In this document: in pieces, positions 1 through 64,000 of the stretch
Layout of the letters: the number at the start of each line of letters is the position of its first letter
Numbering within the stretch: position 1 is the stretch's first letter
From: Nitrospirae bacterium MYbin3
GTDB taxonomy: Bacteria > Nitrospirota > Thermodesulfovibrionia > Thermodesulfovibrionales > Dissulfurispiraceae
NCBI GenBank assembly: GCA_002753335.1
Contig: PEAD01000001.1
Span: 139,245 to 203,244 of the forward strand
Length of the DNA: 64,000 nt
Reading direction: 5' to 3'
The notes under the pieces: model-generated
Seen by the model: the letters and a program-made list of their open reading frames with translations, nothing else
Databases searched by the model: none
What the model was told of the DNA's origin: nothing
Translations under genes and position numbers: made by a program

Positions 1-131
1 GAGTCTTGACGGTTTTTTACAGTATGAATATTTCAGTCCAGGTAGCTACTATGTGGGTGCAGCAAAGAACGCACAGTTTATCAGGTGGCAGTTAATGTAC
101 AAAATATAGTTTCGCGTAAAAAGAACCTTAA

Positions 132-165
132 CAGCCCTCCTCTCAAAGGAGGGCTGTTTGTTTAT
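132..165 (+). terminator. Rho-independent terminator candidate ending an upstream gene
   Basis: Stem CAGCCCTCC / GGAGGGCTG (132-140, 148-156) with a 7-nt loop, followed by TTTGTTT. An open frame without a start runs 2-109 and ends at TAG 107-109, consistent with the 3' end of an upstream + strand gene. Confidence 0.5.
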
Positions 166-171
166 TGAGGT

Positions 172-1038
172 ATGATGACAGGAAAAAAAATATTTTTTGA
201 GAAAGTTGCGATTCTCGGCGTCGGTCTTATTGGCGGCTCATTAGCCTTATCTTTAAAACAGCGCGGATTATGCGGAACCATTGTGGGTTTTGGTCGCAGG
301 GAAGAATCTCTTTACAGGGCTAAAGAACTTAACCTGATAGATGAGTATAGCCTTGATGCGGCGCACGCCTGCACAGACGCAGACCTTATTGTTTTTGCGG
401 TGCCTGTCGGGCTTTTCAAAGAACTTGCTCTTAAAGCAACTACTGGCTTTAAAAGAGGCGCTATTGTAACTGATGTCGGAAGCGTTAAAGGAATGCTTGT
501 TTTTGAGATGGAATCGCTTATGCCGCAAGAGGTTTTTTATGTTGGATCACATCCCATAACAGGCAGCGAAAATTCCGGAATAGAAGATGCGAGGGCGGAT
601 ATGTTTGAAGGCGCGCATTGCATACTTACTCCCACCGAGAGCACCGACAGAAGTTCCTTGTTTACCGTTGCAGATCTTTGGAAGACTGTAGGTTGCAGGA
701 CAGAAGAGATCGACCCATCAAGGCATGATGAGATTTATGCTGCGGTTAGCCATTTCCCGCACATCCTTGCTTATGCTCTTGTTAATTCGGTTGACAGGAT
801 CGATTCTAATTTCATTCAATATGCAGGGCAGGGATTCAAAGATACTACAAGGATAGCTATGAGCTCTCCCGAGATGTGGAGGGATATTTCTCTTCTTAAT
901 AGAGAGAATCTGCTAAAGCTGTCGAAGCTTTTTAGAGAGAGGCTTGATCTTTTTGATAAACTTTTGAAGAGCGGCGATGCTGTGGGTTTAGAAAAAGAGT
1001 TCAGGAGCGCAAGGGAATCAAGGACGCGTCTTAAATAA
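172..1038 (+). CDS. tyrA: Prephenate/arogenate dehydrogenase
   Basis: 288-aa ORF. N-terminal Rossmann motif ILGVGLIGGS and a GSHPITGSE motif typical of the TyrA family. GAGG RBS upstream. Sits directly before aroA. Confidence 0.88.
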   Translation: MMTGKKIFFEKVAILGVGLIGGSLALSLKQRGLCGTIVGFGRREESLYRAKELNLIDEYSLDAAHACTDADLIVFAVPVGLFKELALKATTGFKRGAIVTDVGSVKGMLVFEMESLMPQEVFYVGSHPITGSENSGIEDARADMFEGAHCILTPTESTDRSSLFTVADLWKTVGCRTEEIDPSRHDEIYAAVSHFPHILAYALVNSVDRIDSNFIQYAGQGFKDTTRIAMSSPEMWRDISLLNRENLLKLSKLFRERLDLFDKLLKSGDAVGLEKEFRSARESRTRLK

Positions 1039-1045
1039 CCGCATT

Positions 1046-2332
1046 ATGAATAGTATCGAGCTTTTTAAATCAAAGGGATTAAGAGGCGAAATTACGCCTC
1101 CTTCCGACAAATCGATTTCGCACCGTGCGGTTATGTTCAGCGCACTTGCTGACGGCAAAAGCAGGGTCAGAAATTTTCTGCGTGCCGAAGACCCTATAAG
1201 CACTATGAATGTGTTCAGGCGTCTCGGCATAAGCATTGATGACAATGGCGATGAACTGATTATCGAAGGCAAAGGTTTGACAGGCCTCTCAGAACCGTTT
1301 GATATTCTTGACTGCGGCAACTCAGGCACAACAATGAGGCTTGTCTCGGGAGTTCTTGCAGGCAGTCCGTTTTTCTCTGTGCTTACGGGCGACGATTCAT
1401 TGCGGCAGCGGCCCATGGCGAGGGTAATAGAACCGCTCAGGCTGATGGGCGCAGCGATAGCGGGACGCGGAGGGGATAAATATTCACCGCTTGCGATTAG
1501 CGGCTGCAGACTTAAGGCTATTAAATACAAAATGCCTGTTGCTTCGGCTCAGGTTAAATCCTGCCTGATACTGGCTGGACTGTATGCAGAAGGCACCACC
1601 GAAATTTCTGAGCCATTTAAATCACGGGACCACACCGAAAGAATGCTTAAGGCTATGGGGGCAAATATAGATGTTGAACAGCTTTCGATTAAGGTTGCCA
1701 GCCACGAACTGAAAGCTATGGATGTTACGGTGCCCGGAGATTTTTCGTCAGCAGCTTTTTTTATTGCGGCTGCGTTGATGCTTCCGGACTCCGAGATAAT
1801 GATAAGAAACGTGGGCATGAATCCTACGCGTACAGGTTTTCTTGATGTCATAATGAGAATGGGCGCGGTCATTACGATAGAAAACAAAAGAGAAGTTTCT
1901 GGTGAGCCGGTTGCTGATTTGCTGTGCAAAAGCTGCGATGCTCTTAAGGCGGTCAGCATCGGTGCAGAGCTTATGCCGTCGCTTATTGACGAGTTTCCGA
2001 TTCTCTGTGTGCTTGCCACCCAGGCTGACGGCACTACCGAGATACGAGGTGCGGAAGAACTAAGGGTTAAAGAGTCGGACAGGATAAAGGCGGTTGCTGA
2101 AGAACTCAGGAGGTTCGGGGTTTCTCTTGAAGAGTTTCCTGATGGTATATCTATAAAGGGCAGAACAGATCTTAAGGGATGCATTGCAGAGAGTTATCAT
2201 GACCACAGGATCGCGATGTCTATGTCGATAGCTGCTTTGGCTGCGAGCGGCAAGACTGTGATAAATAACGCGTCTTGCGTTGATATTTCATTTCCGGGGT
2301 TTTTTGACAGGCTCCGGGGTTTATCGAGGTGA
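1046..2332 (+). CDS. aroA: 3-phosphoshikimate 1-carboxyvinyltransferase (EPSP synthase)
   Basis: 428-aa ORF with PSDKSISHR, CGNSGTTMRL and RVKESDRI motifs characteristic of EPSP synthase. Confidence 0.95.
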   Translation: MNSIELFKSKGLRGEITPPSDKSISHRAVMFSALADGKSRVRNFLRAEDPISTMNVFRRLGISIDDNGDELIIEGKGLTGLSEPFDILDCGNSGTTMRLVSGVLAGSPFFSVLTGDDSLRQRPMARVIEPLRLMGAAIAGRGGDKYSPLAISGCRLKAIKYKMPVASAQVKSCLILAGLYAEGTTEISEPFKSRDHTERMLKAMGANIDVEQLSIKVASHELKAMDVTVPGDFSSAAFFIAAALMLPDSEIMIRNVGMNPTRTGFLDVIMRMGAVITIENKREVSGEPVADLLCKSCDALKAVSIGAELMPSLIDEFPILCVLATQADGTTEIRGAEELRVKESDRIKAVAEELRRFGVSLEEFPDGISIKGRTDLKGCIAESYHDHRIAMSMSIAALAASGKTVINNASCVDISFPGFFDRLRGLSR

Positions 2333-2337
2333 AATGA

Positions 2338-2988
2338 ATGGGAAAGGTAATAGCGATAGACGGACCTTCGGGCGCAGGCAAAAGCAGTGTTTCAAAGGCG
2401 ATAGCAGAAAAGCTGGGCTTTCAGTTTCTGGATACAGGGGCCCTTTACAGGGCTATAGCATTGCATCTAAGACGAAAAGAGCTTTCTGATGATGCTTTAT
2501 ATGACGAAACATCAAATGCAATAAAGGGGATAACCATTGCGTTCAGTAATGACCGAGTTTTTTTAAATGGCAAGGATGTATCTGATGCGATACGCACCAC
2601 CGAAGCAGGACATTATGCATCCATTTTTTCGGCAAAGAAAGCGGTGAGAGATGCACTTTTAAGCATTCAGCGAGATGCTGCAGTTAACCATGATGTTGTC
2701 GCTGAGGGACGTGACATGGGAACTGTGGTTTTCCCGGATGCATGGAAAAAGTTTTACCTCGATGCTTCTGAGGAGGGGCGGGCTAAAAGGCGCTACGACC
2801 AGCTGCAAGGCAAAGGAGTAGAGATAACAATAGAAGAGGCGCTTAACGATGTTAGAGAGCGGGACTTAAGAGACAGCAAAAGAGATATCGCACCGTTGAA
2901 AAAAGCGGACGATGCGATTTGTATAGATTCCACCTTTTTAAGTTTGGACGAGGTTGTTGAAAAAATACTCAGCTGCATAGATGAATAG
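2338..2988 (+). CDS. cmk: Cytidylate kinase
   Basis: 216-aa ORF with P-loop GPSGAGKSS followed by LDTGALYRA. Conserved aroA-cmk arrangement. Confidence 0.93.
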   Translation: MGKVIAIDGPSGAGKSSVSKAIAEKLGFQFLDTGALYRAIALHLRRKELSDDALYDETSNAIKGITIAFSNDRVFLNGKDVSDAIRTTEAGHYASIFSAKKAVRDALLSIQRDAAVNHDVVAEGRDMGTVVFPDAWKKFYLDASEEGRAKRRYDQLQGKGVEITIEEALNDVRERDLRDSKRDIAPLKKADDAICIDSTFLSLDEVVEKILSCIDE

Positions 2989-3026
2989 TCAATAGATTAC
3001 AGTTGCTCTTGTTATAATTAATCATC

Positions 3027-4415
3027 ATGAAAAAATTTCCGAGGTTGGTTGTTGCGGGTATCCGCGGCGGGAGCGGCAAGACCACGCTATCGTTATCGCT
3101 GATAGCTGCGTTTAGAAGAAGAAAAGGGCTTAAGGTGGGTCCTTTTAAAAAAGGCCCCGATTATATAGACGCCGGATGGATGTCTGTTGCAGCAGGCGGT
3201 CCATGCTATAACCTCGATACTTTTCTTGTGCCGCAGGAGCGCATTATACCTTCTTTTACCGGTCATTTTTCGGGAGGCATTGCGATTATTGAGGGCAACC
3301 GGGGGCTTTATGACGGAATGGATGCCGAGGGCTCATACAGCACCGCAGAACTCTCAAAACTGCTAAAAAGCCCGGTGCTTCTTATTCTTGACTGTACAAA
3401 GATGACTAGAACCGCTGCCGCTATTGTGCTTGGGTGCATGAATCTCGACAGTGATGTAAATATAGGCGGTATTGTTCTGAATCAGGTTTCGAGCAGCCGA
3501 CATGAGTCGGTGGTAAGGGTTTCTATCGAAAAATATTGTTCTGTGCCTGTTCTCGGTGCATTTCCACGGCTTAAGGCAGAGGAGCTTCCTGAGCGCCACA
3601 TGGGGTTAACGCCTTGCTATGAGCATCCGGATACCGAAACCGCTATAACACTGCTTGAGCAGATGGCAGAAAAATATCTGGATCTGGATAAAATTTTAGA
3701 TCTGGCATTATCCGCGCCGCCGCTTGATTTTCACATAGATAAGACAGTTGTGCGGACAAGGCCGGAGCCGGATGTGAGAATAGGGATAATAAAGGATTCT
3801 GCCTTTCAGTTTTATTATCAGGAAAACCTCGAAGCTCTTGAAGATTGCGGGGCCGAACTTGTTCCTGTGAATGCCCTGTCTGATGCTGTGCTTCCGGACA
3901 TAGACGGCCTTTACATAGGCGGGGGCTTCCCCGAAACCAATGCTATAAAACTTGCGGAAAACGAGAGATTTAGAAATTCGGTGAGGGATGCTGCCGAAAA
4001 AGGCCTTCCTATTTATGCTGAATGCGGCGGGTTGATGTTCCTTGGCGAATCTATAGAGGTTGCAGGAAGCACATACCCAATGGCAGGGGTTTTGCCTGTA
4101 AAGTTTGCGATGCACAAAAAACCGCAGGCGCATGGCTATGCGATTGTGGAGGTTGAAGCCGACAATCCATTTCATAAGCAGGGAACAGTGCTTCACGGCC
4201 ATGAGTTCCACTATTCTTCGGTTGTGGAAACGACCGGCCGAAAAGGCTGCTCAACAGCGCTTAAGATGAAAAGAGGCCACGGAATAAAAGACAAGAAAGA
4301 CGGACTATGCTATAAAAATGTTTTTGCCGCATACACGCACATTCATGCGCATGGAGCGCCTGATTGGGCCGGGGCTTTTACGGCAAAGGCGCGTGAATTC
4401 AGGGAGGGAAGATGA
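3027..4415 (+). CDS. dsrN: Cobyrinic acid a,c-diamide synthase family amidase, DsrN-like by context
   Basis: 462-aa ORF. N-terminal nucleotide-binding GGSGKTT and a C-terminal glutamine amidotransferase region with AECGGLMFL (Cys nucleophile). Located in a dsr locus upstream of dsrC and dsrMKJOP. Assignment as DsrN rather than CbiA is contextual. Confidence 0.75.
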   Translation: MKKFPRLVVAGIRGGSGKTTLSLSLIAAFRRRKGLKVGPFKKGPDYIDAGWMSVAAGGPCYNLDTFLVPQERIIPSFTGHFSGGIAIIEGNRGLYDGMDAEGSYSTAELSKLLKSPVLLILDCTKMTRTAAAIVLGCMNLDSDVNIGGIVLNQVSSSRHESVVRVSIEKYCSVPVLGAFPRLKAEELPERHMGLTPCYEHPDTETAITLLEQMAEKYLDLDKILDLALSAPPLDFHIDKTVVRTRPEPDVRIGIIKDSAFQFYYQENLEALEDCGAELVPVNALSDAVLPDIDGLYIGGGFPETNAIKLAENERFRNSVRDAAEKGLPIYAECGGLMFLGESIEVAGSTYPMAGVLPVKFAMHKKPQAHGYAIVEVEADNPFHKQGTVLHGHEFHYSSVVETTGRKGCSTALKMKRGHGIKDKKDGLCYKNVFAAYTHIHAHGAPDWAGAFTAKAREFREGR

Positions 4416-5443
4416 ACAAATACACGCCGGAATGTCCATTCTGCGCAAAACATATAGAGCGGCCTGCAGATATCAAGACCGAGTTTGGCCCTGTACTCGC
4501 TGGCCGTTGCGGGTGTGGTGGGGTATATGTCTGCGACACCACAGGACACAATACAGGCGAGGCCTATATGGAATGTCTTGCTCTTGCAAAGGGCGACTGG
4601 GAAATGGGCTCAATGCAGGATACGGACTATCATACTGACGAAATGGACTATGACATCAAAAGGCATGCGAGGATTTATTCCAAAAGTCTTGCGGGCGGAG
4701 CAGGGAAGCTGATCTTTGTAAAAATGGGGCAACCTCAGTCTGAAGAAATCAAAATCGCCGAACCTGATAAAGAGAGTGCGGGTGTAGTCCCCCAAGGCAG
4801 AATTAAGACAAAAGACCGCATACACGAATGGCTGAAGGTCAACGATTTGGAGCCGATAGGATTATTGGCGCTTACTGATAAAAGCGTTATCAAGTCACTT
4901 ATCTCTTTATCATACGACAAGGATAGCGTGTTGAGCTGGAGGGCTATGGAAGCTCTCGGCGTTGTTGCAAAACAGCTTTCAAGGGATAAGGTAGAGGTTA
5001 TCAGGGATGCTATCCGCAGGCTGCTCTGGTCTATGGGCGAAGAGTCTGGCGGCATAGGTTGGAGCGCAGCAGAGATGCTGGGCGAGATTATAATGAACAA
5101 TCCCGAGGCCTTCAGCGATATTGTGCCCATAGTCTGGTCGTTTAAGGATGAGGAGATGTTCAGGGCCGGTGTTGTCAGGGCTTTGGGAAGGGTCGGCAGT
5201 GTCAGGCCCGATTTAGTGCGGTTTGCGGTTTCGGAGATGAGGCAGATGTTGAACGACCCCAATCCGAATGTGAGGGCGCAGGCTGCATGGGCGCTGGGTG
5301 TGCTTAAGGATAAGGATTCTGTTCAAACGCTGGCAGACCTTTGCAAGGAAGAGGCAGAAGTTGATTTTTATCAGGGAGGAGAGTTGTACAAGAGCACTGT
5401 AGGCCGGATTTCGGCTGATGCAAAGGATAAATGCGCTCAATAA
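4412..5443 (+). CDS. Cys-rich N-terminus / HEAT-repeat protein, function unknown
   Basis: 343-aa ORF. Its start overlaps the dsrN stop (ATGA at 4412-4415). The N-terminus has CPFC...CGCGGVYVC...C. The C-terminal half has HEAT/PBS-lyase-like repeats (e.g. DPNPNVRAQAAWALGVLKD). Confidence 0.8.
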   Translation: MNKYTPECPFCAKHIERPADIKTEFGPVLAGRCGCGGVYVCDTTGHNTGEAYMECLALAKGDWEMGSMQDTDYHTDEMDYDIKRHARIYSKSLAGGAGKLIFVKMGQPQSEEIKIAEPDKESAGVVPQGRIKTKDRIHEWLKVNDLEPIGLLALTDKSVIKSLISLSYDKDSVLSWRAMEALGVVAKQLSRDKVEVIRDAIRRLLWSMGEESGGIGWSAAEMLGEIIMNNPEAFSDIVPIVWSFKDEEMFRAGVVRALGRVGSVRPDLVRFAVSEMRQMLNDPNPNVRAQAAWALGVLKDKDSVQTLADLCKEEAEVDFYQGGELYKSTVGRISADAKDKCAQ

Positions 5444-5521
5444 AACTATAAGATTAATTTATTTGACCTTGCATGCAGTCCTGTATTAATTTGAAGAACT
5501 TTTTTTACAGGCCCAATCGAC

Positions 5522-5550
5522 TTGTAAATAGCGAAAATTGCTGATAGAAT
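5522..5550 (+). promoter_or_regulatory. Sigma70-like promoter candidate for dsrC
   Basis: TTGTAA (5522-5527), 17-nt spacer, TAGAAT (5545-5550), about 45 nt upstream of the dsrC start. AGGAGG RBS at about 5581. Confidence 0.35.
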
Positions 5551-5593
5551 AGAAAACTTAATTTTAGGGAACACAACAAAAGGAGGTAGTATA

Positions 5594-5929
5594 ATGGCAA
5601 CAGTTGATTTTGAGGGAAAGCAGATTGAAGTTGACGAAGATGGTTATCTTGTAAGTCTTGATGACTGGGCACCGGGTCTTGCTACTCAGCTCGCAAAAGG
5701 TGATGATCTGGAGCTTACGGAAGCTCATTGGGAGGTAATCAACTTTCTGAGAGATTACTATCAGAAGTACCAGATTGCTCCGATGATCAAGATTCTTGTT
5801 AAAGAAATAGCGAAGGTCATGGGGCCGGAAAAAGGCAACACCAAGTACCTTTACGAGCTTTATCCGGACGGACCGGCAAAGCAGGCCTGCAGATACGCCG
5901 GACTGCCCAAGCCTACCGGCTGCGTATAA
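5594..5929 (+). CDS. dsrC: DsrC (dissimilatory sulfite reductase gamma-type protein)
   Basis: 111-aa ORF of the DsrC/TusE family. The C-terminal arm CRYAGLPKPTGCV carries both conserved cysteines (the penultimate Cys and a Cys 10 residues upstream), diagnostic of a bona fide DsrC. Strong RBS. Confidence 0.95.
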   Translation: MATVDFEGKQIEVDEDGYLVSLDDWAPGLATQLAKGDDLELTEAHWEVINFLRDYYQKYQIAPMIKILVKEIAKVMGPEKGNTKYLYELYPDGPAKQACRYAGLPKPTGCV

Positions 5930-5945
5930 TTCAATCAATAAATCC

Positions 5946-5980
5946 GCATGAGGCGGCATTAGCCGCCTCATGCATTTCTT
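5946..5980 (+). terminator. Rho-independent terminator after dsrC
   Basis: Perfect 12-bp stem GCATGAGGCGGC / GCCGCCTCATGC (5946-5957, 5962-5973), loop ATTA, then ATTTCTTT. Confidence 0.65.
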
Positions 5981-6025
5981 TAAGCTGTTTTCAGGGGAAA
6001 TTTTTGCGGGGGTGGGAGCATCTGC

Positions 6026-6622
6026 ATGAAGCTGTATGAGTTTCTGTCAGAAAACAAAACGGCAATAGTATCTGCATGGTTCAACGAGATACTGGCATCT
6101 TATCCGTCTGATACTTCCAATTTTCTTAAGAACAAAAAAGACCGCTTCGCCAATCCGGTAGGCCAGACTATCCTCGATGGCATGGAAGGCTTAATCTCCC
6201 AAATTATTGCAGCGCTTAAAAACAGAGAGGGGCTTGACAACGGCAGGACAGACCCACTGCTTGACGGCATAGTCAGGATTAGGGCGATTCAGGAGTTCAC
6301 GCCTTCGGAGGCTGTGGGATTTATTTTGGGGTTGAAGCAGGTGGTTTCTGGTCATATTAATAATTCCTCAAACGGCGCATCCGAGTTTTCGGGAAATGAA
6401 TTGATAGAAATGGGAAGCATCATAGACACCCTGTCGCTCAGGGCCTTCGATATTTACATGAGCTGCAGGGAAAAAATCTATGAGCTTAAGGCGAACGAGG
6501 CGAAGAAACTGACTTTCAGGCTGCTCCAACAGGCAAACCTGATAAATGAGAGCAGGATGTCCGACCCTTGTTTTTTGAATTTCAAAAATACTGACAAAGA
6601 AAGGAAAGAGGTTTTGAAATGA
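6026..6622 (+). CDS. dsrT: DsrT-like protein (RsbRD-N-like N-terminal region)
   Basis: 198-aa soluble ORF immediately upstream of dsrM, overlapping it (ATGA at 6619-6622). This is the position occupied by dsrT in many dsr loci. DRFANPVG motif near the N-terminus. Assignment is mainly positional. Confidence 0.55.
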   Translation: MKLYEFLSENKTAIVSAWFNEILASYPSDTSNFLKNKKDRFANPVGQTILDGMEGLISQIIAALKNREGLDNGRTDPLLDGIVRIRAIQEFTPSEAVGFILGLKQVVSGHINNSSNGASEFSGNELIEMGSIIDTLSLRAFDIYMSCREKIYELKANEAKKLTFRLLQQANLINESRMSDPCFLNFKNTDKERKEVLK

Positions 6623-7623
6623 AAATGTTATTACCCTTTGTCGCAGTGATGGCGTTGGCAGCAGCAGCGCTCATGGCGGTAAATGTGGCGAACCTGCATT
6701 TTCTGTTCGGTGTAATCATCCCTTATATCGCCTTTGCGGTGTTTGTGGGAGGATTCGTTTACCGGATAGTAAAGTGGGCTTCTTCACCCGTACCGTTCCG
6801 CATACCTACAACGTGCGGACAAGAGTTTTCTCTCCCATGGGTCAAGCAGAACAAGATCGAGAACCCTTCCACAGCAGCAGGAGTTATTATAAGGATGGCG
6901 CTCGAGATATTTTTATTCCGTTCACTTTTCAGGAATATCAAGGCGGAGCTGAGGGACGGCCAAAAGATAGTTTATGGTTCGGACAAGTGGCTTTGGCTTG
7001 CCGGTCTTGCGTTCCACTGGACCTTTCTTGTAATACTCGTCAGGCACCTCAGGTTTTTTGTGGGGGATGTGCCTATGTGCATTGCAGCTCTCGAACATCT
7101 TGACGGATTCCTGCAGATAGGGGTTCCGATGCTTTATATCACCGATGGCGTTATCCTTGCCGCTATTGGCTATCTTTTTATAAGAAGAGTTTTGCTGCCG
7201 CAGATTCGCTACATCTCTTTGCCTGCGGACTACTTCCCGCTTTTTCTTATAGCAGCGGTTGTGATTTCGGGCATATTAATGAGATACATCACCAAGGTTG
7301 ATGTAGTCGGGGTTAAGAACTTTACTATGGGACTGGTAACTTTCAACCCTGTCATACCTGCAACGTTGATGCAGGGCAATGGAGCGTTTTTTTTCCTGCA
7401 TGTATTTTTGATTTCGGCTCTTTTCGCCTATTTCCCGTTCAGCAAGCTGATGCATATGGGCGGTGTATTTATGAGTCCGACGAGGAATATGATAAACAAC
7501 AGCCGTATGGTAAGGCATGTAAACCCATGGAACTATCCTGTTCATGTTCATACTTATGAAGAATATGAGAATGATTTCAGGGCAAAGATGAAAGATGCCG
7601 GCATACCGGTCGAAAAGGAGTAG
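6619..7623 (+). CDS. dsrM: DsrM, membrane di-haem b subunit (NarI/HdrE-like)
   Basis: 334-aa polytopic membrane ORF and first gene of a five-gene M-K-J-O-P series. Its hydrophobic helices carry conserved His residues. Confidence 0.88.
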   Translation: MKMLLPFVAVMALAAAALMAVNVANLHFLFGVIIPYIAFAVFVGGFVYRIVKWASSPVPFRIPTTCGQEFSLPWVKQNKIENPSTAAGVIIRMALEIFLFRSLFRNIKAELRDGQKIVYGSDKWLWLAGLAFHWTFLVILVRHLRFFVGDVPMCIAALEHLDGFLQIGVPMLYITDGVILAAIGYLFIRRVLLPQIRYISLPADYFPLFLIAAVVISGILMRYITKVDVVGVKNFTMGLVTFNPVIPATLMQGNGAFFFLHVFLISALFAYFPFSKLMHMGGVFMSPTRNMINNSRMVRHVNPWNYPVHVHTYEEYENDFRAKMKDAGIPVEKE

Positions 7624-7626
7624 CCC

Positions 7627-9240
7627 ATGGCAAAATTCACAGCTAAACCAAAAGACCTTATAAATATCGACTACACTCCGCCGAAGACCGAGTGGATGGA
7701 CACCCCGACCGAAATTCGGGAGCATATGTTCTGCCATGCTACAAAGGCAAAGGACCTCGAGACCGTAGAGTTTCCGAACATCCATGAATGGAGGCCTCAG
7801 GACGAAGATTGGAACCTTCCTGCGAACTGGGAGCAGATTGTCCTTCAGGGCATGCAGGATCTGCTGAAAAAATACAGGTCATTCCAGCTTTTTATGGATA
7901 TCTGTGTAAGGTGCGGAGCCTGCGCAGACAAATGCCATTTTTTCATCGGCTCCGGCGATCCGAAAAATATGCCGGTTTTAAGGGCAGAGCTTCTTAGATC
8001 TGTTTACAGGGGCAACTTCACCCTCGCAGGAAAGATACTTAAAAAAATAGCCGGGGCAAGAGAACTTACCCCGAGTGTTATTAAAGAGTGGTGGTACTAT
8101 TTTTATCAGTGTACAGAATGCCGCCGCTGCTCGGTCTTCTGTCCTTACGGAATAGACACCGCAGAGATAACCATGATGGCGAGAGAGCTGCTGAATCTCT
8201 TGGGATTGCAGTTGGGATGGATAGGCGGCCCTGTTGCGAACTGTTACATGAAGGGCAACCATTTAGGCCTCGAGCCGCATACCATTAAATCGAGCGTTGA
8301 ATTCTTCCTCGACGACATAAAAGAGATAACAGGTATAACTATCGAGCCCACCTTTAACAGGAAGGGAGCAGAAATACTCTTTGTCACACCTTCAGGAGAT
8401 TTGTTTGCAAACCCCGGCACATATACGGCTATGGGCTACCTGATGCTCTTTCATGAACTAGGCCTCGACTACACATGGAGCACATACGCATCCGAAGGCG
8501 GCAACTTCGGCTTCTTCACATCCAATGAGATGGCAAAGAGGCTCAATTCCAAAATTTATGCAGAGGCCAAAAGGCTCGGCGTAAAATGGATACTGGGCGG
8601 CGAGTGCGGCCACATGTGGAGGGTTATCCACCAGTATATGGACACATGGCAGGGACCGGCCGATTTTCTTCAGGAGCCGGTGTCTCCTATCACAGGCACC
8701 AAGTTCGAGAATGCCAAAGCCACAAAGATGGTGCATATCGCGGAGTTCACAGCAGACCTTATCAAGCACAACAAGCTGAAGCTCGACAAGAGCAGGAACG
8801 ACCACCTCGTCGTTACTTATCACGACTCCTGCAACACTTCAAGGGGAATGGGCATGCTTGAGGAGCCGAGATATATCATTAACAATGTTTGCAACCATTT
8901 CCATGAGATGCCTGAAGACACTATCAAGGAAAAGACCTTCTGTTGCGGCAGCGGCACAGGCTTGAACGCATCAGAAAATATGGAGCTAAGGATGCGGGGC
9001 GGTCTGCCGAGGGCGAATGCGGTCAAATACGTCAAAGAAAAACACGGGGTTAATATGTTGGCCAATGTATGTGCCATAGACAGGGCTACGCTTTCGGCCT
9101 CGGTCGATTACTGGGTGCCCGGCACTGCAGTATGCGGCACTCACGAGCTTGTGGCAAACGCCCTCGTTATGAAGGGTGAAAAGGAGAGGACCCTAGATAT
9201 AAGACTCGAACCTCTTCCGGGAAAGGAGGCCAGTGAATAA
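7627..9240 (+). CDS. dsrK: DsrK, HdrD-like iron-sulfur catalytic subunit
   Basis: 537-aa ORF with two ferredoxin-type motifs (CVRCGACADKC, CTECRRCSVFC) and CCG-domain cysteines (HDSCNTSRG, FCCGSGTG), as in HdrD/DsrK. Confidence 0.92.
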   Translation: MAKFTAKPKDLINIDYTPPKTEWMDTPTEIREHMFCHATKAKDLETVEFPNIHEWRPQDEDWNLPANWEQIVLQGMQDLLKKYRSFQLFMDICVRCGACADKCHFFIGSGDPKNMPVLRAELLRSVYRGNFTLAGKILKKIAGARELTPSVIKEWWYYFYQCTECRRCSVFCPYGIDTAEITMMARELLNLLGLQLGWIGGPVANCYMKGNHLGLEPHTIKSSVEFFLDDIKEITGITIEPTFNRKGAEILFVTPSGDLFANPGTYTAMGYLMLFHELGLDYTWSTYASEGGNFGFFTSNEMAKRLNSKIYAEAKRLGVKWILGGECGHMWRVIHQYMDTWQGPADFLQEPVSPITGTKFENAKATKMVHIAEFTADLIKHNKLKLDKSRNDHLVVTYHDSCNTSRGMGMLEEPRYIINNVCNHFHEMPEDTIKEKTFCCGSGTGLNASENMELRMRGGLPRANAVKYVKEKHGVNMLANVCAIDRATLSASVDYWVPGTAVCGTHELVANALVMKGEKERTLDIRLEPLPGKEASE

Positions 9241-9644
9241 TGTATAACAGCGGCAAGATAATTCCGGGGATAATAATCTTTTTGGCGATAGTGCTATTCC
9301 CTTTCTGGTCAAATCTAGGGAAGGCAAATGTAAAGCCCGAGCCGAAGATAGACACTCCTGTCATTCAGCAGATGCCGGTTGAAGAGCGCAAATGCATAGA
9401 GCCTAAGGAGTTTATGAAAGCCGGCCATATGCAGATGCTCAATGACTGGCGCGACTCGGTAATACGAGACGGCAACAGGGTTTTTGTAAGCTCAACAGGC
9501 AAGCATTACAACATGAGCCTTCAGAACGAATGCTTGAGGTGCCATTCCAACAAGAAGGACTTTTGCGACAAGTGCCACAACTACCTTGCCGTAAAACCTT
9601 ACTGTTTCGACTGCCATATTGAACCGAAGGAGAACAAGTCATGA
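9240..9644 (+). CDS. dsrJ: DsrJ, periplasmic tri-haem cytochrome c
   Basis: 134-aa ORF with an N-terminal membrane anchor/signal and exactly three CxxCH motifs (CLRCH, CDKCH, CFDCH). Confidence 0.9.
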   Translation: MYNSGKIIPGIIIFLAIVLFPFWSNLGKANVKPEPKIDTPVIQQMPVEERKCIEPKEFMKAGHMQMLNDWRDSVIRDGNRVFVSSTGKHYNMSLQNECLRCHSNKKDFCDKCHNYLAVKPYCFDCHIEPKENKS

Positions 9645-10444
9645 GCATGGACAGAAGAGACTTTTTAAAAATAGCTGGAATAACGGGACTCTTGGGCGCG
9701 GGCGTGGCTGCTGTTTCAGGCAAAATGCCCGGAATTTTAGAGGCTGCAGTGACCTCCCCCAACTCGAATGCCCTTAAAGCAAAACAGTGGGCTATGGTTA
9801 TCGACATGAGGAAATTCAAGACGCAGGATGACTATAAAAAGGTCATCCATGCCTGCCACAGCATCCACAATATACCTGAGTTCGGCAATCCGAAGGACGA
9901 GATTAAATGGATATGGACCGACAAATTCGAGCATACCTTTGTAGGTCAGGAGCATGAGCATATCAGCGAAGCGGTCAAGGAGAAGCCTTTTGTTCTTCTG
10001 TGCAATCATTGCGAAAAGCCTGCCTGCGTAAGGGTTTGTCCGACAAAGGCGACTTTTAAAAGAAATGACGGCATAGTTATGATGGACTATCACCGCTGCA
10101 TCGGATGCAGGTTCTGCATGGCAGCATGCCCGTTCGGAGCAAGAAGCTTCAACTACAGAGACCCGAGGCCGTTTATCAAAGACAACAATCCCAAATACCC
10201 GACAAGGATGAAGGGTGTTGTCGAGAAATGCACCTTCTGTGTCGAGAGGCTTGACGAGGGGCTTATGCCTGCCTGTGTCGAGGCCTGCAAAGACACCAAG
10301 GCGCTTGTTTTCGGCGACGTAGGCGACCCGGCCTCTGAGGTAAGAAAAGTGCTTAAAGATAATTTCACCATAAGGCGCAAGCCTGAACTCGGCACCAGTC
10401 CGAGCGTCTATTACATAGTAGGAGGTGGCGAGAATGCTGGATAA
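9641..10444 (+). CDS. dsrO: DsrO, periplasmic 4Fe-4S ferredoxin-like subunit
   Basis: 267-aa ORF with a twin-arginine signal ([10 protein letters not shown]) and multiple Cys clusters ([34 protein letters not shown]...CVEAC). Confidence 0.9.
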
Positions 10445-11603
10445 GGCATTAGACGGAAGCAAAAAATACTGGACATGGATCCTCTTCCTCTTAGCCGTAA
10501 TAGGCGTGGGCATGGCCAATTACATGAAGCAGTACGAGTACGGGCTTGGGGTTACAGGCATGAGCAGGGACATCTCATGGGGAGTTTATATTGCGCAGTT
10601 CACCTATCTTGTCGGCGTGGCAGCCTCTGCTGTGATGCTGATAATTCCGAAATACCTTCATGATTATAAAAAATTCGGAAAGATAGTTATACTGGGCGAG
10701 TTCCTGGCGATATCAGCAGTTACCATGTGCCTGCTTTTTATCGTGGCCGACCTTGGCCAGCCGATGAGGCTTATGAATGTAATACTTTATCCGACACCAG
10801 GCTCGATCCTGTTCTGGGACATGATAGTGCTCAACGGATATTTGTTCATCAATCTTTTGGTGGGGTGGACAACGCTTGCGGCAGAGCGGAAACAGGTGCC
10901 GCCTCCAGCATGGATAAAGCCGTTTATTTATCTTTCTATACCTTGGGCGGTCAGCATCCATACCGTAACCGCGTTTCTGTACGCAGGCCTTCCGGGCAGG
11001 CATCTCTGGCTGACCGCGATTATGGCGCCTAGATTCCTGGCTTCGGCTTTTGCTTCGGGTCCATCGCTGCTGATACTTCTCTGTCTGCTGGTCAGGAAAA
11101 TCTCAAAATTCGATCCGGGCAAAGAAGCGATACAGACCCTTGCCAAGATCGTCACCTACGCGATGATAATCAACATATTCTTCCTGGCGATGGAGTTCTT
11201 CACAGCCTTTTACAGCAACATTCCGGGCCACATGGCGCCGCTTCAGTACCTGTTCTTCGGATTCCATGGGCATGGCAATCTGGTGCCTTTCATGTGGGCG
11301 TCCGTAATAATTGGAATTGCATCCGTAGGCCTGCTTATCAATCCTGCTACCCGCCAGAATGAGAAGATACTTGCATTTGCGGCCGCAGGCATCTTTATCG
11401 CAACATGGATAGACAAGGGCATAGGGCTGGTTATCGGAGGCTTTATCCCTAATATGTTTGAGACGGTGACCGAATATTCCGCTACAGGAACCGAGATATC
11501 CATAGCCCTCGGCATCTGGGCCATCGGCGCGCTGGTGCTTACCGTGCTGTACAAAATAGCTATATCAGTAAAAGAAGAGACCGGCGGAGAAGAAGTTCAC
11601 TAA
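10425..11603 (+). CDS. dsrP: DsrP, NrfD/PsrC-family integral membrane quinone-interacting subunit
   Basis: 392-aa ORF with about 10 hydrophobic helices. Overlaps the dsrO 3' end by 20 nt. Last gene of the dsrMKJOP series. Confidence 0.9.
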
Positions 11604-11620
11604 CCGCTTGCTGATTTCAG

Positions 11621-11660
11621 AAATGGGCAATCCCGAAGAGGGGTTGCCCATTTGTTTTTT
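11621..11660 (+). terminator. Rho-independent terminator after dsrP
   Basis: Stem AATGGGCAA...TTGCCCATT enclosing a CCC-GAAG-AGGGG sub-stem, followed by TGTTTTTT. Confidence 0.6.
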
Positions 11661-11711
11661 GGATAAAATAAACGCTATAGTTGCAGCATTTAAATTGATA
11701 GTTATCGGAAA

Positions 11712-12941
11712 ATGAGCCCATCTACGATTAAAAATATTGATTTTTATTTAGGCAGGCCTCTTTGCTTTATTCTTACGGCATACGATCGCCTGAAAAGATT
11801 TGTTTTTGGAAAGCCCTCGAAAAAAGAAGTCCGCAAAATTGTTTTTATAAAGCTAGTGGAGCAGGGCGCTACGGTTCTCGCATATCCTTCTTTAAAAAGG
11901 GCTGTTGATGCTGTCGGAAGTGATAATGTTTATTTTTGTGTTTTTAAAGAAAACCGTCCGATTCTTGATATCCTTGACATTATTCCGGCCAAGAATATTT
12001 TTGAAATAAGCAACGACAATCCGCTGGTTTTTGCCCGTGATATGCTCTGCTTTTTCTTCAGAAGCAGACGGCTTAAGATCGACACCTCCATCGACATGGA
12101 GTTTTTTTCCCGAGCCTCTGCCATTATAAGTTATCTTTGCGGAGCCTCAAACAGAATAGGCTATCATAGGTACACAAGCGAATATCCATATCGTGGGAAT
12201 CTTATGACTCAGAGGGTTCAGTATAATCCGTATATTCATGTGGCCAAGGCATACATGATACTGACCGAGGCCGCGTTTATGTCTCCTGATGAAATCCCGG
12301 TTGCTAAAATCAAAACAGATACACTGAAACTCTATTTTGCAAAACTAGCGTCTTTGCAAGAGAATTTGCAAAAGGTCAAGGATATGCTTCAGGAGCATGG
12401 GTTAAGCGAGTTTGGGAATCATCTGGTTATACTTAATCCGAACGCGGGCGATATGCTGCCACTCAGGAAATGGGCGGCCGAAAATTTTGTCAGGCTTGCG
12501 AAGCGTCTTCTTGAATCGGATCCTAATATTGCGATTGTGCTTACAGGGGCATTGTCAGAACAGGCTGCGGTCGAAAGCATCCGCAGAGAGATTGGATCCG
12601 ACAGGACCGTGAATCTTGCTGGGAAAACAACTTTGAAAGAGCTTCTAACTCTTTATTCTATAGCGGATGTTCTTGTAACAAACGACAGCGGGCCGGGCCA
12701 TTTTGCGACGCTTACGGATATTGCGGAAGTAATCTTGTTCGGGCCTGAGACACCGGATTTGTTTGGGCCTATAGGACGGAATGTTGAGTATGTTTGCGTC
12801 GAATTATCCTGCAGCCCATGCGTTAATGTTTTCAATCACCGCTTTTCTCCCTGTAAGGATAATGTCTGCATGAAAAGCATTAGTGCTGATTCGGTCTTCG
12901 AAAAAGTTACACATCTGCTCAGTGTTAAACACAGGAGTTAG
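11712..12941 (+). CDS. Glycosyltransferase family 9 (heptosyltransferase-like)
   Basis: 409-aa ORF with the GT9 C-terminal signature VTNDSGPGHFA and a following CSPC motif. Confidence 0.85.
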   Translation: MSPSTIKNIDFYLGRPLCFILTAYDRLKRFVFGKPSKKEVRKIVFIKLVEQGATVLAYPSLKRAVDAVGSDNVYFCVFKENRPILDILDIIPAKNIFEISNDNPLVFARDMLCFFFRSRRLKIDTSIDMEFFSRASAIISYLCGASNRIGYHRYTSEYPYRGNLMTQRVQYNPYIHVAKAYMILTEAAFMSPDEIPVAKIKTDTLKLYFAKLASLQENLQKVKDMLQEHGLSEFGNHLVILNPNAGDMLPLRKWAAENFVRLAKRLLESDPNIAIVLTGALSEQAAVESIRREIGSDRTVNLAGKTTLKELLTLYSIADVLVTNDSGPGHFATLTDIAEVILFGPETPDLFGPIGRNVEYVCVELSCSPCVNVFNHRFSPCKDNVCMKSISADSVFEKVTHLLSVKHRS

Positions 12942-12942
12942 G

Positions 12943-14610
12943 TTGTTTACTAAAACGCTTAAACACAGCAAAAAATTAACCGGCTATATCCTTTTGATTG
13001 CCATAGCTCTTGTTTTAAGTTCGGTCATGATGTTTGGCCACATTTTTCCGCTGGACTCAATTTTTAAAGGACATAAGCCTTATGATCCGGGCATTATGGT
13101 ATGGAATCTTTATACGGTTAATGAAGCGGTTAAAACAGGCGCACAACTGTTTCATACTAATATGATTTTTTATCCAAATGGAACAAGCCTTGGCAATCAC
13201 ACGCTCGGAATAGGCTACTTCCCGCTGACTTTTTTTGTTGATATGATTTCGGGCGGAAGTCCGCTGTATCCGGTATATGCGCTTAATCTCTGCATTTTAT
13301 GTTGTTTTGCCGGTCTTTTTCTTTTTTCATACCTGACCTTAACAGAGCTAGGATATAAACCTCTTGAGTCGGCTGCGCCGGCTATAGCCTTTTCTTTTTG
13401 CAACTTCCTTACTCTGCACAGCTTTGCGTTGAACCTTATAGGGGCTTTTGTTCTACCGCTTACAGCATATCTTGCGCTGCGCTTTTATAAAACCAAGTCA
13501 TTCGGTTATGGACTTGCTCTTTCATTCAGTCTTGGCGGTATGATCTACTTCACAGAATTTTCTTTTTTTGTATTTATCTCATCTGTTTTGTTGTTGATTG
13601 TTTTATTGGTTTTTCCGGCACAAAGAAGCCTAATTCTTAATTTTATTCGGTCTATTAAAATGACCCATATTGTTTTTTTTGGGTGCGTTACATTGGGCAT
13701 AATGTTCCCATATCTGTTTGCATGGTTTAGCGCTGAATCTGCAAAGCCGCTGGCAATAGAAAGAGTGGCTTATTCAGCTAATTTTATCGATTTTGTTTTG
13801 CCGAGAGAGCACAACCATTTTTTTTATGCCAAATTGTTTGGTGGCATATATTCGTTTCTCACCAACACGCTTACGACCGAAGAGTCATTTATAGGCTATC
13901 CATTAATTTTATTTAGTGTTATCGCGCTGCTGGTTGGGGACAGGTCTCGGATTAAAACCCCGTGTATTATGGCGTTTGTTTTCTTTGTCTTAAGCCTTGG
14001 CCCCAAACTAAAGCTGTTAAATGGAGTCACCGAGATACCGATGCCGTATTCATTATTTGAATCGTTGCCTTTTTTTAGTCAATTCCGGACACCGGTGCGT
14101 TTGATTGTATTCGGAATGTTCTTTTTGATGATAGCAAGCGCTGAAGGAATATCGGTTGTTGTTAATAAATTGAGGCATAAGGCAGGAGGCCTTGCAGGAA
14201 CAATTATTATCTGCTTTTTTATTTTTTGGACCGTTGCTGAGGTTTATCCCGGCACCCCTTCAAAGGAACCGGTATCTCAGTCAATTATCGATTTGCATAA
14301 TAAGGTTTTGGGTCCGGTCATAAATCTTCCTATTGTTTTTCGCGACGGGCATGCATTGTTGCTGCAAATATTTCATCGTAAGCCTATGGCAACAGGAGAT
14401 GTGTCGAGATTTTCTCAGGACACATTAACACATTTCAAAACCCTTAAAGATATGTTTGCCGAAATGCCGGACAATTTGTGCAGCAGGCTCGAAAACTATG
14501 GATACAAAACCGCAATTATTTCTCAGGAGTTGCCTGAGAGCGCATCGCAAACAGTCCAAAAATGCAATTTGCAGATAATAGATATTTCAACCAAGACCTT
14601 CAAAAATTAA
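12943..14610 (+). CDS. Polytopic membrane protein, GT-C-like (ArnT/PMT-like, tentative)
   Basis: The open frame begins at 12883. The preferred start is TTG 12943, 5 nt after AGGAG and 2 nt after the GT9 stop. At least 10 hydrophobic helices are followed by a soluble C-terminal region of about 120 aa. No diagnostic motif recognised. Confidence 0.65.
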   Translation: MFTKTLKHSKKLTGYILLIAIALVLSSVMMFGHIFPLDSIFKGHKPYDPGIMVWNLYTVNEAVKTGAQLFHTNMIFYPNGTSLGNHTLGIGYFPLTFFVDMISGGSPLYPVYALNLCILCCFAGLFLFSYLTLTELGYKPLESAAPAIAFSFCNFLTLHSFALNLIGAFVLPLTAYLALRFYKTKSFGYGLALSFSLGGMIYFTEFSFFVFISSVLLLIVLLVFPAQRSLILNFIRSIKMTHIVFFGCVTLGIMFPYLFAWFSAESAKPLAIERVAYSANFIDFVLPREHNHFFYAKLFGGIYSFLTNTLTTEESFIGYPLILFSVIALLVGDRSRIKTPCIMAFVFFVLSLGPKLKLLNGVTEIPMPYSLFESLPFFSQFRTPVRLIVFGMFFLMIASAEGISVVVNKLRHKAGGLAGTIIICFFIFWTVAEVYPGTPSKEPVSQSIIDLHNKVLGPVINLPIVFRDGHALLLQIFHRKPMATGDVSRFSQDTLTHFKTLKDMFAEMPDNLCSRLENYGYKTAIISQELPESASQTVQKCNLQIIDISTKTFKN

Positions 14611-14678
14611 AAATATCAATGCTGACAGTAGCTTGTTGGTTGTGTTATTTTAATTAACTTTACTTATAGAGGAGCATT

Positions 14679-15143
14679 ATGCAGGGAAAGATAGTGTCAA
14701 TCAATATCAGCGACAAAAAGGGCGTCAGGAAAACTCCGGTTAAAACGGCTGTGATTATTGAAAATAAAGGCATTGAAGGCGATGCGCACGCATCCGGAGA
14801 CTGGCACAGGCAGGTTAGCCTGCTTGCTATAGAAAGCGTTAGGAAGATGCAAGCGCTCGGACTTGATGTTAAGCCCGGAGATTTTGCCGAAAACATTACA
14901 ACCGAAGGCATCGATCTGATTTCTCTTCCGCTCGAAACACGGATGAAAATCGGTGAAGAAGTGCTCGGAGAAGTCACTCAAATAGGCAAGGAATGCCACA
15001 CCCGCTGCGCTATTTACGATCAGGCGGGCGACTGCGTAATGCCTAAAGAGGGGATTTTTATCAGGATATTAAAGGGCGGCACCATCCGCGTCGGCGATGA
15101 GATTATCGCCAAGCTTAGATTGTCGCCTGAAGCGTACGGCTAA
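14679..15143 (+). CDS. MOSC domain protein
   Basis: 154-aa ORF with a beta-barrel MOSC-like sequence (GIEGDAH...WHRQVSLL...PGDFAENITTEG). GAGGAG RBS. Adjacent to mog. Confidence 0.78.
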   Translation: MQGKIVSINISDKKGVRKTPVKTAVIIENKGIEGDAHASGDWHRQVSLLAIESVRKMQALGLDVKPGDFAENITTEGIDLISLPLETRMKIGEEVLGEVTQIGKECHTRCAIYDQAGDCVMPKEGIFIRILKGGTIRVGDEIIAKLRLSPEAYG

Positions 15144-15148
15144 AAACG

Positions 15149-15631
15149 ATGATAAAGATCGCTGTGCTCACACTTAGTGACAAAGGGGCGCGCGGTGAAC
15201 GGCAAGACGAGAGCGGACCTGCGATAAAAACGGCGCTTCAGGATTTTGGTGATGTAGTTAACTACGATATGCTCCCCGATGAAATGGAGCTCATTAAAGA
15301 AAAACTCATAGAATACTCTGGAAAGGTTGATTTGATAATAACAACCGGAGGCACAGGATTGTCGCCACGGGATGTAACTCCGGAGGCCACTCTTGCTGTG
15401 ATAGAGAGGCAGATTCCGGGGATAGCGGAGACTATGCGAAACGAAAGCCTTAAGAAAACTAGGCGGGCGATGCTTTCGCGGGCGGTTGCCGGAGTTAGAG
15501 GCGGTACGCTTATAATAAATATGCCGGGCAGTCCGGCAGCGGTAAGGGAGCAGTTGGAGATTATCGCTGATGTGCTGCCGCACGCGATAGAAAAAATCAA
15601 AGGCGACCCTGCGGATTGCGCCCGCACTTAA
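15149..15631 (+). CDS. mog: MogA/MoaB-family molybdopterin adenylyltransferase
   Basis: 160-aa ORF with the TTGGTGLSPRDVTPEAT motif typical of the MoaB/MogA fold. Confidence 0.87.
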   Translation: MIKIAVLTLSDKGARGERQDESGPAIKTALQDFGDVVNYDMLPDEMELIKEKLIEYSGKVDLIITTGGTGLSPRDVTPEATLAVIERQIPGIAETMRNESLKKTRRAMLSRAVAGVRGGTLIINMPGSPAAVREQLEIIADVLPHAIEKIKGDPADCART

Positions 15632-15650
15632 TGAGAAGACAGGTTAAAAA

Positions 15651-16364
15651 ATGACAACAACGGTTTCTTTCCCGCTCGCATTTTTGGCAGGCATCCTTTC
15701 TTTTCTCTCGCCCTGCGTTCTTCCGCTCGTTCCGGCTTATGTTTCGTTCATAACCGGGCTTTCTCTCGATGAACTGAAGCACACCCCTAAAGCCTCAAAG
15801 ACTATGGGCAACACACTTGCGTTCGTAGGAGGTTTTTCGGCCGTGTTCATATCTCTCGGCGCTTCTTCTTCGATGCTCGGCGGACTTTTAATGCAGTATC
15901 AGGATTATCTGAGAATAGGCGGCGGAATACTCACGATTATATTCGGACTTTTTATAGCAGGTTTTCTAAAGCTTGATTTTTTGATGAGGGAAAAAAGATT
16001 TCATATCAAAGAAGGCCCCACCGGATACGTAGGCGCGTTTCTTATCGGGATGAGCTTTGCAGCCGGATGGACGCCCTGCATAGGCCCGATTCTCGGCACC
16101 ATATTGATTTATGCAAGCTCTCAGGCCTCGGCCTTTTATGGGATGCAGCTGCTGACAGTTTATTCTCTCGGTTTTGCCATCCCTTTTATACTCTCCACTT
16201 TGGCGATAAATTTTTTCTTCACATATACCAGAAAAATCCATCAGTTCATGCGCGTCATAATGATTATGAGCGGATTAATTTTAATCGTTTTCGGTGTGAT
16301 ACTTTTGACCGACAACCTTCGCCAGCTTACGGCGATATTCCCGGACTTCGGGATCAAAATTTAG
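15651..16364 (+). CDS. ccdA: Cytochrome c biogenesis thiol-disulfide transporter, CcdA/DsbD family
   Basis: 237-aa, six-helix membrane ORF with conserved Cys in LSPCVLPLVP and GWTPCIGPILG. Confidence 0.87.
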   Translation: MTTTVSFPLAFLAGILSFLSPCVLPLVPAYVSFITGLSLDELKHTPKASKTMGNTLAFVGGFSAVFISLGASSSMLGGLLMQYQDYLRIGGGILTIIFGLFIAGFLKLDFLMREKRFHIKEGPTGYVGAFLIGMSFAAGWTPCIGPILGTILIYASSQASAFYGMQLLTVYSLGFAIPFILSTLAINFFFTYTRKIHQFMRVIMIMSGLILIVFGVILLTDNLRQLTAIFPDFGIKI

Positions 16365-16367
16365 AAT

Positions 16368-18911
16368 ATGAAAGAGCGTTTCGACTTTAACGAAATAGAG
16401 CCGAAGTGGCAGAAATACTGGGCTGAAGAGGCCGCAGCCAAATCATCTGCTGATGCCTCGAAAAAGAAGTTCTACTGCCTTGAGATGTTCCCGTACCCTT
16501 CCGGCAAGATTCATATGGGCCATGTGAGGAATTATGCTATAGGCGATGTTATAGCCCGATATAAACGCATGCGCGGTTTCAATGTGCTTCACCCTATGGG
16601 CTGGGACGCTTTTGGAATGCCAGCAGAAAACGCCGCTATAAAAAATAAGGTACATCCTTCAAAATGGACATATGAAAATGTTGCCTCTATGAAACAGCAG
16701 CTCGACAGGCTTGGTCTGAGCTATGACTGGGACAGGGAAGTCACAACCTGCAATCCTGAATACTATCGCTGGAACCAGTGGTTTTTTCTTAAGATGCTCG
16801 AAAAAGGGCTTGCCTACAGGAAAACTTCATTTGTAAACTGGTGTCCCTCTTGCGCCACTGTGCTGGCCAATGAGCAGGTGGTTGACAACGGCTGCTGGCG
16901 CTGCGATTCTGTTGTTGTTCAGAAAGAGCTTGAGCAGTGGTTTTTCCGGATAACCCGCTATGCCGAAGAACTGCTTCAGGGTTGTGATGACTTAAGCGGC
17001 TGGCCCGAACGGGTTGCGGTGATGCAGAAAAACTGGATAGGCAAGAGCGAAGGCGCAGAAGTGGATTTTGCGATAGAGGGCAGGAGCGAGAAACTAAAGA
17101 TTTTTACCACCCGTCCCGACACTCTTTTTGGCGTTACCTTTATGTGCATTGCTGCTGCTCATCCGCTTGCAGAAACGCTTACAAAAGATAAAACCGCCTT
17201 AGAAGTGGTCAAGGCCAAATACGGCAAAGAAGATGATAAGGTTGGACACTTTACCGGACAATATGCGATAAACCCGCTCAACAATGAGCGGGTGCCGATT
17301 TATATTGCAAACTTTGTTCTCATGGAATACGGAACCGGCGCGATAATGTCGGTGCCTGCGCATGACCAGAGAGATTTTGAGTTTGCAAAAAAATACGGCC
17401 TGCCCATAAAAACAGTGATTCAGTCAACAGTCGGCAGTCGGCAGTCGGACGAATCTCTTACAGAAGCTTTCGAAGGCGAAGGCGTTCTAATTAATTCAGG
17501 AAAATTCAGCGGCGCTAAAAACAGCGAAGCAAAAGGTGCGATAGCAGCTTTTGTAGAGGCGCAGGGATTAGGCAAAAAGACTATCAAATATAAACTCAGG
17601 GATTGGGGAATATCCCGTCAGCGCTATTGGGGCACGCCGATACCGATAATCTATTGCGAAAAATGCGGAGCAGTGCCTGTACCAGAAAAAGATCTGCCCG
17701 TAATCCTGCCCGAAGCAGTGCAGTTCAGCGGCACCGGCGGCTCGCCGCTTCTCGATATAAAAGATTTTGTGAATGCCGAATGCCCTAAATGCAAAGTACC
17801 TGCACGCAGAGAAACCGATACTATGGATACATTTGTGGATTCTTCTTGGTATTTTATACGCTACTGTTCCAAGAAAGGCGAAGAGCCTTTGAATAAAAAC
17901 AACATCGCTTATTGGATGCCTGTTGATCAGTATATTGGCGGCATAGAGCATGCTGTGCTTCATCTCCTCTATTCCCGATTTTTCACCAGATGCCTGCGTG
18001 ACCTTGGCATAATCACTCAAAGCGAACCATTCGGCAATCTTCTAACGCAGGGGATGGTCTGCAAAGAAACATGGAAATGTCCTGAACACGGCTGGCTTTT
18101 TCCTGAAGAAGTTTCTAACGGCCAATGCCCGCAATGCGGAAATGCTGTTGACAAAGGCCGGGTCGAGAAGATGTCGAAGTCCAAGAAGAATGTTATCGAT
18201 CCGGACGCACTTATAAAAAGGTACGGCGCCGATACTATGCGGCTGTTCTCGCTGTTTGCCGCGCCTCCAGAGAGAGACCTTGAGTGGGCTGATCAGGGGG
18301 TTGAGGGCGCATACAGATTTTTGCATAAAATCTGGAGTCTTGTTTTCAGGTGCAGGCAGGACATTTTAAAAGGAAAAGAGATTGCATCTAAAAATGGTTA
18401 TTCCCCTGCAGTTACGCCGCTGCTCAGAAAAACTCACCAGACAATTAAAAAGGTAACCACTGACATAGAAAAAGATTATCATTTCAACACCGCAATCGCG
18501 GCTATGATGGAGCTTGTGAACGAGATGGCATCTTTTAAAACCGAAAAGGACGAGGATAGGGCAGTTTTTTTCGTCGCAATAAAAAATCTGGTTCTTATGC
18601 TTTCTCCGTTCGCGCCCCACTTTTCGGAAGAGTTGTGGCTCGAAATTGGAGAACTCCCCGGCATCTATAAGCATGCGTGGCCTGAATGGAACAAAGAATT
18701 TGCTGAGGATGAAGATGTTGAGCTGGTGGTTCAGGTCAATGGAAAATTGAAGGCAAAACTGCTCGTTCCTGCCGGGCTTTCTGATGAAGAGGCAAAAGAC
18801 AGGGCTCTAAATGATGCTAAGATAAAAGAGGCTACGGAAGGGAAGACCATAAAAAAAGTGATTGTAGTCAAAGGCAGCTTGGTAAACATAGTGGTAGGGG
18901 GCGGTGCGTGA
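16368..18911 (+). CDS. leuS: Leucyl-tRNA synthetase
   Basis: 847-aa ORF with the class I HIGH-type motif ([12 protein letters not shown]) and KMSKS ([10 protein letters not shown]). Confidence 0.97.
17421..17448 (+). repeat. Heptanucleotide tandem repeat inside leuS
   Basis: CAGTCAA CAGTCGG CAGTCGG CAGTCGG (one imperfect and three perfect units), encoding QSTVGSRQS within the coding frame. Confidence 0.9.
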
Positions 18912-19432
18912 ACAGGAAATATATTTGTGTTTTTCTTTTTAGTGCGCTTCTTTTGGTTAATGCCTGCGGCTATGCGGTGCGCGGCAAGGCAGAGCTTCCA
19001 TTTGATTCTATTGCGTTTGGGAGCATACAAAATCATACACTTGAACCTAAGCTGCAGGACAAACTCAACAGGGCTCTTGCAGAAACTTTTGCCTCCTATG
19101 GGTTTAGGCTTAGTTCCTCCGCAAAATACAGGATAGAGGCGGACGTAACAAAATTTACACTGACAGCACTTTCTGAACAGGAGCTGACAGCCTCTGAGTA
19201 TGAAATATCGATACTTGCCGACTTCAGGTTGATAGATATCGAGAAAAACACAACTAAAAAGATTGAGGGCACAGATCCCTTCAGAACATCGTTTGCTGCC
19301 GTAAGCCCTCTCGAAAACTTGACCGCCCAAAAAGAGCTGGCTATGGATCGTGCGGTCAAAAATCTGGCCGAAGAGCTTGCACGAAGCATTGTCTATGGCC
19401 TGTCCACCACGCCTGAATTCAAGAAAAAATGA
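18908..19432 (+). CDS. lptE: LptE-like outer-membrane lipoprotein
   Basis: 174-aa ORF with a GTG start overlapping the leuS stop (GTGA). Lipobox LLVNAC. Conserved position between leuS and holA. Confidence 0.6.
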
Positions 19433-20337
19433 GCATTAAACAGTTTCAGCAGGAGCTTGCAAATCGTATGCCGGCGCCAGTTTACCTTATTCATTCAGAA
19501 GAATATTTTTTGCTTCATGAGGCGATGGTTTCTATAAAACAGGTCTTCGCGGATGCAGGAGATTTCGGTCTGGATGTTTTTGATGCAGCATCATCCGATG
19601 ACAGCAGGCCTGTAGAAGGGATTGTGGATGTCCTTAACACAATGCCGTTTATGTCCGAAAGGCGCATCGTGCTTCTTTTCAGCGCCCAGAAAATCAAAAA
19701 GAAGGAGATTGGACCTATAGAGAAATATCTTGCCAACCCCTCAGCCTCCACTCTTTTTGTGATTTTTTATGAGGGCAAATCAAAAGATATGAACAAGCTT
19801 TTTGATTCGGGTGTTTTGAATTCTGTTAAATCAATTCCGATGACGCTTTACGAAAAAGACCTTCCGGTCTGGGTAGCGTCTATTGCAAAAAAGAAAGGCA
19901 TAAGCTTTACCAGCGATGCGATAAATTATCTGATAATGCATGCGGGGAACGATCTGGGTATGCTGCATTCCGAGATAGAAAAATTTGCGAGCTGGGGCTC
20001 CGGCCGGCCTGTGGATACCGGAGATATAAGGGCCGCCGTATATGCGAGCGCAGAGTATGATGCTTTTACCCTATGCAAAGCTATCGAAAAAGGGGATACT
20101 CGTGCGGCTTTTAAGATTTACGAAAAGCTGGGCAAGGGCATTGAGGACCAGATGCTTTTGGGCGCGATTAACTACTCAGTTTCCCCAAAGCCTTTCAAGC
20201 CGGCCGGCCCTACAGACGATAAAAAACTCTCAGGGGTTTATAAGCTGCTGCATGAAGCGGATATAGCGGTTAAACAGTCCAAAAGCTTTGTCATAGACGA
20301 GCTGATAATAAAACTTTCCAAGCTGCAAAAGGCATAG
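19429..20337 (+). CDS. holA: DNA polymerase III delta subunit
   Basis: 302-aa ORF overlapping the lptE stop (ATGA). Length and leuS-lptE-holA synteny fit, with a delta-subunit-like N-terminal region (PVYLIHSEEYFL). Confidence 0.8.
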   Translation: MSIKQFQQELANRMPAPVYLIHSEEYFLLHEAMVSIKQVFADAGDFGLDVFDAASSDDSRPVEGIVDVLNTMPFMSERRIVLLFSAQKIKKKEIGPIEKYLANPSASTLFVIFYEGKSKDMNKLFDSGVLNSVKSIPMTLYEKDLPVWVASIAKKKGISFTSDAINYLIMHAGNDLGMLHSEIEKFASWGSGRPVDTGDIRAAVYASAEYDAFTLCKAIEKGDTRAAFKIYEKLGKGIEDQMLLGAINYSVSPKPFKPAGPTDDKKLSGVYKLLHEADIAVKQSKSFVIDELIIKLSKLQKA

Positions 20338-20349
20338 TACGGAGGCTTC

Positions 20350-21648
20350 ATGTACATAGCTGTAATTGGCACAGGATACGTCGGCCTTGTAACCGGGGCA
20401 TGTTTCGCAGAGTTCGGAGTTTCTGTAACCTGTGTGGACAACGACGCAAAGAAAATAAACAATCTAAAGGAGCATAAGATTCCTTTCTACGAGCCGGGGC
20501 TTGAGGATGTTGTAAAAAGGAATGCAACTAAGGGCAGGCTTAACTTTACTACCGATTTAGCTGATGCGGTTAAAAAATCACTGATAATCTTTATTGCTGT
20601 CGGCACTCCTCCTCGTGAGGACGGTTCCGCAGATCTCAGTTATATCGATGCGGTTGCAAAGGAAATAGCCGGCAGCATTGACGAATACAAAGTAATTGTT
20701 ACGAAAAGCACGGTGCCTGTTGGCACCGGCAAGAGGGTTAGAAAAATCATCAAAGAAAATTTGAAGGCAGCGGTTGATTTTGACGTAGTCTCCAATCCTG
20801 AGTTTCTGCGCGAAGGTGCGGCCATAGATGATTTTATGCGGCCCAACAGGGTGGTGATAGGCGCAGACACAGAAAAATCGGCAGCCATAATGAAAGATCT
20901 TTACAGGCCGTTGTATCTTCTTGAAACCCCTTTTGTGCTTACGAATGTCGAAACTGCAGAACTAATAAAATATGCCGCCAACTCGTTTTTAGCAGTAAAG
21001 ATTTCGTTTATAAACGAGATATCAGCGCTTTGTGAAAAGGTGGGCGGTGATGTGAATGTTGTGGCAAAGGGAATGGGGTTGGACGGCAGAATCGGCTCGA
21101 AGTTCCTTCATGCAGGGCCGGGTTTTGGTGGCTCCTGTTTTCCCAAAGATACAAGGGCGTTGGTTAAGATAGCTGACGAAAATGAAGTGCCGCTTGGCAT
21201 AGTGAAGGCGGCGGTGGCAGCAAACGAGAGGCAGCTTCAGAGGGCGATAGACAAGGTCCGGAATGCTTTAACTCCTTTGCAGGGCCGGACTTTGGCTATT
21301 TTGGGGCTTTCGTTCAAGCCGAACACCGACGATATAAGAGAAGCGCCCGCTATTGCGATTATTCAGTCGCTGCAAAAAGAGGGCGTAACCATAAGGGTAT
21401 ACGATCCAATCGCGATGTACAATGCAAGAGAAATTTTTTCGGACGTATCTTTTTGCAAAGATCCTTATAATGCCTGCGAATCCGCAGATGGGGTTATTAT
21501 TGTTACGGAATGGAACGAGTTTAGAAACCTGCATATGCAAAAAATCTTAACAGCCCTTAAGCAGCCCTATTTTTTCGATCTGCGGAATATTTATGACCCG
21601 CATAAGATGAAAGCTGCTGGTTTTAAATATTTCTCGGTGGGGAGGTAA
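20350..21648 (+). CDS. ugd: UDP-glucose 6-dehydrogenase
   Basis: 432-aa ORF with N-terminal GTGYVGL NAD-binding motif and the catalytic-Cys motif GGSCFPKD. Confidence 0.92.
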   Translation: MYIAVIGTGYVGLVTGACFAEFGVSVTCVDNDAKKINNLKEHKIPFYEPGLEDVVKRNATKGRLNFTTDLADAVKKSLIIFIAVGTPPREDGSADLSYIDAVAKEIAGSIDEYKVIVTKSTVPVGTGKRVRKIIKENLKAAVDFDVVSNPEFLREGAAIDDFMRPNRVVIGADTEKSAAIMKDLYRPLYLLETPFVLTNVETAELIKYAANSFLAVKISFINEISALCEKVGGDVNVVAKGMGLDGRIGSKFLHAGPGFGGSCFPKDTRALVKIADENEVPLGIVKAAVAANERQLQRAIDKVRNALTPLQGRTLAILGLSFKPNTDDIREAPAIAIIQSLQKEGVTIRVYDPIAMYNAREIFSDVSFCKDPYNACESADGVIIVTEWNEFRNLHMQKILTALKQPYFFDLRNIYDPHKMKAAGFKYFSVGR

Positions 21649-21806
21649 GGCAGCGGTTAGCGTCAAATTTGCAACAGTTTTAGCCCCGTATTCACAGCTT
21701 GTTGCAATTGAGCCACAGCACACTAGTCCAAAATAAAAACTAACTGCTTGAAAAATAATAATTTTGCTCGGGTATGTTTCTTGCAATAAAATCTATTGGT
21801 TGTTGT

Positions 21807-21836
21807 TTGACATAGTGTGTCTGTTAATGATATAAC
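21807..21836 (+). promoter_or_regulatory. Sigma70-like promoter candidate for the porin gene
   Basis: TTGACA (21807-21812), 18-nt spacer, TATAAC (21831-21836). This would give a 5' UTR of about 140 nt containing hairpins GCCCCGGACGGGGC and GCCTGCCCTTGGCGGGC. Confidence 0.35.
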
Positions 21837-21983
21837 ATGACACTTTATGAAAAGCCCCGGACGGGGCTCAAGTCACACAAAAAGGGGGTAATAAGCGGAA
21901 AAAAACAGAATGATTTTGGCAGCACAATGTTTTTCAAGCCTGCCCTTGGCGGGCTAAACTGAACTAACCATGGAGGTTAGGAA

Positions 21984-23546
21984 GTGAGAAAATACTTATC
22001 AATAGCATTAGCAGTAGCAATGGTTCTCGGCCTTGCGGTCAGCTCCTTTGCAGCAGAAACTGTAGCAGCCGGCGACACCAAGATCACCATAGGTGGAGAG
22101 ATCAGGGTCAGAGGCGAATACAGACAGAACAATGAGAACTGGACAGACAACGGCACAAAGCATTATGCAGCTTATGACCAGAGGGTTAAGCTTGCCATAA
22201 AGGCTGAAGTGAACAAAAACACAACCGGTATGTTGGAGTTTATGACCGGCGCTAACACCAATGATATTTACAATTGGAATAACACAGCTGGCGGTGGCAT
22301 GGGTGTATTCCAGGCAGGCAACAGCCAGTATGCTGCCCTCGGAATCTATCAGGCATGGCTTCAGCATGTAAACAGCAGCCTTCTCGGCTTCCCTGTTGGT
22401 ATAAAGGTCGGTCATATGCCTTTAAAGCTCGGCCGCGGTCTTTTCTTTGATCATACCAAGCAGGGCGACGACGCGATTGTTGTTTTTGCTGATCCGACCA
22501 AAGAACTACACATCGGCTTGGTAAACATCAAGTTTGACGAAGGCACGGCAAGTAATGTTAACGCAGTAACAAACAGCTCTACTGATGCTGATGCCTATGC
22601 ATTGGTTACAACTTACAAACTCGACAAGACCAATTCCTTAGGCCTGAACTTTACCTTTGTAAAGGACAGAAACTTCTATGGAATTAATGTTCCAAACGCA
22701 ACCGGCTTCGCAGGTGGCGCTACTACACAGGCACAGGCTGATGTTTACAACTTGGGCTTCAACGCAGACATGAATTTCTTTGGCGTTGACTTCTATGCTG
22801 ACATCGAAAAGCAGTGGGGTACTTGCAAGAACTGTGACAACGGCTCAACCACAGCAGGAACCAACTCCCCGCGTAATTTGAAGTTCGGTGGTCTTGCATA
22901 TATGGTTGGCGCAGGCTACAAACTTGATCCTGTGAAGCTTACCCTTGAGTATGCTTATGGCTCGGGCGACGATTTCAATCAGGACCAGAACGGCGACGGC
23001 GTAAGGGACAACACCAAGTTCAAGGGCTTCATAACAGCTCTTGGAACAGACAAGCACTACACCTATACTTATGAGTATCGCACAAGGTCTGCTGCAAACT
23101 CTGGTCTTGGTACCGGCGGCAAGCTTGAAGCAGCAGGACTGACCTCAGGGTCTGCTGGCCTTAACAACACCAAGTATATCAAGTTGGCTGCTGACATTCA
23201 GGCAACAAAAGACCTTACAGCAAACCTCTCTTTTTACAACCTTAAGTCTGTAAAAGGCACAAACATGACGCATGGAATGGCAACCAGCGCTGCGTTCAAT
23301 TTCAGAGCAGCAAGAATCAACACTGCTCAAGCAGCAGGAATTGCAAACACGAAGCTTTCCACAGAGATTGGTAACGAAGTTGACTGGAATATCACTTACC
23401 AGATCGACAAGAACCTGAAGTATTGGGTTGAGGGCGGTTACCTGTGGGTTGGTTCAGCATGGGATTATTACGATACTGTCTCCGCTACAAACAAGGGTGC
23501 AGACAACATCTGGACCGCAAGACACGGCATACAGCTTAACTTCTAA
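21984..23546 (+). CDS. Outer-membrane beta-barrel porin-like protein
   Basis: 520-aa ORF with a GTG start 6 nt after GGAGG. Signal peptide ending SSFAAE. Alternating hydrophobic beta-strand pattern rich in G/Y/N/T. C-terminal ...GIQLNF with a terminal Phe. Confidence 0.75.
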   Translation: MRKYLSIALAVAMVLGLAVSSFAAETVAAGDTKITIGGEIRVRGEYRQNNENWTDNGTKHYAAYDQRVKLAIKAEVNKNTTGMLEFMTGANTNDIYNWNNTAGGGMGVFQAGNSQYAALGIYQAWLQHVNSSLLGFPVGIKVGHMPLKLGRGLFFDHTKQGDDAIVVFADPTKELHIGLVNIKFDEGTASNVNAVTNSSTDADAYALVTTYKLDKTNSLGLNFTFVKDRNFYGINVPNATGFAGGATTQAQADVYNLGFNADMNFFGVDFYADIEKQWGTCKNCDNGSTTAGTNSPRNLKFGGLAYMVGAGYKLDPVKLTLEYAYGSGDDFNQDQNGDGVRDNTKFKGFITALGTDKHYTYTYEYRTRSAANSGLGTGGKLEAAGLTSGSAGLNNTKYIKLAADIQATKDLTANLSFYNLKSVKGTNMTHGMATSAAFNFRAARINTAQAAGIANTKLSTEIGNEVDWNITYQIDKNLKYWVEGGYLWVGSAWDYYDTVSATNKGADNIWTARHGIQLNF

Positions 23547-23570
23547 TAACCCTCGCGCTTAAAGCGCAAA

Positions 23571-23603
23571 AAGGGGCGAATCTTTCGATTCGCCCCTTTT
23601 TTT
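23571..23603. terminator. Bidirectional rho-independent terminator between the porin gene and fdhD
   Basis: Stem AGGGGCGAATC / GATTCGCCCCT with loop TTTC, flanked by an A-run upstream and a T-run downstream. Lies between convergent genes. Confidence 0.7.
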
Positions 23604-23617
23604 GTTCTTAAAAATCT

Positions 23618-24376
23618 TTAGACTATTCTTTGGCTGTGCGTGTAAACATTAAACCTGTCAGCTCTTATAAAGCCAACTACAGTCACACCGCTCTGTTCGG
23701 CTAATGTTAGGGCAAGGCTTGTGGCAGATGTTCTGCTTGCGACCATAGGTATTCCCCATTTTGCGCATTTAGAAACTATTTCGGAAGACAGCCTGCCGCT
23801 TGCCAGCATTATTTTGCCCGCAAACGGTATCTGCTCTATAATCGCATAACCGATAACCTTGTCAACCGCGTTGTGTCTGCCTATATCTTCTGCAAGGCAG
23901 ATTATGTTGGCGCCGTCGCTCAAGGCTGCGCTGTGCATGCATCCTGTTTTTTTGTAAAGCTCCTCGGCATTTTGAAACTTTCTGAAAAGTTCTTTCAGGT
24001 CTTTTGCATTTAATGTAAAATCATCCTCTATTTTTTCAAGCGAAAGCCTCTTGGGAAATGTTATTCCGCCGATGCATCCTGAGGTTATTACAGCCCCTTC
24101 TGTTGAAGCCTCGCCTTCAGCAGGAATATCAACAAGAACATCATCAGCGTATTCTATTGACATTCGCTCGGCGCACCATCCACCGTTTATTATGCCTTCG
24201 GACATGAACATTCCTACAACAAGCTCTCTTACCATAAGCGGCGTGCAGTACAGGCTCAAAACCTCTTTGCCGTTTACCGAAACCCGCAGCCTTTTCTCAA
24301 CAGCTATTTCATCTTCTGTTTCTGCAAATGTGCCGTTGTCGCTTCTGATAATGGTTCTTTTAAGCAGAACGCTCAT
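23618..24376 (-). CDS. fdhD: FdhD-family sulfurtransferase (formate dehydrogenase accessory protein)
   Basis: 252-aa ORF with GCMHSAAL and IGRHNAVDKVIGYA motifs typical of FdhD. Confidence 0.9.
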   Translation of the reverse strand: MSVLLKRTIIRSDNGTFAETEDEIAVEKRLRVSVNGKEVLSLYCTPLMVRELVVGMFMSEGIINGGWCAERMSIEYADDVLVDIPAEGEASTEGAVITSGCIGGITFPKRLSLEKIEDDFTLNAKDLKELFRKFQNAEELYKKTGCMHSAALSDGANIICLAEDIGRHNAVDKVIGYAIIEQIPFAGKIMLASGRLSSEIVSKCAKWGIPMVASRTSATSLALTLAEQSGVTVVGFIRADRFNVYTHSQRIV

Positions 24377-24382
24377 CTGGGA

Positions 24383-25942
24383 TTATTTATTTGAAAACTG
24401 CTGGTACATGCGGGCGTTTTCTATCGCGGTTCCGCAAACTTCGGCAAGCGAGGCTGAAAAAGCTATATCTTCTTCCGAAAACATACGCGGTTTGTCTGTG
24501 AATAGCCGCAGTATGCCTATAACTTTTTCTTTCACAATAATCGGCAGTGTTAGCATGCTTTTAATGCCTTCTTCAACCGCTTCTTTCTGATAGAGGATTC
24601 TCTGATCGTTGCTAACATCAAAGATCGCAACAGGCCCCTTTTGCAGTGCAACCCGTATATTCTCTTCCATATCAACAGGGCCTTTGCTCAGATACTTTTT
24701 GCTAAGACCAAAGGCTGCTACCGGTTCTAGAAGCTTCGACTCTTCATCAAGCAGTCTTATTGTTGCTCCTTTTAAATCCATAGCCTCCGGTAACTTGCGG
24801 ACTATCAGGTAAAGCACCTCATCAAGCTTGAGAGTAGAGCTTACAACTTTTGTAACCTCTTCAAAAACGCGCAGATACTCTTTTGCGTGAGAAACGGTTT
24901 TTTCAAAAGTGCGGGCATTCACAATCGCAATCGCGGACTGTTCAGCGATTGCGGCCATGAACTTCAAGTCTTCGTCTTTGTACTTTACAGGCTCGGAAGT
25001 GTACATCCTCAGTATGCCTATAACCTCTTTTTTGAAGCGTACAGGTATAGAAAGTATGCTCCGTATGCCTTCTGATTCAGCCTCCTCACGATACTTCGCA
25101 TCGGTATCAGAGGTTATATCATAAACCGATACCGCTTTGCCGGTCATTGCGTCCTCTATGCTTTTGTCATAATCAACAGGCCCCTTGTTAACATATTTAT
25201 CGGACAGTCCATAATGGGCCGCAACTTCAAGTTTTTGCGTCTCTTTGTTCAAAAGCCTAAGCATGCTGGCCTTTACGCTCATGACCTTCACAACGTTTGT
25301 TACCACCAGATTCAATACTTCATCCAGAGATATGCTCGAACTTATGGCCTTGCATATATTCTGGTAGCTCTCAAGATACACCTTCTTTTCGAATATCTTG
25401 TCTGCGCAGTCAGGGCACATGCTGTGCGTGAATACTCCAAAGCCTTCGTCTGTGAGATACTTCTCTATCTGCTCCCAAGACTCGTCGTCCATTCGTATCT
25501 TTTTGCACCACGCGCAGATAGGAATAAGTCGGTCTTTGCGCTGATTGCGAATAAATTTTTCGACCGCCTGAAAGACCCGTGCATTGTCGCGCATAACAGA
25601 AACAACCCCGTCCGTCTTTCCGTTTTTAAGAATAGGAGAACTTTGTTCTTCAATATAAAACTTTTCCCGGTTTTTGTGTGTTATGAAAAGGTTTTTTACA
25701 ACAGGCGCTAAAGACTGCAGGCAGAGAGCTGCCGGGTATTCGTAGGCAGGGAGAGCGGTTCCTGCCTCATCAGTATAAGAGAATACCTGATCTATGTTTT
25801 TATTTTTAACATCGTCAAATGAGAGCCCTGTGAGTCTTTCGGCGCCACGATTCCAAAAAATAATTCGCCTGTCAGCGTCTATAGCATATACGCCGTCCGA
25901 AATGCCTTCTAAAATATCGCGATGAATGTTTTTGAATATCAT
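24383..25942 (-). CDS. PAS - Cys/His motif - GAF - GAF signalling protein without a recognisable output domain
   Basis: 519-aa ORF. It has an N-terminal PAS-like region (GVYAIDADRRIIFWNRGAERLTG), a central ICAWCKKIR...THSMCPDC motif, then two GAF-like repeats. No HisKA/HATPase, GGDEF, EAL or HD-GYP motif seen. Confidence 0.85.
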   Translation of the reverse strand: MIFKNIHRDILEGISDGVYAIDADRRIIFWNRGAERLTGLSFDDVKNKNIDQVFSYTDEAGTALPAYEYPAALCLQSLAPVVKNLFITHKNREKFYIEEQSSPILKNGKTDGVVSVMRDNARVFQAVEKFIRNQRKDRLIPICAWCKKIRMDDESWEQIEKYLTDEGFGVFTHSMCPDCADKIFEKKVYLESYQNICKAISSSISLDEVLNLVVTNVVKVMSVKASMLRLLNKETQKLEVAAHYGLSDKYVNKGPVDYDKSIEDAMTGKAVSVYDITSDTDAKYREEAESEGIRSILSIPVRFKKEVIGILRMYTSEPVKYKDEDLKFMAAIAEQSAIAIVNARTFEKTVSHAKEYLRVFEEVTKVVSSTLKLDEVLYLIVRKLPEAMDLKGATIRLLDEESKLLEPVAAFGLSKKYLSKGPVDMEENIRVALQKGPVAIFDVSNDQRILYQKEAVEEGIKSMLTLPIIVKEKVIGILRLFTDKPRMFSEEDIAFSASLAEVCGTAIENARMYQQFSNK

Positions 25943-25996
25943 TTGAACAGTTTTAGTTTACCCCAAAGAGAGTGGCTAAAACCAGATAATCGTACT

Positions 25997-26192
25997 AACA
26001 GCAATAGGGATAAATTTCTTTCGTTCAGAGCTGCGTTTTGACAGCTCTAAATGCTTGTTACGCTACAGCCGCAAAACTCGCCCTGCAGGCTCAAACACTT
26101 GCGGCTGCTTAACGCTTCACTTCGCAAAGAGCTGTCACCAAAACTCCGCATTCACTTCAGAAACTTATCCCTATTGCTTAACGGTATTTTTT
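25997..26192 (+). ncRNA. Candidate structured RNA (6S-like long imperfect hairpin) or MITE-like palindrome
   Basis: Nested complementary segments: 26000-26013/26165-26178 (14 bp perfect), 26015-26019/26159-26163, 26036-26048/26128-26143 (with a bulge) and 26066-26074/26099-26107 (9 bp). Large unpaired regions lie at about 26049-26065 and 26108-26127. A T-run at 26187-26192 follows the closing stem. GATAAT at 25985-25990 sits about 7 nt before the first paired base. Confidence 0.35.
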
Positions 26193-26286
26193 GCTGTGTG
26201 TGGTTTTCATTGCGTTGGACTTGCAGTCATCTGTCATGAGATACTACCCAATCTGGTTTTATAGTTCGTTTTAGGAGGATTGTGGT

Positions 26287-28068
26287 GTGAGTTTTTTTAA
26301 AGAAGATATTAAAACACGATGGAGCATATCCGATCTTTTGTCTTCGCATGACGATGCCGGCATAGAGCCGATAGTGTCTGCGCTCGATGCGACTGTCAAA
26401 GAAATTGAAGCATTAAGGCCGATGCTGTTGCCTGATATCAAAGAGGATGTTTTTGCATCAATGCTTTCAAAGATAGAGATGGTCGCAAGGCTCTCTCTAA
26501 AACTCGGCGGATACAGCCAGCTCTGGTTTTCGGAAGACACTCAGGATCAAAACGCGCTTGCTTTTATGGGCCGGATGGAGCAGATAATTGCCGAAGCATA
26601 TAACAAGATACTTTTCTTCAACCTCTGGTGGAAAGCGCTTGAGGATGAAGCAGCAGAAAGGCTTATGCTAAACTCCGGCGACCTGAGATACTATCTGGAG
26701 CAGCAGCGGCTTTTCAAAAAACATGCCCTGAGCGAGCCTGAAGAAAAAATCATTAATCTGAAAGACATCAACGGCAGCAGCGCCTTGCTTACGATCTACG
26801 ACATGATAACCAGCAAGTTCACATTCAACATAGAAATCGACGGTGAAATAAAGTGTTTAACGCGTGACAGCCTGATGGCATACATAAGGAGCCCCTTGGC
26901 TGCTGTTCGCGAAGCCGCATATAAAGAACAGTTCAGGGTTTATGGGCAGGAGGAATCGGTTTTAGGACAGATTTACATTTATAGGGTTCGTGACTGGGCT
27001 TCAGAAAACATCCGCGTAAGAAATTTTTCATCACCAGTTAATGTTAGAAACCTGCTGAATGATATCCCTGACAAGGTGGTGGACACCTTGCTTGATGTAT
27101 GCTCCGGTCAGGCAGGGGTGTTCCAAAGGTATTTTAAACTTAAGGCAAAATGGCTGGGATTCAAAGATAATCCGCTGCAGCGTTACGATATCTATACACC
27201 TTTGAAAAAAGAGTCGGACAAAAATATTCCTTACAAAGAAGCTGTGGAGATGGTGCTCGACAGCCTTAATCATTTTTCGCCCATTTTCAGCGAACATGCT
27301 ATTAAAATTTTTGAAAGCGGGCATATAGACTCAGAAATCAGGCAGGGCAAGCGGGGCGGAGCATTTTGCTTCAGCGTTCTTCCTGAACTGACGCCGTGGG
27401 TATTATTGAACTATACTGGAGAGTTGAGGCAGGTTGTAACTCTCGCGCATGAATTGGGACATGCGATACATTCCCTGCTTGCTGCCGAACATTCTCTTCT
27501 CACATTTCAGCCTGCGCTGCCGCTTGCCGAAACAGCCTCGGTTTTTTCTGAGATGCTCCTTACCGACAGGATATTGGCTTATGAGAATGACCATGCTATA
27601 AGGCGTGACATACTTGCATCCGCTGTTGATGACATATACGCTACTGTGATGAGGCAGGCTTTTTTCGTGATTTTTGAGCGCGAGGCGCACAAGCTTGTAG
27701 CTGACGGAAAGCCTCTTGAGGAGCTTCATAATCTCTATATGAAAACGCTTTTACAACAGTTTGGAGATTCGGTTGAAGTCAGCGAAGATTTCAGCAGGGA
27801 GTGGCTCTGCATTCCGCATATTTTCCATACGCCTTTTTATTGCTATGCTTACAGTTTTGGCCAGCTCCTTTCGTTGTCTCTTTATCGTCAGTACAAAGAG
27901 GAAGGAGAATCTTTTAAACCTAGGCTTATAAAAATACTCTCGCATGGAGGCGCTGCAAGCCCTTCGGCAATACTCACCGAGGCTGGTATAGACATGTTCG
28001 ACGAGGCCTTCTGGATGGGCGGGTTTAAGGTTATCGAGGGGATGATTGACGAACTGGAGCAGCTCTAA
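26287..28068 (+). CDS. pepF: Oligoendopeptidase F family (M3B) metallopeptidase
   Basis: 593-aa ORF with a GTG start after AGGAGGA. Zinc motif HELGH (LAHELGHAIH) with a downstream Glu ligand region (ETASVFSE). Confidence 0.9.
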   Translation: MSFFKEDIKTRWSISDLLSSHDDAGIEPIVSALDATVKEIEALRPMLLPDIKEDVFASMLSKIEMVARLSLKLGGYSQLWFSEDTQDQNALAFMGRMEQIIAEAYNKILFFNLWWKALEDEAAERLMLNSGDLRYYLEQQRLFKKHALSEPEEKIINLKDINGSSALLTIYDMITSKFTFNIEIDGEIKCLTRDSLMAYIRSPLAAVREAAYKEQFRVYGQEESVLGQIYIYRVRDWASENIRVRNFSSPVNVRNLLNDIPDKVVDTLLDVCSGQAGVFQRYFKLKAKWLGFKDNPLQRYDIYTPLKKESDKNIPYKEAVEMVLDSLNHFSPIFSEHAIKIFESGHIDSEIRQGKRGGAFCFSVLPELTPWVLLNYTGELRQVVTLAHELGHAIHSLLAAEHSLLTFQPALPLAETASVFSEMLLTDRILAYENDHAIRRDILASAVDDIYATVMRQAFFVIFEREAHKLVADGKPLEELHNLYMKTLLQQFGDSVEVSEDFSREWLCIPHIFHTPFYCYAYSFGQLLSLSLYRQYKEEGESFKPRLIKILSHGGAASPSAILTEAGIDMFDEAFWMGGFKVIEGMIDELEQL

Positions 28069-28705
28069 AAAGCTTGATGTCTTTTAGAGGACAGCTCTCG
28101 CAGCGCGGTTTGGGTTTGCAGTAATCTTTTCCGGTCATAACAAAAAGAGCATGGAATTCATTGTATAGCTGAAGGTTTTGATTGAGTCCTTGATGAAAGA
28201 GTTGCTGATATTCGTCATACGATGCCTTGTATTCAAGAATCCCATGGCGTGAAAGAACTCTTTTTGTGTAGGCATCAATTACGAAACTCGGTTTTTCTAG
28301 GGCATAAAGCAGTATTGAATCTGCTGTTTCGGGGCCGATGCCTTTTACTGCGAGAAGCTCTTCCCTAAGCAGTCCGGTCGTCTTTTTTTGCATGCGCTTC
28401 ATGCTGCCATCGTATTGCGTCATAAAAAAATCAAGAAAACAGCGGAGTCTCTGAGCTTTGATATTAAAATAACCGGCAGGTCGGATGAGTCCAGCAAGCT
28501 TTTCTATGGGTAGTGCATGCATTGTGCGTGCAGAAAGCATTCCTGCCGCCTTGAGGTTGCGAATCGCTTTTTCTACATTCGTCCAGTTGGTGTTTTGTGT
28601 TAGAATGGCTCCAACAGCCACTTCGAACGGTGTGTCTCCAGGCCACCAGTTTTGCGGGCCATAAAATGAGCAGAGTTTATGATAAATTTTCAGGAGCGGT
28701 TTCAT
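28031..28705 (-). CDS. Endonuclease III-related HhH-GPD family protein
   Basis: Open frame to 28918, but the preferred start is ATG 28705 (MKPLLKIY...), which removes overlap with the divergent gene. Helix-hairpin-helix motif LLAVKGIGPETADSILLYA and a C-terminal Cys cluster CKPKPRCESC. The 3' end overlaps the pepF 3' end by 38 nt. Confidence 0.83.
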   Translation of the reverse strand: MKPLLKIYHKLCSFYGPQNWWPGDTPFEVAVGAILTQNTNWTNVEKAIRNLKAAGMLSARTMHALPIEKLAGLIRPAGYFNIKAQRLRCFLDFFMTQYDGSMKRMQKKTTGLLREELLAVKGIGPETADSILLYALEKPSFVIDAYTKRVLSRHGILEYKASYDEYQQLFHQGLNQNLQLYNEFHALFVMTGKDYCKPKPRCESCPLKDIKLFRAAPVRQSSPR

Positions 28706-28757
28706 CGAAGTGTTATATTGCAATATTAGCACAAATGTTAAACTAAAAATCGAAATT

Positions 28758-30272
28758 ATGAAGACTGATAAAATTCTGGTAAGAGCGGTAAACTGGGTGG
28801 GTGATTCGGTAATGACCCTTCCTGCTATAAAGGCGTTGAGAGCCGCATATCCAAAAGCCGAAATCACTTTGCTGGCAAGGCCTTTTGTTGCTCCGGTGTT
28901 CGAGAAAAATCTTTGCATCGATCATATTCTTGAATACGATGATGCATACAAAGGCCTGAGCGGAAAATTGAAGCTCGCAAACGCCTTGAAGAAGAAAAAC
29001 TTTAACAAGGCTGTGCTCCTTCAAAACGCCTTTGATGCTGCCCTTTTAGTTTTTCTTGCGGCAATACCGGAGCGTATCGGATATGGAAGAGACGCTAGAA
29101 GCCCTTTGCTGACAAACGCCGTGCCTTGCGGTGCTGCCGTAAAAAAGCTGCATCATATCGATTATTACCTTCACTTATTGGATGAAATCGGCATAAAGGT
29201 TTCTGACAGGCAGCCTTTTATAAAACTTGCGCTTGAAGAACGTGTTGCGGCAAGACAGGTTTTTGAAGGTTTGAATAGGCCGTTGCTCGGCATAAATCCG
29301 GGGGCTGCATACGGCTCGGCTAAGCGCTGGCTTCCTGAACGCTTTGCGGATGTGGCGCAGAGGTTTATAAAAGAAACCGGCGGAAGCATAGTAGTTTTTG
29401 GGGGCAAGGCTGAAGCTGTAATCGCTGATGATATCTTTAAACGGATTCATGGACAAAAAATTCTTGCTGCAGGGAAAAACTCGCTTAGAGAGCTTATAGC
29501 CCAAATATCAGAGTGCGATATCCTGCTTTCTAACGACTCCGGGCCGATGCATATTGGCTATGCCGTAGGCACGCCTTTGACAGCAATATTCGGTTCAACC
29601 TCGCCCGAGCTTACAGGGCCTCAGGGCAAGGCAAGCATTGTTATAAGGTCTGATGCTGAATGCAGTCCCTGTTTTAAGCGGACATGCAATGATCGAAATC
29701 TTAAATGCATGGACAGCATAACCGCCGATATGGTTTATGAAGGTGTTAAATCTTTAATCCCGCAAAGAAAGGCTGTTTTTTTTGACAGGGACGGCACGCT
29801 CTGCAAAGACGCCCATTATCTAAACCGATGGGAGGACTTTGAGGTATTTCCTGATGCTGCGCATCTGGGGGAGCTGAAAAAAAAGGGCTGCATGTTGATA
29901 GGTGTGAGCAACCAATCAGGGATTGCGCGGGGCCTTGTTGATGAAGGTTTTACAAAGGCGGTCAACAACATTTTTCTCGAGAAATATGGCTTCGATGATT
30001 TTTATTATTGCCCGCACGGGCCTCACGACGGGTGCGGATGCAGAAAACCCGAACCGGGCATGATTTTGGATGCAAGGGCTCGACATCAGATATCCGTAAA
30101 AGATTCATATGTTATCGGTGATAAAGATGTTGATATGCTTTTAGCAAAGTCTGTCGGTGCAAAAGGAATCCTTGTGCTTACCGGCCAGCATAAAGAATCG
30201 AGGCATGCGGATTTAGTAGTGAAAGACCTTAAGGAAGCGGTGAAGGTTATACTTAAAGATGGAGCAGATTAA
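28758..30272 (+). CDS. Fusion protein: GT9 heptosyltransferase (WaaF-like) + D,D-heptose 1,7-bisphosphate phosphatase (GmhB)
   Basis: The ORF opens at 28710, with ATG 28758 (MKTDKILV...) preferred. The N-terminal approximately 330 aa carry the GT9 signature LSNDSGPMHIGYA and CSPC. The C-terminal approximately 170 aa carry the HAD motif FFDRDGT, SNQSGIARG, the Zn site CPHGPHDGCGCRKP and GDKDVD. Confidence 0.85.
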   Translation: MKTDKILVRAVNWVGDSVMTLPAIKALRAAYPKAEITLLARPFVAPVFEKNLCIDHILEYDDAYKGLSGKLKLANALKKKNFNKAVLLQNAFDAALLVFLAAIPERIGYGRDARSPLLTNAVPCGAAVKKLHHIDYYLHLLDEIGIKVSDRQPFIKLALEERVAARQVFEGLNRPLLGINPGAAYGSAKRWLPERFADVAQRFIKETGGSIVVFGGKAEAVIADDIFKRIHGQKILAAGKNSLRELIAQISECDILLSNDSGPMHIGYAVGTPLTAIFGSTSPELTGPQGKASIVIRSDAECSPCFKRTCNDRNLKCMDSITADMVYEGVKSLIPQRKAVFFDRDGTLCKDAHYLNRWEDFEVFPDAAHLGELKKKGCMLIGVSNQSGIARGLVDEGFTKAVNNIFLEKYGFDDFYYCPHGPHDGCGCRKPEPGMILDARARHQISVKDSYVIGDKDVDMLLAKSVGAKGILVLTGQHKESRHADLVVKDLKEAVKVILKDGAD

Positions 30273-31287
30273 ACTTAAGCGTATTCCCAAGAAGATCCTG
30301 ATAATCAAACCGAGTTCGCTCGGCGATATCGTTCATAGCCTGCCGTTTCTTGATGCGCTTAAAACATGTTTTCCTAAAGCCAAAATTGATTGGGTGGTTG
30401 CAAAGGGGCTTGAAGATCTGATCGAAGGTCATACTATGATCGATAAACTTTGGGTCATAAATAAAGACCGGTGGAAAAGCGCGCGAAAACTGCCCGAAAA
30501 TTTAAATGAATTTAAAGCCTTGTACAGAGGACTGCGCAAGGAATCTTACGATATAGCTATTGATTTGCAGGGGCTTCTTCGCAGCGGACTGCTTATGAAG
30601 GCCACTAATGCGCCGTTCCGCATCGGCTTCAAAGAGGCAAAAGAGGGCAGCTCATTCTTTTATACGCACAGAGTTGCCGGGGAGCGGAACATACATGCGG
30701 TTGACAGGTATTTAAAAATCGCCGAGGCCTTAGGCTGTGTTGTCGAAGAGGTAAGGTTTCCCATGATTCTCGTGAAAGAAAACGAAAATGTGGGGAGTAT
30801 AAAATCCGCTTTTTCAGAATACGCTGTGCTTGTTCCGGGCGCACGTAAAATTGCGAACCGCTGGCCTGCCGAGAAATATGGCCGGCTTGCATCTATGCTT
30901 CCTGTAAAGAGCCTTATTGTCGGAAGCCAATCTGATGCGGCAATAGCGGATGAAATTGTTAAAACTTCGGAAGGCAAAGCGATATCTTTGGCCGGCAAAA
31001 CAGATCTCAGAGAGATGATTTCTATAATCAGGGGAGCAAGGTATGTGGTCAGCAACGATACAGGGCCTATGCATATTGCTGCAGCTTTCGGTATTCCGGT
31101 AATCGCGATATTCGGGCCTGCAAATCCTGTTCGCACCGGGCCGTACGGCCGCAATAACGTAATCGTTAAGGCTGATGTTCCGTGTTCGCCCTGCTACAAA
31201 AGGAGCTGCAAAAAAACTATTTGTATGGACGCTGTTTCTGTGGATATGGTTTATAACGCGATACCAAAACATTTAAAGGGGGCTTGA
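30259..31287 (+). CDS. Glycosyltransferase family 9 (heptosyltransferase I-like)
   Basis: 342-aa ORF with N-terminal KPSSLGDIVHSLP and C-terminal VSNDTGPMHIAAAFG plus CSPC motifs. Confidence 0.87.
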   Translation: MEQIKLKRIPKKILIIKPSSLGDIVHSLPFLDALKTCFPKAKIDWVVAKGLEDLIEGHTMIDKLWVINKDRWKSARKLPENLNEFKALYRGLRKESYDIAIDLQGLLRSGLLMKATNAPFRIGFKEAKEGSSFFYTHRVAGERNIHAVDRYLKIAEALGCVVEEVRFPMILVKENENVGSIKSAFSEYAVLVPGARKIANRWPAEKYGRLASMLPVKSLIVGSQSDAAIADEIVKTSEGKAISLAGKTDLREMISIIRGARYVVSNDTGPMHIAAAFGIPVIAIFGPANPVRTGPYGRNNVIVKADVPCSPCYKRSCKKTICMDAVSVDMVYNAIPKHLKGA

Positions 31288-31721
31288 TGAAATACCAGAC
31301 AGGAAGCACAGGCAGGGTGGTTGTGGCGAAGTTTGAAGACAATGACAACATACTTCAGGGGCTATCCGATATAGCAAAGAAAGAGAATATCAGGGCCGGT
31401 GTGGCCTATCTAATCGGCGGCATGAAGGCCGGCAGGTTTGTTGTGGGGCCTGACAAGGAGGAGATGCCGCCTGTGCCGGTTTGGCGCGAGCTGACCGAAA
31501 GCCATGAGATAGTAGGGATAGGCACTATCTTTTGGCATGGCGACGAACCGAAGATACATTTTCACGGCGCTTATGCAAAGAAAGACAGCGTTAAGGCGGG
31601 CTGCATGAGGGAGAACTCTAAGGCTTTTCTTGTGCTCGAAGCTATTATAGTCGAAATAAATGGGATTACTGCGACGAGGGAACTTGACCCTGTATCAGGC
31701 ATGGTGCTGCTCAGGGTTTAA
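31284..31721 (+). CDS. PPC (DUF296) domain protein
   Basis: 145-aa ORF with a start overlapping the preceding stop (ATGA). Sequence pattern resembles the PPC/DUF296 fold (GRVVVAKFEDNDNILQGL...GHIHFHG-like HFHGAYA). Confidence 0.65.
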   Translation: MMKYQTGSTGRVVVAKFEDNDNILQGLSDIAKKENIRAGVAYLIGGMKAGRFVVGPDKEEMPPVPVWRELTESHEIVGIGTIFWHGDEPKIHFHGAYAKKDSVKAGCMRENSKAFLVLEAIIVEINGITATRELDPVSGMVLLRV

Positions 31722-31771
31722 TTTGGAAAAACACATACAGTTTTGATAAACTTATAATTCTTATTTTTTAT

Positions 31772-31861
31772 GGAGGGGTGGCTGAGCGGTTGAAAGCGGC
31801 GGTCTTGAAAACCGTTGTGGGGGTGACTCCACCCAGGGTTCGAATCCCTGCCCCTCCGCCA
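31772..31861 (+). tRNA. tRNA-Ser (anticodon UGA)
   Basis: Cloverleaf readable by eye. Acceptor GGAGGGG/CCCCTCC, anticodon stem GCGGT/ACCGT with loop CTTGAAA (anticodon TGA), long variable arm GTGGGGGTGACTCCACCCA, T arm CAGGG-TTCGAAT-CCCTG and encoded CCA. Confidence 0.95.
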
Positions 31862-31863
31862 TT
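31849..31863 (+). repeat. Direct repeat copy 1 (att-like, tRNA-Ser 3' end)
   Basis: TGCCCCTCCGCCATT, identical to 44015-44029. Confidence 0.85.
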
Positions 31864-31986
31864 GCAATAAGTTAGCTGTGATGGTCATTTGGGGTTACCA
31901 TCTGGCAAAAATTATCCGCTCGCAGCTCAATGGGAACAAAAACAAAATGAAACTAAATCCGCTCTGCCATTCCTCCTAAAAATATC

Positions 31987-32016
31987 TTGACAAAGGTTAA
32001 CTTTCAAGTTAACCTA
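31987..32016 (+). promoter_or_regulatory. Promoter with embedded palindromic operator for the toxin-antitoxin pair
   Basis: TTGACA (31987-31992), 17-nt spacer, TAACCT (32010-32015). The inverted repeat AGGTTAAC-N6-GTTAACCT (31995-32002 / 32009-32016) spans the spacer and -10. The GTG start at 32022 lies about 7 nt after the -10. Confidence 0.4.
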
Positions 32017-32021
32017 ACAAT

Positions 32022-32378
32022 GTGGCTAAAACGATAATCTTTTACAGAACAACAGAAGGCAAGTGCCCTGTGAAGGAGTTTCTTGATTCTCTTTCTGCAA
32101 AGGCAGCGCAAAAAACAACATGGGTATTAAGCCTGATTGAAGAGCTCGACATAGTGCCGGCATCATATTTCAAGAAGCTTATCAGCACCGAGAATATCTG
32201 GGAATGCAGGATACAGTCAGGCTCCAACGCGTATAGAATATTCTGCTTTTTTGATGGAAGCTCTGTTGTTGTGCTGACGCATGGCATGATTAAAAAAACG
32301 CAGAAGACACCTCAGCGTGAAATTGAAAGAGCCGAGGCATACAGGAAAGATTATTCACAGAGGAGGGTAAGGAAATGA
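32022..32378 (+). CDS. Type II toxin, Gp49/HigB (RelE superfamily)-like
   Basis: 118-aa ORF with a GTG start. Sequence pattern of phage Gp49-like killer proteins (FYRTTEGKCPVKEFLDSL...WECRIQSGSNAYRIFCFFDG...VVLTHGMIKKTQKTP). Upstream of and overlapping an HTH antitoxin gene. Confidence 0.78.
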   Translation: MAKTIIFYRTTEGKCPVKEFLDSLSAKAAQKTTWVLSLIEELDIVPASYFKKLISTENIWECRIQSGSNAYRIFCFFDGSSVVVLTHGMIKKTQKTPQREIERAEAYRKDYSQRRVRK

Positions 32379-32650
32379 GTGATCTAAGAAAATACATTAC
32401 CGAAAGAAAAAAGAGGGACAAGGGTTTTGCCGGAGGCTATGACGAGGGCTACGAACAGTTCAAGATTGGCGTGGTTTTGAAGCAGGCCCGCGAGACCTCA
32501 GGAATAACACAGGAAGAACTCGCCCGAAGGCTGAAAACAAAGAAGACCGCCATATCACGGATCGAAAACCATGCAGAAGATATTAAACTGTCCACCTTGG
32601 AGAAGGTCGCTCACGCTCTAGGGAAAAGGCTTGAAGTGAAAATCGCATAG
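32375..32650 (+). CDS. XRE-family HTH antitoxin (HigA-like)
   Basis: 91-aa ORF overlapping the toxin stop (ATGA). HTH segment GITQEELARRLKTKKTAISRIEN. Confidence 0.82.
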   Translation: MSDLRKYITERKKRDKGFAGGYDEGYEQFKIGVVLKQARETSGITQEELARRLKTKKTAISRIENHAEDIKLSTLEKVAHALGKRLEVKIA

Positions 32651-32759
32651 AATGCCGATAAGATGTGGCTGCTACGCCTGCGCTCCATTTTGCAACCACA
32701 AGGTTTGTCATAGACATCACTTGAAAAGATTTGAAAGATTCGAAAAAAGATTCAAAAAG

Positions 32760-32788
32760 TTGACACAGAAAAACATATATGCTAATCT
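32760..32788 (+). promoter_or_regulatory. Sigma70-like promoter upstream of the repeat tract and first MCP
   Basis: TTGACA (32760-32765), 17-nt spacer, TAATCT (32783-32788). Preceded by repeated AGATTYGAAA-like motifs at 32727-32758. Confidence 0.45.
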
Positions 32789-32868
32789 TTTTACTCGGGG
32801 AAAATGGGGAGAAAGTGAGTTATACACAGCGAGCCTCACATCGCTTGTGTAAGAAAAAATATGCATGA

Positions 32869-32933
32869 TACACCCAAAAACTACACCCAAAAACTACACC
32901 CAAAAACTACACCCAAAAACTACACCCAAAAAC
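32869..32933 (+). repeat. Perfect tandem repeat, 13 bp x 5 (TACACCCAAAAAC)
   Basis: Five identical contiguous 13-nt units, read directly. Located between two ATG codons (32861, 32865) and the open reading frame of the downstream MCP. Confidence 0.97.
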
Positions 32934-33120
32934 TGACGATATCCTAATCGTCAACCTTCCAAGGCTTAAGGTTTTATACCCGGTTCTTATATCCGGCGTT
33001 GCCCTTATAGCGTGGCTCCTTATATTTTTTCTGGATGATTTTATAAAAAGCCTTATTCCTATCGCTGATACCGCTACTAAAGATGCCTTCAGCCATGCCT
33101 TATTTGTAATTGCGGAAGGC

Positions 33121-34248
33121 TTGGTCTTTTTGGTGGTTACAATCTACTTTCTCGGCAGACCTCTTACCCAAATCGTAGGATTAGAAAAAGAAATTCTTGA
33201 TAAATACGCACTGCTTAATATTCTTGACAAGACAAGAGAAAACAAAATCAAACATTTCTTTTCTTCTCAAAACAAGGTGCATGAACTGACAAAAGCCCAC
33301 CTTGATAACATCGTTTCTACGACGGACGATGCTGCAAACGGCATCATAAATCAGGCGCAGAGCGTGGATGAATCGATGACCAGCCTTATTACAAAGGTTA
33401 ATGGCCTTAAAAAGAGCAGTATCGAATTTGCAGAAGAAACCAAGGCTACCGTAATGGACAACGAAAAGACTATCGTGAGCCTTAGGCAGTATATAAACGA
33501 AAGGATGAGCGATCTTGATGATGACGCAAGAATGATAAAGACTCTTACAGAGGACGCCACCAATATGGCCAGACTGGTACAGCTTATGAAGGACATAAGT
33601 GACCAGACCAACCTGCTTGCTCTGAATGCGGCCATAGAAGCGGCAAGGGCGGGCGAACAAGGCAGGGGGTTTGCTGTCGTGGCATCGGAAGTCAGAAAAC
33701 TTTCTGTTCAATCTGAACATGCTGCGGGAGAAATAGGCAAGGCCATAACCAGCATGGCAAATAATATCAAGAACGAGCTGGGCAAAAAGATTTCTACTGC
33801 GAACACCGAAAAAGAAAAGGCTATTCTTCACCGTCTTGAGGGGCAGTTATCGGCGCTTGCGGACAGTTACCGGTGTTTGGACCATATGAACACCGAGATA
33901 CTTGAGCAGGTGGGCTCCAGTACTGGTGATGTTGCGAATGAGATTCTTCTAATGCTCGCAAACATTCAGTTTCAGGACATAACCCGCCAGCAGATAGAGC
34001 AGGTGGTTGCTGTTTTGCAGGAGATTGACCAGTATTCAGGCAGGCTTGTTGAGTGGATCGAAAAAGAGCATAACTGCGCCACTGATACATGCGAACTGCC
34101 TGACATGGATGTAGATGAGATACACAACAGGCATTACAAGATGGAAAAGCAGCGCACTATTCATAATGAAGTTATTAAATCCCAGAAAAAATCAGCAGGC
34201 AGTCAAACCAAAGCAAACAAAGATGAAGGCGCGCTCGAATTTTTTTAA
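33121..34248 (+). CDS. Methyl-accepting chemotaxis protein (short, membrane-anchored); 5' end apparently displaced by the upstream repeat tract
   Basis: MCP signalling hairpin motif [34 protein letters not shown]. The first canonical start in frame is TTG 33121. The same frame is open back to 32869 and encodes two hydrophobic helices, and TTG 33121 lies inside the second helix. Confidence 0.85.
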
Positions 34249-34266
34249 GATGCACGGAGGAATTGA

Positions 34267-34635
34267 ATGGGCAAAATGATAATGATAATTGACGATTCCG
34301 CATCAATAAGGTCGGTGGTCGGCATAACACTTAAAAAATCGGGCTATGATGTGCTTGAGGCCTCAGACGGCAAGGATGCGCTGGCCAAGCTTACCGGCCA
34401 GAAGGTAAACCTGATGGTCTGCGATGTGAACATGCCGAATATGGACGGCATATCTTTTTTAAAGGCGGTAAAGCAAAACCCCACCTACAAATTCACGCCT
34501 GTGATAATGCTTACGACCGAATCACAAGAATCTCTGAAGCAGGAAGGCAAAGCGGCCGGAGCAAAGGCATGGATGGTCAAGCCTTTTAAGCCGGATATGC
34601 TGCTGGATGCTGTTGTTCAACTGATTCTTCCTTAA
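34267..34635 (+). CDS. cheY: CheY-like single-domain response regulator
   Basis: 122-aa ORF with the receiver acidic pocket IIDDS, phospho-acceptor in MVCDVNMPNMDG, and the conserved T (LTTE) and K (KPF). Confidence 0.9.
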   Translation: MGKMIMIIDDSASIRSVVGITLKKSGYDVLEASDGKDALAKLTGQKVNLMVCDVNMPNMDGISFLKAVKQNPTYKFTPVIMLTTESQESLKQEGKAAGAKAWMVKPFKPDMLLDAVVQLILP

Positions 34636-34653
34636 TCTCAAGCCGGAGGATAT

Positions 34654-34947
34654 ATGAACTTTAATGCCGAAAAAAGTGAAGGCTTTTGCAAAATGACGAT
34701 AGAGGGTGAAATGAACATCTACCACGCGGCAGAACTGAAAAAAGCTATCTTCGAAAACTTTGCTGACAGCACCGCTATTGAACTGGACCTTTTGCAGGTA
34801 ACAGAGATGGACACCTCCGGTTTCCAGATTATATATCTTCTCAAGAGAGAGTCTGATGCCTCTAACAAACAGTTCAGGATAACGAAGCAGAGCGAAGCCG
34901 TAACTGCTGTAATAAATCTTTACAATCTGGCTTCTCATTTCAACTAA
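34654..34947 (+). CDS. STAS-domain protein (anti-sigma-factor antagonist-like)
   Basis: 97-aa ORF with a SpoIIAA/RsbV-like pattern, including the phosphorylatable-Ser region LLQVTEMDTSGFQIIYLL. Confidence 0.78.
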   Translation: MNFNAEKSEGFCKMTIEGEMNIYHAAELKKAIFENFADSTAIELDLLQVTEMDTSGFQIIYLLKRESDASNKQFRITKQSEAVTAVINLYNLASHFN

Positions 34948-34960
34948 CACAGGAGACCAA

Positions 34961-37120
34961 ATGGAAGAAGTCGATCTCATAAGACAAGTTTTTCTGACAG
35001 AAAGCGTTGAGCATCTTCAAAACATCGAGGACTGCCTGCTCGCTATGGAAACCAATCCTGACGACACAGACACTATAAATGCGCTGTTCAGGGCTGCACA
35101 CACCATCAAGGGCTCTTCCGGAATCGTGGGACTCGAAATCGTCGAAAAGTTCACACATAATGTCGAAAGCCTGCTCGATAAAGTAAGAAGGGGCGAACTC
35201 AGGATAAACGCCGATATTACCGAGGTTCTGCTTAAATGCCGTGACCATATAGCCTCTCTTATAGAGATCGAGACGGACGGCAGGCTCCTTGAGGGCGAGC
35301 TGAAGGCAACCGGGGAAGCATTGAAGAGCGAACTTCTGAAGCTGCTTGGCGCAAAACAGGAAGAGGATAAAAAAATCGAAGCGTCTGCGGTTGTGGAAGC
35401 TGCCCCCTCATATAATGCCTCAGAAACCTCGAACTGGCACCTGTCTTTGAGGTTTTCGCAAAACGTGCTTCAGGACGGCATGGACCCTATATCTTTCATA
35501 AATTACCTTTCGCGTATCGGCGAGATCGTATATCTGGCTACTTTGACAGACACTATGCCATCGCTTGAGGAGATGAATCCAGAAAACTGCTATTTGGGCT
35601 TTGAGCTTGAGTTCAAGACCGATTTTGACAAAAAGACGATAGACGATGTTTTTGAGTTTGTTCGCGAAGACAGTCAGATAAGGATTCTTCCTCCGCACAG
35701 TTCTGTTTCATCCTATGTTGAATTAATCAGAAGCCTTCCTGAAGACCCGCTTAGGTTGGGCGAATTGCTTGTTAAGGGCGGCGCACTTACCCAGTCCGAA
35801 CTTGACGCGGCCCTGCAGGAGCAGGATGAGTCTAAAGGCCGGCTCGGAGAAATCCTTGTAAAAGACAGCGTTGTTCATCCCGAGGTTGTTGAAGCAGCGG
35901 TTGAAAAGCAGAAGCGGGCGCGTGAGGTGAAGTCTCTGGAGAGCCAGACCATAAGAGTGGATATAAACAAACTTGATCAGCTTGTGAATATGGTGGGAGA
36001 GCTTGTGATAACAGGGGCCAACATCAACCAGCAGGCGCAGAGGCTTCAGGACGGCAGTCTGCTGGAATCGGCCTCGGCCATGTCCCGTCTTGTGGAAGCA
36101 ATACGGGAGAGGTCGATGCAGGTGCGCATGGTACCTATCAATGAGGTATTTACCCGCTTCAACAGGGTGGTGCGCGACATCTGCCACGACAGCGGCAAAG
36201 AGATCGAGCTTGTGATAAACGGCGGAGACACCGAAGTGGACAAGACGGTTGTAGAGAAGATAAGCGATCCGCTTATGCATCTGGTGCGCAATGCGGCTGA
36301 CCACGGCCTTGAAATGCCGGAGGCAAGAGCCGCAAAAGGCAAGCGGGCAAAGGGTGTTTTAAAGTTAAACGCCTTTCATGACGCAGGCTGCATAGTTATC
36401 GAGGTTGTGGATGACGGCGCCGGGCTGAACAAAGAAAAAATAATCAAGAAAGCTCTCGAAAGGGGCATGCTTAACCAGTCACAGATACAGACAATGACCG
36501 ACGGCGAGATATACAGGCTTATATTCGAAGCCGGTCTTTCGACCGCAGAACAGATTACCAAACTGTCAGGCAGAGGCGTGGGCATGGATGTTGTGCGGAA
36601 AAATATCGAGGCTTTGAGAGGCACTGTAGAGGTTTCGAGTCAGGAAAATCAGGGCACGACCGTAAGCATAAGACTGCCTCTCACCCTTGCTATCATCGAC
36701 GGCTTTCTTGTCGGCATCGGCGATTCTTCTTTCGTTATACCTCTTGATATGGTTGTGGAGTGCGTTGAACTTTCAGAGGCCTACCGCGAATCAAAGGACA
36801 GACGCAGCTACATAAATCTGCGCGGTGAGGTGCTGCCGTACCTTAGATTGAAAGACCTTTTTGAGGAATCTTCAGAGGTGAGCAAGTACGAAAATATAGT
36901 GGTGGTTAAATATCTAGGTTTTAAAGTCGGCCTTGTGGTTGACAACCTGTTCGGAGAGGTTCAGGCGGTTATCAAGTCTCTCGGAAGACTTTATAAAGAC
37001 ATAGAGGGAGTCTCGGGCGCAACGATACTGGGCGACGGAACAGTAGCACTGATTCTGGATATACCGAGGCTTGTGAGCATTGCAGAGAAAATGGAACATC
37101 TTGTAACAGATTCTCAATAA
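34961..37120 (+). CDS. cheA: Chemotaxis histidine kinase CheA
   Basis: 719-aa ORF. Hpt domain with AAHTIKGSSG. HATPase boxes HLVRNAADHGLE, DDGAGL and GRGVGMDVV. C-terminal CheW-like domain. Confidence 0.95.
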   Translation: MEEVDLIRQVFLTESVEHLQNIEDCLLAMETNPDDTDTINALFRAAHTIKGSSGIVGLEIVEKFTHNVESLLDKVRRGELRINADITEVLLKCRDHIASLIEIETDGRLLEGELKATGEALKSELLKLLGAKQEEDKKIEASAVVEAAPSYNASETSNWHLSLRFSQNVLQDGMDPISFINYLSRIGEIVYLATLTDTMPSLEEMNPENCYLGFELEFKTDFDKKTIDDVFEFVREDSQIRILPPHSSVSSYVELIRSLPEDPLRLGELLVKGGALTQSELDAALQEQDESKGRLGEILVKDSVVHPEVVEAAVEKQKRAREVKSLESQTIRVDINKLDQLVNMVGELVITGANINQQAQRLQDGSLLESASAMSRLVEAIRERSMQVRMVPINEVFTRFNRVVRDICHDSGKEIELVINGGDTEVDKTVVEKISDPLMHLVRNAADHGLEMPEARAAKGKRAKGVLKLNAFHDAGCIVIEVVDDGAGLNKEKIIKKALERGMLNQSQIQTMTDGEIYRLIFEAGLSTAEQITKLSGRGVGMDVVRKNIEALRGTVEVSSQENQGTTVSIRLPLTLAIIDGFLVGIGDSSFVIPLDMVVECVELSEAYRESKDRRSYINLRGEVLPYLRLKDLFEESSEVSKYENIVVVKYLGFKVGLVVDNLFGEVQAVIKSLGRLYKDIEGVSGATILGDGTVALILDIPRLVSIAEKMEHLVTDSQ

Positions 37121-37214
37121 AAAATACCAGAAAGGAGGGTTTTGCTCAGGCAGGTTAATAGCATACGGGTAATCGGGAGAGAAATTAATCTTAACAAACA
37201 AGAGGAGGAACAAC

Positions 37215-38903
37215 ATGCAGTGGTACCTGAATCTTAAAATAGGCGTGAAGTTATTGTCAGGTTTTATGCTTGTGGCTTTAATAGCGGGCATTATCGGTTT
37301 TGTGGGCATAAAAGGCATAAAGGATATAGATGAGGCTGATACTCTTATGTATGAAAAGGTTGTAGTTCCGCTTAATGATGCGGGCGATTTATCCATAGCA
37401 TTTCAGCGCATGCGGGTGAATCTGAGAGATTTGATAACGGCCACTAAGGATGAGGATATCCAGAGATTTGCCAACAGAATAAAAGAGCTTAGAGAAATTA
37501 TTGATAAAAATGCGGCTGCTGTTGAGAAGAGCATGGTAACGGAAGAAGGTAAAAAACTCTATGCCACTTTTGCTGAAACAAGAAAAGTATATGGCCCACT
37601 TGTTGATAAGATGGTAGTGCTGGCAAAAGAAAACAAGGATGCAGAGGCTCTTGCCTTAATGCAAGGAGAGGGGGGAAAGGCTTCTCGGGCTGAGCAGGAG
37701 GCTATAGAAAAAATGCTGGATGCCAAAGTTGCGCTTGGAAAGAAGACCGCTGCAGACAATACGGCGCTTGCAAATAATGCAACCAGAATTATGATTGGAT
37801 TAGTAATAGGCGGAGTAGTTATCTCTATAATCCTTGGCATATTCATATCGCGCATAATCAGCAGGGCTTTGAGCGAGGGTGTAACAGTCGCCAACACTCT
37901 TGCTGATGGGGATTTGAGAATAAACATTGATGTTAAGAGCAAAGATGAAACGGGACAACTCCTTGAAGCGCTTAGAAATATGTTAGCTAAGTTGAAGAGC
38001 ATAGTTGGAGAAGTAAAGACGGCGGCCGACAATGTGGCGTCGGGCTCGCAGGAATTAAGTTCAGGCGCACAGCAGATATCTCAGGGCGCAACAGAGCAGG
38101 CAGCATCTGTTGAAGAGACCTCATCCGCAATGGAGGAGATGACCTCAAACATCAAACAGAATTCTGACAATGCGCAGCAGACAGAGAAGATTGCGCAGAA
38201 ATCGGCGGTTGATGCGCGTGAAGGCGGCAAAGCGGTTGCTGAAACCGTAACCGCAATGAAAGAAATAGCGAGCAAGATATCGATAATAGAAGAGATAGCC
38301 AGACAAACCAACCTGCTTGCGCTGAATGCGGCGATAGAGGCGGCAAGGGCAGGAGAGCATGGCAAGGGCTTTGCTGTGGTTGCATCTGAGGTCAGAAAGC
38401 TAGCTGAAAGAAGCCAGACCGCAGCAGGCGAGATAAGCCATCTGTCATCATCTAGCGTGCAGATAGCGGAGAAAGCCGGAGAGATGCTGACCAAGATAGT
38501 GCCGGACATCCAGCGGACGGCAGAACTGGTGCAGGAGATAAGCGCATCCAGCAAAGAGCAGGACACAGGGGCGGAGCAGATAAACCAGTCTATACAGCAA
38601 CTGGATCAGGTAATACAGCAGAATGCCGGGGCAGCAGAAGAGTTGGCCTCCACATCAGAGGAGCTTTCATCTCAGGCCGAACAGCTTCAAAGCACAATAT
38701 CGTTTTTCAAAACTGACGATACCGGAACCGCAGCAAGAAGGGTTGTTGCAAAGAAACCAGCACACAAGATTCAGGTGGCCCACACAGCCAAAAAGATCGA
38801 AGGGCCTAAAGCGGCTAAAGCCATTACAGGCAGAGGCGTAGCTCTTGATATGAATGAGGGGGCAAAGGCCGGAGACGACGACAAGGAATTTGAGAAATAC
38901 TAA
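37215..38903 (+). CDS. Methyl-accepting chemotaxis protein (four-helix-bundle sensor, HAMP, signalling domain)
   Basis: 562-aa ORF with two TM helices flanking a periplasmic region of about 170 aa, a HAMP segment and the signalling hairpin [38 protein letters not shown]. Confidence 0.92.
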
Positions 38904-38963
38904 AGTCGGCTGGATAAAGGCCAGATAAACCTTAAACTTTACAGATAAGAAAGGAGTTTATTT

Positions 38964-39470
38964 ATGAGCGTAGCCGGCGTAACAGAAACAACGCAATACC
39001 TCACCTTCAAATTAGATGATGAAGTATTCGCGCTTGATATAGCAAAGGTAAGAGAGGTATTGGATTTTACCACAGTAACAAAGGTGCCGAGGACGCCCGA
39101 TTTTATGAGAGGCGTGATAAATCTGCGGGGCAGTGTGGTGCCTGTAGTTGACATGAAGCTGAAGTTTGGCATGTCAACAACCCAAAAGACGGTCAACACC
39201 TGCATAATCATCGTTGAGGTGGTGGTGGAAGGGGAATCAGCCATTCTTGGCGCCCTTGCCGATTCAGTGCAGGAGGTTATAGACCTTGAGCCGAACCAGA
39301 TAGAGCCTTCACCCAAGATAGGCACAAGGCTGAAGACCGAATTCATCAAGGGCATGGGCAAGAGGGACAATAACTTTATCATCATCTTGGACATAAACAA
39401 GGTCTTTTCTGCTGACGAGCTTTCGCTTGTTCAGGGAGCTAATGGCCTGCCTGCAGCCTCTGACCAGTAA
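38964..39470 (+). CDS. cheW: CheW coupling protein
   Basis: 168-aa ORF with the typical CheW pattern QYLTFKLDDEVFALDIAKVREV...VINLRGSVVPVVD. Confidence 0.9.
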   Translation: MSVAGVTETTQYLTFKLDDEVFALDIAKVREVLDFTTVTKVPRTPDFMRGVINLRGSVVPVVDMKLKFGMSTTQKTVNTCIIIVEVVVEGESAILGALADSVQEVIDLEPNQIEPSPKIGTRLKTEFIKGMGKRDNNFIIILDINKVFSADELSLVQGANGLPAASDQ

Positions 39471-39543
39471 CAATCATTTATTAAGGCATAGGCGGCATTA
39501 CGCTGCCTATGCCTTAAATCTTAAAGAACACAGAAGGGCTTAG

Positions 39544-40395
39544 ATGGATTATGTAGGCACAATGAAGCTCAAGGATTTTGAGCGGCTCAGCCGCTTCATA
39601 GAGACGGAGCTCGGCATAAAAATGCCGACGACCAAAAAGACTATGATCGAATCACGCCTGCAAAAAAGGCTCCGTATTCTCGGGCTGAAATCTTTTGATG
39701 AATACTGTGAATATCTATTCAGCGGCGACGGCATGGAAGAGGAGCTGGTGCATATGATAGACATGGTTACCACAAACAAAACCGATTTCTTCCGCGAGTC
39801 GTCACATTTTGATTATCTTGTGCAGAAGGTGCTTCCGGAGATGATAAAAGAGTCTGGATCGGGAGTAATGAATACCTTTATGGCGTGGAGCGCCGGCTGT
39901 TCAACAGGCGAGGAGCCTTACACGCTTGCTATGGTTTTAAGTGAGTTCGGCCTTAGATATCCCGGTCTTTCTTTTCAATACATGATCCTTGCGACCGACA
40001 TTTCAACGAGGGTGCTTCAGGCCGCAAGCAAAGCTACATACGCTGAAGACCGTATCAGTCCTATTTCTCTAGAGCTCAGGAAAAAGTATTTGCTAAGGAG
40101 CAGGGACAGGGAGCAGGGTCTTGTGAGGTTCGTTCCTGAGCTTAGGTCCCATGTAAGGTTTCGCAGGCTGAATTTTCTTGAAGGAGACTTCGGAATGCGC
40201 GAGCAGTTTGATGTGATTTTCTGCAGAAATGTTTTCATTTATTTCGACAAGCAGACTCAGGAGGACATTATGAGCAAGTTCTGCAGGCATCTTAAACCCG
40301 GAGGATATATATTCATAGGCCAGTCCGAAAGCTTCACAGGAACGGATCTTCCTCTCAAAAGGGTCAATCCCTCTGTATATAAAAAGGTGGCATGA
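39544..40395 (+). CDS. cheR: CheR chemotaxis protein methyltransferase
   Basis: 283-aa ORF with the SAM-binding region [14 protein letters not shown] and [10 protein letters not shown] motifs. Confidence 0.92.
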
Positions 40396-41455
40396 AAAAA
40401 ATAAGGGTTTTGATAGTTGACGATTCGGCTGTTGTAAGACAGACCCTTACCAACATTATTACATCCGACCCGGAACTCGAAATCATGGCGACCGCGGCAG
40501 ACCCTTTTATAGCGGCCGAACGGATTGCTGAAGAGGTTCCTGATGTTATAACTCTTGATGTGGAAATGCCGAGAATGGACGGCATCACCTTTTTAACCAA
40601 GATAATGAGCCAGCATCCTATTCCGATAGTAATCGTCTCAAGTCTTGCTGACGAGGGATCCGAGACGGCGATGAAGGCGTTGGAAAACGGGGCTGTGGAT
40701 ATAATCACAAAACCGAAGATGGGCACAAAGCAGTTCCTTGAGGAATCCAGAACCTTGGTCTGCGATACCATCAAAGCAGCGGCCGCGACAAAGGCCAAGA
40801 TAAAAGTTGTCAGGCCACGCAGTTCTCTGGTAGCGCCTAAACTAACAGCGGATGCTGTTCTTGCCAAGCCTACAAAGGCAATGGCACAGACAACAGAAAA
40901 AGTTATCGCGGTGGGAGCCTCCACCGGAGGTACAGAGGCGCTCAGGGAATTCCTCGAGTCCTTGCCGCTTGATTCTCCCGGTATTGTAATAGTTCAGCAC
41001 ATGCCCGAAAACTTTACGGCCGCTTTCGCAAAACGTCTTGACGGCATTTGCAGGATATCGGTTAAAGAGGCCGAAAATAACGACACTGTTATCAGGGGTA
41101 GGGCATTGATAGCACCCGGCAACAAGCACATGCTCTTAAAAAGAAGCGGTGCGAGATATTATGTCGAGGTCAAAGACGGACCTCTGGTTTCGCGTCACAG
41201 ACCTTCTGTGGATGTCCTGTTTCGTTCAGCAGCGCAGTACGGCGGCAAAAATGTTATGGGCGTAATCATGACAGGCATGGGTGATGACGGGCGCGGGGTA
41301 TGAAGGAAATGAAAGACGCCGGAGCTTTCAATATTGCACAGGACGAAGAATCCTGTGTTGTTTTCGGCATGCCTAAAAAGGCGATAGAACACGGCGCAGT
41401 TGACGAGATAGTCCCTCTGAAAAACATATCAAAAGTCATATTCGAAAATCTCTGA
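40392..41455 (+). pseudogene. cheB: CheB methylesterase/response regulator interrupted by a -1 nt frameshift
   Basis: The frame from 40392 (REC: [16 protein letters not shown]; esterase: GASTGG, VQHMP, GMGDDG) stops at TGA 41301-41303. The conserved C-terminus ([30 protein letters not shown]...) continues in another frame, open from 41288 to TGA 41453-41455. One missing base in the G-run at about 41289-41291 would restore a normal CheB. Confidence 0.8.
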
Positions 41456-41484
41456 GCATCTGTTTCTAAGTAAAAACTGGAGGA

Positions 41485-42381
41485 ATGATGTCAAAACTTA
41501 CAGACAGCGAACTGATAGCAGAGCTTAAAAACCGGTTTGAGGAACAGGGCAGGGCCCTTCATGACTTGATGGTTATGACCCGAAAACTGGAGGATGTAAA
41601 CAGCAAGCTTCAGGAGTCGGAGACTATGAAAAGCCACTTTATATCAAACATCAAAAACGAAATAAATAATCCGTTGTCAGTAATTTTGGCGATGTCCGAA
41701 ACCATGTCAGGATTACAGTCCTACGCGGTTGAAGAGATCGCTTCAATGGGAGAGTTGATCTTCACCGAAGCCTTTACACTCGATTTTCAGCTCAAAAACA
41801 TTTTTGCGGCGGCAGAGATAGAGGCTGGAGAGGCCTCTCCTTACATTTCGAATGTGGACATAGACAGCCTTTTGCGAGGATTGGTGGATGTTTATAAAAA
41901 GAGGACGTTGTCTAAAAAACTGACAATAAGTTTTGAATGGATAGGCGATGTGGTTAAAAACAGTTTTAAGACCGATTCAGAAAAGCTGGAACTAATCCTT
42001 TCAAACCTTATTTCGAACGCCATAGAATACACCTCCGAAGGCGGCAAGGTGGCGGTAAAAGCATGGCGGCATGACAATAGTCTGAACATCATAGTTGAGG
42101 ACACAGGCATAGGTATAGGCGAGGATGACAAGCAGGTTATCTTTGAACGCTTCAAGCAGCTTGAGGAAGGCGTACGTAAAAGGCACAAAGGCCACGGCTT
42201 GGGACTAAGCGTGACCAAAGCACTTGTGGAGTTGCTTGGAGGAACTATTTCTGTGGTCAGCATTAAAGACAGAGGCAGCATATTCACAGTATTTATTCCC
42301 GAGATTTCGGGGAAAGAGGGGATTGATGTTTTTTCTGATGACGGTAATGAATTTTTCTTTGAGGAGGAAACTAAATTTTAG
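41485..42381 (+). CDS. Histidine-kinase-like ATPase (DHp-like + HATPase_c) lacking the canonical H-box histidine
   Basis: 298-aa soluble ORF. The H-box position reads FISNIKNEINNPL (Asn where SHELRTPL has His). N box LISNAIEYT, G1 EDTGIGI and G2 GHGLGLS are intact. Confidence 0.8.
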   Translation: MMSKLTDSELIAELKNRFEEQGRALHDLMVMTRKLEDVNSKLQESETMKSHFISNIKNEINNPLSVILAMSETMSGLQSYAVEEIASMGELIFTEAFTLDFQLKNIFAAAEIEAGEASPYISNVDIDSLLRGLVDVYKKRTLSKKLTISFEWIGDVVKNSFKTDSEKLELILSNLISNAIEYTSEGGKVAVKAWRHDNSLNIIVEDTGIGIGEDDKQVIFERFKQLEEGVRKRHKGHGLGLSVTKALVELLGGTISVVSIKDRGSIFTVFIPEISGKEGIDVFSDDGNEFFFEEETKF

Positions 42382-42875
42382 TGCAGACCGCCACAGATAT
42401 AGAGGTAAATGAGCATTACCTTTATCCCGGACAGCTTTTTGCAGCCCCCGCCCCTTACGTAATTACTACGATACTTGGCTCCTGCGTTTCTGTCTGTTTA
42501 TGGGACCCGGTTTTAAGAATAGGCGGAATGAACCATTACCTTTTGCCTTTCTGGAACGGAGATGGTCTGCCTTCGCCCAAATACGGAAATATCGCTATCC
42601 CCAAGCTTATAGAAAAAATGCTTTCTATCGGCTCCCAAAGATCAAACCTTAAGGCAAAGGTGTTCGGAGGCGGGGCTGTGCTTGAGACATCAGGAGGTCT
42701 TCTTAATGTTGGAGAACGAAATATCATGTTATATAAAGATCTGCTTGAAAACGAAAAGATGCCGGTCTTATGCTCAGACACCGGAGGCACGCAGGGAAGA
42801 AAGGTGATCTTTCACAGCGACACCGGCGAAGTGTTTGTTAAGAAGATACAAAAGGCAATTAGACCTATTGGATAA
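42381..42875 (+). CDS. cheD: CheD chemoreceptor glutamine deamidase
   Basis: 164-aa ORF with a GTG start overlapping the preceding stop. Catalytic-Cys region TILGSCVSVCLWD and GGMNHYLLP motif. Confidence 0.9.
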   Translation: MQTATDIEVNEHYLYPGQLFAAPAPYVITTILGSCVSVCLWDPVLRIGGMNHYLLPFWNGDGLPSPKYGNIAIPKLIEKMLSIGSQRSNLKAKVFGGGAVLETSGGLLNVGERNIMLYKDLLENEKMPVLCSDTGGTQGRKVIFHSDTGEVFVKKIQKAIRPIG

Positions 42876-42917
42876 GTTAAAAAGACAGGAAAACCACTTA
42901 ATCTTGAGGAGGGAGAT

Positions 42918-43220
42918 ATGGAACTAAAAGAAACAGGTCAGTCTGAGATCACAATTTTGGGAAACATAAGAAATATTGAAGACTATTTGGCGATCAAGAA
43001 AATGATTATTACCATGATAGATAAGGGTGAGAAGAACATAACGATAAAAGTTATTGAATCAATGACTATGAACTCCTCAATTATAGGTTTTATGCTAAAG
43101 GTGGTGTTTGAGGAAAAAATAATCTTAAACCTTCGGGTAAAAAACGACATTCTTTACAATCTTCTCAAAACTCTGAATCTTGTAAAACCGTTTCATGTAA
43201 AGAAGATTAAAGATAAATAA
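42918..43220 (+). CDS. Small STAS-like protein (tentative)
   Basis: 100-aa ORF with GGAGGGAG RBS. Its pattern ITILGNI...NITIKVIESMTMNSSIIGFMLKV resembles the beta-alpha layout and Ser-containing loop of STAS domains. Weak assignment by eye. Confidence 0.5.
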   Translation: MELKETGQSEITILGNIRNIEDYLAIKKMIITMIDKGEKNITIKVIESMTMNSSIIGFMLKVVFEEKIILNLRVKNDILYNLLKTLNLVKPFHVKKIKDK

Positions 43221-43297
43221 AAAGCAGTCAACACCGGACTCTCAAGTTGCCTTAAATGGGAAATTTAGCTAAGGACTTTTTTAAAAACACAAGGGCT

Positions 43298-43534
43298 TTA
43301 TAATTCATCCCCATGAATTGGCTTGCGACTTGGAACCTTAGATAATATTTTTTTAAAATCTGTTTTGTTTGCCCGTTTGGCTCTTTGTTTGAGGTAGTCT
43401 TCTGTCATTAAGGCAGAAATTTTTTCTGATACCGCAGAAGATATAAATTGATTGATCGATACACCCTCTTTGGTCGCAATATCTTTAATATGACGATGTA
43501 TTGAGTTCGGCAAACGCAGACTTAAAGCGCTCAT
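43298..43534 (-). CDS. Ribbon-helix-helix/HicB-like antitoxin
   Basis: Preferred start ATG 43534 (MSALSLRLPNSIHRHIKDIATKEGVSINQFISSAV...) overlaps the PIN gene stop (ATGA). The N-terminal RHH-type strand-helix-helix pattern is present. Confidence 0.72.
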   Translation of the reverse strand: MSALSLRLPNSIHRHIKDIATKEGVSINQFISSAVSEKISALMTEDYLKQRAKRANKTDFKKILSKVPSRKPIHGDEL

Positions 43535-43956
43535 AATAAATCCTCCCATAATTTCTTTGGTGTTATTGCTGTTACATTAAAACGCTCTATGTTTTTAAAG
43601 TGTCTGGTATTGTGAGTTACGATAAACTTTGAACCAGAGGCCACGGCTAATTCCAGCAAAAGGTCATCTTTAGCGTCATACAGGCAGGGACGCCACAGAA
43701 AATATATCTTTTGATGTTCGCTCTGCATGCAAAAATAATTTAAAATCTTTTCTATTTCCCTAGTTGATAATCCTAACTGTGCTTGGTTTCTCTTAAAGAT
43801 GTCTTCATACTCAAATATAAGCGTGGTTGATAGCACCATCTGAACTTTGCCTTCTTCTATTGCTTCTAGAATCTTAAACGAAGCGCCTTTAGATGAATAA
43901 AGCCCTGAATAAAGCACATTCGTATCAAGAATAATTCTAAACTTATTTCGCTGCAT
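43531..43956 (-). CDS. PIN-domain toxin
   Basis: 141-aa ORF with the N-terminal acidic motif IILDTNVL and later conserved acidic residues (EYEDI, DAKDD). Coupled to the small RHH gene. Confidence 0.8.
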   Translation of the reverse strand: MQRNKFRIILDTNVLYSGLYSSKGASFKILEAIEEGKVQMVLSTTLIFEYEDIFKRNQAQLGLSTREIEKILNYFCMQSEHQKIYFLWRPCLYDAKDDLLLELAVASGSKFIVTHNTRHFKNIERFNVTAITPKKLWEDLL

Positions 43957-44014
43957 ATTATAATACTACATTTGGTATCATTTAGCTGTTAATAAAACAA
44001 AGATTTTTATTCAG

Positions 44015-44029
44015 TGCCCCTCCGCCATT
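44015..44029 (+). repeat. Direct repeat copy 2 (att-like partial tRNA-Ser 3' end)
   Basis: TGCCCCTCCGCCATT, identical to 31849-31863. Overlaps the stop codon (44028-44030) of the minus-strand gene to its right. Confidence 0.85.
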
Positions 44030-45023
44030 AAAACCCCTCGACTTTGCGCAAGCTTATTCCAAGCTGAGCTTCAAGATCGTATTTTATTCCATGCACAACA
44101 CCGCCTCCGTTTGCGCAGCAAAGTTTTCTTGCCCTGACATCCTCGATCCAAAGAGGCTCTGAGGCCTCTGCCCGTATGCTGGCTATCATCCGCATTTTCA
44201 GAACTTCAAGTTCATCGTACGAGAGTTCATCCGACAGTGACTGGAATTTTTTCATTATTCGCAGCTTGGCCAGATGAGGGATGCTTCCATTCTGTACGAT
44301 AATGTCGAACATCAAAGCGGCCGCTCTTTCTGACCATAAACCATACTCCCTGCACAGTTCAAGCGCAGCTTTGTACTCCTCAGCCGCATGTTTTACCTGT
44401 ATTTCTCTGAATTTTTCATCCCGTCCAAGGGCCTTGAACATGCCTCTCCAGGGCTCATAAATTATGTGCTTTGCCGGATGTTGAATCGAATGCGCGAAGG
44501 CCATAAGATCTTGCTTGCTCGAAAATAATGCCGTTAATAGTGTTTCGAGCCGGTCATGAAATATAGCTTCGACAACATGCCGCTCCTTCTCTAAGATTTC
44601 GAATAGTAGCTGCTGCAGGGTGCCCTTGCCAAAGTTCCACTGCAAAATGCCTAGACTGATTCCCTGCCCGTCAAAGTCGCCGCTCAGACCGGAGAAGCAT
44701 TCTGGCATAGCAAGTCCAGTTTCGAAGGCTCCGGAGAGGGCCAGGCATCTGTAAGGAAGAGGCTTCGAAACGACTTTAGGTTCAGGAATCTCTTGCTTTT
44801 CGAAAAGTTTTGCCCACGTGTTTGGGCCTACGATGCCATCTGCACTAAGACTATTATCTTGCTGAAAATTCATGACAGAAGATTGGGTATGCCCTCCAAA
44901 AGCTCCGTCAACGTGGCCTTTGTAATAGCCTAAATCCCAGAGACGGTGCTGTATCTGCCTTACTTCATCGCCTTTAGAGCCGAGTTTATATAGGGGCGTC
45001 TGTTTTTTATTTTCTGTATTCAT
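44028..45023 (-). CDS. Peptidoglycan-binding domain protein with a lysozyme-like C-terminal domain (endolysin-like)
   Basis: Preferred start ATG 45023 (MNTENKK...); the frame is open to 45131. N-terminal PG_binding_1 pattern (GSKGDEVRQIQHRLWDLGYYKGHVDGAFGGHTQSSVMNFQQDNSLSADGIVGPNTW). No signal peptide. The C-terminal region has a Glu...Asp-Gly-x-Gly pattern (AFETG...DFDGQGISLGILQWNFG) reminiscent of lysozyme-superfamily hydrolases. Confidence 0.72.
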   Translation of the reverse strand: MNTENKKQTPLYKLGSKGDEVRQIQHRLWDLGYYKGHVDGAFGGHTQSSVMNFQQDNSLSADGIVGPNTWAKLFEKQEIPEPKVVSKPLPYRCLALSGAFETGLAMPECFSGLSGDFDGQGISLGILQWNFGKGTLQQLLFEILEKERHVVEAIFHDRLETLLTALFSSKQDLMAFAHSIQHPAKHIIYEPWRGMFKALGRDEKFREIQVKHAAEEYKAALELCREYGLWSERAAALMFDIIVQNGSIPHLAKLRIMKKFQSLSDELSYDELEVLKMRMIASIRAEASEPLWIEDVRARKLCCANGGGVVHGIKYDLEAQLGISLRKVEGF

Positions 45024-45762
45024 GGTGAAAATTTTTGTCGTAAAGCCGCGATTCCTTGCCGAGCGAAATTTGGGAAGCTTTAAGCGAATCGCCCACGTAT
45101 ATGAGCGCAGTTTTTTTAATGCCTCCGTCATGCACTATTTTTTCTATATCTTTTAAGACCCCACGAAACAGCCGCTGTTCCGGCCATGATGCCTTTTCTA
45201 TCACCGCTATCGGCGTATCTTCAGAGTATCCCTCCAGAAGCTCTTTTTTTACTTTTTCTATCATGCCGACGCTCAGAAAAATAACCATAGAGGCTTTATG
45301 TCTTGCAAGCTCCCGCAGCTGTTCGGCTTCCGGAACCGGAGTGCGGCCTTCCAACCGCGTGAATATTACGGTCTGGCTTATTTCTGGAATAGTCAACTCC
45401 TGACCCAAGGCTGCTGCGCCTGCCATGGCCGAAGATACCCCTGGCACAACTTCGTATTGGATGTTTAGAGTCCGCAATCTTTCTATCTGCTCCGAGATGG
45501 CGCTGTAAAACGAGGTGTCGCCGGTATGAAGGCGGACTAAGGTTTTCTCTGACAGCGCAGCCTCTTTCATTATCGAGACTATTTCGTCCAGATTCATTTT
45601 TGCCGAATCATAAATTACAGCCTTGATATTTTTCAAAAGCTCCGGATTTACAAGGCTTCCGGCGTATATGACCACATCGGCAGCATCAAGCAGCCTTCTT
45701 CCTTTCAAGGTAATAAGTTCAGGATCTCCTGGGCCGGCGCCAACAAAATAAATTATGCCCAT
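45007..45762 (-). CDS. cbiF: Precorrin-4 / cobalt-precorrin-4 C11-methyltransferase
   Basis: 251-aa ORF with the tetrapyrrole methylase signature VGAGPGDPELITLKG and VIYAGSLV. Length and sequence fit CbiF/CobM. Confidence 0.88.
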   Translation of the reverse strand: MGIIYFVGAGPGDPELITLKGRRLLDAADVVIYAGSLVNPELLKNIKAVIYDSAKMNLDEIVSIMKEAALSEKTLVRLHTGDTSFYSAISEQIERLRTLNIQYEVVPGVSSAMAGAAALGQELTIPEISQTVIFTRLEGRTPVPEAEQLRELARHKASMVIFLSVGMIEKVKKELLEGYSEDTPIAVIEKASWPEQRLFRGVLKDIEKIVHDGGIKKTALIYVGDSLKASQISLGKESRLYDKNFHHEYRK

Positions 45763-45764
45763 TT

Positions 45765-46550
45765 TTATGTCTCCAGTTTTTCTTTTATAAATTTGTTAAG
45801 TGCGCTGTGCATCTTTTCGATATCATCATTTTGCGGAAGGGTCGAAACTATCTTTTCTAAATATCCGCCCTCGACGAACATCTTGAAAGAAGGCTTGAAG
45901 TTCAAGTCAAATACCCATGTAAGCTGCAGCAGTTTAAAGTCGTTAAGTGTTTTAAGGTCCGCAAGCTTTGCAAGCTGCCTGTTGAGAATACACTCAATGA
46001 GCGCTTGCGAATATTCCGGCCCCTCAGGGAATCCAAGACCCACTGCTGACGGCCGTTCGTCTTTTGAAGTTATATAGTATAGGTGGAAAAGGCCCCATAT
46101 ATCGAGCTTGTCTGCATCCCGAACCAGCTTGAGGTAAAAAAGTGCTTCGGGATCATTTATATCAGCAAGCATATATGCGTTATGAAACTTAACAGCGGTA
46201 GTTATCCAATTCTGCTCAATTTTAGGAAGTCCGGACAGGGCGTTATTTTTAATAAGTGTTTCTGCTCCAAGCAGGCCGTGATTTATCGAAATGCCGTCCC
46301 TGAATGTTTTGTATTCTGCATATTGCGGAAATCTGCCGATGTCATGAAAGAGCGCGGCCGCTTCGGCAATCAGAGAGCGGTTCTCGTCAAGGCCGAGGCT
46401 GCTGGTTAGTGCGATCGTTTTTTTGCATACGTTGAATGTATGATTCTCTTTGAGATCGATATTTTTTTGGTCTTCCGTGTTTTCCGAATAGTAGGAGCGG
46501 CAAAAACTAGAAAACCATACCTTTAGCCTTGACAGGTCTTCTTTCGTCAT
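45765..46550 (-). CDS. HD-domain phosphohydrolase-like protein
   Basis: 261-aa ORF with an H...HD metal motif (ENHTFNV...ALFHDIGR). Translationally coupled to cbiL (4-nt overlap) and 2 nt from the cbiF start. Confidence 0.78.
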   Translation of the reverse strand: MTKEDLSRLKVWFSSFCRSYYSENTEDQKNIDLKENHTFNVCKKTIALTSSLGLDENRSLIAEAAALFHDIGRFPQYAEYKTFRDGISINHGLLGAETLIKNNALSGLPKIEQNWITTAVKFHNAYMLADINDPEALFYLKLVRDADKLDIWGLFHLYYITSKDERPSAVGLGFPEGPEYSQALIECILNRQLAKLADLKTLNDFKLLQLTWVFDLNFKPSFKMFVEGGYLEKIVSTLPQNDDIEKMHSALNKFIKEKLET

Positions 46551-47263
46551 TTTTTTACCACAATGAGCGAAAAATAGTTTAGGTCTTCCTCGTTGACTTT
46601 TCTCAGATCGTCAAATATCTTTTCGTCTTCCATTCCTGCGCGCACAATGTAGTGTGCCTTGTCGAGGAGTCCTATATCTTTTAGCAGATTGCGTACCATA
46701 AAGAAAACCCGATGCACTTTCATAAGTACAACAGTATCAAATTCTTCGATGGTCTGTTTTAGATCTTCGGTATATGTTGCAGGGAGCACAGCAATCTTTT
46801 CATCAGCCAGAGCAAGGCAGAGCTTGGCTCTGGAGGCAGCCGCGTTTATGGATGATATGCCCGGAATGAACTCCACATTTAATGAAGGAATACGCTCAAG
46901 CAGCCTGTCATAGAGATAAAAAAAGGTGCTGTAAAAAGTCGGGTCGCCTATCGTTATAAAAACTGTATCAATGCCTGTCAAAAGTCTGCTTGAAACCTCC
47001 TCGACCGTCTGCTGCCATTTGGCGTCGAGTTCTGTCTCATACCCCTGAAGCTTGGTTTTTCTCATCGGGAAATGCGCCTCTATGATCTCTTTGCCGGTTA
47101 AATCAACCGCTTTTTCGACGATGGACATAGCAAGGCTGCTTCCTTCCTCTCGGCCCTTAGGAACGCATATGCAGGATGTCTCTTTCAGCAGCCGCACAGC
47201 CTTTAGTGTAAGCAGTTCAGGGTCTCCCGGGCCAACGCCTATTACAGAAAGGGTTCCTGTCAT
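46547..47263 (-). CDS. cbiL: Precorrin-2 / cobalt-factor II C20-methyltransferase
   Basis: 238-aa ORF with the tetrapyrrole methylase signature IGVGPGDPELLTLKA. The CbiL/CobI-like length and the ITIGDPTFYS motif also fit. Confidence 0.83.
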   Translation of the reverse strand: MTGTLSVIGVGPGDPELLTLKAVRLLKETSCICVPKGREEGSSLAMSIVEKAVDLTGKEIIEAHFPMRKTKLQGYETELDAKWQQTVEEVSSRLLTGIDTVFITIGDPTFYSTFFYLYDRLLERIPSLNVEFIPGISSINAAASRAKLCLALADEKIAVLPATYTEDLKQTIEEFDTVVLMKVHRVFFMVRNLLKDIGLLDKAHYIVRAGMEDEKIFDDLRKVNEEDLNYFSLIVVKK

Positions 47264-47265
47264 AT

Positions 47266-48519
47266 TTATCCTAAAACCCCCTTAATTACAAATATTGGAT
47301 TGATGGCAAAAAGATAGTTGCCGTCTCCTATGGGTTTTGATCTCGATACCGAAATTTGAGATACATCCATGCTGAAACCAAAATCACGCAGGGCTGTAGA
47401 GGCATCATTCAGTGTTTCGATCTTTGTGGCGTTTAAAACGAGTATGCCTCTGGTCATGCGCTTTGAAATAAACTCTATTATGCTGCGCAACCCTTTTCCT
47501 GCACCGCCTATGAAAACCCTTTGCGGCTCCGGCAGGGTGGTCAGCGCTTCCGGTGCCTCTCCTCGAATTATTTCGATGTTTGCTCCGCTGTAACGAAGTT
47601 TGTTTTTTGATATGTTTTCTACCTGCTCGCTATCTTTTTCTATGGTGAAAATTTTGAGCTGAGGGCAGAGCCTTGAAGCCTCGATAGAAACAGAACCAGA
47701 ACCTCCGCCTATATCCCAGAAAATGCCGGTTTGCGGCAGTCTGAGCTTATGAAGCGCCACAGCACGTATCTCATCTTTTGTGATCAAGCCCTTTGAATGG
47801 ACCAGCTCGCTTTCATCAAGACCAAGTCTTGAAAATTCCTGAGGGGCTTTTTCATCGGATGTTTTTAAAAGTATCGCCACATTAGGCTCTGCGAAGGACA
47901 TGGCTGCAATTGCGGCAGGTGTTCCAGAAATTATCCTTTCATCAGCGTAGCCAAGCTTTTCGCAGACATGCATAAGCATATTGGCAGTATCAGATTTGAT
48001 CAGCTCTGAAGCTATAACAGAGGGGTTGTTTTGTTTGTCGGTCAAGATGCCTATTTTTTTATGGATTGCGGCTAAATCTGGAATGTCTGCTATTTCGTAT
48101 TTCAGCCGCCTGCGCTTTTCGGGATCGGGGCCTCCGTGAAGGCTCATCAACAGGGCGTCATCCCAAGCCTCACCAATTTTCGAGAATGCAAGCTGCATGC
48201 TCGATAAATCAGGAAATAGCATGACCGCATCTTTGCCGAACTCTTTTAGTACGCGCCGTCCTATGCCGAAGAAAAGCGGGTCCCCCGAAGCTAACAGACA
48301 GATTGTTCGCTTTGCGAGATTATCGCGTATGTATTCTATAGTGGCGTCAACATTGTTGATCACCTTTATCCTGCTGCATACCGTAGCATAATTGTCATAG
48401 CGCTCGAAAACTTCAAGCAGCCTGTGTGATGCAAGGATAACTTCGGCCTGAGAAAGCGCTTTCTCAGCGCTTTGGTCGAGGGGCTTGTAGCCTATTCCGA
48501 TTATAAATATTTTAGACAT
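47266..48519 (-). CDS. cbiET: Precorrin-6Y C5,15-methyltransferase (decarboxylating), fused CbiE/CbiT
   Basis: 417-aa ORF. The N-terminal half is tetrapyrrole-methylase-like (IIGIGYKP..., LASGDPLFFG). The C-terminal half is a class I SAM methyltransferase (WDIGGGSGSVSIEA). Confidence 0.88.
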   Translation of the reverse strand: MSKIFIIGIGYKPLDQSAEKALSQAEVILASHRLLEVFERYDNYATVCSRIKVINNVDATIEYIRDNLAKRTICLLASGDPLFFGIGRRVLKEFGKDAVMLFPDLSSMQLAFSKIGEAWDDALLMSLHGGPDPEKRRRLKYEIADIPDLAAIHKKIGILTDKQNNPSVIASELIKSDTANMLMHVCEKLGYADERIISGTPAAIAAMSFAEPNVAILLKTSDEKAPQEFSRLGLDESELVHSKGLITKDEIRAVALHKLRLPQTGIFWDIGGGSGSVSIEASRLCPQLKIFTIEKDSEQVENISKNKLRYSGANIEIIRGEAPEALTTLPEPQRVFIGGAGKGLRSIIEFISKRMTRGILVLNATKIETLNDASTALRDFGFSMDVSQISVSRSKPIGDGNYLFAINPIFVIKGVLG

Positions 48520-48677
48520 GAGGTAGTTTTGGGGTAGCTTCGCTTTTGAGGTGTCTAGAAAACTATTAAGAAATCTCCTGTTATTTTTTTGTTTCTATTT
48601 TATCACGGACAAGGGATTAAAGGCATATAATACCGTTTTAAAAATGAGGATCATAGGATTCAAAAACTTTAGATGTC

Positions 48678-48707
48678 TTGACATCCGCATCTTTTTTGGT
48701 TAAAAAT
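48678..48707 (+). promoter_or_regulatory. Sigma70-like promoter for htpG
   Basis: TTGACA (48678-48683), a spacer of about 17 nt, then a TAAAAAT -10 region (48701-48707), immediately upstream of the CIRCE element. Confidence 0.55.
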
Positions 48708-48712
48708 ATCTT

Positions 48713-48739
48713 TTAGCACTCTCTGTCAGAGAGTGCTAA
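48713..48739 (+). promoter_or_regulatory. CIRCE operator (HrcA binding site)
   Basis: TTAGCACTC-N9-GAGTGCTAA is a perfect match to the CIRCE consensus, located between the promoter and the htpG RBS (AGGAGG 48753-48758). Confidence 0.88.
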
Positions 48740-48762
48740 AAGATAAAAAATTAGGAGGAACA

Positions 48763-50667
48763 ATGACCATAGAAAAACATGAATTTAAAACAGAGGTAAA
48801 ACAACTACTTGATTTGATGATACATTCGCTTTACTCTCACAAAGAGGTTTTCCTTCGTGAATTAATCTCAAACGCATCCGATGCAATAGACAAAATCCGT
48901 TATGAATCCCTGACAAACAAGGATATTGCTGAAGGGGACACTAATTGGAAAATAAAGATAAGTACAGACAAGGATAAAGGCACGATTACCATAAGCGACA
49001 ACGGCATCGGCATGACCAAAGATGAGGCTGTACAAGCGCTGGGAACCATAGCGCATTCAGGCACAAAAGAGTTTCTGAAACTTCTGCAGAGTAAAGAAGT
49101 TAAGGACAATCCGGAATTGATAGGCCAGTTTGGGGTCGGTTTTTATTCCTCTTTCATGATAGCCGACAGCATAACGGTAATTTCGAGAAAAGCTGGGTCT
49201 CAGCAAAATGCGGCGGTAAAATGGGTATCTGCAGCGGACGGGGCATATACGGTTGAATACACAGAGAAGACTTCAAGGGGAACGGATGTTATTCTGCATC
49301 TTAAGGAGGAAGAAAAGAAATATCTCGAATCTTGGGAAATAAGGGGCATAGTTAAAAAATATTCGGATTTTATCGAGCATCCGGTTGTGATCGAAGTAGA
49401 AAAAGAAAAGGACAGCGAAATATCAAAGGGCAGCAAAGTTAAAGTTACAGAGGAAGAGACGCTCAACTCGATGAAGGCGATCTGGCTGAAGGACAAATCC
49501 GAAGTGACCAACGAAGAATACAATGAATTTTACAAGCATGTGTCTCATGATTTTGCTGAACCCTTGAGAGTTATTCACTATAAAGCCGAAGGCACTTCGG
49601 AGTTCAATTCCCTGCTTTACATTCCGTCAAAGGCTCAGTTCAATCTCTTTTATAAGGACTTTAAAATCGGTCCGACCCTTTATGTCAAGAGGGTCCAGAT
49701 TATGGAGCACTGCGAGGATCTGATTCCTCAGTACCTTAGGTTTGTGCGTGGCGTTGTTGATTCTTCGGACCTGCCGCTGAATGTTTCGAGAGAGATTTTG
49801 CAGAACAACAGGCAGGTTGAAACTATCAAAAAGAGCATTACCAAAAAAGTGCTGGATACGCTCGACGAGATGAAAAAACATGATTATGACAAATACCTTA
49901 AATTCTATGCCGAGTTCGGAAGGCTGCTTAAAGAAGGGATTCATTTCGATTTCTCGAGAAAGGAGACTATTGCTGACCTGCTTTTGTTCAAGTCAACAAA
50001 AACAGAAATAAATGAGTTTACAACACTTCAAAAGTATGTTGATGGTATGAGGGAAGGACAGGAAGACATATATTACATTATCGCAGAAAACATGGAATCT
50101 GCCTTGAAGTCACCATATCTTGAGACATTTAAAGAAAAAGATTACGAAGTTCTGATAATGATGGATGAGGTTGACGAGATAGTGATGAGCAGCCTTGAAT
50201 ACAAAGGCAAACGGTTGAAATCAGCGATAAGGGGCGATATAAAGCTCGACAAGGCAGAGGCAAAAGAGGCTGACAAGGCGGGCAAGAAATACAAAAAACT
50301 GATAGACCTGATAAAGGACAAGCTTAAAGATAATGTGAAGGATGTGCGGCTGTCCGGCCGTTTGAAGGATTCTGCCTGCTGTCTTGTGGCTGATGAGGGA
50401 GACATGGATCCGCAGATGGAGCGCATAATGAAGGCTATGGGGCAGGATATTCCGCAGACAAAAAGAATACTTGAAATAAACCCAGTGCATCCGCTTTTTG
50501 AGGCTATGAACCGTATATTTGAGAAGGATAAAGAAAGCGGGCTTTTAAGTGAATATGTTGAGCTGCTTTATGATCAGGCTATTATAATAGAGGGTGGCAA
50601 ACCCAAAGACCCTGCAGCTTTTGCAAAGACTATTACAAGGCTTATGGTAGAGCGCGCAGGAAGCTGA
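48763..50667 (+). CDS. htpG: Molecular chaperone HtpG (Hsp90)
   Basis: The ORF opens at 48733, with ATG 48763 preferred (RBS AGGAGG 5 nt upstream). Hsp90 N-terminal signature FLRELISNASDAIDKIRY and GQFGVGFYS. Confidence 0.95.
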   Translation: MTIEKHEFKTEVKQLLDLMIHSLYSHKEVFLRELISNASDAIDKIRYESLTNKDIAEGDTNWKIKISTDKDKGTITISDNGIGMTKDEAVQALGTIAHSGTKEFLKLLQSKEVKDNPELIGQFGVGFYSSFMIADSITVISRKAGSQQNAAVKWVSAADGAYTVEYTEKTSRGTDVILHLKEEEKKYLESWEIRGIVKKYSDFIEHPVVIEVEKEKDSEISKGSKVKVTEEETLNSMKAIWLKDKSEVTNEEYNEFYKHVSHDFAEPLRVIHYKAEGTSEFNSLLYIPSKAQFNLFYKDFKIGPTLYVKRVQIMEHCEDLIPQYLRFVRGVVDSSDLPLNVSREILQNNRQVETIKKSITKKVLDTLDEMKKHDYDKYLKFYAEFGRLLKEGIHFDFSRKETIADLLLFKSTKTEINEFTTLQKYVDGMREGQEDIYYIIAENMESALKSPYLETFKEKDYEVLIMMDEVDEIVMSSLEYKGKRLKSAIRGDIKLDKAEAKEADKAGKKYKKLIDLIKDKLKDNVKDVRLSGRLKDSACCLVADEGDMDPQMERIMKAMGQDIPQTKRILEINPVHPLFEAMNRIFEKDKESGLLSEYVELLYDQAIIIEGGKPKDPAAFAKTITRLMVERAGS

Positions 50668-50735
50668 TTTTTGCAATAGAGCCCGCTAAATGATATTATG
50701 TATGACGCTGTTTGAAACAAAAAGAGGGGTGTTCT

Positions 50736-53177
50736 GTGCAAAAAAACATAAAGATTTTTCAGGAATCGATCATAGAACACCTGACTTACGATCTTGCCAA
50801 AGATAAATATTCCGCAACAACCAGAGACAAATATACCGCCCTGTCTCTCTCTGCCAGAGAGCAGCTGGTCAAACGCTGGATAAAAACCCAGCAGCAGTAT
50901 TACGAGGTCAAAGCAAAAAGAATCTACTACCTGTCTCTTGAATTTCTTCTGGGCAGGCTTCTCAGAAACTACATTCTCAATCAAGGCCTGACGGATGAGT
51001 ACAGCAAAGCGCTTAACGCTCTCGGCGTTACTTATGAGGAGATTGCTGAGCAGGAATGGGACGCAGGGCTCGGAAACGGAGGCCTAGGAAGGCTTGCGGC
51101 CTGTTTTCTTGACTCTCTTGCTACACTTGAATATCCGGGCTACGGCTACGGCATACGTTATGAGTTTGGGATTTTCTCACAAAAAATAATTGATGGATAT
51201 CAGGTCGAATCACCGGACAACTGGCTTCGCTACGGCAATCCATGGGAATTCCCTCGTCCGGAGCTTATATATCCAGTCCGGTTTTACGGCAGAACCAATA
51301 CGGTTTCAGCTCCGGGCGGGCGTTACAAGATGCAATGGATTGACTACGATGAGGTTATGGCGATGGCCTATGACTATCCTGTGCCCGGATATAAAAACGA
51401 AACCGTTAATACGCTCCGTTTGTGGGCAGCAAAATCGACCAGAGAATTCAACCTTGACTACTTTAACAGCGGTGATTATGTTAAGGCTGTCGAAAGCAAA
51501 AGCAACAGCGAGAGCATTTCGAAGGTGCTTTATCCCAACGACCATTCGTTGGCGGGCAAGGAGCTGCGGCTTAAGCAGCAGTATTTTTTTGTGAGCGCTA
51601 CGATTAGAGACATTATCAGGCGATATAAAAAATTTCATAAAAGCTATCGTGAATTTCCGAGCGAAGTGGCCATCCAGCTGAACGACACGCATCCCTCAAT
51701 AGCCATCGCCGAACTTATGCATATACTTGTTGATGAGGAGGGCATCGCATGGGATGATGCTTGGGGCATAACAAATAAAACCTTCGGCTATACCAATCAT
51801 ACTGTTCTGCCGGAGGCCCTCGAAACCTGGTCCGAAGGGCTGTTCGCGTATCTGTTGCCTAGGCACCTTCAAATAATACAGGAGATTAACCGGCGCTTTC
51901 TGATTCAGGTGGATGAGCGCTTCCCGGGTGATTGGGGCAGGCGGGACGGGCTTGCTATCATTACCAGCAACGGTGAAAATATGATAAATATGGCACGACT
52001 GGCCATTGTAGGAAGCCATGCTGTCAACGGGGTTTCGGAGCTGCACAGTACGATACTGAAAGAAAGCGTGTTTAACAGCTTTTACTTGATGACGCCCGAA
52101 AAATTCACAAATGTTACCAACGGCATAGCACCGAGAAGATGGCTTATGCATGCTAACCCCAAACTTTCTGCACTAATAACTGATGCAATAGGCGAGGGAT
52201 GGAAAAAGAACCTTGAGGAGCTGCGCCTGCTTGAGTCATACGCGGATGACAAGGATTTTTGCAAACGCTTCGGCAAAATAAAGCGCGAAAACAAAGACAC
52301 TCTCAACAACTATCTCAAACTGCACTGCGAGGCATCTCTTAATCCGGAATTCATGCTTGATTGTCAGGCCAAGAGATTTCATGAATACAAGCGACAGCTT
52401 TTGAATATCCTGCATGTAATAACCCTTTACAACAGACTGCGTGAAGGCAGGGAAGGCAGTTCATTCACACCAAGAACTGTACTTTTTGCCGGCAAATCAG
52501 CGCCCGGATATTATGTGAGCAAATTGATAATTAAACTGATACACAATATCTCTGCAGCAATTGCGGATGATCCAATGGTCAATAAACGGCTCGAAGTGGT
52601 CTTTGTGCCTAACTACGGGGTAACTCTTGCGCAGCGCATCATGCCGGCTGCAGAGCTTTCGGAGCAGATATCTACTGCCGGGTACGAGGCATCAGGAACC
52701 GGAAACATGAAGTTCACCCTGAACGGTGCTCTGACTATAGGAACTCTTGATGGAGCGAATGTCGAGATACGCGAAGAGGTGGGCGAAGAAAACTTTTTCC
52801 TCTTCGGGCTTAAGGCAGAAGAGATAATGCAGATGTCGTCAAGCTATAATGCTCGCTGGTATTATGAGCAAAATAGTGAATTGCGTCAGGCTATAGATCA
52901 AATTGCGAGCGGGTACTTTTCGCCCGAGAATTCAAAACTCTTTAACCCCCTCATCGACACGCTGCTTGGCTACGATAGATTCTTTGTTCTGGCCGATTTC
53001 GCGCTGTATATTGCCTGCCAGGAAAAGGTTTCAGAAACCTACAAGAATGAGGATGAATGGAATAGGATGGCTGTTTTGAATGTCGCACGCTCCGGCAAGT
53101 TCTCGAGTGACAGGGCGATTCGGGAGTATGCCGAAAATATCTGGAATATATCGGCTGTTCATTCTTCTACAGCATAA
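50736..53177 (+). CDS. glgP: Glycogen/maltodextrin phosphorylase
   Basis: The frame opens at 50712, with GTG 50736 preferred (AGAGGGG upstream). PLP-lysine signature EASGTGNMKFTLNGALTIGTLDGANVE. Confidence 0.93.
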   Translation: MQKNIKIFQESIIEHLTYDLAKDKYSATTRDKYTALSLSAREQLVKRWIKTQQQYYEVKAKRIYYLSLEFLLGRLLRNYILNQGLTDEYSKALNALGVTYEEIAEQEWDAGLGNGGLGRLAACFLDSLATLEYPGYGYGIRYEFGIFSQKIIDGYQVESPDNWLRYGNPWEFPRPELIYPVRFYGRTNTVSAPGGRYKMQWIDYDEVMAMAYDYPVPGYKNETVNTLRLWAAKSTREFNLDYFNSGDYVKAVESKSNSESISKVLYPNDHSLAGKELRLKQQYFFVSATIRDIIRRYKKFHKSYREFPSEVAIQLNDTHPSIAIAELMHILVDEEGIAWDDAWGITNKTFGYTNHTVLPEALETWSEGLFAYLLPRHLQIIQEINRRFLIQVDERFPGDWGRRDGLAIITSNGENMINMARLAIVGSHAVNGVSELHSTILKESVFNSFYLMTPEKFTNVTNGIAPRRWLMHANPKLSALITDAIGEGWKKNLEELRLLESYADDKDFCKRFGKIKRENKDTLNNYLKLHCEASLNPEFMLDCQAKRFHEYKRQLLNILHVITLYNRLREGREGSSFTPRTVLFAGKSAPGYYVSKLIIKLIHNISAAIADDPMVNKRLEVVFVPNYGVTLAQRIMPAAELSEQISTAGYEASGTGNMKFTLNGALTIGTLDGANVEIREEVGEENFFLFGLKAEEIMQMSSSYNARWYYEQNSELRQAIDQIASGYFSPENSKLFNPLIDTLLGYDRFFVLADFALYIACQEKVSETYKNEDEWNRMAVLNVARSGKFSSDRAIREYAENIWNISAVHSSTA

Positions 53178-53189
53178 AGATTGCTCGCG

Positions 53190-55235
53190 ATGAAAAAAAA
53201 CAAAAATAAGAGCGCCGACTCCATTTCAGTTGAAAGGCGTTCATTTTTCGAAAATGTAGTGAGTTTTCTAAAGCCTGCAGGGAGTTACAATCTAATAATT
53301 TTTATTGTTGCGGTAGCGATATGCGTCTCAGTATCGGCCGGTGTCAGGTTTAAACAGTATTCTGTATGGACAGAAAATCCTGCTACGCATTTTGTCGGAA
53401 ATATTCCTATGATGACCACACTGGACTCTTACCACTGGTTCAAACATGCAAAGGATTATAAAGCCGGAGTTGCGGTTGAGGGCAAGACCGTTCCTATGCT
53501 CGGCTATATGCTTGCGAAGCTCTCTGCATTTTTTGACAATAATGTCTATAAGGCAGGCATTTATCTTATACCCGTTCTCGCAAGTCTTTTTATAATTCCG
53601 TTATGTCTTTATTTTTACCGGTTAGGCTTTCCTGCCGCCGGAATATTGGGTGGTCTTGTGGGCACATTCAGCTATATGTATCTTGCCCGCTCCTGTATCG
53701 GCAGGGTTGACACCGATGCGCTTAACCTGTTTTTCCCCTTTTTATCTTCATATTTTATTTTAGTAGCCGGAGATAAAAAAGATTTAAAAAGTATAAGCCT
53801 TTATTCTGGGCTTGCCGGATTCTCGATGCTCTTGTTTTATTGGTGGTATGAGCATCCGGGGTTCACAGTTATTTATATGGCTGTTCTTATCGCGTATCTT
53901 TTTTTAAACAGGATTGGGTGGAAAACAGTTGCCTACGCTTCAGGATTCTATATACTTTGTTCCAATCCGCTTTTGTTCTGGGAAGGCATTCAAGGCGTCA
54001 AAAGTTTTTTTTCCAGTTATTTTGCCATTACCGAATCAAAAGTTGTGGCCAACGCCATAGCTTTTCCTAATGTGCTCGATACCATTACCGAAACACAAAA
54101 GGTTTCTATAAACGCTGTTCTTTCAGGAATTCTCAGCGAGCCGGTACTTGCCGGAGCAGGCCTGTTTTTGTTCGTTTTGTGCGGTCTTTTAAACTGGAAG
54201 AAAATAGTTCCCATAATTCCTGTGTTTGTTTTAGGGTTGTGGGCGTTTAGAAGCTCCAACAGATTTGCTATGTTTTTGGGGCCTTTTGTCGGCGCAGGAT
54301 TAGGCTTTTTGCTTAATATAATTGTTGTCCATTGTATTGATTGGATAAAACAAAAAAAAGGGCAGAATAGTATAAAAGACGTTGTTGTTTATGCCATGTC
54401 TTTTGTCATGTTTTTCGTATTTTCATCCCAGACCGGAATTTCTTTTGTTCCATTCCCTTCGATTCCTGTCGGCATTTATGGCACCTTTATAGATTTTAAA
54501 AAGGTCTCGCCCGACAATTCGTCAATTTTTACATGGTGGGATTTCGGCCATGCCTTAAAAGATGCCGGATTTGCTGTGTATCACGATGGTGCATCTCACG
54601 GTCAGCTGCAAACCTATTTTGTTGGTAGAGGATTAGTTTCTGATAGCCAAAAAGAATTAGGAAATATTATTAGGTGCTACAATAGCGAGTGTGTACATGC
54701 TCTTGAAACCGCCGACAGAATAACTCCCAAAGAAATGATAGAAAAAGCTACCACTTATAACGGTCCGATAAAGACCGAAAATGTATATGCCCTTTTTACT
54801 TATGATATGATCGCCAAATACGGCGCGATAAGTTTTTTCGGTTTGTGGGACTTTGACAAAAAATCTGGAGGAAATCTTTTTTTTGAAGAGCTTAGATGCA
54901 CAGGCATACGGGATAACATCCTTGATTGCGGCGATGTAAAAGCAGACCTTACCTCTGGGTTAATCAATAAATCAACACCGTTAAAGAAGGCTGTTTTCTC
55001 TAATAACGGAAGTGTAGTGCAGGAGCTATCTTATCATCACGACAGAGGCTTGTACCTTGAACTTATTTTTGATGCAAAAAGTAATATAGTAGGTGTTTTT
55101 ATTTTAGAAGAAAAAACATTTTATTCGAACTTTAATCAGATGTATCTGCTTGGCAGGTATGACAAGAATCTGTTTGAAGAGGCTTACAATGCTTTTCCCT
55201 ATGCCAGATATTTCAAGGTTAAATTTTCAAGATAA
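53190..55235 (+). CDS. STT3/PglB/AglB-family oligosaccharyltransferase homologue
   Basis: The frame opens at TTG 53181, with ATG at 53190. About 13 TM helices plus a C-terminal soluble domain. Family motifs seen: LDSYH (53421-53435), DTD (53709-53717), TITE (54081-54092) and WWDFG (54534-54548, compare WWDYG). Confidence 0.75.
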   Translation: MKKNKNKSADSISVERRSFFENVVSFLKPAGSYNLIIFIVAVAICVSVSAGVRFKQYSVWTENPATHFVGNIPMMTTLDSYHWFKHAKDYKAGVAVEGKTVPMLGYMLAKLSAFFDNNVYKAGIYLIPVLASLFIIPLCLYFYRLGFPAAGILGGLVGTFSYMYLARSCIGRVDTDALNLFFPFLSSYFILVAGDKKDLKSISLYSGLAGFSMLLFYWWYEHPGFTVIYMAVLIAYLFLNRIGWKTVAYASGFYILCSNPLLFWEGIQGVKSFFSSYFAITESKVVANAIAFPNVLDTITETQKVSINAVLSGILSEPVLAGAGLFLFVLCGLLNWKKIVPIIPVFVLGLWAFRSSNRFAMFLGPFVGAGLGFLLNIIVVHCIDWIKQKKGQNSIKDVVVYAMSFVMFFVFSSQTGISFVPFPSIPVGIYGTFIDFKKVSPDNSSIFTWWDFGHALKDAGFAVYHDGASHGQLQTYFVGRGLVSDSQKELGNIIRCYNSECVHALETADRITPKEMIEKATTYNGPIKTENVYALFTYDMIAKYGAISFFGLWDFDKKSGGNLFFEELRCTGIRDNILDCGDVKADLTSGLINKSTPLKKAVFSNNGSVVQELSYHHDRGLYLELIFDAKSNIVGVFILEEKTFYSNFNQMYLLGRYDKNLFEEAYNAFPYARYFKVKFSR

Positions 55236-55251
55236 AAAAAGCAGCAAAAAA

Positions 55252-55286
55252 ATAGCGGCAGGGGATATACCCTGCCGCTATTTTTA
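55252..55286. terminator. Bidirectional rho-independent terminator
   Basis: 12-bp stem ATAGCGGCAGGG / CCCTGCCGCTAT with a 6-nt loop. Flanked by an A-run (upstream) and a T-run (downstream), between convergent genes. Confidence 0.7.
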
Positions 55287-55293
55287 AAAAACT

Positions 55294-56919
55294 CTAAACC
55301 TTAAACCCTGCCACAATCTTTTGAAGGTCGGATGCCAGTCTTGCCAGATCCGAGGAAGACTGTGCTATCTGATTTGAGCCCGCAGAAGTCTCATTCGAAA
55401 CGCTAGCTATAGTTTCAATATCATGGCTGATAGTTTCTGATACGGTTGACATCTCTTCTGTTGCGGATGCTATCTGGTGTATCATCGTCTTAAGCCCTTC
55501 GATGCTTGCAACTATTGTATGCAAAGCTTCTCCTGCTTTGGACGCCTCATCAACACCGGCCATTACTTTATCCGATGCCTGTTCCATAGAGCCGAGTGCC
55601 TGCTCAACCTCTGTCTGGATCGCGCCTATCATGTTGCTTATTTCTGAAGTGGCCTTAGCGGTTCTTTCGGCCAACTTTCTAACTTCATCCGCCACAACCG
55701 CAAACCCGCGGCCCTGCTCTCCTGCTCTTGCAGCTTCTATCGCGGCGTTCAAGGCAAGAAGATTTGTCTGGTCAGCAATATCTTTGATTACGCCCACAAT
55801 CTCGCCAATCTGCTTGGAGCGGTCTCCCAAAGAAACCATCACTGCCGATAAATCCGAAACTGTCTTTGCTATATCCTGAACCTCGGTAATCGTCTTGTTC
55901 ACAACCACTTCACCGTTGTGGGCCGAATCAAGTGTATCGTTCGCTGACCCCGAAATTTCTGAGGCATTCTTTGCGATGTCTATAACGGTCTGCGACATTT
56001 CCTCGGACGATGTGGCTATCTGGGAGGCCCTGCCCGACTGTTCTGTAACACCTCTGGACATCTGCTCGGAGCTGGAACTGAGCTGCTCGCTTGCTGATGC
56101 AACGCTGTTTGCGGAGGTCTTGATGGTGCCTATCATCTGTTTTAAATTGTCAACCATGCTTTTTAGGGCTGACATGAGTTGGCCTACCTCATCGGTGCTT
56201 TTTGCTTCAACATTCACGGTCATGTCTTTTTGGGCTATGCGCTCCATAGCGCTGACGCCTTCATGCAGCGGTTTTGTGATGCTGCCTATTATCCACCAAG
56301 CAAAAGCAAAAGAAAAGACCACTCCTAAAGCAATTGCTGCTATCGAGATATTTCGGGCCAATTTATAAACGCGGGTATCTTCTTCAAACTCTCTTTTTGC
56401 CTCATCAATTATAAACTTCATCAGGTTGTCTGTAGCCTCTGTTACCTTTTGGTAGTGAGGGCTTATGAATTCATTGTTCAGCTTTCTTGCCTCATCAAAC
56501 TTGCCTTCACGGAATAAAGCCATTATCGGGATGAGTCCCTTGTCTCGCAGTTCTTTTCTGACCTCCGCAAATTTTTCGGCGAGCTTTTTTTCTTCAGGAA
56601 CCAACGGTATCGACATATATGCCTGCCATTCTTTATTGATGTTTTCGATGTTCTGCTCCATGGCAGGAATTCTTTTTTTAACCTCTTCAGCGGTCGGATT
56701 TAAAAGCATTTGCGATATCTCAATGCGGTTGCGCAGGTTCCACCTGATTATGCGGTCAAACTGGCTTAAAGGAATTACACTCTGCTCATACAAACTCTGC
56801 AGTCCATGGTTTGCCTTGGATGCGGCATTTAGCCCCAGTCCCCCGACAATAAACAACAGCAAGGCGCTAAAGGCCACAAGCGCATAAAGCCTCGCCCCGA
56901 TTTTCATGTTTTTAAACAT
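55294..56919 (-). CDS. Methyl-accepting chemotaxis protein
   Basis: 541-aa ORF with two TM helices around a helical periplasmic sensor, a HAMP segment and the signalling hairpin [38 protein letters not shown]. Confidence 0.92.
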
Positions 56920-56975
56920 AGTGCCTCCTCAAAAAAATTATTCAGATTCTTTTAAACAAAAAGTGTTTTTTGCGG

Positions 56976-58886
56976 TTAATATTTTTCTTCGGTCCACATG
57001 CTCATGTCAAAGCGCACCACCTTGTTGCGTCCGGTTTCTTTGGCTTTGTATAGAGCGACGTCCGCATATTTTATCGCTTCCCAGAAGTTCTGGGTGTCGA
57101 TGGGGAACTCGCTGACACCGATGCTGATAGTCTTTTGAATATAGCCGCCTGCCATTTTTATCTTAGAGTCCTGGATTATCTCTCTAATCTTGTCGCCTAC
57201 TCCAAAAGAATCGCCTGTTTTTATATCCACCAGCAGCACAATAAATTCTTCGCCGCCGAAGCGTATCACGATATCGGAACTTCTTACGCCTTTTCTGATG
57301 TTGTTTGCGGTCTCTTTAAGCACCATATCCCCGACATCATGGCCATAAACATCGTTTGTCTGCTTGAAGAAATCGAGGTCGCACATAAGCAGCCCCAAGG
57401 TGGTGCCTCTCCTTAAGAGTCCTGCAACGAGGTTTTCGAAGCTCTCTTCAAGGAAGCGCCTGTTGTAAAAACCGGTCAGCACATCTTTTACCGAAGAATC
57501 TTTCAGGGTGCGCATAAGCCGCTTTGCTTCCAACACAGGCTGAACTTCTCTGATATACTGCTCAGCCCTCGAAATTTTATTCTTAAGGTCAACAACCTCG
57601 CATCTTTCGGGCTTGTCGCACACAATCTGGACCACTCCGCCAACAGCTCCGCCGATTATTATCGGAACACAGACATGGGAGTTTATTCTGTTGTCGTTAA
57701 AATATTTGCATACCTGAGGGTAGTCTAATGACGAAACAATATGGCCAGTTCTCTTGGTTCTGCAGAGTTCGCAATCGAGCTGAATATCTCGCTTGCAGTT
57801 AAGCTCCAAGCCTTCAGCTTCGGGCGGATAAACGATTCTCATAGCATTTTTGCTGTTGGTCACTTCGTATATCACAAAATTATCTATCTTTAAATATTCT
57901 ACAAAGACTTTTCCTAAACGCATGTAAATGTCTTCCATCGTCTCGTCCTCTTCTATGACCTTTTTAAAGGACGTAACATTGCTTATGGTGTCCATTAGTC
58001 TGTTGAACTCATTAGAAAGTTCGCCAAGCTCATCCTTAGAGCTTACGGCTAGTTTTCTAGTAAGGTCCAGCTCTCCGCTTGCCAGCGATTTTATCTGGTG
58101 TATCAAATTGCTTATCGGGTGTGAGAGCGCAGCCGAAATTCTAGCGCCAAAGAAGATCGAAAGCCCAAGAGAGACCGCAAAAACAAACAGCGTAAGGAAC
58201 ATAAAGAACTGGAAAGTAGAGTTGAGTATGTCTTGGAAGCTGCGCCACTCGGCCTCTAAGCTGTTTATATACTCGTTGATTTTTTCGACCGAGTCACGGG
58301 TAAGGGCGTCGTATTCTTCCAGTTCAGCTGAAGAAGAGTCGCCTGTTTTGGTTCTAAAACGGGATTCTGCTATCTTGTCGAGCAGTTTTTCGAGTTCACT
58401 GACTTTTGATGAAATATCTTTTACAAGCTCGATTTTTGCCGGATCGGTAATAGCAACTACTTTGAATTCGGCATAGAACTGACCTGTTCCGCGCGAGTAG
58501 TCTTTTATCTGTCCGCCGGTTAAAAGAACATTTAAATATGACCGGCAATCTTCAATTCTGCTGAAGCCCTTCATCCGGTTGCTGTTAACTTTTTCTGTGT
58601 CTTTCGCAAGCAAAATCTTGTGCGCTGATATGCTGGCGCCCCGGATCTTCCTTATAAGAATGTTGCCGACCTTTTGCTGGGGTTCTATTACTTCAACCAT
58701 CCGCTTCGAAACTTTGTTCACCTGATACATCGTTATCAGGCCGATGGTTGCGATTACCACAAGCCAGAAAGCTGTGCCTACAGAAAAAGAAATAAACTTT
58801 TGTCTTATAGGCAGATCCTTAAACGTAAGAAGGTTTAGAAGCTTCATAGACAGATATGTAAGCTTGCTGTGTTTTTTTATCACCAT
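56976..58886 (-). CDS. Membrane-anchored HAMP-GAF-GGDEF diguanylate cyclase
   Basis: 636-aa ORF with two TM helices and a HAMP-like segment. A GAF-like region follows, then a GGDEF domain with active site RFGGEEF and an RxxD I-site (RSSD) five residues upstream. Confidence 0.9.
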   Translation of the reverse strand: MVIKKHSKLTYLSMKLLNLLTFKDLPIRQKFISFSVGTAFWLVVIATIGLITMYQVNKVSKRMVEVIEPQQKVGNILIRKIRGASISAHKILLAKDTEKVNSNRMKGFSRIEDCRSYLNVLLTGGQIKDYSRGTGQFYAEFKVVAITDPAKIELVKDISSKVSELEKLLDKIAESRFRTKTGDSSSAELEEYDALTRDSVEKINEYINSLEAEWRSFQDILNSTFQFFMFLTLFVFAVSLGLSIFFGARISAALSHPISNLIHQIKSLASGELDLTRKLAVSSKDELGELSNEFNRLMDTISNVTSFKKVIEEDETMEDIYMRLGKVFVEYLKIDNFVIYEVTNSKNAMRIVYPPEAEGLELNCKRDIQLDCELCRTKRTGHIVSSLDYPQVCKYFNDNRINSHVCVPIIIGGAVGGVVQIVCDKPERCEVVDLKNKISRAEQYIREVQPVLEAKRLMRTLKDSSVKDVLTGFYNRRFLEESFENLVAGLLRRGTTLGLLMCDLDFFKQTNDVYGHDVGDMVLKETANNIRKGVRSSDIVIRFGGEEFIVLLVDIKTGDSFGVGDKIREIIQDSKIKMAGGYIQKTISIGVSEFPIDTQNFWEAIKYADVALYKAKETGRNKVVRFDMSMWTEEKY

Positions 58887-58983
58887 CCGTCTATTATACT
58901 TTCACTTATCTTAGCGGTCAATACTTTTTTTCATTTCGCAGGTTCCTTGACTTTAAAAACTGATAAGTGGTAATTTTTTGCTT

Positions 58984-61776
58984 ATGCCTATAGATTACAA
59001 AGACACGCTGAACCTTCCTCAGACAGGCTTTCCGATGAAGGCCAACTTAAACCAGAGAGAGCCCGAAATACTGAAGTTATGGGAAGAGCAGAATATTTAT
59101 CAAAAGCTTCAGGAAAAAAATAAAGGGCAAAACAGCTATATTCTGCATGACGGCCCTCCCTACGCAAACGGCAACATTCATATAGGACACGCTCTGAACA
59201 AACTGCTAAAAGACATGATAGTAAAATTCAAGTCTATGCAGGGATTCTATTCTCCTTATGTGCCGGGGTGGGATTGCCACGGACTGCCAATCGAGCTGCA
59301 AGTGGACAAAAATCTGGGCGACAAAAAAGAAGGCGTTGATATTTTAACGAAGAGGCGGCTTTGCAGAGAATATGCAGAAAAGTTTGTGGGTATTCAGCGT
59401 GAAGAGTTTAAAAGGCTCGGCGTGTTCGGAGATTGGGCGAAACCCTATCTTACAATGTCTTACGATTATGAAGCGTCTATCGTAAGAGAGTTTTTTTCAT
59501 TCGTGAAAGCCGGGTCTGTATATAAAGGAAAGAAGCCTGTTCACTGGTGCCCTTCATGCGTTACGGCGCTTGCTGAAGCTGAGGTCGAATATGCTGACAA
59601 AGAATCGCCTTCCGTGTTTGTTAAATTTCAAATCAATGACGAAGAGCTCGCGAAATATCTGCCTGCGTTGACAGGAAAGAAAACCTTTATTGTAATCTGG
59701 ACCACTACGCCTTGGACGCTTCCGGCCAATCTTGCCCTCGCAGTAAATCCTGATCTCATTTATGTCGCGGTTGAGGAAGAGGCTGGAACTCTTATCGTAG
59801 CCGAAGAAAATCTTGACAGCCTTAAGGACAAGCTTGGTATTAAAGGAGCTGTAGTATCGAAGTTTGAAGGCTCTGCTATTGAAGGCATGAGTGCGTGCCA
59901 TCCGTTTATAGACAGGGATTCAAAGGTCATTATTGGGGACTTTGTAACTGTGGGAGAAGGCAGCGGCATAGTTCATATCGCTCCCGGACACGGCGAGGAC
60001 GACTACGAGGCGGGCTTGAAATACGGCCTCGATATATATGCTCCTGTTGACGACAGAGGCAAGTTTACCAAAGCGGTGCCTCAGTTTGAGGGGCAGTTTG
60101 TGTTCAAGGCAAACGACAACATAATAGAAACCCTGAAAGAACGGGGCGCACTGCTTGGCACAGAGAAAATCAAACATTCTTATCCGCACTGCTGGCGGTG
60201 CAAAAAACCTGTAATATTTCGGGCTACTGCACAGTGGTTTATATCAATGGAAAAGAACGGTCTTAGAAATAAATGCATAGACGAAATCGACAAGACAGAA
60301 TGGATCCCTTCATGGGGCAGAGACAGGATACACAATATGGTGGCCGGCCGGCCGGATTGGTGCATCTCGCGCCAGCGTTCATGGGGTGTGCCTATTACGC
60401 TGATAACCTGTGACGACTGCGGAGCCTATGTCGATGATGCAGCCCTTTTCGAAAAAATAATCGGATTGACAGAGAAGCACGGGGCGGACATCTGGTTTGA
60501 AATAGATTTAAAAGAGCTTCTTGGCGAAGACTTTAAATGTCCAAGCTGCGGGGGAGTATCTTTAAAGAAAGAGATGGATATACTCGATGTCTGGTTCGAT
60601 TCGGGTGTGAGCCATGCTGCGGTGGTTGAGAGGGACAACCGTTTAACCTGGCCCGCCAGTATGTATCTCGAAGGCAGCGACCAGCACAGAGGCTGGTTTC
60701 AGAGCTCACTACTAGCCTCTACAGGCACACGGGGCACAGCGCCTTACAAGACTGTTTTGACTCATGGCTTTACTGTTGATGGGCAGGGCAAGAAGATGTC
60801 TAAATCTCTCGGTAATGTCATAGCGCCGCAGGAAATCATAAAGGCAAACGGAGCAGAAATAATAAGGCTCTGGGTTTCGGCCGAAGACTACCGTGATGAC
60901 ATAAGACTTTCCAAAGAAATAATAAGCAGGCTCACCGAAGCCTACCGCAAAATACGAAATACCGGCAGATTCCTTCTCGGAACCCTGCATGATTTTGACG
61001 GCAAAGATTACAGCAAGAACCTTCTTGAGATTGATATGTGGGCTCTGTCGCGGCTGCATGGGCTGATAAAGCGTGTAACATCTGCATACGAACGGTTTGA
61101 TTTTCACGAGGCCTTTCACTCCATATACAATTTTTGCATAGTGGATATGAGCTCTTTTTACCTTGATATACTGAAAGACAGGATTTATACCTTCAAAAGC
61201 GATTCGATCGAGAGACGTGCGGCACAATGGACTCTTTACAATATACTGATCAACATGACAAAGCTGACAGCTCCGATACTTTCATTTACGGCCGAAGAAA
61301 TTTGGGGATACATCCCAGGGTTTGCAGGAAAGACCGAAAGTATTTTTCTTTCAGAATTCCCCAAAACCCTTGATGCTTTTATCAGACCGGACCTCGAAGA
61401 GAAATGGGGAAAGCTTATACAGATAAGAAACGATGCAAATAAAGCGCTCGAAATAAAAAGAAGAGATAAATTTATAGGCAACGCGTTAGAAGCAAAGCTC
61501 GTTTTTTATGCTTCCGATCCCGTGTTTTCACTGCTCGCTGAAAACAAAGATTTTCTGCCTGCACTTTTTATAGTCTCTGAGATCGAACTGAACAGGTTCT
61601 CGGATAAAGTTCAAGATGCATATGAGGGAGAAGGGGTAAAAGACCTTTTTATCAAGGTTGAAAAAGCCTCCGGCAATAAGTGTGAGAGGTGTTGGAACTG
61701 GAGTAAAACCGTGGGCGATTTCTCAGACCATCCGAGCATATGCTCACGCTGTCATACAGCAATCGCAACTTCCTGA
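58984..61776 (+). CDS. ileS: Isoleucyl-tRNA synthetase
   Basis: The frame opens at TTG 58978, with ATG 58984 preferred. HIGH motif PYANGNIHIGH, KMSKS motif GKKMSKSLGN and a C-terminal zinc-finger CERCWNW...CSRCH. Confidence 0.97.
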   Translation: MPIDYKDTLNLPQTGFPMKANLNQREPEILKLWEEQNIYQKLQEKNKGQNSYILHDGPPYANGNIHIGHALNKLLKDMIVKFKSMQGFYSPYVPGWDCHGLPIELQVDKNLGDKKEGVDILTKRRLCREYAEKFVGIQREEFKRLGVFGDWAKPYLTMSYDYEASIVREFFSFVKAGSVYKGKKPVHWCPSCVTALAEAEVEYADKESPSVFVKFQINDEELAKYLPALTGKKTFIVIWTTTPWTLPANLALAVNPDLIYVAVEEEAGTLIVAEENLDSLKDKLGIKGAVVSKFEGSAIEGMSACHPFIDRDSKVIIGDFVTVGEGSGIVHIAPGHGEDDYEAGLKYGLDIYAPVDDRGKFTKAVPQFEGQFVFKANDNIIETLKERGALLGTEKIKHSYPHCWRCKKPVIFRATAQWFISMEKNGLRNKCIDEIDKTEWIPSWGRDRIHNMVAGRPDWCISRQRSWGVPITLITCDDCGAYVDDAALFEKIIGLTEKHGADIWFEIDLKELLGEDFKCPSCGGVSLKKEMDILDVWFDSGVSHAAVVERDNRLTWPASMYLEGSDQHRGWFQSSLLASTGTRGTAPYKTVLTHGFTVDGQGKKMSKSLGNVIAPQEIIKANGAEIIRLWVSAEDYRDDIRLSKEIISRLTEAYRKIRNTGRFLLGTLHDFDGKDYSKNLLEIDMWALSRLHGLIKRVTSAYERFDFHEAFHSIYNFCIVDMSSFYLDILKDRIYTFKSDSIERRAAQWTLYNILINMTKLTAPILSFTAEEIWGYIPGFAGKTESIFLSEFPKTLDAFIRPDLEEKWGKLIQIRNDANKALEIKRRDKFIGNALEAKLVFYASDPVFSLLAENKDFLPALFIVSEIELNRFSDKVQDAYEGEGVKDLFIKVEKASGNKCERCWNWSKTVGDFSDHPSICSRCHTAIATS

Positions 61777-62261
61777 TGGAGAGAGATAACAGAAAAATTA
61801 TTTCTAAAAATTCACCACTTTTTTTCATTATAATAGCTGCGGTCGTATTTGTTCTGGATCAATTTACAAAACAGATTATAAAAACTAATGTAACTCCTTT
61901 TGACGTAATCAGAGTGCTGCCTTTCTTTAATATCGTCTATGCCGAGAATGTCGGCTCTGCGTTCGGCATGTTCAAGAGCTTAGGCAATGCGTTTTTTGTT
62001 GCGGTCGCAGGTCTTGCAGCCGTTGTGATAACTGTGATGATATGGAAGGATAAAGAAAATCGGTTGGGGCTCTCACTAATACTTGGAGGGGCTGTCGGCA
62101 ACCTTGCGGACAGAATCATTTATGGGTATGTCATCGATTTTCTAGACTGCCACGCCGCAGGATACCACTGGCCTGCTTTTAACGTGGCTGATTCGGCGCT
62201 TACCGTAGGAACAACTCTGATTATAGTTAAAATGTTTCTGCCAAACCCAAGGGTTTCGTAA
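61776..62261 (+). CDS. lspA: Lipoprotein signal peptidase II
   Basis: The frame opens at 61740, with preferred start ATG 61776 overlapping the ileS stop (TGATG). Four TM helices with the conserved Asp motifs VIDFLD and FNVADS. Conserved ileS-lspA synteny. Confidence 0.9.
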   Translation: MERDNRKIISKNSPLFFIIIAAVVFVLDQFTKQIIKTNVTPFDVIRVLPFFNIVYAENVGSAFGMFKSLGNAFFVAVAGLAAVVITVMIWKDKENRLGLSLILGGAVGNLADRIIYGYVIDFLDCHAAGYHWPAFNVADSALTVGTTLIIVKMFLPNPRVS

Positions 62262-62310
62262 AGTCATTGCTTGTTTTGCCAAAACAGCCCGAATTCTATA
62301 AAATAACCGG

Positions 62311-63786
62311 ATGAATTTAACATTCGAAGAATTCAGGGATCTAACCAAACAGGGAAACCTCATCCCGCTTTTTAAAGAGATTATCGGCGATATAGAAACG
62401 CCGGTGAGCGCTTTTTTAAAGCTCGACAAGAAGCCTTCTTTTCTGCTCGAAAGCGTGGTGGGCGGAGAAAAATGGGCAAGGTACTCGTTCTTGGGCATAG
62501 AACCTTCGCTTACGCTTGTGAGCAGGGGCAGTCATATTGAGGTTCGCAACGTAAAAGGTGTTGAAACTCTTGATACACCTGACCCTCTTGATGCGGTAAA
62601 GACGATAATGTCGAGATACAAGCCGGTTGAGGTCAAGGGTGTTCCGCGTTTTTCTGGCGGGTTTGTGGGCTATCTCGGATACGATATTGTGAAGTTTTTC
62701 GAGCGCGTACCTGACAGAAAGAAGCCCGAAATAGATATGCCAGATATTTTCTTGATGTTGGCTGACACGCTTCTGATTTTCGACAATCTGAAACAGACCA
62801 TAAAGGTTTTGTGCAATCTGCATATTGAAGGCCAGGATTTAAGAAGCGCATATGACAGGGCCGAAACAAAGATAAACAGGATAATCTCGGAGCTCAAGCA
62901 CGAGTCTATTTCTGCACCGCTCGAAGCAGTATCGCAGCCTAAAGAAAAAACGGAGTTTTCATCCAACTTTAAAAAAGAGGATTTTCTTTCGGCGGTGAGC
63001 AAGGCCAAGGAATATGTCATGGCAGGAGATGTTGTTCAGGTGGTGCTTTCGCAGCGCTTTGAAAGAAAGACCGATGCAAGCCCTTTTGACATATACCGGA
63101 CGCTGAGGGTCATAAATCCTTCGCCCTACATGTACTACATAGATACAGGCGAGGCTCAGATTGCCGGCTCATCACCCGAAATCCTCGTGCGTGTGGAGGA
63201 CGATAATATAACGCTCCGTCCGATAGCAGGCACTCGCAAAAGGGGTGTCACAGAGCAGGAAGACATCGAGCTTGAACAGGAGCTTAAAAAAGACCCAAAG
63301 GAAATAGCGGAACATATAATGCTTGTTGATTTGGGAAGGAACGATGTGGGCAGGGTTGCAGAAACAGGTTCGGTCAGGGTTTCTGATTTGATGACGGTCG
63401 AGAGGTACAGCCATGTTATGCATCTTGTTTCTAATGTGGAGGGAAAACTTAAAAAGGGCCTCGATGCCTTTGATGTTTTCAGGGCATGCTTCCCGGCAGG
63501 CACCGTATCAGGTGCGCCGAAGGTCAGGGCTATGGAGATAATCGAGGAGCTCGAACCCACAAAGCGCGGGCCTTATGCAGGAGCGATAGGGTACTTCGGT
63601 TATTCGGGCAACATGGACACCTGCATCACCATAAGGACGCTTATTATCAAGGATGGCAGGGTTTATGTTCAGGCAGGAGCGGGCATTGTGGCTGATTCGG
63701 TGCCGGAATCAGAATATGCAGAAACAGTGAATAAGGCCAAGGCGATGATGAAGGCTGTGGACGGACACCAGCGGATTTTCGGGTGA
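62311..63786 (+). CDS. trpE: Anthranilate synthase component I
   Basis: 491-aa ORF with chorismate-binding-enzyme motifs ([43 protein letters not shown]). Confidence 0.95.
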
Positions 63787-63796
63787 GGGGGAAGCG

Positions 63797-64000
63797 ATGC
63801 TTTTGATGATAGACAACTACGATTCGTTCACCTACAACCTCGTGCAGTATTTGGGCGAGCTTGGAGAGGATGTGCGTGTATACAGGAACGATTGCGTTAC
63901 AATATCCGAAATAGAAAAGATCACTCCCGACAGAATAGTCGTATCTCCCGGCCCATGCACGCCTAATGAGGCTGGTATCTCGATAGATGTCATCAAATAT
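63797..64000 (+). CDS. trpG: Anthranilate synthase component II (glutamine amidotransferase), 5' partial at window edge
   Basis: ATG 63797 followed by [22 protein letters not shown]...[14 protein letters not shown], a typical TrpG/PabA N-terminus. Truncated by the end of the window. Confidence 0.9.

Follow-up and report, generated by a model that had tools for sequence, protein, structure and literature searches.

A candidate integrase-less island beside tRNA-Ser(UGA), with a partly broken chemosensory cluster, in an uncultured Nitrospirota bacterium

Results

We analyzed a stretch of 64,000 nucleotides from the Nitrospirae bacterium MYbin3 (GCA_002753335.1 PEAD01000001.1:139245-203244), hereafter the window, whose sole tRNA gene is a tRNA-Ser(UGA) (ARAGORN; Rfam tRNA model, 61 bits). 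The final 13 nt of this gene, including the CCA, plus the following TT make up the 15-mer TGCCCCTCCGCCATT, and a preliminary description of this DNA had noticed that it recurs identically at 44015-44029. This was borne out, as the 15-mer was found exactly twice in the window, both times on the plus strand. The segment enclosed by the two copies begins 2 nt past the CCA, directly 3' of the tRNA gene, and its features are listed in Table 1.

Table 1. Features of the segment between the 15-bp repeats and of its borders (window coordinates).
Feature	Position	Strand	Remarks
tRNA-Ser(UGA)	31772..31861	+	Proposed integration target; ARAGORN, Rfam
Left 15-bp repeat, attL-like	31849..31863	+	Acceptor-stem 3' strand, discriminator base, CCA, TT
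20-bp palindrome GGTTAACTTTCAAGTTAACC	31995..32014	.	Just upstream of the toxin gene; predicted TA operator, read from sequence
Gp49/HigB-like (RelE/ParE-fold) toxin gene	32022..32378	+	Pfam Gp49, 3e-20; NCBIfam RelE/ParE, weak hit
HTH_3 (HigA/HipB-type) antitoxin gene	32375..32650	+	Pfam HTH_3, 2.5e-12; NCBIfam antitoxin families
"orf66"	32652..32852	+	No family match; holds a TTGACA...TAATCT promoter-like pair
First MCP gene	32861..34248	+	Pfam MCPsignal; two TM helices predicted in the open frame
Perfect 13-nt tandem array, 5.1 copies, TACACCCAAAAAC	32869..32934	+	TRF score 132, 100% matches; inside the first MCP gene, near the 5' end of its coding sequence
CheY-like response regulator gene	34267..34635	+	
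STAS (anti-sigma-antagonist-like) protein gene	34654..34947	+	
CheA histidine kinase gene	34961..37120	+	Hpt, dimerisation, HATPase and CheW domains
4HB-HAMP MCP gene	37215..38903	+	
CheW gene	38964..39470	+	
CheR methyltransferase gene	39544..40395	+	
CheB methylesterase gene, frameshifted	40392..41455	+	
Small HisKA/HATPase histidine kinase gene	41485..42381	+	
CheD gene	42381..42875	+	
100-aa ORF	42918..43220	+	GC 0.30; weak slr1659-superfamily hit; AT-rich right-end block begins here
RHH (HicB/CopG-like) putative antitoxin gene	43298..43549	-	
PIN_3 toxin gene	43531..43956	-	Pfam, 3.8e-21; TIGR00305 above cutoff
Right 15-bp repeat, attR-like	44015..44029	+	Shares 2 nt with the TAA stop of the PG-binding gene; GC recovers here
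Right flank, outside the island	44028..48519	-	PG-binding protein gene and four cobalamin-pathway genes (three TP_methylase, one HD); conserved core block

Toxin-antitoxin (TA) modules were recognized with Pfam and NCBIfam profiles at both inner edges of the segment, as previously proposed. The Gp49 toxin and HTH_3 antitoxin genes (32022-32650) overlap by 4 nt, and the PIN_3 toxin and RHH genes (43298-43956), with the toxin gene first, overlap by 19 nt; each pair is made of an adjacent small toxin and a DNA-binding antitoxin in one predicted operon, the arrangement of a type II TA system. The che genes between them were as described before in content, except that "orf66" is probably the promoter or leader of the che operon and not a gene, that cheB is frameshifted, and that the first MCP gene is out of frame.

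In this last gene, the ATG at 32861 meets a stop after 28 codons in the assembled sequence. Three or six copies of the 13-nt unit would restore the frame, giving a protein of 453 or 466 aa, and its N-terminus resembles that of a 456-aa homologue in the class-level relative L087. This 13-nt coding repeat in a receptor gene is the one feature that may repay a closer look, as a case of possible chemoreceptor phase variation. In cheB, a 1-nt deletion was found in a G-run near 41288, and the last ~53 codons run on in another frame. The genes for the second MCP, CheA, CheW, CheR, CheY and CheD look intact, and frame errors were seen in none of the ~45 other genes of the window. Genes for CheA, CheW, MCP, CheY, CheR and CheB are all in place, with two of them, cheB and the first MCP gene, disrupted; to call this a whole chemosensory system was an overstatement.

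Next, we asked how readily the repeat could have arisen by chance. The window holds only three non-tandem pairs of exact direct 15-mers, about the number expected by chance, so any such pair is in itself unremarkable. A different result was obtained with a 60-nt probe composed of the tRNA 3' half plus 10 nt: a match of at least 15 nt occurred in 1 out of 300 Markov-shuffled windows (~0.003), and the analytical estimate for this exact 15-mer was 3-6 × 10−5. The earlier judgment that chance recurrence is very unlikely is upheld for the tRNA end, and it does not extend to 15-mer pairs as such. A search allowing up to three mismatches gave a single extra site in the window, unrelated to the repeat, and no degenerate internal att copies.

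The region before the right repeat showed no tRNA match in Rfam at E values up to 10, with one noise-level sRNA hit, and no tRNA-like pseudogene was found there. When the 40 nt upstream of this repeat were compared with the tRNA, ungapped and in register, 17 of the 40 positions agreed (P ~0.008 before correction for the five lengths tried), a likeness that is suggestive only. The 8-mer TTAGCTGT lies just inside each end, at 31872 and 43982, with no other plus-strand site in the window. One shared 8-mer between two 60-nt ends has a chance expectation of ~5%; it was dropped as a candidate recombinase arm site for this reason, and the initial caution that it may be coincidental was well placed.

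Part of the segment deviates in composition. The GC content of 42876-44014 is 0.34, and this is the only stretch that stands out; the che genes have a GC of 0.47 versus 0.455 for the host, and their tetranucleotide usage is host-like. At the right repeat there is a sharp GC step, where the AT-rich block meets a conserved core gene. By composition, the che genes could not be told from the host.

Profile searches of all sizeable ORFs of the 64-kb window revealed no integrase, excisionase or transposase domains, and no relaxase or T4SS domains were found in the segment. In agreement, tblastn of the window with the integrases of two viral contigs (L130 and L131, see below) returned only noise, with no integrase remnant. 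Both the reported lack of a recombinase ORF and the idea built on it, that the element is decayed or mobilised in trans, hold up, the latter as the right class of explanation. A transposon-style explanation was rejected, since the segment lacks a transposase as well as terminal inverted repeats, and a target-site duplication of 15 bp would be atypical.

The flanks were then compared with related genomes. The two closest relatives, at ~80% amino acid identity, have no che cluster and no TA modules at either flank, and two relatives were found to carry orthologues of the flank genes at 73-92%. On the left, collinearity with the sister genome (L081) runs exactly to 31863, and on the right it stops at the stop codon of the PG-binding gene. 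At this distance, intergenic DNA would not be expected to align anyway, so the end of homology at the repeat is weak evidence. Behind the orthologous PG-binding stop codon of two relatives (L084 and L086) the 15-mer is missing. Relatives have a hypervariable region downstream of tRNA-Ser(UGA), with a Gp49-type TA pair, a ParE toxin, a BglII restriction-modification system or an AAA/TPR giant, and no tRNA-end repeats or fragments were found in these variable regions.

The preliminary description had proposed a comparison with related genomes for an empty site, and none was found: in no available relative does the tRNA flank adjoin the right flank. The sister MAG has the left and right flanks on separate contigs, with unrelated genes after each of them. 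Searches from the left flank (GT9 in genome contigs, PCC in metagenome contigs) gave many PCC-tRNA-Ser loci, none of them followed by the PG-binding/cob block, and searches from the right flank gave PG-binding homologues (P0122, P0123 and P0127) with no tRNA-Ser nearby. Moreover, the cob/PG-binding block adjoins CbiA-HEAT-DsrC in the sister genome and lies 40 kb from them here, so 44029 may mark the breakpoint of a rearrangement.

None of the family-level relatives carries a che cluster beside tRNA-Ser. The same cluster type was found at ordinary chromosomal loci within the class (Thermodesulfovibrionia), with identities comparable to those of core genes at that distance; for CheA, the best non-self homologue among 5.8 billion proteins was 67% identical. 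The clusters of L087 and L088 are alternative, non-flagellar-type che clusters with the same repertoire (CheA/W/R/B/D, STAS and an extra histidine kinase) and share the order CheY-STAS-CheA-4HB-MCP-CheW-CheR-CheB. Identity to the L087 proteins ranged from 44% (first MCP) to 83% (CheB), most being at least 57%. The HK-CheD pair precedes the MCPs in these genomes, whereas here it follows CheB, and only in the present case is the cluster beside tRNA-Ser and between TA modules, with a frameshifted cheB and a frame-breaking 13-nt array in the first MCP gene.

Finally, the tRNA end was found in viral contigs. An identical tRNA 3' 23-mer is present in three IMG/VR contigs as a partial-tRNA, attP-like fragment; in two of the three (L130 and L131) a tyrosine integrase lies ~115-120 bp from it, and the third is a phage contig with portal and terminase genes. 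The tRNA-like blocks of these contigs are 25-58 nt long and start at the T arm or anticodon loop, whereas the repeat described here covers 15 bp and, within the tRNA, the acceptor stem only. Neither DNA nor proteins of the island showed similarity to the three contigs, and no relatives of the PIN toxin were found in viral contigs. Integrases next to the same tRNA end show only that such specificities exist.

Discussion

The segment is best read, with about even confidence, as the worn, integrase-less remnant of an integrated mobile element, that is, a decayed, mosaic island resembling a CIME, and as part of the same reading its che cargo would be decaying or switched off. Such an island would be of an ordinary kind, with a partly broken chemotaxis-type cluster on board. 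An attL/attR footprint of integration into a tRNA 3' end, as first suggested, is favored by the exact tRNA end at both edges of DNA absent from the closest relatives, by the GC step and core-gene stop codon at the right copy, by the hypervariability of this site in relatives, by the TA modules at both inner ends and by the partial-tRNA copies of viral contigs. It is weakened by the missing empty site, the rearranged right flank, the shortness of the repeat and che genes that are host-like in composition and of a cluster type native to the class. The absence of an integrase remnant, an excisionase or a tRNA-like pseudogene at the right end, and of any relative with a tRNA-end repeat, also counts against an island.

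Under the island reading, the two 15-mers would be the attL and attR scars of a site-specific integration, most likely by a tyrosine recombinase, into the 3' end of tRNA-Ser(UGA). The event would have restored a complete tRNA at the left and pushed the original 3' end to 44015-44029, beside the PG-binding gene that was then its neighbor. The attB junction before integration would read ...CCCTGCCCCTCCGCCATT/AAAACCCCTCGACTTTGCGC (the slash marks the junction), and the circular attP junction ...GATTTTTATTCAG-TGCCCCTCCGCCATT-GCAATAAGTTAGCTGTG... The 12.15 kb between the repeats would be what is left of the element together with later accretions, namely a HigBA-type addiction module, the AT-rich PIN/RHH module and an alternative chemosensory cluster of ten genes, whose donor was probably a related member of Thermodesulfovibrionia. 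The integrase would have been wholly deleted and the TA modules kept intact; hence, the segment would be immobile by itself and, like a CIME, could be excised only if an integrase were provided in trans. The repeat and its position, the gene content, the absence from the closest relatives, the lack of a recombinase and the frame disruptions are observed; an origin of the repeat by integration, the arrival of the whole enclosed DNA with or after that event, and any residual mobility are inferred.

[quoted passage not shown] As in the CIMEs of Streptococcus thermophilus related to ICESt1 and ICESt3, attL/attR-like direct repeats are found here at the 3' end of the target gene, around a segment with no integrase, excisionase or transfer genes. 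Unlike them, this segment has putative att sites with a repeat of only 15 bp, at a tRNA gene of an uncultured member of Nitrospirota/Thermodesulfovibrionia for whose genome no ICE or IME of the same att specificity is known. The segment also resembles P4-like tRNA islands and prophages with tyrosine integrases in its insertion directly 3' of a tRNA, a repeat derived from the tRNA 3' end, TA modules as stabilizers and accessory cargo. It differs from these in that the integrase, their defining gene, is absent with no trace, and the segment is for the most part not atypical in composition.

That the che cluster was cargo of the island is in keeping with its position wholly between the repeats and its absence from the closest relatives. 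Its composition is host-like and the cluster type is common at ordinary chromosomal loci in the class, and its arrival as cargo is therefore conjectural. It is improbable, in our view, that the scar is real and the cluster is not cargo, in which case a small integrative element would have left the AT-rich block of the 100-aa ORF, RHH and PIN genes, perhaps with HigBA, and a lineage-native che cluster would have been relocated or recombined into the locus independently. Such a history fits a segment in which only 42876-44014 looks foreign, with che proteins that are mostly 57-83% identical to chromosomal ones of class-level relatives, about as core genes are at that distance, and a locus demonstrably prone to rearrangement. 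However, the cluster is wholly inside the repeats and missing from both closest relatives, the modules are not set apart by any degenerate att copy, and there is no visible means of relocation, i.e., no IS element and no flanking repeat.

We also consider it unlikely that there is no scar, the second 15-mer being a chance match in a hypervariable, rearrangement-prone region behind a tRNA, the TA pairs ordinary selfish cassettes of the kind that build up in such regions, and the che cluster an inheritance by vertical descent that the two nearest relatives have lost and that is now decaying. Consistent with this, two further chance pairs of 15-mers exist in the window, the che genes match the host in composition and have clade-native relatives, no recombinase or remnant is present, no empty site was found and no relative preserves the synteny of the flanks, and the disruption of cheB and the first MCP gene could reflect ongoing loss. 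Yet the match is the precise 3' end of a tRNA, in direct orientation and between genes, where GC content steps and a gene ends (joint chance well below 0.003), the same tRNA end is documented as a partial-tRNA, attP-like sequence beside integrases, and no family-level relative has che next to tRNA-Ser. An assembly artefact, in which the contig would be a chimera joined at the tRNA or the repeat and assembly errors would account for the disrupted frames, is very improbable. The source is a metagenome-assembled genome, and the Logan contigs of relatives break within this tRNA; nevertheless, the k-mers of assemblers are longer than 15 bp, collinearity with relatives extends over many kb in both flanks, and the ~45 other genes of the window have no frame errors.

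A more far-reaching version of the island reading seems very doubtful to us: a CIME-like chemosensory island that would still be mobilisable, excised in trans by a tRNA-Ser-specific integrase from another part of the genome or from an incoming element, and whose first receptor would be switched by slipped-strand changes in the copy number of the 13-nt unit (five copies OFF, three or six ON). If true, it would represent a phase-variable sensory module shuttled horizontally in Nitrospirota. If the reading as a decayed island is right, uncultured, sulfur-cycling Nitrospirota (Thermodesulfovibrionia) can carry a complete alternative chemosensory cluster in an integration hotspot linked to a tRNA, and such islands would persist as integrase-less remnants, held by TA modules, as their cargo decays. 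This would change no concept, and its use would lie in the annotation of MAGs and in the patchy distribution of che clusters.

A repeated tRNA-Ser 3' end

The direct repeat claimed in the preliminary description was confirmed in two copies (see table). The 15-mer consists of the last two T-stem bases, the acceptor-stem 3' strand, the discriminator base, CCA and two trailing T. No further copies with up to two mismatches were found in the whole window, and at three mismatches there was one extra, unrelated site. Chance recurrence had been called very unlikely, and this stood only in part. Only three exact direct 15-mer pairs of the non-tandem kind occur in the window, roughly what chance predicts, so that such a pair is unremarkable per se; the unusual aspect is that one of them involves the 3' end of a tRNA. 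When a 60-nt probe (tRNA 3' half plus 10 nt) was used, a match of at least 15 nt was found in 1 of 300 Markov-shuffled windows. Another of the three pairs lies inside a PAS-GAF-GAF protein gene and derives from its internally duplicated GAF domains. The 8-mer TTAGCTGT reported inside both ends is present, but with a chance expectation of roughly 5% it carries no weight.

Features of the segment and its surroundings
Feature	Position	Strand	Remarks
CbiA-HEAT-DsrC	3027-5929		3.0-5.9 kb
dsrC and dsrMKJOP-like operon	5564-11603		Nitrate_red_gam, Fer4, Fer4_11 and NrfD domains
15-mer pair in PAS-GAF-GAF gene	24509, 25010		direct, exact
tRNA-Ser(UGA)	31772-31861	+	sole tRNA gene of the window; Rfam tRNA also matches
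Left repeat TGCCCCTCCGCCATT	31849-31863
Palindrome GGTTAACTTTCAAGTTAACC	31995-32014		20 bp, perfect; directly upstream of the HigB-like toxin gene
Gp49/RelE-ParE-type toxin and HTH_3 antitoxin	32022-32650		left end
'orf66'	32652-32852		TTGACA/TAATCT promoter-like pair
Start of first MCP gene	32861-32947		ATG at 32861
TACACCCAAAAAC array	32869-32934		13 nt, five tandem copies
Central genes			in order: MCP, CheY, STAS, CheA, 4HB-HAMP MCP, CheW, CheR, CheB, small histidine kinase, CheD
cheB frameshift region	41280-41455		1-nt deletion
Unknown ORF			100 aa; right end, ahead of the PIN_3/RHH pair
PIN_3 toxin, then RHH protein	43298-43956	-
Right repeat TGCCCCTCCGCCATT	44015-44029		overlaps PG-binding stop codon by 2 nt
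cob/PG-binding block	44028-48519
4HB-HAMP MCP (541 aa) and HAMP-GGDEF diguanylate cyclase genes	55294-58886	-	outside the segment

Gene content

Toxin-antitoxin (TA) modules do lie at both inner edges, and the palindrome beside the left one is likely a TA operator. The absence of an integrase, excisionase or transposase ORF was also borne out: no integrase, recombinase, excisionase, relaxase or transposase domain was detected in any ORF of the window, and tblastn of two att-linked integrases against it gave only noise. 'orf66' matched no family profile and contains a promoter-like pair; it is probably leader sequence and not a gene.

Outside the segment the window is ordinary chromosome, with aro genes, cbiA, dsrC, dsrMKJOP, LeuRS, IleRS, htpG and glgP. 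The dsr genes are consistent with a sulfur-cycling Thermodesulfovibrionia host, and the MCP and GGDEF genes on the right indicate that host sensory transduction is not confined to the island.

Comparison with related genomes

No strain-level relatives were found in the collections queried. The two nearest were the sister MAG GCA_004321915.1 (sample SRR8426592) and a population in SRR22388082, whose flank proteins share 73-92% identity with the window's for the left flank and 67-87% for the right one. Along the sister MAG's left flank (FdhD to PCC to tRNA-Ser), collinearity ended at exactly 31863, and wholly different genes followed from 8 nt past the tRNA, although intergenic DNA is unalignable at such divergence anyway. 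The right flank, a PG-binding protein and four cobalamin-pathway genes, was collinear with the relatives as far as the PG-binding stop codon, past which one relative carries PhdYeFM/ParE TA modules, FecR and a TPS giant, and the other rsmB; in both, the 15-mer is absent after this codon. The best CheA homologue among 5.8 billion proteins reached no more than 67% identity while orthologues of the flank proteins reached 78-90%, so the che cluster appears to be missing from both close relatives. No clean empty site was found: the segment is apparently absent from close relatives, but the sister MAG's flanks sit on separate contigs. Logan contigs from both relatives' samples (L082, ending at 3228, and L083, at 6371) stop inside the tRNA-Ser anticodon stem-loop, where the attP-like fragment of viral contig L131 starts; assembly-graph branching by strain heterogeneity at tRNA-Ser, or by common tRNA-Ser 5' halves, may account for these breaks.

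Evidence for a proposed attachment site

Downstream of tRNA-Ser(UGA), other relatives carry a Gp49-type TA pair (L092, L095), a ParE toxin (L089) or a BglII restriction-modification system with a helicase (L091), and variable content of this kind marks insertion hotspots. Moreover, the 3' 23 nt of the tRNA occur exactly in three IMG/VR viral contigs (L130, 903-925; L131, 4563-4585; L132, 1422-1444). ARAGORN found no tRNA in these contigs, so the matches are partial tRNAs (25 to about 58 nt long), as attP predicts. A tyrosine integrase gene (Phage_integrase, Arm-DNA-bind_3 and Phage_int_M domains) lies about 115-120 bp from the fragment in L130 and L131, and L132 encodes portal and terminase proteins. 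These fragments are probably attP sites of tRNA-Ser-targeting elements. On contig L109 (2424-2822, minus strand), an ORF truncated at the contig edge overlaps the tRNA-Ser 3' end by about 30 nt with its own 3' end; it matches SHOCT and coiled-coil profiles weakly and could be a piece of an integrated element.

Origin and state of the che cluster

At about 42,900 the GC content drops from about 0.45 to 0.32-0.37, and it recovers to 0.44-0.49 precisely where the right repeat lies, which supports an att origin of the repeat. The che genes are host-like in GC (0.47 against 0.455 outside the segment) and have tetranucleotide distances inside the window's range or slightly above. Clusters of this type, including the STAS protein, extra kinase and CheD, occupy ordinary chromosomal loci of class-level relatives, between ubiB and cyd genes in L087 and after queC in L088. 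Identities to L087 run from 44% (first MCP) to 83% (CheB), most being at least 57%, and are comparable to those of core genes at this level of relatedness. The cluster thus belongs natively to the wider clade; either a related donor's element brought it here, or it was relocated separately.

Two of its genes are out of frame. In cheB, a 1-nt deletion in a G-run (...GACGG/GCGCGG...) makes the last ~53 codons run on in another frame; they share 64% identity with the C-terminus of L087 CheB. The ATG of the first MCP gene leads directly into the TACACCCAAAAAC array (100% matches in TRF), whose five copies close the frame after 28 codons; the downstream frame has no stop within the repeats, and its two encoded TM helices are similar to the N-terminus of the homologue in L087. 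With three copies the gene would specify an intact two-TM receptor of 453 aa, and with six copies one of 466 aa. No unexplained gap or split was found in the remaining window genes. These disruptions point to decay of the cluster or, in the case of the MCP, possibly to phase variation; the array is a candidate slipped-strand ON/OFF switch, pseudogene or assembly artefact.

Interpretation

We consider a decayed island resembling a cis-mobilizable element (CIME), with putative attL and attR kept and integration and transfer genes lost, the best explanation, and give it an even chance. A genuine scar whose cargo never included the che cluster is less probable; the host-like composition and clade-wide occurrence of the cluster speak for it and temper the cargo claim. 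We hold equally unlikely a chance repeat in a rearrangement-prone locus, which the shuffled windows and putative attP sites weigh against. That the locus is prone to rearrangement is clear. The cob/PG-binding block adjoins CbiA-HEAT-DsrC in the sister MAG and lies 40 kb from it in the window. In more distant relatives (L002, L030) the backbone order is CbiA...dsrMKJOP...GT9-(PCC-tRNA-Ser)...HtpG, with 3-5 kb from GT9/tRNA-Ser to HtpG against 17 kb in the window, where HtpG is inverted relative to both. The tRNA-Ser to HtpG interval is thus enlarged in the window, yet it is a rearrangement hotspot in general. An assembly artefact is very improbable for the segment, though the frame disruptions may come from assembly error.

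For the CIME-like island, the most likely history would have five steps. The PG-binding gene would originally have abutted tRNA-Ser; an element whose tyrosine integrase was specific for tRNA-Ser would then have integrated, duplicating the 15-bp core, and subsequently lost its integrase by deletion. The TA modules would have retained the segment, and the che cargo would now be in erosion. Whichever reading holds, the feature is of a familiar kind.

Follow-up and report, generated by a model that had tools for sequence, protein, structure and literature searches.

A 13-nt tandem array at the start of a chemoreceptor gene as a candidate translational ON/OFF switch in an uncultured Nitrospirota bacterium

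The first gene of a chemotaxis operon in the uncultured Nitrospirota genome studied here carries a 13-nt tandem array between two start codons and the body of a chemoreceptor, and with the five copies present in the assembly neither start codon leads into the receptor frame. The array is real, and a switch of an already known kind is plausible, with the assembled form as a candidate OFF state. In our judgement the chances are about even that this lineage-specific array, grown out of codons 2–6 of the gene, acts as a licA-type translational switch on a two-helix MCP-like gene. All positions refer to the window, i.e. the whole stretch of 64,000 nucleotides that was analysed, and the features on which the argument depends are the following.

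32861..32863, + strand: start codon A, ATG, leading into the receptor frame at 0, 3, 6 or 9 copies
32865..32867, + strand: start codon B, ATG, probably ancestral, leading into the receptor frame at 1, 4 or 7 copies
32866..32868, + strand: TGA closing the receptor frame upstream of the array, overlapping start B as ATGA
32869..32934, + strand: tandem array (TACACCCAAAAAC)x5 + T, copies 100% identical
32934..32936, + strand: TGA at which translation from ATG 32865 stops after 23 codons with five copies
32945..32947, + strand: TAA at which translation from ATG 32861 stops after 28 codons with five copies
32935..34248, + strand: MCP-like protein body in the third frame, 437 codons plus stop
34267..42875, + strand: rest of the apparent operon, encoding CheY, a STAS protein, CheA, a 4HB-HAMP MCP, CheW, CheR, CheB, a histidine-kinase-like protein and CheD

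Direct reading gives five perfect copies of TACACCCAAAAAC at 32869–32933 with one extra base in register, and TRF reports the same tract (32869–32934, period 13, 5.1 copies, 100% matches, score 132), which bears out the five perfect 13-bp copies described in the initial annotation. The sequence directly 5′ of the array is ATGCATGA. On its coding strand the array is devoid of G, and the resulting C/A-rich RNA is predicted to be unstructured. It is the sole strong tandem array within the 64-kb window, where a 7-nt tract in three copies is the one further perfect, non-trivial repeat; as homopolymers of at least 9 A/T or at least 7 G/C are absent from the window too, no other candidate contingency repeat was found within these 64 kb. 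Dispersed copies of the unit occur in the window at chance level, with two matches at two mismatches against 1.74 expected.

Since 13 is not a multiple of 3, adding or removing one unit displaces both ATGs relative to the receptor frame. The consequences were tabulated by rebuilding the locus in silico with 0–9 units: full-length protein is obtained via ATG 32861 at 0, 3, 6 and 9 copies, via ATG 32865 at 1, 4 and 7 copies, and from neither ATG at 2, 5 and 8 copies. A change by one unit from the assembled state thus restores the full-length frame, giving a protein of 456 residues at four copies and of 466 residues at six, while every three added units lengthen the cytoplasmic tail of the ON alleles by 13 residues. 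The tract with its non-triplet unit lies between ATG 32861/32865 and the part of the protein that is homologous to other receptors, which begins at ..KTDD... From 32869 the receptor frame stays open up to 34248 at five copies, and no ATG, GTG or TTG occurs in it before TTG 33121, which falls within the second membrane helix. The frames read here agree with the initial annotation, which had run ATG 32861 into TAA 32945–32947 and ATG 32865 into TGA 32934–32936 (both exact, after 28 and 23 codons), had taken the third frame to be open from 32869 but lacking a start until TTG 33121, and had predicted fusion of ATG 32865 at four and of ATG 32861 at six copies. A start further upstream in the receptor frame is ruled out by TGA 32866, and readthrough of TGA or an alternative genetic code was rejected because TGA ends 14 of the 50 long open reading frames, indicating the standard code. 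Neither ATG is preceded by a Shine-Dalgarno sequence, the only candidate for ATG 32861 being a UAAG 7 nt upstream, unlike the genes from CheY to CheW, which have GGAG-type ribosome-binding sites.

The protein body downstream of the array is arranged as two membrane helices joined by a short loop, an MCP signalling tip and a CheZ-like C-terminal region that finishes in ..EFF. It matches Pfam PF00015 (MCPsignal) with 99.8 bits against a cut-off of 34.6 and solved MCP structures with E = 2.4e-17 as a single sequence and 6.5e-28 as a family profile, and the conserved hairpin tip of the MCP signalling domain is present. Membrane anchoring and location in a che cluster, both expected of an MCP, are found as well: the two helices are hydrophobic, with 19-residue Kyte-Doolittle means of up to 2.45 and 2.48, and they are conserved in homologues, so the two convincing transmembrane helices that had been noticed in the open stretch hold up. 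Pfam detects neither a HAMP nor a sensor domain in the receptor, and the inter-helix loop comprises only about 20 residues. Matches to CheZ in the C-terminal half stay below threshold, and a kinship with CheZ was rejected in the sequence search against solved structures, where 1KMI is reached only at E ~1 and drops out when the family profile is used.

In GenBank, the gene is represented by MBF0328067.1 (HQL10_02830), a protein of 371 aa that starts from GTG 33133. Homologues of 430–460 aa, at most 48% identical, cover 99–100% of the receptor frame including both helices, which identifies the open stretch upstream of that codon as real coding sequence. The deposited protein is therefore an N-terminally truncated call, and neither GTG 33133 nor TTG 33121 is the native start, the latter as previously proposed. 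Conservation of the upstream open frame at the protein level, on which the initial annotation had made its reading depend, is likewise given. The deposited 371-aa annotation hides an intact receptor frame: its 437 codons after the array contain no stop and no further frameshift, and all residues invariant in the family are kept. The other long genes of the window, encoding LeuRS, a second class I aminoacyl-tRNA synthetase, HtpG, glycogen phosphorylase and CheA, are intact too, so that the break in the frame stands alone, exactly at the position of the repeat.

The homologues also disclose where the unit came from. Their N-termini (MADRIKKKTDDLLFLYLP, MINKDKAHPDDLLFLYLP and MANKNNKSDDLLFFNL) contain a motif K-T-D-D-L-L that aligns with HPKTDDIL, encoded by the last unit and its flank, and in this alignment HPKT is coded by the last unit plus one base. 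A one-copy allele read from ATG 32865 would have an N-terminus similar to those of the homologues and opens with ATGATA, as does the homologous locus L001 (MI..HP.DD). From this N-terminal alignment and the likeness to L001 we conclude that the unit consists of duplicated native codons 2–6 and not of foreign DNA. The ancestral coding sequence accordingly includes at least one unit, read in the one-copy phase, and the expansion of the array out of codons 2–6 is probably specific to this lineage. That the copies are identical argues for recent or ongoing turnover.

The gene order MCP-CheY-STAS-CheA recurs at L001 and L005, and at L002 with one gene inserted after the MCP, while the third gene of L003 has no Pfam STAS match. 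At the start codons of the three syntenic loci L001, L002 and L003, the repeat is absent, with the caveat that the nearest relatives are only 47–48% identical, and the genes have plain ATG starts preceded by purine-rich Shine-Dalgarno-like motifs; the comparison of orthologous loci that the initial annotation had proposed as a check thus gave no support for a shared array. Ordinary N-termini are seen in translation for L005 and L006/L007 (the Magnetobacterium and L005 relatives), and TRF found no array at L005. Of the features that mark a licA-type switch, three are present here, i.e. the perfect tandem tract of five identical copies, its non-triplet unit between start codons and homologous body, and the restoration of the frame by one unit, and one, a tract at the same site in relatives, was not found at the loci inspected. 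Three truncated homologues, considered as potential parallels, were discarded: P0021 (L004) is truncated on a contig with many fragmented genes, suggestive of sequencing error, P0049 (L005) has one frameshift in mid-gene and no repeat, and the start of P0042 (L006, L007) is merely mis-called.

A second copy of the locus was sought in several collections. Neither the annotated 371-aa protein, nor its 375-aa version from the TTG, nor the neighbouring CheY has an entry in the gene-position index; the protein cluster of the receptor has a single member, and no full-length variant was found among the protein clusters. A 26-mer of two units has no match in the genome, metagenome and viral collections, a 26-mer from the 3′ flank of the array has none in the metagenomes, and a protein-guided scan of species-representative genomes returned no relative. 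The collections searched therefore contain neither a copy-number variant nor a second assembly of the locus.

Around the array, several further elements may bear on expression of the gene.

32721..32758, + strand: A/T-rich phased direct repeats (AAAGATTYRAAA x3, family D2), directly 5′ of the −35 hexamer
32760..32788, + strand: candidate sigma-70 promoter, TTGACA-17 nt-TGC-TAATCT, read from the sequence
32820..32852, + strand: 5′-leader hairpin of 12 pairs with one bulge, ending 8 nt before ATG 32861
32899..32905, + strand: C_CCA_AAA heptamer in unit 3, in phase in the ATG-32861 frame
32934..32953, + strand: 7-bp hairpin UGACGAU-AUCCUA-AUCGUCA, directly 3′ of the array in codons T-D-D-I-L-I-V

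What had been called a consensus promoter deserves that name in part: the −35 hexamer TTGACA (32760–32765) is perfect and the spacer measures 17 nt, with an extended −10 TGn, but the −10 hexamer TAATCT matches TATAAT at only 3/6 positions and the promoter scan did not list the candidate at 32760–32788. The phased repeats in front of it could possibly serve as an UP-like element or operator. The leader hairpin is weakly indicated, the z-score of the whole leader being only −1.41. A sigma-28 promoter read from GCCGATAA at 32654 was dismissed, as its four matches in the window do not differ significantly from the 2.4 expected, and Rfam shows no known RNA family across 32600–33200.

Under the switch model, slipped-strand mispairing during replication would add or remove units of the array in the first gene of the chemotaxis operon. 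The assembled five-copy allele would be OFF, with ribosomes producing peptides of 23 or 28 residues and stopping just past the array, and a change by one unit would turn the gene ON through ATG 32865 (four copies) or ATG 32861 (six copies). OFF alleles may in addition lower expression of the downstream che genes by polarity. For such a switch to operate, we infer a copy number that changes at a useful rate, a dominant allele of five copies and the use of both ATGs. We consider it fairly unlikely that the wider scenario applies in full, namely that a contingency switch whose 13-nt unit greatly exceeds the 1–9 nt covered by phase-variation screens gates the first of ten chemotaxis genes in an uncultured, probably magnetotactic, environmental Nitrospirota bacterium, that the untranslated, G-free and C-rich leader of OFF cells may gate the remaining genes via Rho-dependent polarity, and that the outcome is bet-hedging of taxis in a free-living sediment bacterium.

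How the number five should be read depends on the assembly. The real array might comprise at least six copies, through which the assembler took the shortest path of the repeat cycle, and the out-of-frame state would then be an artefact; we hold this to be possible, if doubtful. The largest default k of metaSPAdes is 55, and in de Bruijn graphs that we simulated with the real flanks of the array, arrays of 6 to 12 copies form a cycle at k=55 whose shortest traversal yields exactly five copies (66 nt); for k values of 77, 99, 127 and 141 the floor is 6, 8, 10 and 11 copies, respectively. The longest exact self-repeat of the window, at 53 nt, is the array itself, and no 54- or 55-mer occurs twice. 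Since the assembled five copies equal the collapse floor at k=55, the OFF state is uncertain, and five may be a lower bound taken from one metagenome assembly, a reading which the initial annotation had not weighed. An array of 6 or 7 copies would put the gene in frame and lengthen its low-complexity tail, and the array would be no less real or mutable for that. A collapse becomes less probable if the bin was reassembled by MetaWRAP Reassemble_bins, which employs SPAdes and may use k=77, where the floor is 6. The probable source study, with a link to this genome that is inferred from the naming of sister MAGs, used Illumina sequencing and metaSPAdes 3.13.0 at default settings and also refined its bins by Reassemble_bins (PMC7602337); assembler and k are thus presumed for this contig. 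Moreover, SPAdes has heuristics for loop multiplicity, reads of 100–150 nt can span a 79-nt array, and a true five-copy array of 66 nt, which forms no cycle at k=55, would have been assembled correctly.

A single OFF allele looks equally like a simple knock-out mutation: a one-off tandem multiplication could have inactivated the receptor, the gene being on its way to a pseudogene and reversibility being irrelevant to the organism. Among the homologous loci examined, only the one of this genome has the repeat, which fits such a null allele, as do the lack of other contingency-type repeats in 64 kb and the unrelated internal frameshift of the L005 homologue, from which it is clear that broken copies or assembly errors occur. 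The 437 intact codons with all their invariant residues would, however, require a very recent inactivation, and five identical units imply several successive expansions, i.e. a repeatedly slipping site, for which reasons we think a null allele clearly unlikely. Expression of the five-copy allele by recoding is very improbable, be it by a −1 slip on C_CCA_AAA or an A5 run in the ATG-32861 frame or by termination-reinitiation at UAAUC. The heptamer is a canonical X_XXY_YYZ site in the correct phase, a simulated −1 shift on it leads into the uninterrupted receptor, and TAA 32945 overlaps an in-frame AUC at 32947; yet AUC is a very poor initiator, no stimulatory structure lies 5–9 nt downstream of the heptamer (the only nearby hairpin begins 29 nt past it, at 32934), the heptamer also occurs in phase within units 2 and 5 of the receptor frame, from which ribosomes would then be diverted once more, and the homologues are single uninterrupted ORFs that do not conserve a two-frame layout. 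Least credible of all, to the point of being extremely improbable, is the reading of the repeats as iterons or operators, recognised by a regulator that binds DNA or RNA, in place of a frame device, an option that the initial annotation had offered and that finds no support here. Five identical direct repeats downstream of a candidate promoter, transcribed into a G-free, C/A-rich and unstructured RNA, could suggest binding sites, but the units follow one another directly every 13 bp, out of register with the DNA helix, belong to coding sequence that stems from native codons, are not scattered elsewhere in the window more often than by chance, and are accompanied neither by replication or partition genes nearby nor by an Rfam match, which is not the arrangement of an iteron or operator array.

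Irrespective of the outcome at this locus, an array whose length equals the shortest path at the largest k of the assembler should be read as a lower bound, and such a collapse can give rise to “pseudogenes” or “OFF alleles” with a shifted frame in metagenome-assembled genomes. Should the copy number of the array vary, as the licA-type switch requires, contingency-locus logic that is known mainly from host-adapted pathogens would extend to uncultured environmental bacteria and, beyond surface antigens, to behaviour in the form of taxis; screens limited to units of at most 9 nt would miss such switches. Repeat screens usually stop at units of 7–9 nt (PMC3234257; PMC2651432).

The closest precedent for a translational switch of this design is licA (lic1) of Haemophilus influenzae, in which slippage of (CAAT)n gives ON/OFF switching (PMC2212159). 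In both cases, the leading gene of an operon has its start codons separated from its body by repeats of a unit that is not a multiple of three, and start codons in two of the three frames make two copy classes ON and one OFF (PMC2212159). The initial annotation had called phase-variable chemoreceptors driven by a 13-nt unit not a standard mechanism, but the design is less unusual than that suggests: repeats with staggered starts in two frames out of three have been published for licA (PMC2212159). The licA unit measures 4 nt and is present in 6–33 copies, whereas the unit described here has 13 nt and five assembled copies; licA is a surface-antigen gene of a host-adapted pathogen with measured switching of ~10^-2 to 10^-3 per generation, whereas the present array belongs to a chemotaxis gene of an uncultured environmental Nitrospirota bacterium and is a predicted switch. 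Longer units occur in Neisseria, where phase variation of pglE arises from a 7-nt unit inside the gene, and NMTR19 of Neisseria meningitidis has a 13-bp unit in 2, 2 and 5 copies among genomes (PMC1481605). NMTR19 shares the unit length of our array and differs in copy number between genomes, but has no assigned function, and our literature search returned no 13-nt unit tied to an ON/OFF switch.

Campylobacterota provide earlier examples of variable repeats that act on genes for chemoreceptors or chemotaxis (PMC8295292; bioRxiv 10.1101/775932). In Helicobacter pylori, a G-repeat in the tlpB leader and the small RNA RepG set expression of the receptor, and a co-transcribed gene is affected (PMC8295292). 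This case shares with ours a repeat near the 5′ end of the transcript for a chemoreceptor, hypervariable in tlpB (PMC8295292), but the tlpB repeat is a homopolymer in an untranslated leader that acts through small-RNA pairing with graded output and not as a switch of the coding frame. Other Campylobacterota such as Arcobacter butzleri possess candidate phase-variable genes including those for motility and chemotaxis (bioRxiv 10.1101/775932); these differ in being mostly poly-G/C tracts of host-associated bacteria, backed by length variation between strains. Against this background the switch logic is already known, and the novelty would lie in the 13-nt unit, the class of gene and the environmental Nitrospirota host.

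Directly 5' of the che operon promoter region, ahead of the MCP-like gene that opens the operon and of its array of five assembled 13-nt units, a toxin-antitoxin-like pair was observed (31772-32650 including the tRNA), the two genes of which overlap by 4 nt. The upstream context is different at each homologous locus.

31772-31861, tRNA-Ser(UGA)
32022-32378, gene for a Gp49/HigB-like protein, first of the pair
32375-32650, gene for an XRE-type HTH protein, second of the pair

Further repeats were found beside the candidate promoter and the start codons, as well as within the leucyl-tRNA synthetase gene.

32721-32758, three phased A/T-rich repeats, AAAAGATTTGAAA, GAAAGATTCGAAA and AAAAGATTCAAAA
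32852-32862 and 33022-33032, 11-nt perfect inverted repeat, AGAAAAAATAT and ATATTTTTTCT
17428-17448, perfect 7-nt x3 repeat, CAGTCGG, within the leucyl-tRNA synthetase gene (16368-18911)

The A/T-rich repeats, spaced by 9 and 12 nt, adjoin the candidate promoter at its -35 hexamer and could represent an UP-like element or an operator. Through the inverted repeat, the start-codon region could pair with sequence 159 nt downstream; its arms consist of A/U only, and this 11-nt match may have arisen by chance. The three CAGTCGG units stand in frame in the assembled form of the leucyl-tRNA synthetase gene and are probably incidental, because the gain or loss of one unit would disrupt a gene that is essential.

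Several homologues of the MCP-like protein appear shortened. Those at loci L005 (about 2580-3100) and L004 (about 2600-3100) are annotated as truncated proteins, owing in the former to an internal frameshift after ..AQGVD and in the latter to several frameshifts of the kind that long-read errors typically produce; no repeats are involved at the frameshifts of either. For P0042 (413 aa, Candidatus Magnetobacterium LHC-1; loci L006 and L007, about 2930-3040), the annotated start lies inside the first membrane helix, and an in-frame ATG upstream yields MGTNDLYFFERG.., matching the longer relative P0047.

The window protein (C-terminal half, 33700-34248) and its homologues P0002-P0054 form a family in which the hairpin tip of MCPs occurs together with a conserved helix; the family also carries a Cys pair and an acidic C-terminus ending in ..(V/I/L)(T/E)FF. 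CheZ and CheZ_Pase are among the stored Pfam matches, Pfam CheZ being matched by 18 of 28 members at E <= 0.01 (best 4.1e-6); the CheZ matches of the window protein all lie under the curated cut-off, and a sequence search of solved structures returned CheZ (1KMI) only at E ~1. The conserved helix is similar to the catalytic helix of CheZ (D143/Q147 in E. coli). Rather than a classical receptor, the MCP-like protein may represent an MCP/CheZ hybrid anchored in the membrane.

Follow-up and report, generated by a model that had tools for sequence, protein, structure and literature searches.

A Nitrospirota chemosensory operon with two STAS-fold proteins and a His-less kinase-like protein linked to CheD

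Introduction

A chemosensory operon that carries two genes for STAS-fold proteins and one for a kinase-like ATPase devoid of the phospho-acceptor histidine raises the question of what such a system controls and what its additional proteins do. This operon lies in a 64-kb stretch of Nitrospirota DNA, which was analyzed as a whole and is referred to below as the window. The initial annotation of the locus proposed a pathway leading from Che signaling to a partner switch, in which the ATPase would phosphorylate the STAS proteins, and presented the combination as absent from textbooks. That novelty stands only in part: STAS genes are already known within che clusters, as exemplified by CheS (PMC12654446), the ancestral F7 systems (PMC7184735) and CrsR/CrsA of Shewanella, which controls RpoS (PMC9855816), and clusters combining one or two STAS genes with a serine phosphatase have been described (PMC7184735; PMC9855816). 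The F8/34H class, to which the operon appears to belong, is likewise on record, although its output is not established (PMC11253619). Our reading, to which we give about an even chance (0.5), is that of an F8-like operon equipped with three accessory modules, STAS1, the kinase-like protein (HKL) with CheD, and STAS2, in a copy that looks damaged or switched off.

Organization and Class of the Operon

Eleven genes occupy positions 33121-43220 of the plus strand, in the order MCP, CheY, STAS, CheA, MCP, CheW, CheR, CheB, HKL, CheD and a small STAS-fold protein. All 11 were recovered at the coordinates and in the order initially annotated, the first 10 through Pfam domain matches. Of the approximately 50 ORFs (mostly of at least 150 aa) scanned across the window, none yielded a flagellar or pilus domain, which bears out the earlier statement that no such genes lie nearby, and Pfam revealed no CheC or CheX homologue in the operon. 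The 3′ boundary is formed by a convergent toxin-antitoxin pair on the minus strand (43298..43956), composed of a HicB-like/RHH antitoxin (43298-43549) and a PIN toxin (43531-43956), both identified with Pfam, within a stretch of reduced G+C content (0.39 at 42001-44000 vs. ~0.46).

The core components are readily recognizable. CheY (34267..34635) is a single receiver domain of 122 aa (Pfam Response_reg, 1.9e-28) sharing 77-78% identity with its counterparts in five related loci (L002-L006). CheA (34961..37120) contains P1, dimerization, HATPase and CheW-like domains (Pfam Hpt, H-kinase_dim, HATPase_c, and CheW), and its residues 265-317 (nt 35753-35911) comprise two tandem 24-residue MshEN-type c-di-GMP-binding motifs, RLGELLVKGGALTQSELDAALQEQ and RLGEILVKDSVVHPEVVEAAVEKQ, a region that scores 50.8 bits against NCBIfam NF053729 (cut-off 38) and is conserved in orthologues. 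CheW (38964..39470; Pfam CheW, 2e-37), the methyltransferase CheR (39544..40395; Pfam CheR, 1.2e-58, and CheR_N) and the methylesterase CheB (40392..41455; Pfam CheB) complete the set; identity to orthologues is about 80% for CheW and 73% for CheB, and the core gene order is kept in L002-L006 and L090.

The second receptor, MCP2 (37215..38903), is a transmembrane 4HB-HAMP protein (Pfam 4HB_MCP_1, HAMP, and MCPsignal) of 34H-like geometry; the 36H Tar/Tsr models are ~14 residues longer. Its tip glycine (Gly380), the end of its transmembrane segment near residue 215, as read from the translation, and its C-terminal pentapeptide (EFEKY) are matched in PSPTO_0912, an F8 receptor of Pseudomonas syringae (PMC11253619). 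On these grounds the operon looks F8-like, an assignment based on receptor geometry and gene order rather than on a CheA classification model. The same source describes in P. syringae pv. tomato an F8 cluster (cluster II) with equal receptor geometry in which CheA, CheW, CheY, CheR, and CheB are encoded together, whereas the cluster in the window is from Nitrospirota. The class that it resembles is known but poorly understood.

MCP1 and the State of This Copy

The first receptor, MCP1 (33121..34248; Pfam MCPsignal, 1.5e-28), is short as annotated and shows a conserved signaling hairpin, a CheZ-like DxxxQ segment and an EFF tail. Its CheZ match lies under the curated cut-off in Pfam (1.4e-4) and reaches 1.5e-5 with NCBIfam Phos_CheZ; the DxxxQ motif is invariant in six orthologues, and the top PDB match of the C-terminal profile is CheZ of E. 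coli (1KMI; E 0.074), aligned on D143/Q147. Upstream, the frame stays open as far as 32869, and the true start is near 32861/32865, which in the present assembly is out of frame. At the 5′ end of the gene (32861..32934, plus strand), overlapping ATGs at 32861 and 32865 precede 5.1 perfect copies of a 13-bp tandem repeat, TACACCCAAAAAC (32869-32934; TRF score 132, 100% matches), the sole array scoring at least 50 in the window. Deletion of one repeat unit puts the ATG at 32865 in frame and yields a full-length receptor of ~456 aa with two transmembrane segments, as in the orthologues; by frame arithmetic, one extra unit would bring the ATG at 32861 into frame.

A second defect affects cheB, whose frame shifts by 1 nt within a run of G near 41293. 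The annotated ORF therefore ends at 41303, while the final ~50 codons are read in a different frame, up to 41455; tblastn with the CheB of L003 places the frame switch between GDDG and ARGMKEMK. With cheB frameshifted, the start of MCP1 out of frame and STAS2 an outlier of its family (see below), the operon as found here looks damaged, decaying, switched off or switchable, although misassembly could account for the frameshift and for the number of repeat copies.

A His-less Histidine-kinase Core Linked to cheD

HKL (41485..42381, plus strand) is a soluble protein of 298 aa that combines a DHp domain with a catalytic ATPase domain, with 97 bits against Pfam HATPase_c and sub-threshold matches to HisKA and to HATPase_c_2 (24.7 vs. 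27.4). That this ATPase lacks the histidine, as first annotated, is correct: the phospho-acceptor H260 of HK853 (2c2a) aligns with Asn58 (IKNEINNPL), and asparagine occupies this position throughout the family, namely in 27/27 aligned sequences, 120/120 top homologues and 127 of the 129 short representatives at 50% identity. Counted from this position, Glu is found at +1 in 113/118 members, Asn at +4 in 115/118 and Pro at +5 in 118/118. HKL itself retains E59-x-x-N62-P63 together with the N, G1, and G2 ATP-binding boxes, and residues N174, N178, D206, G208, G210, G236, G238, and G240 are invariant among the 27 aligned sequences. The AF2 model consists of two long helices, the catalytic domain and a tail predicted to be disordered, the acidic/aromatic segment DGNEFFFEEETKF. 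Close matches in the PDB include DivL (4q20), and fusions of a receiver domain to HKL (REC-HKL) exist.

Its sequence marks HKL as a DHp+CA protein of the HisKA type and sets it apart from kinases of the SpoIIAB/RsbW type. Natural or engineered precedents include NtrB H139N, a kinase-dead, phosphatase-competent HisKA variant, and DivL, which has a Tyr at the acceptor position and whose ATPase domain is probably dispensable. HisKA kinases use their E-x-x-N residues in phosphatase chemistry, the ExxN pair being also used by CheX, and mutants of CrdS and HK853 have lost kinase activity while remaining phosphatase-competent (PMC3510030). Like DivL and these mutants, HKL has its acceptor His replaced within a preserved DHp+CA architecture, and like the phosphatase-competent variants it keeps the +4 Thr/Asn required for phosphatase activity (PMC3510030). 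Unlike them, it represents a natural family of at least 120 clusters at 50% identity, has no sensor domain and possesses a conserved C-terminal tail and an obligate linkage to cheD.

HKL tracks cheD, which lies immediately 3′ of it in 13/13 HKL loci (gap of 0-38 nt) and in 0/78 loci of ordinary kinases. In the window, cheD (42381..42875, plus strand) begins within the stop codon of HKL, with an overlap of 1 nt, and the encoded deamidase (Pfam CheD, 1.7e-27; NCBIfam CheD, 6e-45, under the family's curated cut-off) has the catalytic Cys and His (LGSCVSV, GGMNHYLLP). The pair also occurs without a nearby STAS gene in L009, L088, L089, and L091; in L088 and L089 it stands alone amid housekeeping genes, and in L091 a CheY-like gene precedes a REC-HKL fusion and then cheD. 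L003 encodes a second, divergent CheD (31% identity) in addition to the HKL-linked one (65%). From gene linkage we infer an analogy with the CheC-CheD pair of Bacillus subtilis and Thermotoga maritima, in which a CheY-directed accessory gene is likewise located directly 5′ of cheD and co-transcribed with it, and the acidic/amide catalytic pair (ExxN type) is present in HKL as well. Unlike CheC, CheX, and FliY, to which it is unrelated in sequence or fold, HKL is built from a histidine-kinase core and an ATP-binding domain.

STAS1 and STAS2

The STAS-only protein STAS1 (34654..34947, plus strand; 97 aa), encoded between cheY and cheA, was rightly called from the outset, scoring 42.5 bits against Pfam STAS (cut-off 22.6) and 36.2 bits against STAS_2, also above cut-off. 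Its family profile retrieves the STAS-fold proteins TM1442 (8e-10), RsbV (1e-5), and SpoIIAA (4e-5) from the PDB, and its MDTSG motif aligns with MDSSG, MDSTG, and MDSAG, so that Thr54 occupies the position of the SpoIIAA phospho-Ser. With a Thr at this site, STAS1 may itself be regulated by phosphorylation. Clusters L002-L006 and L090, which are orthologous, carry the gene as well. A parallel is offered by CheS, a CheA-binding STAS protein of alpha-proteobacterial operons, which in Sinorhizobium meliloti and Agrobacterium fabrum is likewise a STAS-only protein of ~97 aa encoded beside cheY/cheA, in operons that begin with a receptor gene and include cheD (PMC12654446). On the other hand, the order is cheY-STAS-cheA here and STAS-cheY1-cheA there (PMC12654446), and the window operon has no second CheY. 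On positional grounds only, STAS1 may correspond to CheS, which binds CheA and tunes phosphotransfer to and from CheY. STAS1 keeps a hydroxyl residue at the phospho-site, and its only kinase candidate in the window is HKL.

STAS2 (42918..43220, plus strand; 100 aa) is far more divergent, with no match to Pfam STAS and none to the STAS1 family by hhalign. Its initial description as STAS-like is nevertheless confirmed at the level of predicted fold, the AlphaFold2 model built from the family alignment (pLDDT 92.1) having SpoIIAA, RsfB, TM1442, and RsbS as best PDB matches (TM 0.65-0.73, probability about 1.0). Ser53/Ser54, at the N-terminus of helix 2, coincide with the SpoIIAA phospho-site. STAS2 belongs to a small family with 42 conserved columns, at which members show a median of 1 deviation and the window copy shows 11. 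In 4/4 other loci the family gene lies directly 3′ of a gene coding for a REC-PP2C(SpoIIE)-HATPase_c_2 protein, overlapping it in L005, L006, and L007 and following it by 4 nt in L002, and three of these loci (L002, L005, and L006) adjoin an orthologous che cluster. On the basis of these neighborhoods, the link between che cluster and partner switch that had been suggested for the window is real in relatives; in the window itself, tblastn found no REC-PP2C-kinase gene across the 64 kb. The relatives thereby resemble Che1 of Shewanella oneidensis with CrsR/CrsA controlling RpoS, HsbR/HsbA of Pseudomonas and the ancestral ("stage 1-2") F7 clusters, in which che genes are linked to a REC-PP2C-kinase and a STAS antagonist (PMC9855816; PMC7184735), and two STAS genes are a feature of such CrsR/HsbR-type clusters, L002, L005, and L006 included. 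Unlike these systems, the window lacks the REC-PP2C-kinase gene and has a STAS2 too divergent for the Pfam model; its receptor looks 34H-like rather than 36H Aer2-like, and HKL is not mentioned for any of them (PMC9855816; PMC7184735).

Discussion

If the Che system fed a partner switch directly, HKL would be a Ser/Thr kinase phosphorylating STAS1 and/or STAS2. PDK/BCKDK and SpoIIAB are indeed His-less GHKL kinases, and HKL combines fully conserved ATP-binding boxes with the absence of the acceptor His. Both STAS proteins have hydroxyl residues at the SpoIIAA site (Thr54; Ser53/54), the tblastn search leaves two STAS genes with no other candidate kinase in the window, and the REC fusions indicate that HKL could be an output domain under phosphorylation control. 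However, HKL has the helical hairpin of HisKA proteins, in which the receiver-directed E-x-x-N-P is conserved, falls below the HATPase_c_2 threshold and accompanies cheD in four loci without a nearby STAS gene, whereas the STAS2 family is paired in 4/4 loci with a kinase domain of its own. Moreover, no histidine-kinase gene is mentioned for described STAS-containing clusters, for instance among the nine genes listed for Shewanella che2 (PMC9855816). The genomic evidence does not support HKL as the kinase of the STAS proteins, and we consider this route unlikely. Equally improbable is a non-catalytic, DivL-type pseudokinase that would bind phosphorylated CheY and relay the signal allosterically, e.g., by sequestering or releasing CheD or by modulating CheA, without phosphoryl hydrolysis. 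A His-less but otherwise intact kinase core, the DivL match, the strict cheD linkage and the REC fusion with a CheY-like gene upstream all fit such a protein, which sequence alone cannot separate from a phosphatase; yet pure scaffolds usually lose residues such as the phosphatase-specific +4 Asn and the ATP-binding boxes, which are here nearly or fully invariant.

It is rather doubtful, if a little less so, that the locus is an ordinary F8 flagellar chemotaxis operon with CheS-like and CheD-type accessories, decaying or in an off phase, in which STAS2 would be a stranded remnant without a role. The two frame defects, the deviation of STAS2 and the loss of its usual neighbor, the toxin-antitoxin pair and the low G+C content point in this direction, as does the modulation of swimming motility by F8 components in P. 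syringae (PMC11253619). Against it, the remaining genes all lack such defects and closely match their orthologues, single-base indels and repeat copy numbers are typical of MAG assembly or population heterogeneity, and flagellar genes are absent nearby.

In our preferred reading, the operon joins three accessory modules to a core of CheA, CheW, CheY, CheR, CheB, and two receptors. HKL would be a dimeric histidine-kinase core, unable to autophosphorylate on His because Asn replaces it throughout the family, that keeps the receiver-docking helix, the E-x-x-N residues and the nucleotide-binding domain; it may bind phosphorylated CheY, and possibly CheB, dephosphorylate it or sense its phosphate, and cooperate with CheD. 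We hold only tentatively, at somewhat less than even odds, that HKL is dead as a kinase and, in the manner of CheC, serves as a phosphatase or a sensor of phosphorylated CheY. Its fully conserved ATP-binding boxes exceed the strict need of a phosphatase, and a transferase acting on a non-His acceptor fits equally well; MCP1, through its CheZ-like DxxxQ segment, could already provide the phosphatase for CheY and so reduce the need for another. STAS2, for its part, would supply one half, the antagonist, of a partner switch of the CrsR/HsbR type, whose REC-PP2C-kinase gene precedes it in relatives; there, the phosphorylation of CheA or CheY may govern a target further down the pathway, for instance a sigma factor. 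HKL and CheD would constitute a fixed two-gene module, the functional counterpart of CheC-CheD on a different scaffold.

Organization of the Operon

All eleven ORFs listed for 33121-43220 (+) are present, with the domain content ascribed to them in the initial annotation. They code for a short MCP (MCP1, 33121-34248), a single-domain CheY, a STAS protein of 97 aa (STAS1, 34654-34947), a CheA with Hpt, dimerisation, HATPase and CheW-like domains, a 4HB-HAMP MCP (MCP2, 37215-38903), CheW, CheR and CheB (one gene each, with Pfam domain matches), a His-less HisKA/HATPase protein of 298 aa, here called HKL (41485-42381), with a strong HATPase_c and a weak HisKA match, CheD (42381-42875, Pfam domain match) and a second small protein of 100 aa, STAS2 (42918-43220), which falls into no Pfam family. 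The spacing of these genes is operon-like, with gaps of 13-94 nt and overlaps of 4 nt between cheR and cheB and of 1 nt between HKL and cheD. The order MCP1-CheY-STAS1-CheA-MCP2-CheW-CheR(-CheB) is kept in related loci (L002-L006 and L090). A promoter and terminator scan gave a signal no better than in shuffled sequence.

The absence of flagellar and pilus genes nearby was borne out, as none occurs among the ~50 ORFs scanned (mostly ≥150 aa) across the 64 kb. The other genes of the window include LPS heptosyltransferases, dsr-type redox genes, tRNA synthetases, cobalamin-type methylases, another 4HB MCP and one GGDEF protein. A dsrMKJOP-like redox set at 6026-11603 (RsbRD_N-domain protein, nitrate-reductase-gamma-like protein, Fe-S proteins and NrfD) fits a sulfur-metabolising Nitrospirota host, and database entries with 100% identity assign the sequence to a Nitrospirae MAG. 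Toxin-antitoxin pairs lie on both flanks of the operon, a Gp49/HigB-like toxin with an HTH antitoxin upstream (32022-32650, +) and an RHH/HicB-like antitoxin with a PIN toxin downstream (43298-43956, -), and G+C falls to 0.39 at 42-44 kb of the window.

HKL Belongs to a Kinase-Like Family with Asparagine at the Acceptor Position

HKL is indeed His-less: His260 of HK853 aligns with Asn58, and the canonical 'SHELRTPL' reads 'KNEINNPL'. Asn occupies the acceptor position in 27/27 aligned homologues, in all 120 of the best 120 matches and in 127 of the 129 short HKL representatives at 50% identity, the two exceptions having His and Cys. Because Asn defines a family, the change from His is not decay. 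Numbered from the acceptor, the neighboring positions are equally constrained, with Glu at +1 (113/118), Asn at +4 (115/118) and Pro at +5 (118/118), and the N, G1 and G2 boxes are invariant in the family alignment (N174, N178, D206, G208, G210, G236, G238 and G240). The longer multidomain matches recovered in the homologue search keep the canonical SHELRTP.

The HATPase_c match of HKL reaches 97 bits, and the AF2 model predicts a long N-terminal helix that continues as a DHp hairpin and is followed by a standard catalytic domain; the tail is predicted to be disordered. No conserved His is found elsewhere in the helical hairpin in the family alignment. His51 ('KSHF') was considered as an alternative acceptor and rejected, the family consensus there being Asn or Asp. 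The invariant 'AAEIEAGE' of helix 2 was likewise rejected as a mimic of a receptor methylation site for CheD, because it corresponds to the ordinary HisKA end-of-helix motif 'R-(L/I)-E-(A/S)-G' with Glu in place of Arg.

The family comprises at least 120 clusters at 50% identity, and many homologues belong to MAGs that bear the label Magnetococcales or Ca. Magnetobacterium. Some Asn-type members carry a fused N-terminal receiver (REC-HKL, ~413 aa; L091 430-1674, proteins P0240, P0265 and P0290). HKL-type proteins are currently annotated as 'HAMP domain-containing histidine kinase', a label that is misleading for them. A literature search returned no paper on the His-to-Asn change or on the linkage to cheD described below.

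Linkage to cheD and Proposed Role of HKL

Thirteen HKL loci were examined (the window, L001-L006, L008, L009 and L088-L091), and cheD lies 0-38 nt downstream of HKL in every one of them. The pairing persists where the remainder of the neighborhood differs: L088 and L089 hold stand-alone HKL-cheD pairs amid housekeeping genes, L009 has a che cluster with HKL-cheD and without STAS1, L091 shows the order CheY-like gene, REC-HKL fusion and cheD, and L003 carries a second, divergent cheD besides the HKL-linked copy. As a control, a generic kinase-motif scan of genome contigs yielded 78 ordinary kinases and 2 HKL-family members, and cheD was near none of the 78 ordinary kinase loci. The Asn-type kinase-like family together with its obligate cheD pairing is the new and testable element of this operon.

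CheD is present in many bacteria that lack CheC. No gene of the operon matches the CheC or CheX profiles, and HKL resembles CheC, CheX and FliY in function only, through an ExxN pair and the linkage to cheD, whereas the CheC-type fold is absent. CheX makes use of such an ExxN pair (PMC3510030). By analogy, HKL would most plausibly dock a phosphorylated receiver (CheY, perhaps CheB) on its DHp helices and then hydrolyze the phosphoryl group or sense it, with bound nucleotide as cofactor and CheD as partner, so that HKL and CheD together would exert a CheC-CheD-like feedback on the kinase scaffold. We tentatively propose, with a chance of about one in three, that HKL-CheD is an undescribed and widespread module for signal termination or adaptation, in which a His-to-Asn 'phosphatase-only' core reads or erases CheY phosphorylation, is coupled to the receptor deamidase CheD and substitutes for CheC where a lineage has the former and lacks the latter.

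The C-terminal tails of MCP1, MCP2 and HKL were compared in the window, L002-L006 and L088-L090. HKL ends in a conserved acidic/aromatic motif, DGNEFxFEE...(K/R)F (window 42340-42381), and MCP2 ends in D(G/K)xEFE(K/R)Y (window 38874-38903), a terminal pentapeptide like those by which receptors tether CheR and CheB; the resemblance between the two is suggestive only. The end of MCP1 reads ...(E/T)FF (window 34228-34248). The DGNEFxF...F tail of HKL may dock to adaptation enzymes that bind the receptor pentapeptide, and the acidic/aromatic tails of all three proteins may bind CheR or CheB at a common site.

STAS Proteins and Partner Switching

STAS1 is unambiguously a STAS protein, as had been claimed. 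It scores 42.5 bits against Pfam STAS (cut-off 22.6) and 36.2 bits against STAS_2 (cut-off 29.2), its score of 49.5 against TIGR00377 is slightly under the cut-off of 53.45, and a profile built from STAS1 and four orthologues matches TM1442, RsbV and SpoIIAA in the PDB. The invariant 'MDTSG' of STAS1 aligns with 'MDSAG', 'MDSTG' and 'MDSSG' of PDB STAS proteins, so that Thr54, opposite the Ser that follows Asp in the 'MDSSG' of SpoIIAA, occupies the phosphorylatable position.

STAS2 lies beyond the reach of sequence methods: it has no Pfam STAS match, hhalign of its family against the STAS1 family gives a probability of 0.3%, its profile retrieves only spurious coronavirus HR1 matches among PDB sequences, and a single-sequence homologue search recovers itself alone. 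The family alignment had to be seeded from neighboring loci and holds 33 small proteins, mostly from Thermodesulfovibrionales. The AlphaFold2 model obtained from it (pLDDT 92.1) has as best PDB matches SpoIIAA (1h4y/1tid), RsfB, TM1442 and RsbS, all anti-sigma-factor antagonists, at TM 0.65-0.73, and Ser53/Ser54 are invariant at the start of the second helix. By predicted fold, and by that alone, STAS2 is a STAS protein. The initial annotation of a small STAS-like protein at 42918-43220 was therefore right, and profile searches separate the two products, with STAS1 above the Pfam cut-offs and STAS2 unmatched yet predicted to adopt the STAS fold.

The circuit first proposed, in which HKL acts as the kinase of the STAS proteins, has in its favor an intact ATP-binding site in HKL, hydroxyl residues kept at the phospho-site of both STAS1 and STAS2, and the existence of His-less GHKL Ser kinases. 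HKL is not of the SpoIIAB/RsbW type, that is, HATPase_c_2 without a DHp hairpin: it scores 24.7 bits against HATPase_c_2, under the 27.4 cut-off, and has a HisKA-like hairpin. Phosphorylation of the STAS proteins by HKL is the less likely reading, the preferred one being that HKL acts with CheD on a phosphorylated receiver. As for STAS1, it lies between cheY and cheA in the window, in L002-L006 and in L090, and it is like CheS in being STAS-only, within a che operon and adjoining cheY and cheA, a comparison made by position. CheS, described in S. meliloti and A. fabrum, has STAS as its sole domain, binds CheA and skews the transfer of phosphoryl groups among CheYs (PMC12654446). STAS1 would most plausibly act at CheA/CheY in the manner of CheS.

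A different kinase accompanies STAS2 in related genomes. The STAS2-family gene lies directly 3' of a gene for a ~570-aa REC + PP2C (SpoIIE) + HATPase_c_2 protein in 4/4 other loci (L002, L005, L006 and L007), overlapping it in three and following it by 4 nt in L002, and in three of these four loci the pair is beside HKL-cheD and the che cluster. By analogy, STAS2 would be the antagonist of a CrsR/HsbR-type switch. In the relatives, the REC domain of this switch could be phosphorylated by the Che system, and a sigma factor or some other target could be under its control. In the window, tblastn with the L002 and L005 proteins as queries found no REC-PP2C-kinase gene (nothing at E<1). The STAS2 gene of the window is on the same strand as cheD and not divergent from it, and its product differs from the consensus in 11 of the 42 columns that the family conserves, where the median member differs in 1. 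Given the REC-PP2C-kinase/STAS2 pairs beside che clusters, wiring of a Che system to a partner switch is reasonable for this type of cluster; of the initial proposal, this part stands, and the part assigned to HKL is the less likely one.

Chemosensory Class and Precedents

In a comparison by model length, MCP2 falls short of the 36H Tar/Tsr/Tcp models by ~14 residues. Like PSPTO_0912, the 34H receptor belonging to the F8 cluster of P. syringae, MCP2 has a tip Gly380 and a C-terminal pentapeptide, and its TM end lies near 215 (PMC11253619). From its receptor dimensions, the operon looks F8-like.

STAS genes within che clusters are already known. According to the legend of Fig. 1B in PMC9239204, others have already drawn histidine-kinase ('K'), STAS ('S') and cheD ('D') genes into the gene orders of F7, F8, F9 and F14. 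In ancestral F7 clusters of gamma-proteobacteria, a serine phosphatase is encoded together with two anti-sigma antagonists (PMC7184735). In Shewanella, che1 encodes CrsR (REC-PP2C-anti-sigma kinase) and CrsA (STAS), both of which control RpoS, and che2 holds an uncharacterised antagonist (PMC9855816). STAS-bearing che clusters thus have precedents, as has the class that this cluster resembles, which makes the initial claim less new than it looked. Papers on Geobacter, Pelobacter and Campylobacterota were found to contain no description of the kinase gene.

A CheZ-like DxxxQ segment of MCP1 (residues ~283-296, nt ~33967-34008) is invariant in 6 orthologues; MCP1 scores 22.2 bits against Pfam CheZ, under the 30.7 cut-off, and the top PDB match of its C-terminal profile is E. 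coli CheZ (1KMI), at an E of only 0.074, aligned on D143/Q147. These CheZ matches are weak but agree with one another. MCP1 may be a receptor with an embedded CheY phosphatase, and a limited literature search found no paper describing a CheZ-like segment within a receptor. A second che cluster adjoining that of L090 encodes a CheW-CheZ fusion (14780-15976, -; Pfam CheW + CheZ, 398 aa). Residues 265-288 and 294-317 of CheA (window 35753-35911), between the P2 region and the dimerisation domain, form two tandem 24-residue repeats of the pattern RLGxx(L/V)(L/V)xxG...Q, which score 50.8 bits against NF053729 (cut-off 38) and are predicted to be MshEN-type c-di-GMP-binding motifs. The segment is kept in orthologous CheAs, some with Leu for the first Arg, and MshEN-CheA fusions have been listed without study (PMC5013675).

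State of This Operon Copy

In the 3' part of cheB (41285-41455), a G run near 41293 lacks one G. After this 1-nt deletion the ORF ends at 41303, and the conserved stretch of ~50 C-terminal residues is read in a different frame as far as 41455. The 5' end of the MCP1 gene (32861-32934) consists of two overlapping ATGs (ATGCATG) and, right behind them, 5.1 copies of a perfect 13-bp tandem repeat, TACACCCAAAAAC. The 64 kb window has no other strong tandem repeat, and the orthologous loci examined lack this one. At five copies, both ATGs are out of frame; with one copy fewer, the ATG at 32865 would open a full-length two-TM receptor resembling the orthologues, and with six, by frame arithmetic, the ATG at 32861 would be in frame. 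The repeat may switch the receptor on and off by slipped-strand phase variation; alternatively, it may have arisen in the assembly. Taken together, the cheB frameshift and the repeat suggest an operon that is switched off, variable or decaying, or else assembly errors.

Implications

To our knowledge, the outputs of non-motor chemosensory systems, and the routes by which their signals are ended, have been established for a minority of them. If the proposed role is true, HKL would be a histidine kinase locked into the phosphatase state, offering a concrete and cheap biochemical hypothesis for the resetting of CheY. The link between che, REC-PP2C-kinase and STAS genes, known from the gamma-proteobacterial F7 systems, now extends to Nitrospirota-type clusters that look F8-like, and thereby supports stress or sigma-factor control as a recurrent output of chemosensory systems.

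Follow-up and report, generated by a model that had tools for sequence, protein, structure and literature searches.

A PglB/STT3-type oligosaccharyltransferase homologue encoded outside any pgl-like locus in the Nitrospirota bacterium MYbin3

The oligosaccharyltransferase gene and its neighbours

The DNA analysed here, hereafter the window, is a 64,000-nucleotide stretch of contig PEAD01000001.1 (positions 139,245 to 203,244) from the genome assembly GCA_002753335.1 of Nitrospirae bacterium MYbin3. It encodes a PglB/STT3-family single-subunit oligosaccharyltransferase (OST) homologue in an open and intact reading frame of 681 residues plus stop, one residue shorter than the 682 aa given in the initial annotation, and an alternative TTG start at position 53181 would yield a product of 684 aa. 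No obvious Shine-Dalgarno sequence was seen before the ATG. As had been described, the gene is located between glgP, encoding a GT35 glycogen phosphorylase, and a convergently transcribed chemoreceptor gene that forms the 3' boundary of the unit (Table 1). The junction sequence revealed a gap of only 12 nt between the glgP stop codon and the ATG of the OST gene, without a terminator or promoter, and the two genes are probably co-transcribed.

The neighbours of the OST gene in the window encode HtpG, GlgP, the methyl-accepting chemotaxis protein, a GGDEF protein and IleS. A search of the whole window returned no lipid-linked-glycan assembly genes near the OST gene, and profile searches identified no GT1, phosphoglycosyltransferase (PGT), Wzx or Wzy genes within it. 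The only glycosyltransferases encoded were three GT9 heptosyltransferase-like LPS-core proteins, the genes of which lie 22-41 kb upstream of the OST gene. These searches upheld the initial description of a gene positioned outside any pgl-like locus with no adjoining glycan-assembly gene.

Table 1. Coordinates of genes, domains and motifs in the window
Feature	Position	Strand	Evidence
glgP (GT35 glycogen phosphorylase)	50712..53177	+	Pfam Phosphorylase, 1081 bits
PglB/STT3-family single-subunit OST gene	53190..55235	+	Open ORF and translation; Pfam STT3; PDB phmmer; AF2/Foldseek
Membrane (GT-C) domain, residues 1-420, 13-14 membrane-length helices, loops EL1 and EL5	53190..54449	+	DSSP of AF2 model; Pfam STT3
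EL1 catalytic Asp D79 (C. lari PglB D56)	53424..53426	+	HMMER alignment; invariant 48/48
D174-T175-D176, DxD metal/acceptor-binding motif (C. lari D154/D156)	53709..53717	+	Alignment; D176 48/48, D174 42/48
EL5 TIxE motif T298-I299-T300-E301 (E301, C. lari E319)	54081..54092	+	Alignment; E301 48/48
R358 (C. lari R375)	54261..54263	+	Alignment; conserved 48/48
Periplasmic C-terminal domain, residues 427-681, PglB type	54468..55232	+	Foldseek and phmmer matches to C. jejuni PglB C-terminal domain 3aag
WWDxG motif W449-W450-D451-F452-G453, sequon +2 Ser/Thr-binding	54534..54548	+	Aligned to C. lari 463-467; WWD 48/48
M540-I-A-K543 'MxxK' (K543, C. lari I572; M540, M569)	54807..54818	+	Alignment; M 46/48, K 47/48
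Methyl-accepting chemotaxis protein, convergent with OST	55294..56919	-	Pfam MCPsignal, TarH, HAMP

Family assignment and predicted fold

Residues 81-410 of the protein matched the Pfam STT3 profile (PF02516) with 36.7 bits, above the gathering cut-off of 24.5, and a region after the last transmembrane (TM) helix matched the STT3/PglB/AglB core domain (PF21436) with 21.1 bits, slightly under the 23-bit cut-off. The best solved relative in phmmer searches of the PDB was Campylobacter lari PglB, with an E-value of about 1e-13. An AF2 model (pLDDT 90.2, pTM 0.86) was aligned by Foldseek over its full length with PglB structures at TM-scores of 0.73-0.76 (6gxc, 0.76; 5ogl, 0.74), compared with about 0.55 for STT3/AglB, 0.43 for DPY19, 0.36 for AftA and 0.34 for ArnT. 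The model contained 13-14 membrane-length helices before residue 415, a count that rests on AF2 (a crude hydropathy scan gave fewer peaks and was not used for topology), followed by a mixed alpha/beta domain at residues 427-681. The approximately 13 TM helices and C-terminal soluble domain proposed initially were thus supported by the modelled helices and by the full-length match to PglB.

Both sequence and model comparisons support membership of the STT3/PglB family (CAZy GT66). Assignment to some other GT-C family, such as ArnT or PMT, with activity on lipid A, other lipids or Ser/Thr, is extremely unlikely: an acidic EL1 residue and a polytopic N-terminal domain are common to all GT-C enzymes, and the three LPS-core GT9 genes of the window might be taken to point to such a role, but the TM-scores fall far below those for PglB, the protein has the WWDxG and TIxE motifs as well as a C-terminal domain like that of PglB, and Pfam searches with E-values up to 1 returned no PMT or ArnT family match. 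Profile, fold and motif alignment all converged on STT3/PglB, rather than on a different GT-C family with the motifs displaced from catalytic positions, the outcome that the initial annotation had set against its own proposal. Nevertheless, the protein scored 77.7 bits against the NCBIfam PglB equivalog model (NF050801), for which the cut-off is 1300, and by this measure is not a Campylobacter PglB equivalog; with the score so far under the cut-off, function is not transferable to it by orthology.

Catalytic and sequon-binding residues

The four motifs recognised initially occur in the order claimed, as LDSYH (residues 78-82), GRVDTDALN (171-179), TITE (298-301) and WWDFG (449-453). An HMMER alignment mapped these onto D56, D154/D156, E319 and W463-W464-D465 of C. 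lari PglB, and also reproduced the literature numbering of C. lari R147, R331, R375, H485 and I572; on this alignment, the motifs are not chance matches. Conservation was counted in an alignment of 48 clade members (Table 1). R167, located upstream of the DxD motif and equivalent to C. lari R147, was conserved in all 48, and the variable position of the WWDxG motif was occupied by Y in 28 and by F in 14. R358 aligned with C. lari R375, the pyrophosphate-binding Arg.

On the model of C. lari PglB, divalent-metal binding and activation of the Asn amide of the acceptor would fall to D79 of EL1, D174/D176 and E301 of EL5, and R358 would hold the pyrophosphate of an undecaprenyl-PP (Und-PP)-linked glycan. 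W449-W450-D451 together with K543 would bind Ser/Thr at the +2 position of an N-X-S/T sequon in a periplasmic or surface protein. The MI/DK position reads M540-x-x-K543-x-x-x-I547, a hybrid between MxxI, the bacterial form, and DxxK, the form of archaea and eukaryotes. In the sequence alignment, C. lari R331, which reads the -2 Asp/Glu, matched G313 in a variable loop, there was no basic residue at positions 305-321, and the equivalent position varied across the clade, with 'RR' found only in a SAR324 subclade. The presence of Gly313 in place of R331, along with Lys for the Ile of MxxI, suggests that the sequon is probably a short N-X-S/T, rather than D/E-X-N-X-S/T. Two further substitutions, Ser for the Lys of the DGGK motif and His (H454) for C. 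lari Y468, both lie near the donor site and weigh against the proposed activity.

Comparison with characterised oligosaccharyltransferases

The PglBs of C. lari and C. jejuni (3RCE, 5OGL, 6GXC; 3AAG) share with the window OST a single-subunit organisation, the overall fold, the residues D56, D154/D156, E319, R147, R375 and WWD (C. lari numbering) and the type of periplasmic domain, including a C-terminal 'NQMYLLGxYD..LFE' segment. However, sequence identity to the Campylobacter PglBs is only 18-19%, the window OST is not in a pgl locus, and it differs from C. lari PglB in having WWDFG for WWDYG, Gly for R331, MxxK for MxxI, DGAS-H for DGGK-H and His for Y468. Archaeal AglB and eukaryotic STT3 also have the GT-C/STT3 fold, the WWDxG motif and, within DxxK, a Lys equivalent to K543, yet both are much less similar than PglB in structure and sequence, the periplasmic domain of the window OST is of the PglB type, and its donor is expected to be Und-PP-linked and not dolichol-linked as for AglB/STT3.

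Like the window OST, the Desulfovibrio PglBs (D. gigas, D. alaskensis/desulfuricans, D. marinus) are bacterial single-subunit enzymes very distant from Campylobacter PglB, and they have been shown experimentally to glycosylate minimal N-X-T sites with relaxed -2 specificity (PMC4894442, PMC12229607). The window OST is predicted to behave likewise. The Desulfovibrio enzymes nonetheless form a different clade, with Desulfovibrio and Desulfobaculum loci sharing only 21-24% identity with window-clade members, and carry WWDWG, DGGR, an NL motif and an SVIE-like EL5 motif (PMC12229607), where the window OST has WWDFG, DGAS, MxxK and TITE.

The OSTs of Deferribacterota belong to the window clade at 37-43% identity (D. 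abyssi, D. thermophilus, Calditerrivibrio, Geovibrio, Flexistipes). According to the citation of Mills 2016 (Glycobiology 26:398) in PMC6025236, the PglB of Deferribacter desulfuricans complements C. jejuni PglB in E. coli; this species was not among the loci of either locus search, and its PglB may belong to the window clade, as do the OSTs of these other members of its phylum. Aquificae were included in the PglB panel of Ollis 2015 (PMC4894442). The initial statement that bacterial OSTs are established in epsilonproteobacteria and a few Desulfovibrio-type organisms needs qualification, with Aquificae and Deferribacter homologues already on record.

Clade, distribution and selection

At E <= 1e-30, the OST clade comprised 231 clusters (50%-identity representatives) from the Deferribacterota, Desulfurellales, Aquificota, Thermodesulfobacteriota, SAR324 and a few Nitrospirota, and is distinct from the Campylobacter and Desulfovibrio PglBs. 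The clade is widespread and barely studied, and we regard the find as sound and largely expected. Within the Nitrospirota, the gene was found in three of 121 genomes, representing two of 53 genera, and the sampled genomes from other genera of the host's family were without it. Its rarity in the phylum and absence from those genomes indicate that it is dispensable.

The OST was found to evolve 3-4 times faster than its neighbours (71% versus 90% identity). An omega of about 0.12-0.17 was obtained from an OST dN of 0.19 and neighbour dS values of 1.1-1.6, the dS of the neighbours alone being used, with that of the OST pair saturated under NG86. The patchy distribution, the faster evolution and the lack of an obvious Shine-Dalgarno sequence could be read as signs that the gene was acquired horizontally and is now a functionless or decaying remnant. 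This is very unlikely, however, given that the 681-codon frame is intact, that relatives sharing 80% and 71% identity also have an intact gene, with the catalytic residues kept there and at lower identity, that omega is well under 1, and that the model is confidently folded.

Gene context across the clade

The OST gene was located among unrelated housekeeping genes in 70 of 82 clade loci, such that the stand-alone status first described for the window, whilst correct, is the norm of the clade and not peculiar to the MYbin3 genome. Clustering of neighbours across the 82 loci identified no conserved target or donor gene, only the lineage-specific leuS, argB, cupin, PilZ, ETF and rpsB-tsf-pyrH. 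In six loci the OST gene had a PglC-like PGT gene, a PglF-like dehydratase gene or both at its side, and three of the six were PGT-OST-OST-PglF operons of Calditerrivibrio/Deferribacterales. The nearest relative from outside the genus (P0004) has PglF- and PglD-like genes adjoining its OST gene. A locus search with P0083 as sole query returned no loci.

The adjacency of glgP was retained only in the relative at 71% identity (L004), with a single Magnetobacterium encoding a distant GT35 phosphorylase 1.4 kb upstream of its OST; phosphorylase adjacency was missing from the other 79 loci examined. C. jejuni PglB releases free oligosaccharides as a side activity, and the arrangement of an OST gene 12 nt after glgP without a terminator, together with these two further cases, could suggest an enzyme that mainly hydrolyses lipid-linked oligosaccharide to free periplasmic oligosaccharides, with protein glycosylation minor and the glgP pairing serving carbohydrate or osmotic homeostasis. 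We consider this improbable. WWD and K543, which would be needless for hydrolysis alone, are as strictly conserved as the catalytic residues, and GlgP works in the cytoplasm on alpha-glucan and is not known to be connected with Und-PP glycans. With the adjacency limited to the closest relatives, a functional link between glgP and the OST is doubtful, and the pairing is probably incidental.

Candidate glycan donor

The MYbin3 genome encodes four Bac_transf PGTs, two GT4-family (WecA/MraY) transferases, 20 GT1, five Wzx and three Wzy_C proteins. Since no glycan genes accompany it, the OST most likely depends on Und-PP-linked glycans from other parts of the genome, and we infer that the best donor candidate is an LPS-type locus on contig C50. 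This locus encodes a PglC-sized phosphoglycosyltransferase, a PglF/WbpM-type UDP-HexNAc 4,6-dehydratase, a reductase, and GT1 and GT2 proteins, of which the PGT and the PglF-like protein are 36-39% and 37-48% identical, respectively, to the OST-flanking partners of clade loci. It would yield a 2-acetamido (6-deoxy-HexNAc-type) reducing end. The locus otherwise resembles an ordinary O-antigen/LPS locus and has its own WaaL-type ligase.

A bacillosamine (PglF/E/D) donor pathway was also considered and found to be unsupported, as the single PglD_N gene of the genome is part of a cluster for legionaminic acid, alongside LegB/C/H/I/G-like and PtmE-like genes.

A second oligosaccharyltransferase associated with pilins

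The window OST is not the only one encoded by MYbin3. A second PglB-type OST, 28% identical to that of the window, was identified on another contig with glycan genes adjacent, in a PilSR / pilin-pilin-OST-glycan-gene locus conserved in four Nitrospirota genomes. The host's own pilins beside this paralogue each contain three N-sequons, versus about 1.6 expected (P about 0.2), and across nine pilins 20 sequons were counted versus 15.5 expected (P = 0.10). The enrichment in these paralogue-adjacent pilins was not significant, and no sequon position was conserved among them.

The paralogue raises the question of whether the window OST could itself be dedicated to one or a few targets, perhaps one abundant surface protein, or else the pilins in redundancy with the paralogue. 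The tandem OST pairs in Deferribacterales operons suggest paralogue specialisation, and evolutionary rates such as that of the window OST are common in enzymes co-evolving with surface targets. We nevertheless judge such dedication unlikely, in that no candidate target gene is conserved beside the OST in any lineage, where the neighbours are of a housekeeping nature, and characterised single-subunit PglBs modify many proteins.

A division of labour between two PglB-type N-glycosylation systems may be put forward tentatively, as a conceivable though somewhat doubtful arrangement. The window OST would be general and of short-sequon (N-X-S/T) specificity, borrowing Und-PP-linked units of O-antigen type from LPS synthesis, and the paralogue would N-glycosylate type IV pilins as a dedicated enzyme. 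If true, this would constitute a bacterial counterpart of the archaeal AglB-dependent glycosylation of pilins and archaellins; to our knowledge, known bacterial pilin glycosylation is O-linked.

Proposed function and significance

Taken together, we consider it likely that the product of the window gene is an active inner-membrane enzyme, a single-subunit N-oligosaccharyltransferase of the PglB type, which would transfer Und-PP-linked glycans from other loci of the genome to proteins bearing what is probably a short sequon. The analysis establishes the family, the fold and the retention of the key catalytic and sequon residues; activity, donor, sequon and targets are predictions. Current understanding of bacterial N-glycosylation is not overturned by this gene; rather, the known picture is filled in. 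Credible N-oligosaccharyltransferases are extended to the Nitrospirota, a phylum for which our literature search retrieved no paper linking it with PglB or STT3. They are also placed within a large clade apart from the Campylobacter and Desulfovibrio PglBs, the members of which are usually unlinked to glycan genes, with a minority beside PglC/PglF homologues. Given its mixture of motif variants from bacteria and from archaea/eukaryotes (MxxK, and the lack of an Arg reading the -2 position), this clade could be a source of useful short-sequon OSTs for glycoengineering. The findings also raise the idea that N-glycosylation of proteins in some bacteria may use the same glycans as LPS synthesis.

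Sequence and structure of the oligosaccharyltransferase

Judged from its sequence and a predicted structure, the oligosaccharyltransferase (OST) of Nitrospirae bacterium MYbin3 is apparently a functional PglB-type N-oligosaccharyltransferase, from a clade that is widespread, little studied and typically unlinked to glycan genes. Translation gave an uninterrupted frame, 681 codons long before the stop, where the initial annotation had given a product of 682 aa; an in-frame TTG at 53181 offers an alternative start adding three residues, and the opposite strand is stop-rich. The four motifs that had been listed are present in the order claimed, namely LDSYH (residues 78-82), GRVDTDALN (171-179), TITE (298-301) and WWDFG (449-453), and the placement between glgP and a chemoreceptor was borne out by the gene annotation. 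Corrin methylases and a chemotaxis cluster lie upstream of htpG-glgP-OST.

The STT3 profile search that had been proposed (Pfam PF02516) scored 36.7 bits, above the gathering score of 24.5, and the STT3/PglB core domain PF21436 fell slightly under its cut-off (21.1 versus 23 bits). The only solved relatives detectable by sequence were C. lari PglB (3RCE, 5OGL, 6GXC; E ~1e-13) and the C. jejuni PglB C-terminal domain. HMMER alignment to C. lari PglB recovered the literature numbering of functional residues, matching D79, R167, D174, D176, E301, R358, W449-W450-D451, H470, M540 and K543 of the OST to D56, R147, D154, D156, E319, R375, W463-W464-D465, H485, M569 and I572, respectively. An AlphaFold2 model built from an alignment of 48 homologues was confident (mean pLDDT 90.2, pTM 0.86), and Foldseek searches of the PDB with it placed PglB structures first (TM 0.73-0.76, E 1e-24 to 1e-26) and eukaryotic STT3 and archaeal AglB second (TM ~0.55), with DPY19 (0.43), AftA (0.36) and ArnT (0.34) far lower. 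Profile, alignment and structural ranking thus speak against a different GT-C family; the PglB/STT3-type reading is confirmed as an observation and supported as an interpretation.

Coordinates of features in the window and in related loci
Feature	Location	Strand	Remark
GT9	window 11712-12941		third GT9 gene
Long ORF	window 12883-14610	+	no Pfam match
Long ORF	window 21984-23546	+	no Pfam match
GT9-HAD fusion	window 28710-30272	+	C-terminal HAD-type phosphatase (GmhB-like?)
GT9	window 30259-31287		second GT9 gene, adjoins fusion gene
tRNA	window 31772-31858		sole Rfam match in window
Chemotaxis cluster	window 33121-42875		two MCPs, CheA, CheW, CheR, CheB, histidine kinase, CheD
htpG	window 48733-50667	+
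glgP	window 50712-53177	+
OST	window 53190-55235	+
Methyl-accepting chemotaxis protein	window 55294-56919	-	convergent with OST; beyond it GGDEF protein, then ileS, lspA, trpE
htpG-glgP-OST of close relative	L004:5571-12055		aligned with window 48733-55235
DegT-family match	C21:165266-166282	-	one in-frame TAG in 399-aa frame
Nonulosonic acid cluster	C50:13000-23000 (L094:4075-13966)		legionaminic-acid type
Glycan locus	C50:57-66 kb
Long ORF	L007:983-2731	+	head of C50 glycan locus; no Pfam match
Paralogue locus	L003:7959-13632		contig C48, same genome, outside window
Type IV pilins (tandem)	L003:7959-8300, 8422-8757		PilS/PilR pair beside them, divergent
Paralogue OST	L003:9187-11166		directly downstream of pilins
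GT2 (AglJ/PpgS-like)	L003:11163-11909		polyprenyl-phosphate-glycosyltransferase-like; followed by TPR protein
Recurring pilin-OST loci	L089:1376-11974, L090:1212-11974, L091:1-8566		other Nitrospirota MAGs
PGT-OST-OST-PglF operons	L017:938-7385, L022:7362-13816, L036:4460-8719		Calditerrivibrio, two Deferribacterales MAGs

Conservation, selection and predicted sequon

Across 48 clade members D79, R167, D176, E301, R358 and W449-W450-D451 were invariant; D174, M540 and K543 were retained in 42, 46 and 47 of them, respectively. Residues that bind the sequon +2 Ser/Thr were thus kept as strictly as the catalytic ones, which argues for protein N-glycosylation rather than mere hydrolysis of the lipid-linked donor. 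Relative to its 71%-identity relative (L004), the OST had a dN of 0.19 and a saturated dS, whilst htpG and glgP, whose products are 90% identical, had dN of 0.05-0.06 and dS of 1.1-1.6. With the neighbours' dS in place of its own, omega was ~0.12-0.17; the OST is under purifying selection, its protein evolving at 3-4x the neighbours' rate.

Several positions depart from Campylobacter PglB. The variable residue of WWDxG is Phe (Y in 28 and F in 14 of the 48 members), C. lari Y468 is replaced by His, the Lys of DGGK by Ser, and MxxI by MxxK, with the Lys of archaeal and eukaryotic DxxK. In C. lari PglB, the partner of the Asp/Glu at position -2 of the extended bacterial sequon is R331 (C. jejuni R327/R328). 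In the sequence alignment, within a variable loop, R331 corresponds to Gly313 of the OST, near which no basic residue was found. A SAR324/'Deltaproteobacteria' subclade carries 'RR' here, like Campylobacter, whereas the OST has S-G (residues 312-313), and the clade may contain both long- and short-sequon enzymes. Desulfovibrio PglBs have relaxed specificity (PMC4894442, PMC12229607); by analogy with these, and from the glycine at the R331 position, the OST would be predicted to use a short N-X-S/T sequon.

Distribution and gene neighbourhoods of the clade

Most described PglB homologues are from epsilonproteobacteria; deltaproteobacteria and Aquificae contribute fewer (PMC4894442). A passage of PMC6025236 cites Mills 2016 as reporting an active PglB from Deferribacter desulfuricans. 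No paper linking PglB or STT3 with Nitrospirae was found in a literature search. With the NCBIfam PglB equivalog model, whose cut-off is 1300 bits, the OST scored 77.7 and, on this score, is not a Campylobacter-type orthologue. Its closest relatives (80% and 71% identity) are from Nitrospirae MAGs, and homologues at 35-46% identity occur in Deferribacterota (Deferribacter, Calditerrivibrio, Geovibrio, Flexistipes), Desulfurellales/Hippea, SAR324 and 'Deltaproteobacteria' MAGs, magnetotactic Nitrospirota, Aquificota, Thermodesulfobacteriota, Methylomirabilis and Omnitrophota. Desulfovibrio-type PglB loci share only 21-24% identity with this clade. When 1.84 billion representatives were searched exhaustively with HMMER, 231 clusters passed E <= 1e-30 and 730 passed E <= 1e-10.

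Phylum labels were strongly clustered on a quick maximum-likelihood tree (11 changes versus 40 in shuffles), where the OST grouped with the metagenome-contig proteins P0004 and P0007 and the Thermodesulfovibrionales MAG protein P0027, adjoining a Magnetobacteria and SAR324 group (SH-aLRT 87); the deep branching order is tentative, owing to the short search and the long-branched paralogue used as root. The gene is rare in Nitrospirota (3/121 sampled genomes, 2/53 genera) and was missing from the sampled genomes of the remaining genera in MYbin3's family.

Clustering of the genes around the OST in 82 loci returned lineage-specific housekeeping genes as recurring neighbours (leuS, argB, cupin, PilZ, ETF, rpsB-tsf-pyrH, pepA, lysR). 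A glycan-type gene lay within three genes of the OST in only 12, so that the location outside a pgl-like locus, although true here, is nothing unusual, being shared by the other 70. In six of the 12 the partners were a PglC-sized phosphoglycosyltransferase (PGT) and/or a PglF-type membrane dehydratase. The tight PGT-OST-OST-PglF operons, whose tandem OSTs are diverged paralogues, amount to a compact pgl-like core in which the OST is duplicated. In a Desulfurobacteriaceae MAG the order is PGT-PglF-x-OST, and P0004, the nearest relative outside the genus (46% identity), has lipid A genes on one side and convergent PglF-like and PglD-like genes on the other.

Adjacency of glgP and OST was found only in the close relative (L004), with a distant GT35 gene 1.4 kb upstream of the OST in one Magnetobacterium, and the adjacency is regarded as probably incidental. 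Co-transcription of the two genes is likely, given that no terminator or promoter-like site was found in the 12-nt gap.

Candidate donor glycan

Glycosyltransferases are represented in the window by only three genes, all of them GT9 heptosyltransferase-like and of the LPS core, which lie 22-41 kb upstream of the OST and look like LPS inner-core genes. The genome (2.93 Mb, 93.7% complete) has 4 Bac_transf, 2 GT4-family (WecA/MraY), 20 GT1, 5 Wzx and 3 Wzy_C matches, spread over several loci, and none inside the window, in keeping with the earlier remark that no glycan-assembly gene adjoins the OST.

The glycan locus on contig C50 encodes, in order, a GT2, a GT1, an SDR epimerase/reductase, a 187-aa PGT and a 638-aa PglF/WbpM-type dehydratase, with a GT9 and a WaaL-type ligase on the other strand. 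Since its PGT and dehydratase resemble those flanking OSTs elsewhere in the clade (36-39% and 37-48% identity), the best donor candidate would be an Und-PP-linked glycan carrying a 2-acetamido sugar of the 6-deoxy-HexNAc type at its reducing end. To our knowledge, a 2-acetamido reducing end is required by characterised PglBs. We infer that the donor would be shared with an LPS-type pathway. A bacillosamine pathway was unsupported, because the genome's sole PglD-type gene belongs to the legionaminic-acid cluster.

That cluster appears complete (4,6-dehydratase, DegT aminotransferase, PglD-like acetyltransferase, NeuB, methyltransferase, hydrolysing 2-epimerase, PIG-L deacetylase, CBS-nucleotidyltransferase, GFO oxidoreductase, second DegT) and suggests flagellin or surface glycosylation. 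The interrupted DegT match on contig C21, surrounded by many sugar-modification genes, may be a pseudogene or a sequencing error. Three long ORFs, two in the window (520 aa at 21984-23546 and 575 aa at 12883-14610) and one heading the C50 glycan locus (582 aa), had no Pfam match at E <= 1e-5.

A second, pilin-linked oligosaccharyltransferase

The genome encodes a second PglB-type OST of 659 aa on contig C48, carrying WWDWG and TINE, which shares 28% identity with the window protein and is likewise best matched by PglB. Its family, as far as matches show, appears limited to Nitrospirota MAGs. The PilR-PilS / pilin-pilin-OST-glycan-gene arrangement recurs in three further such MAGs, whose OSTs share 41-48% identity with the paralogue. 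It continues there with an epimerase, a B12-radical SAM protein and two GT2, or with GT1, GT2 and methyltransferases; the pilin-OST-glycan module is conserved. The C48 pilins contain NYT, NDS and NGT sites in numbers no higher than composition predicts (N-X-S/T excess over composition-matched shuffles not significant, P = 0.10-0.26), and no sequon position is conserved among the pilins; what ties paralogue to pilin is therefore synteny only. The window OST is an addition to PglB-type enzymes already known, and the pilin-linked paralogue is the more novel lead.
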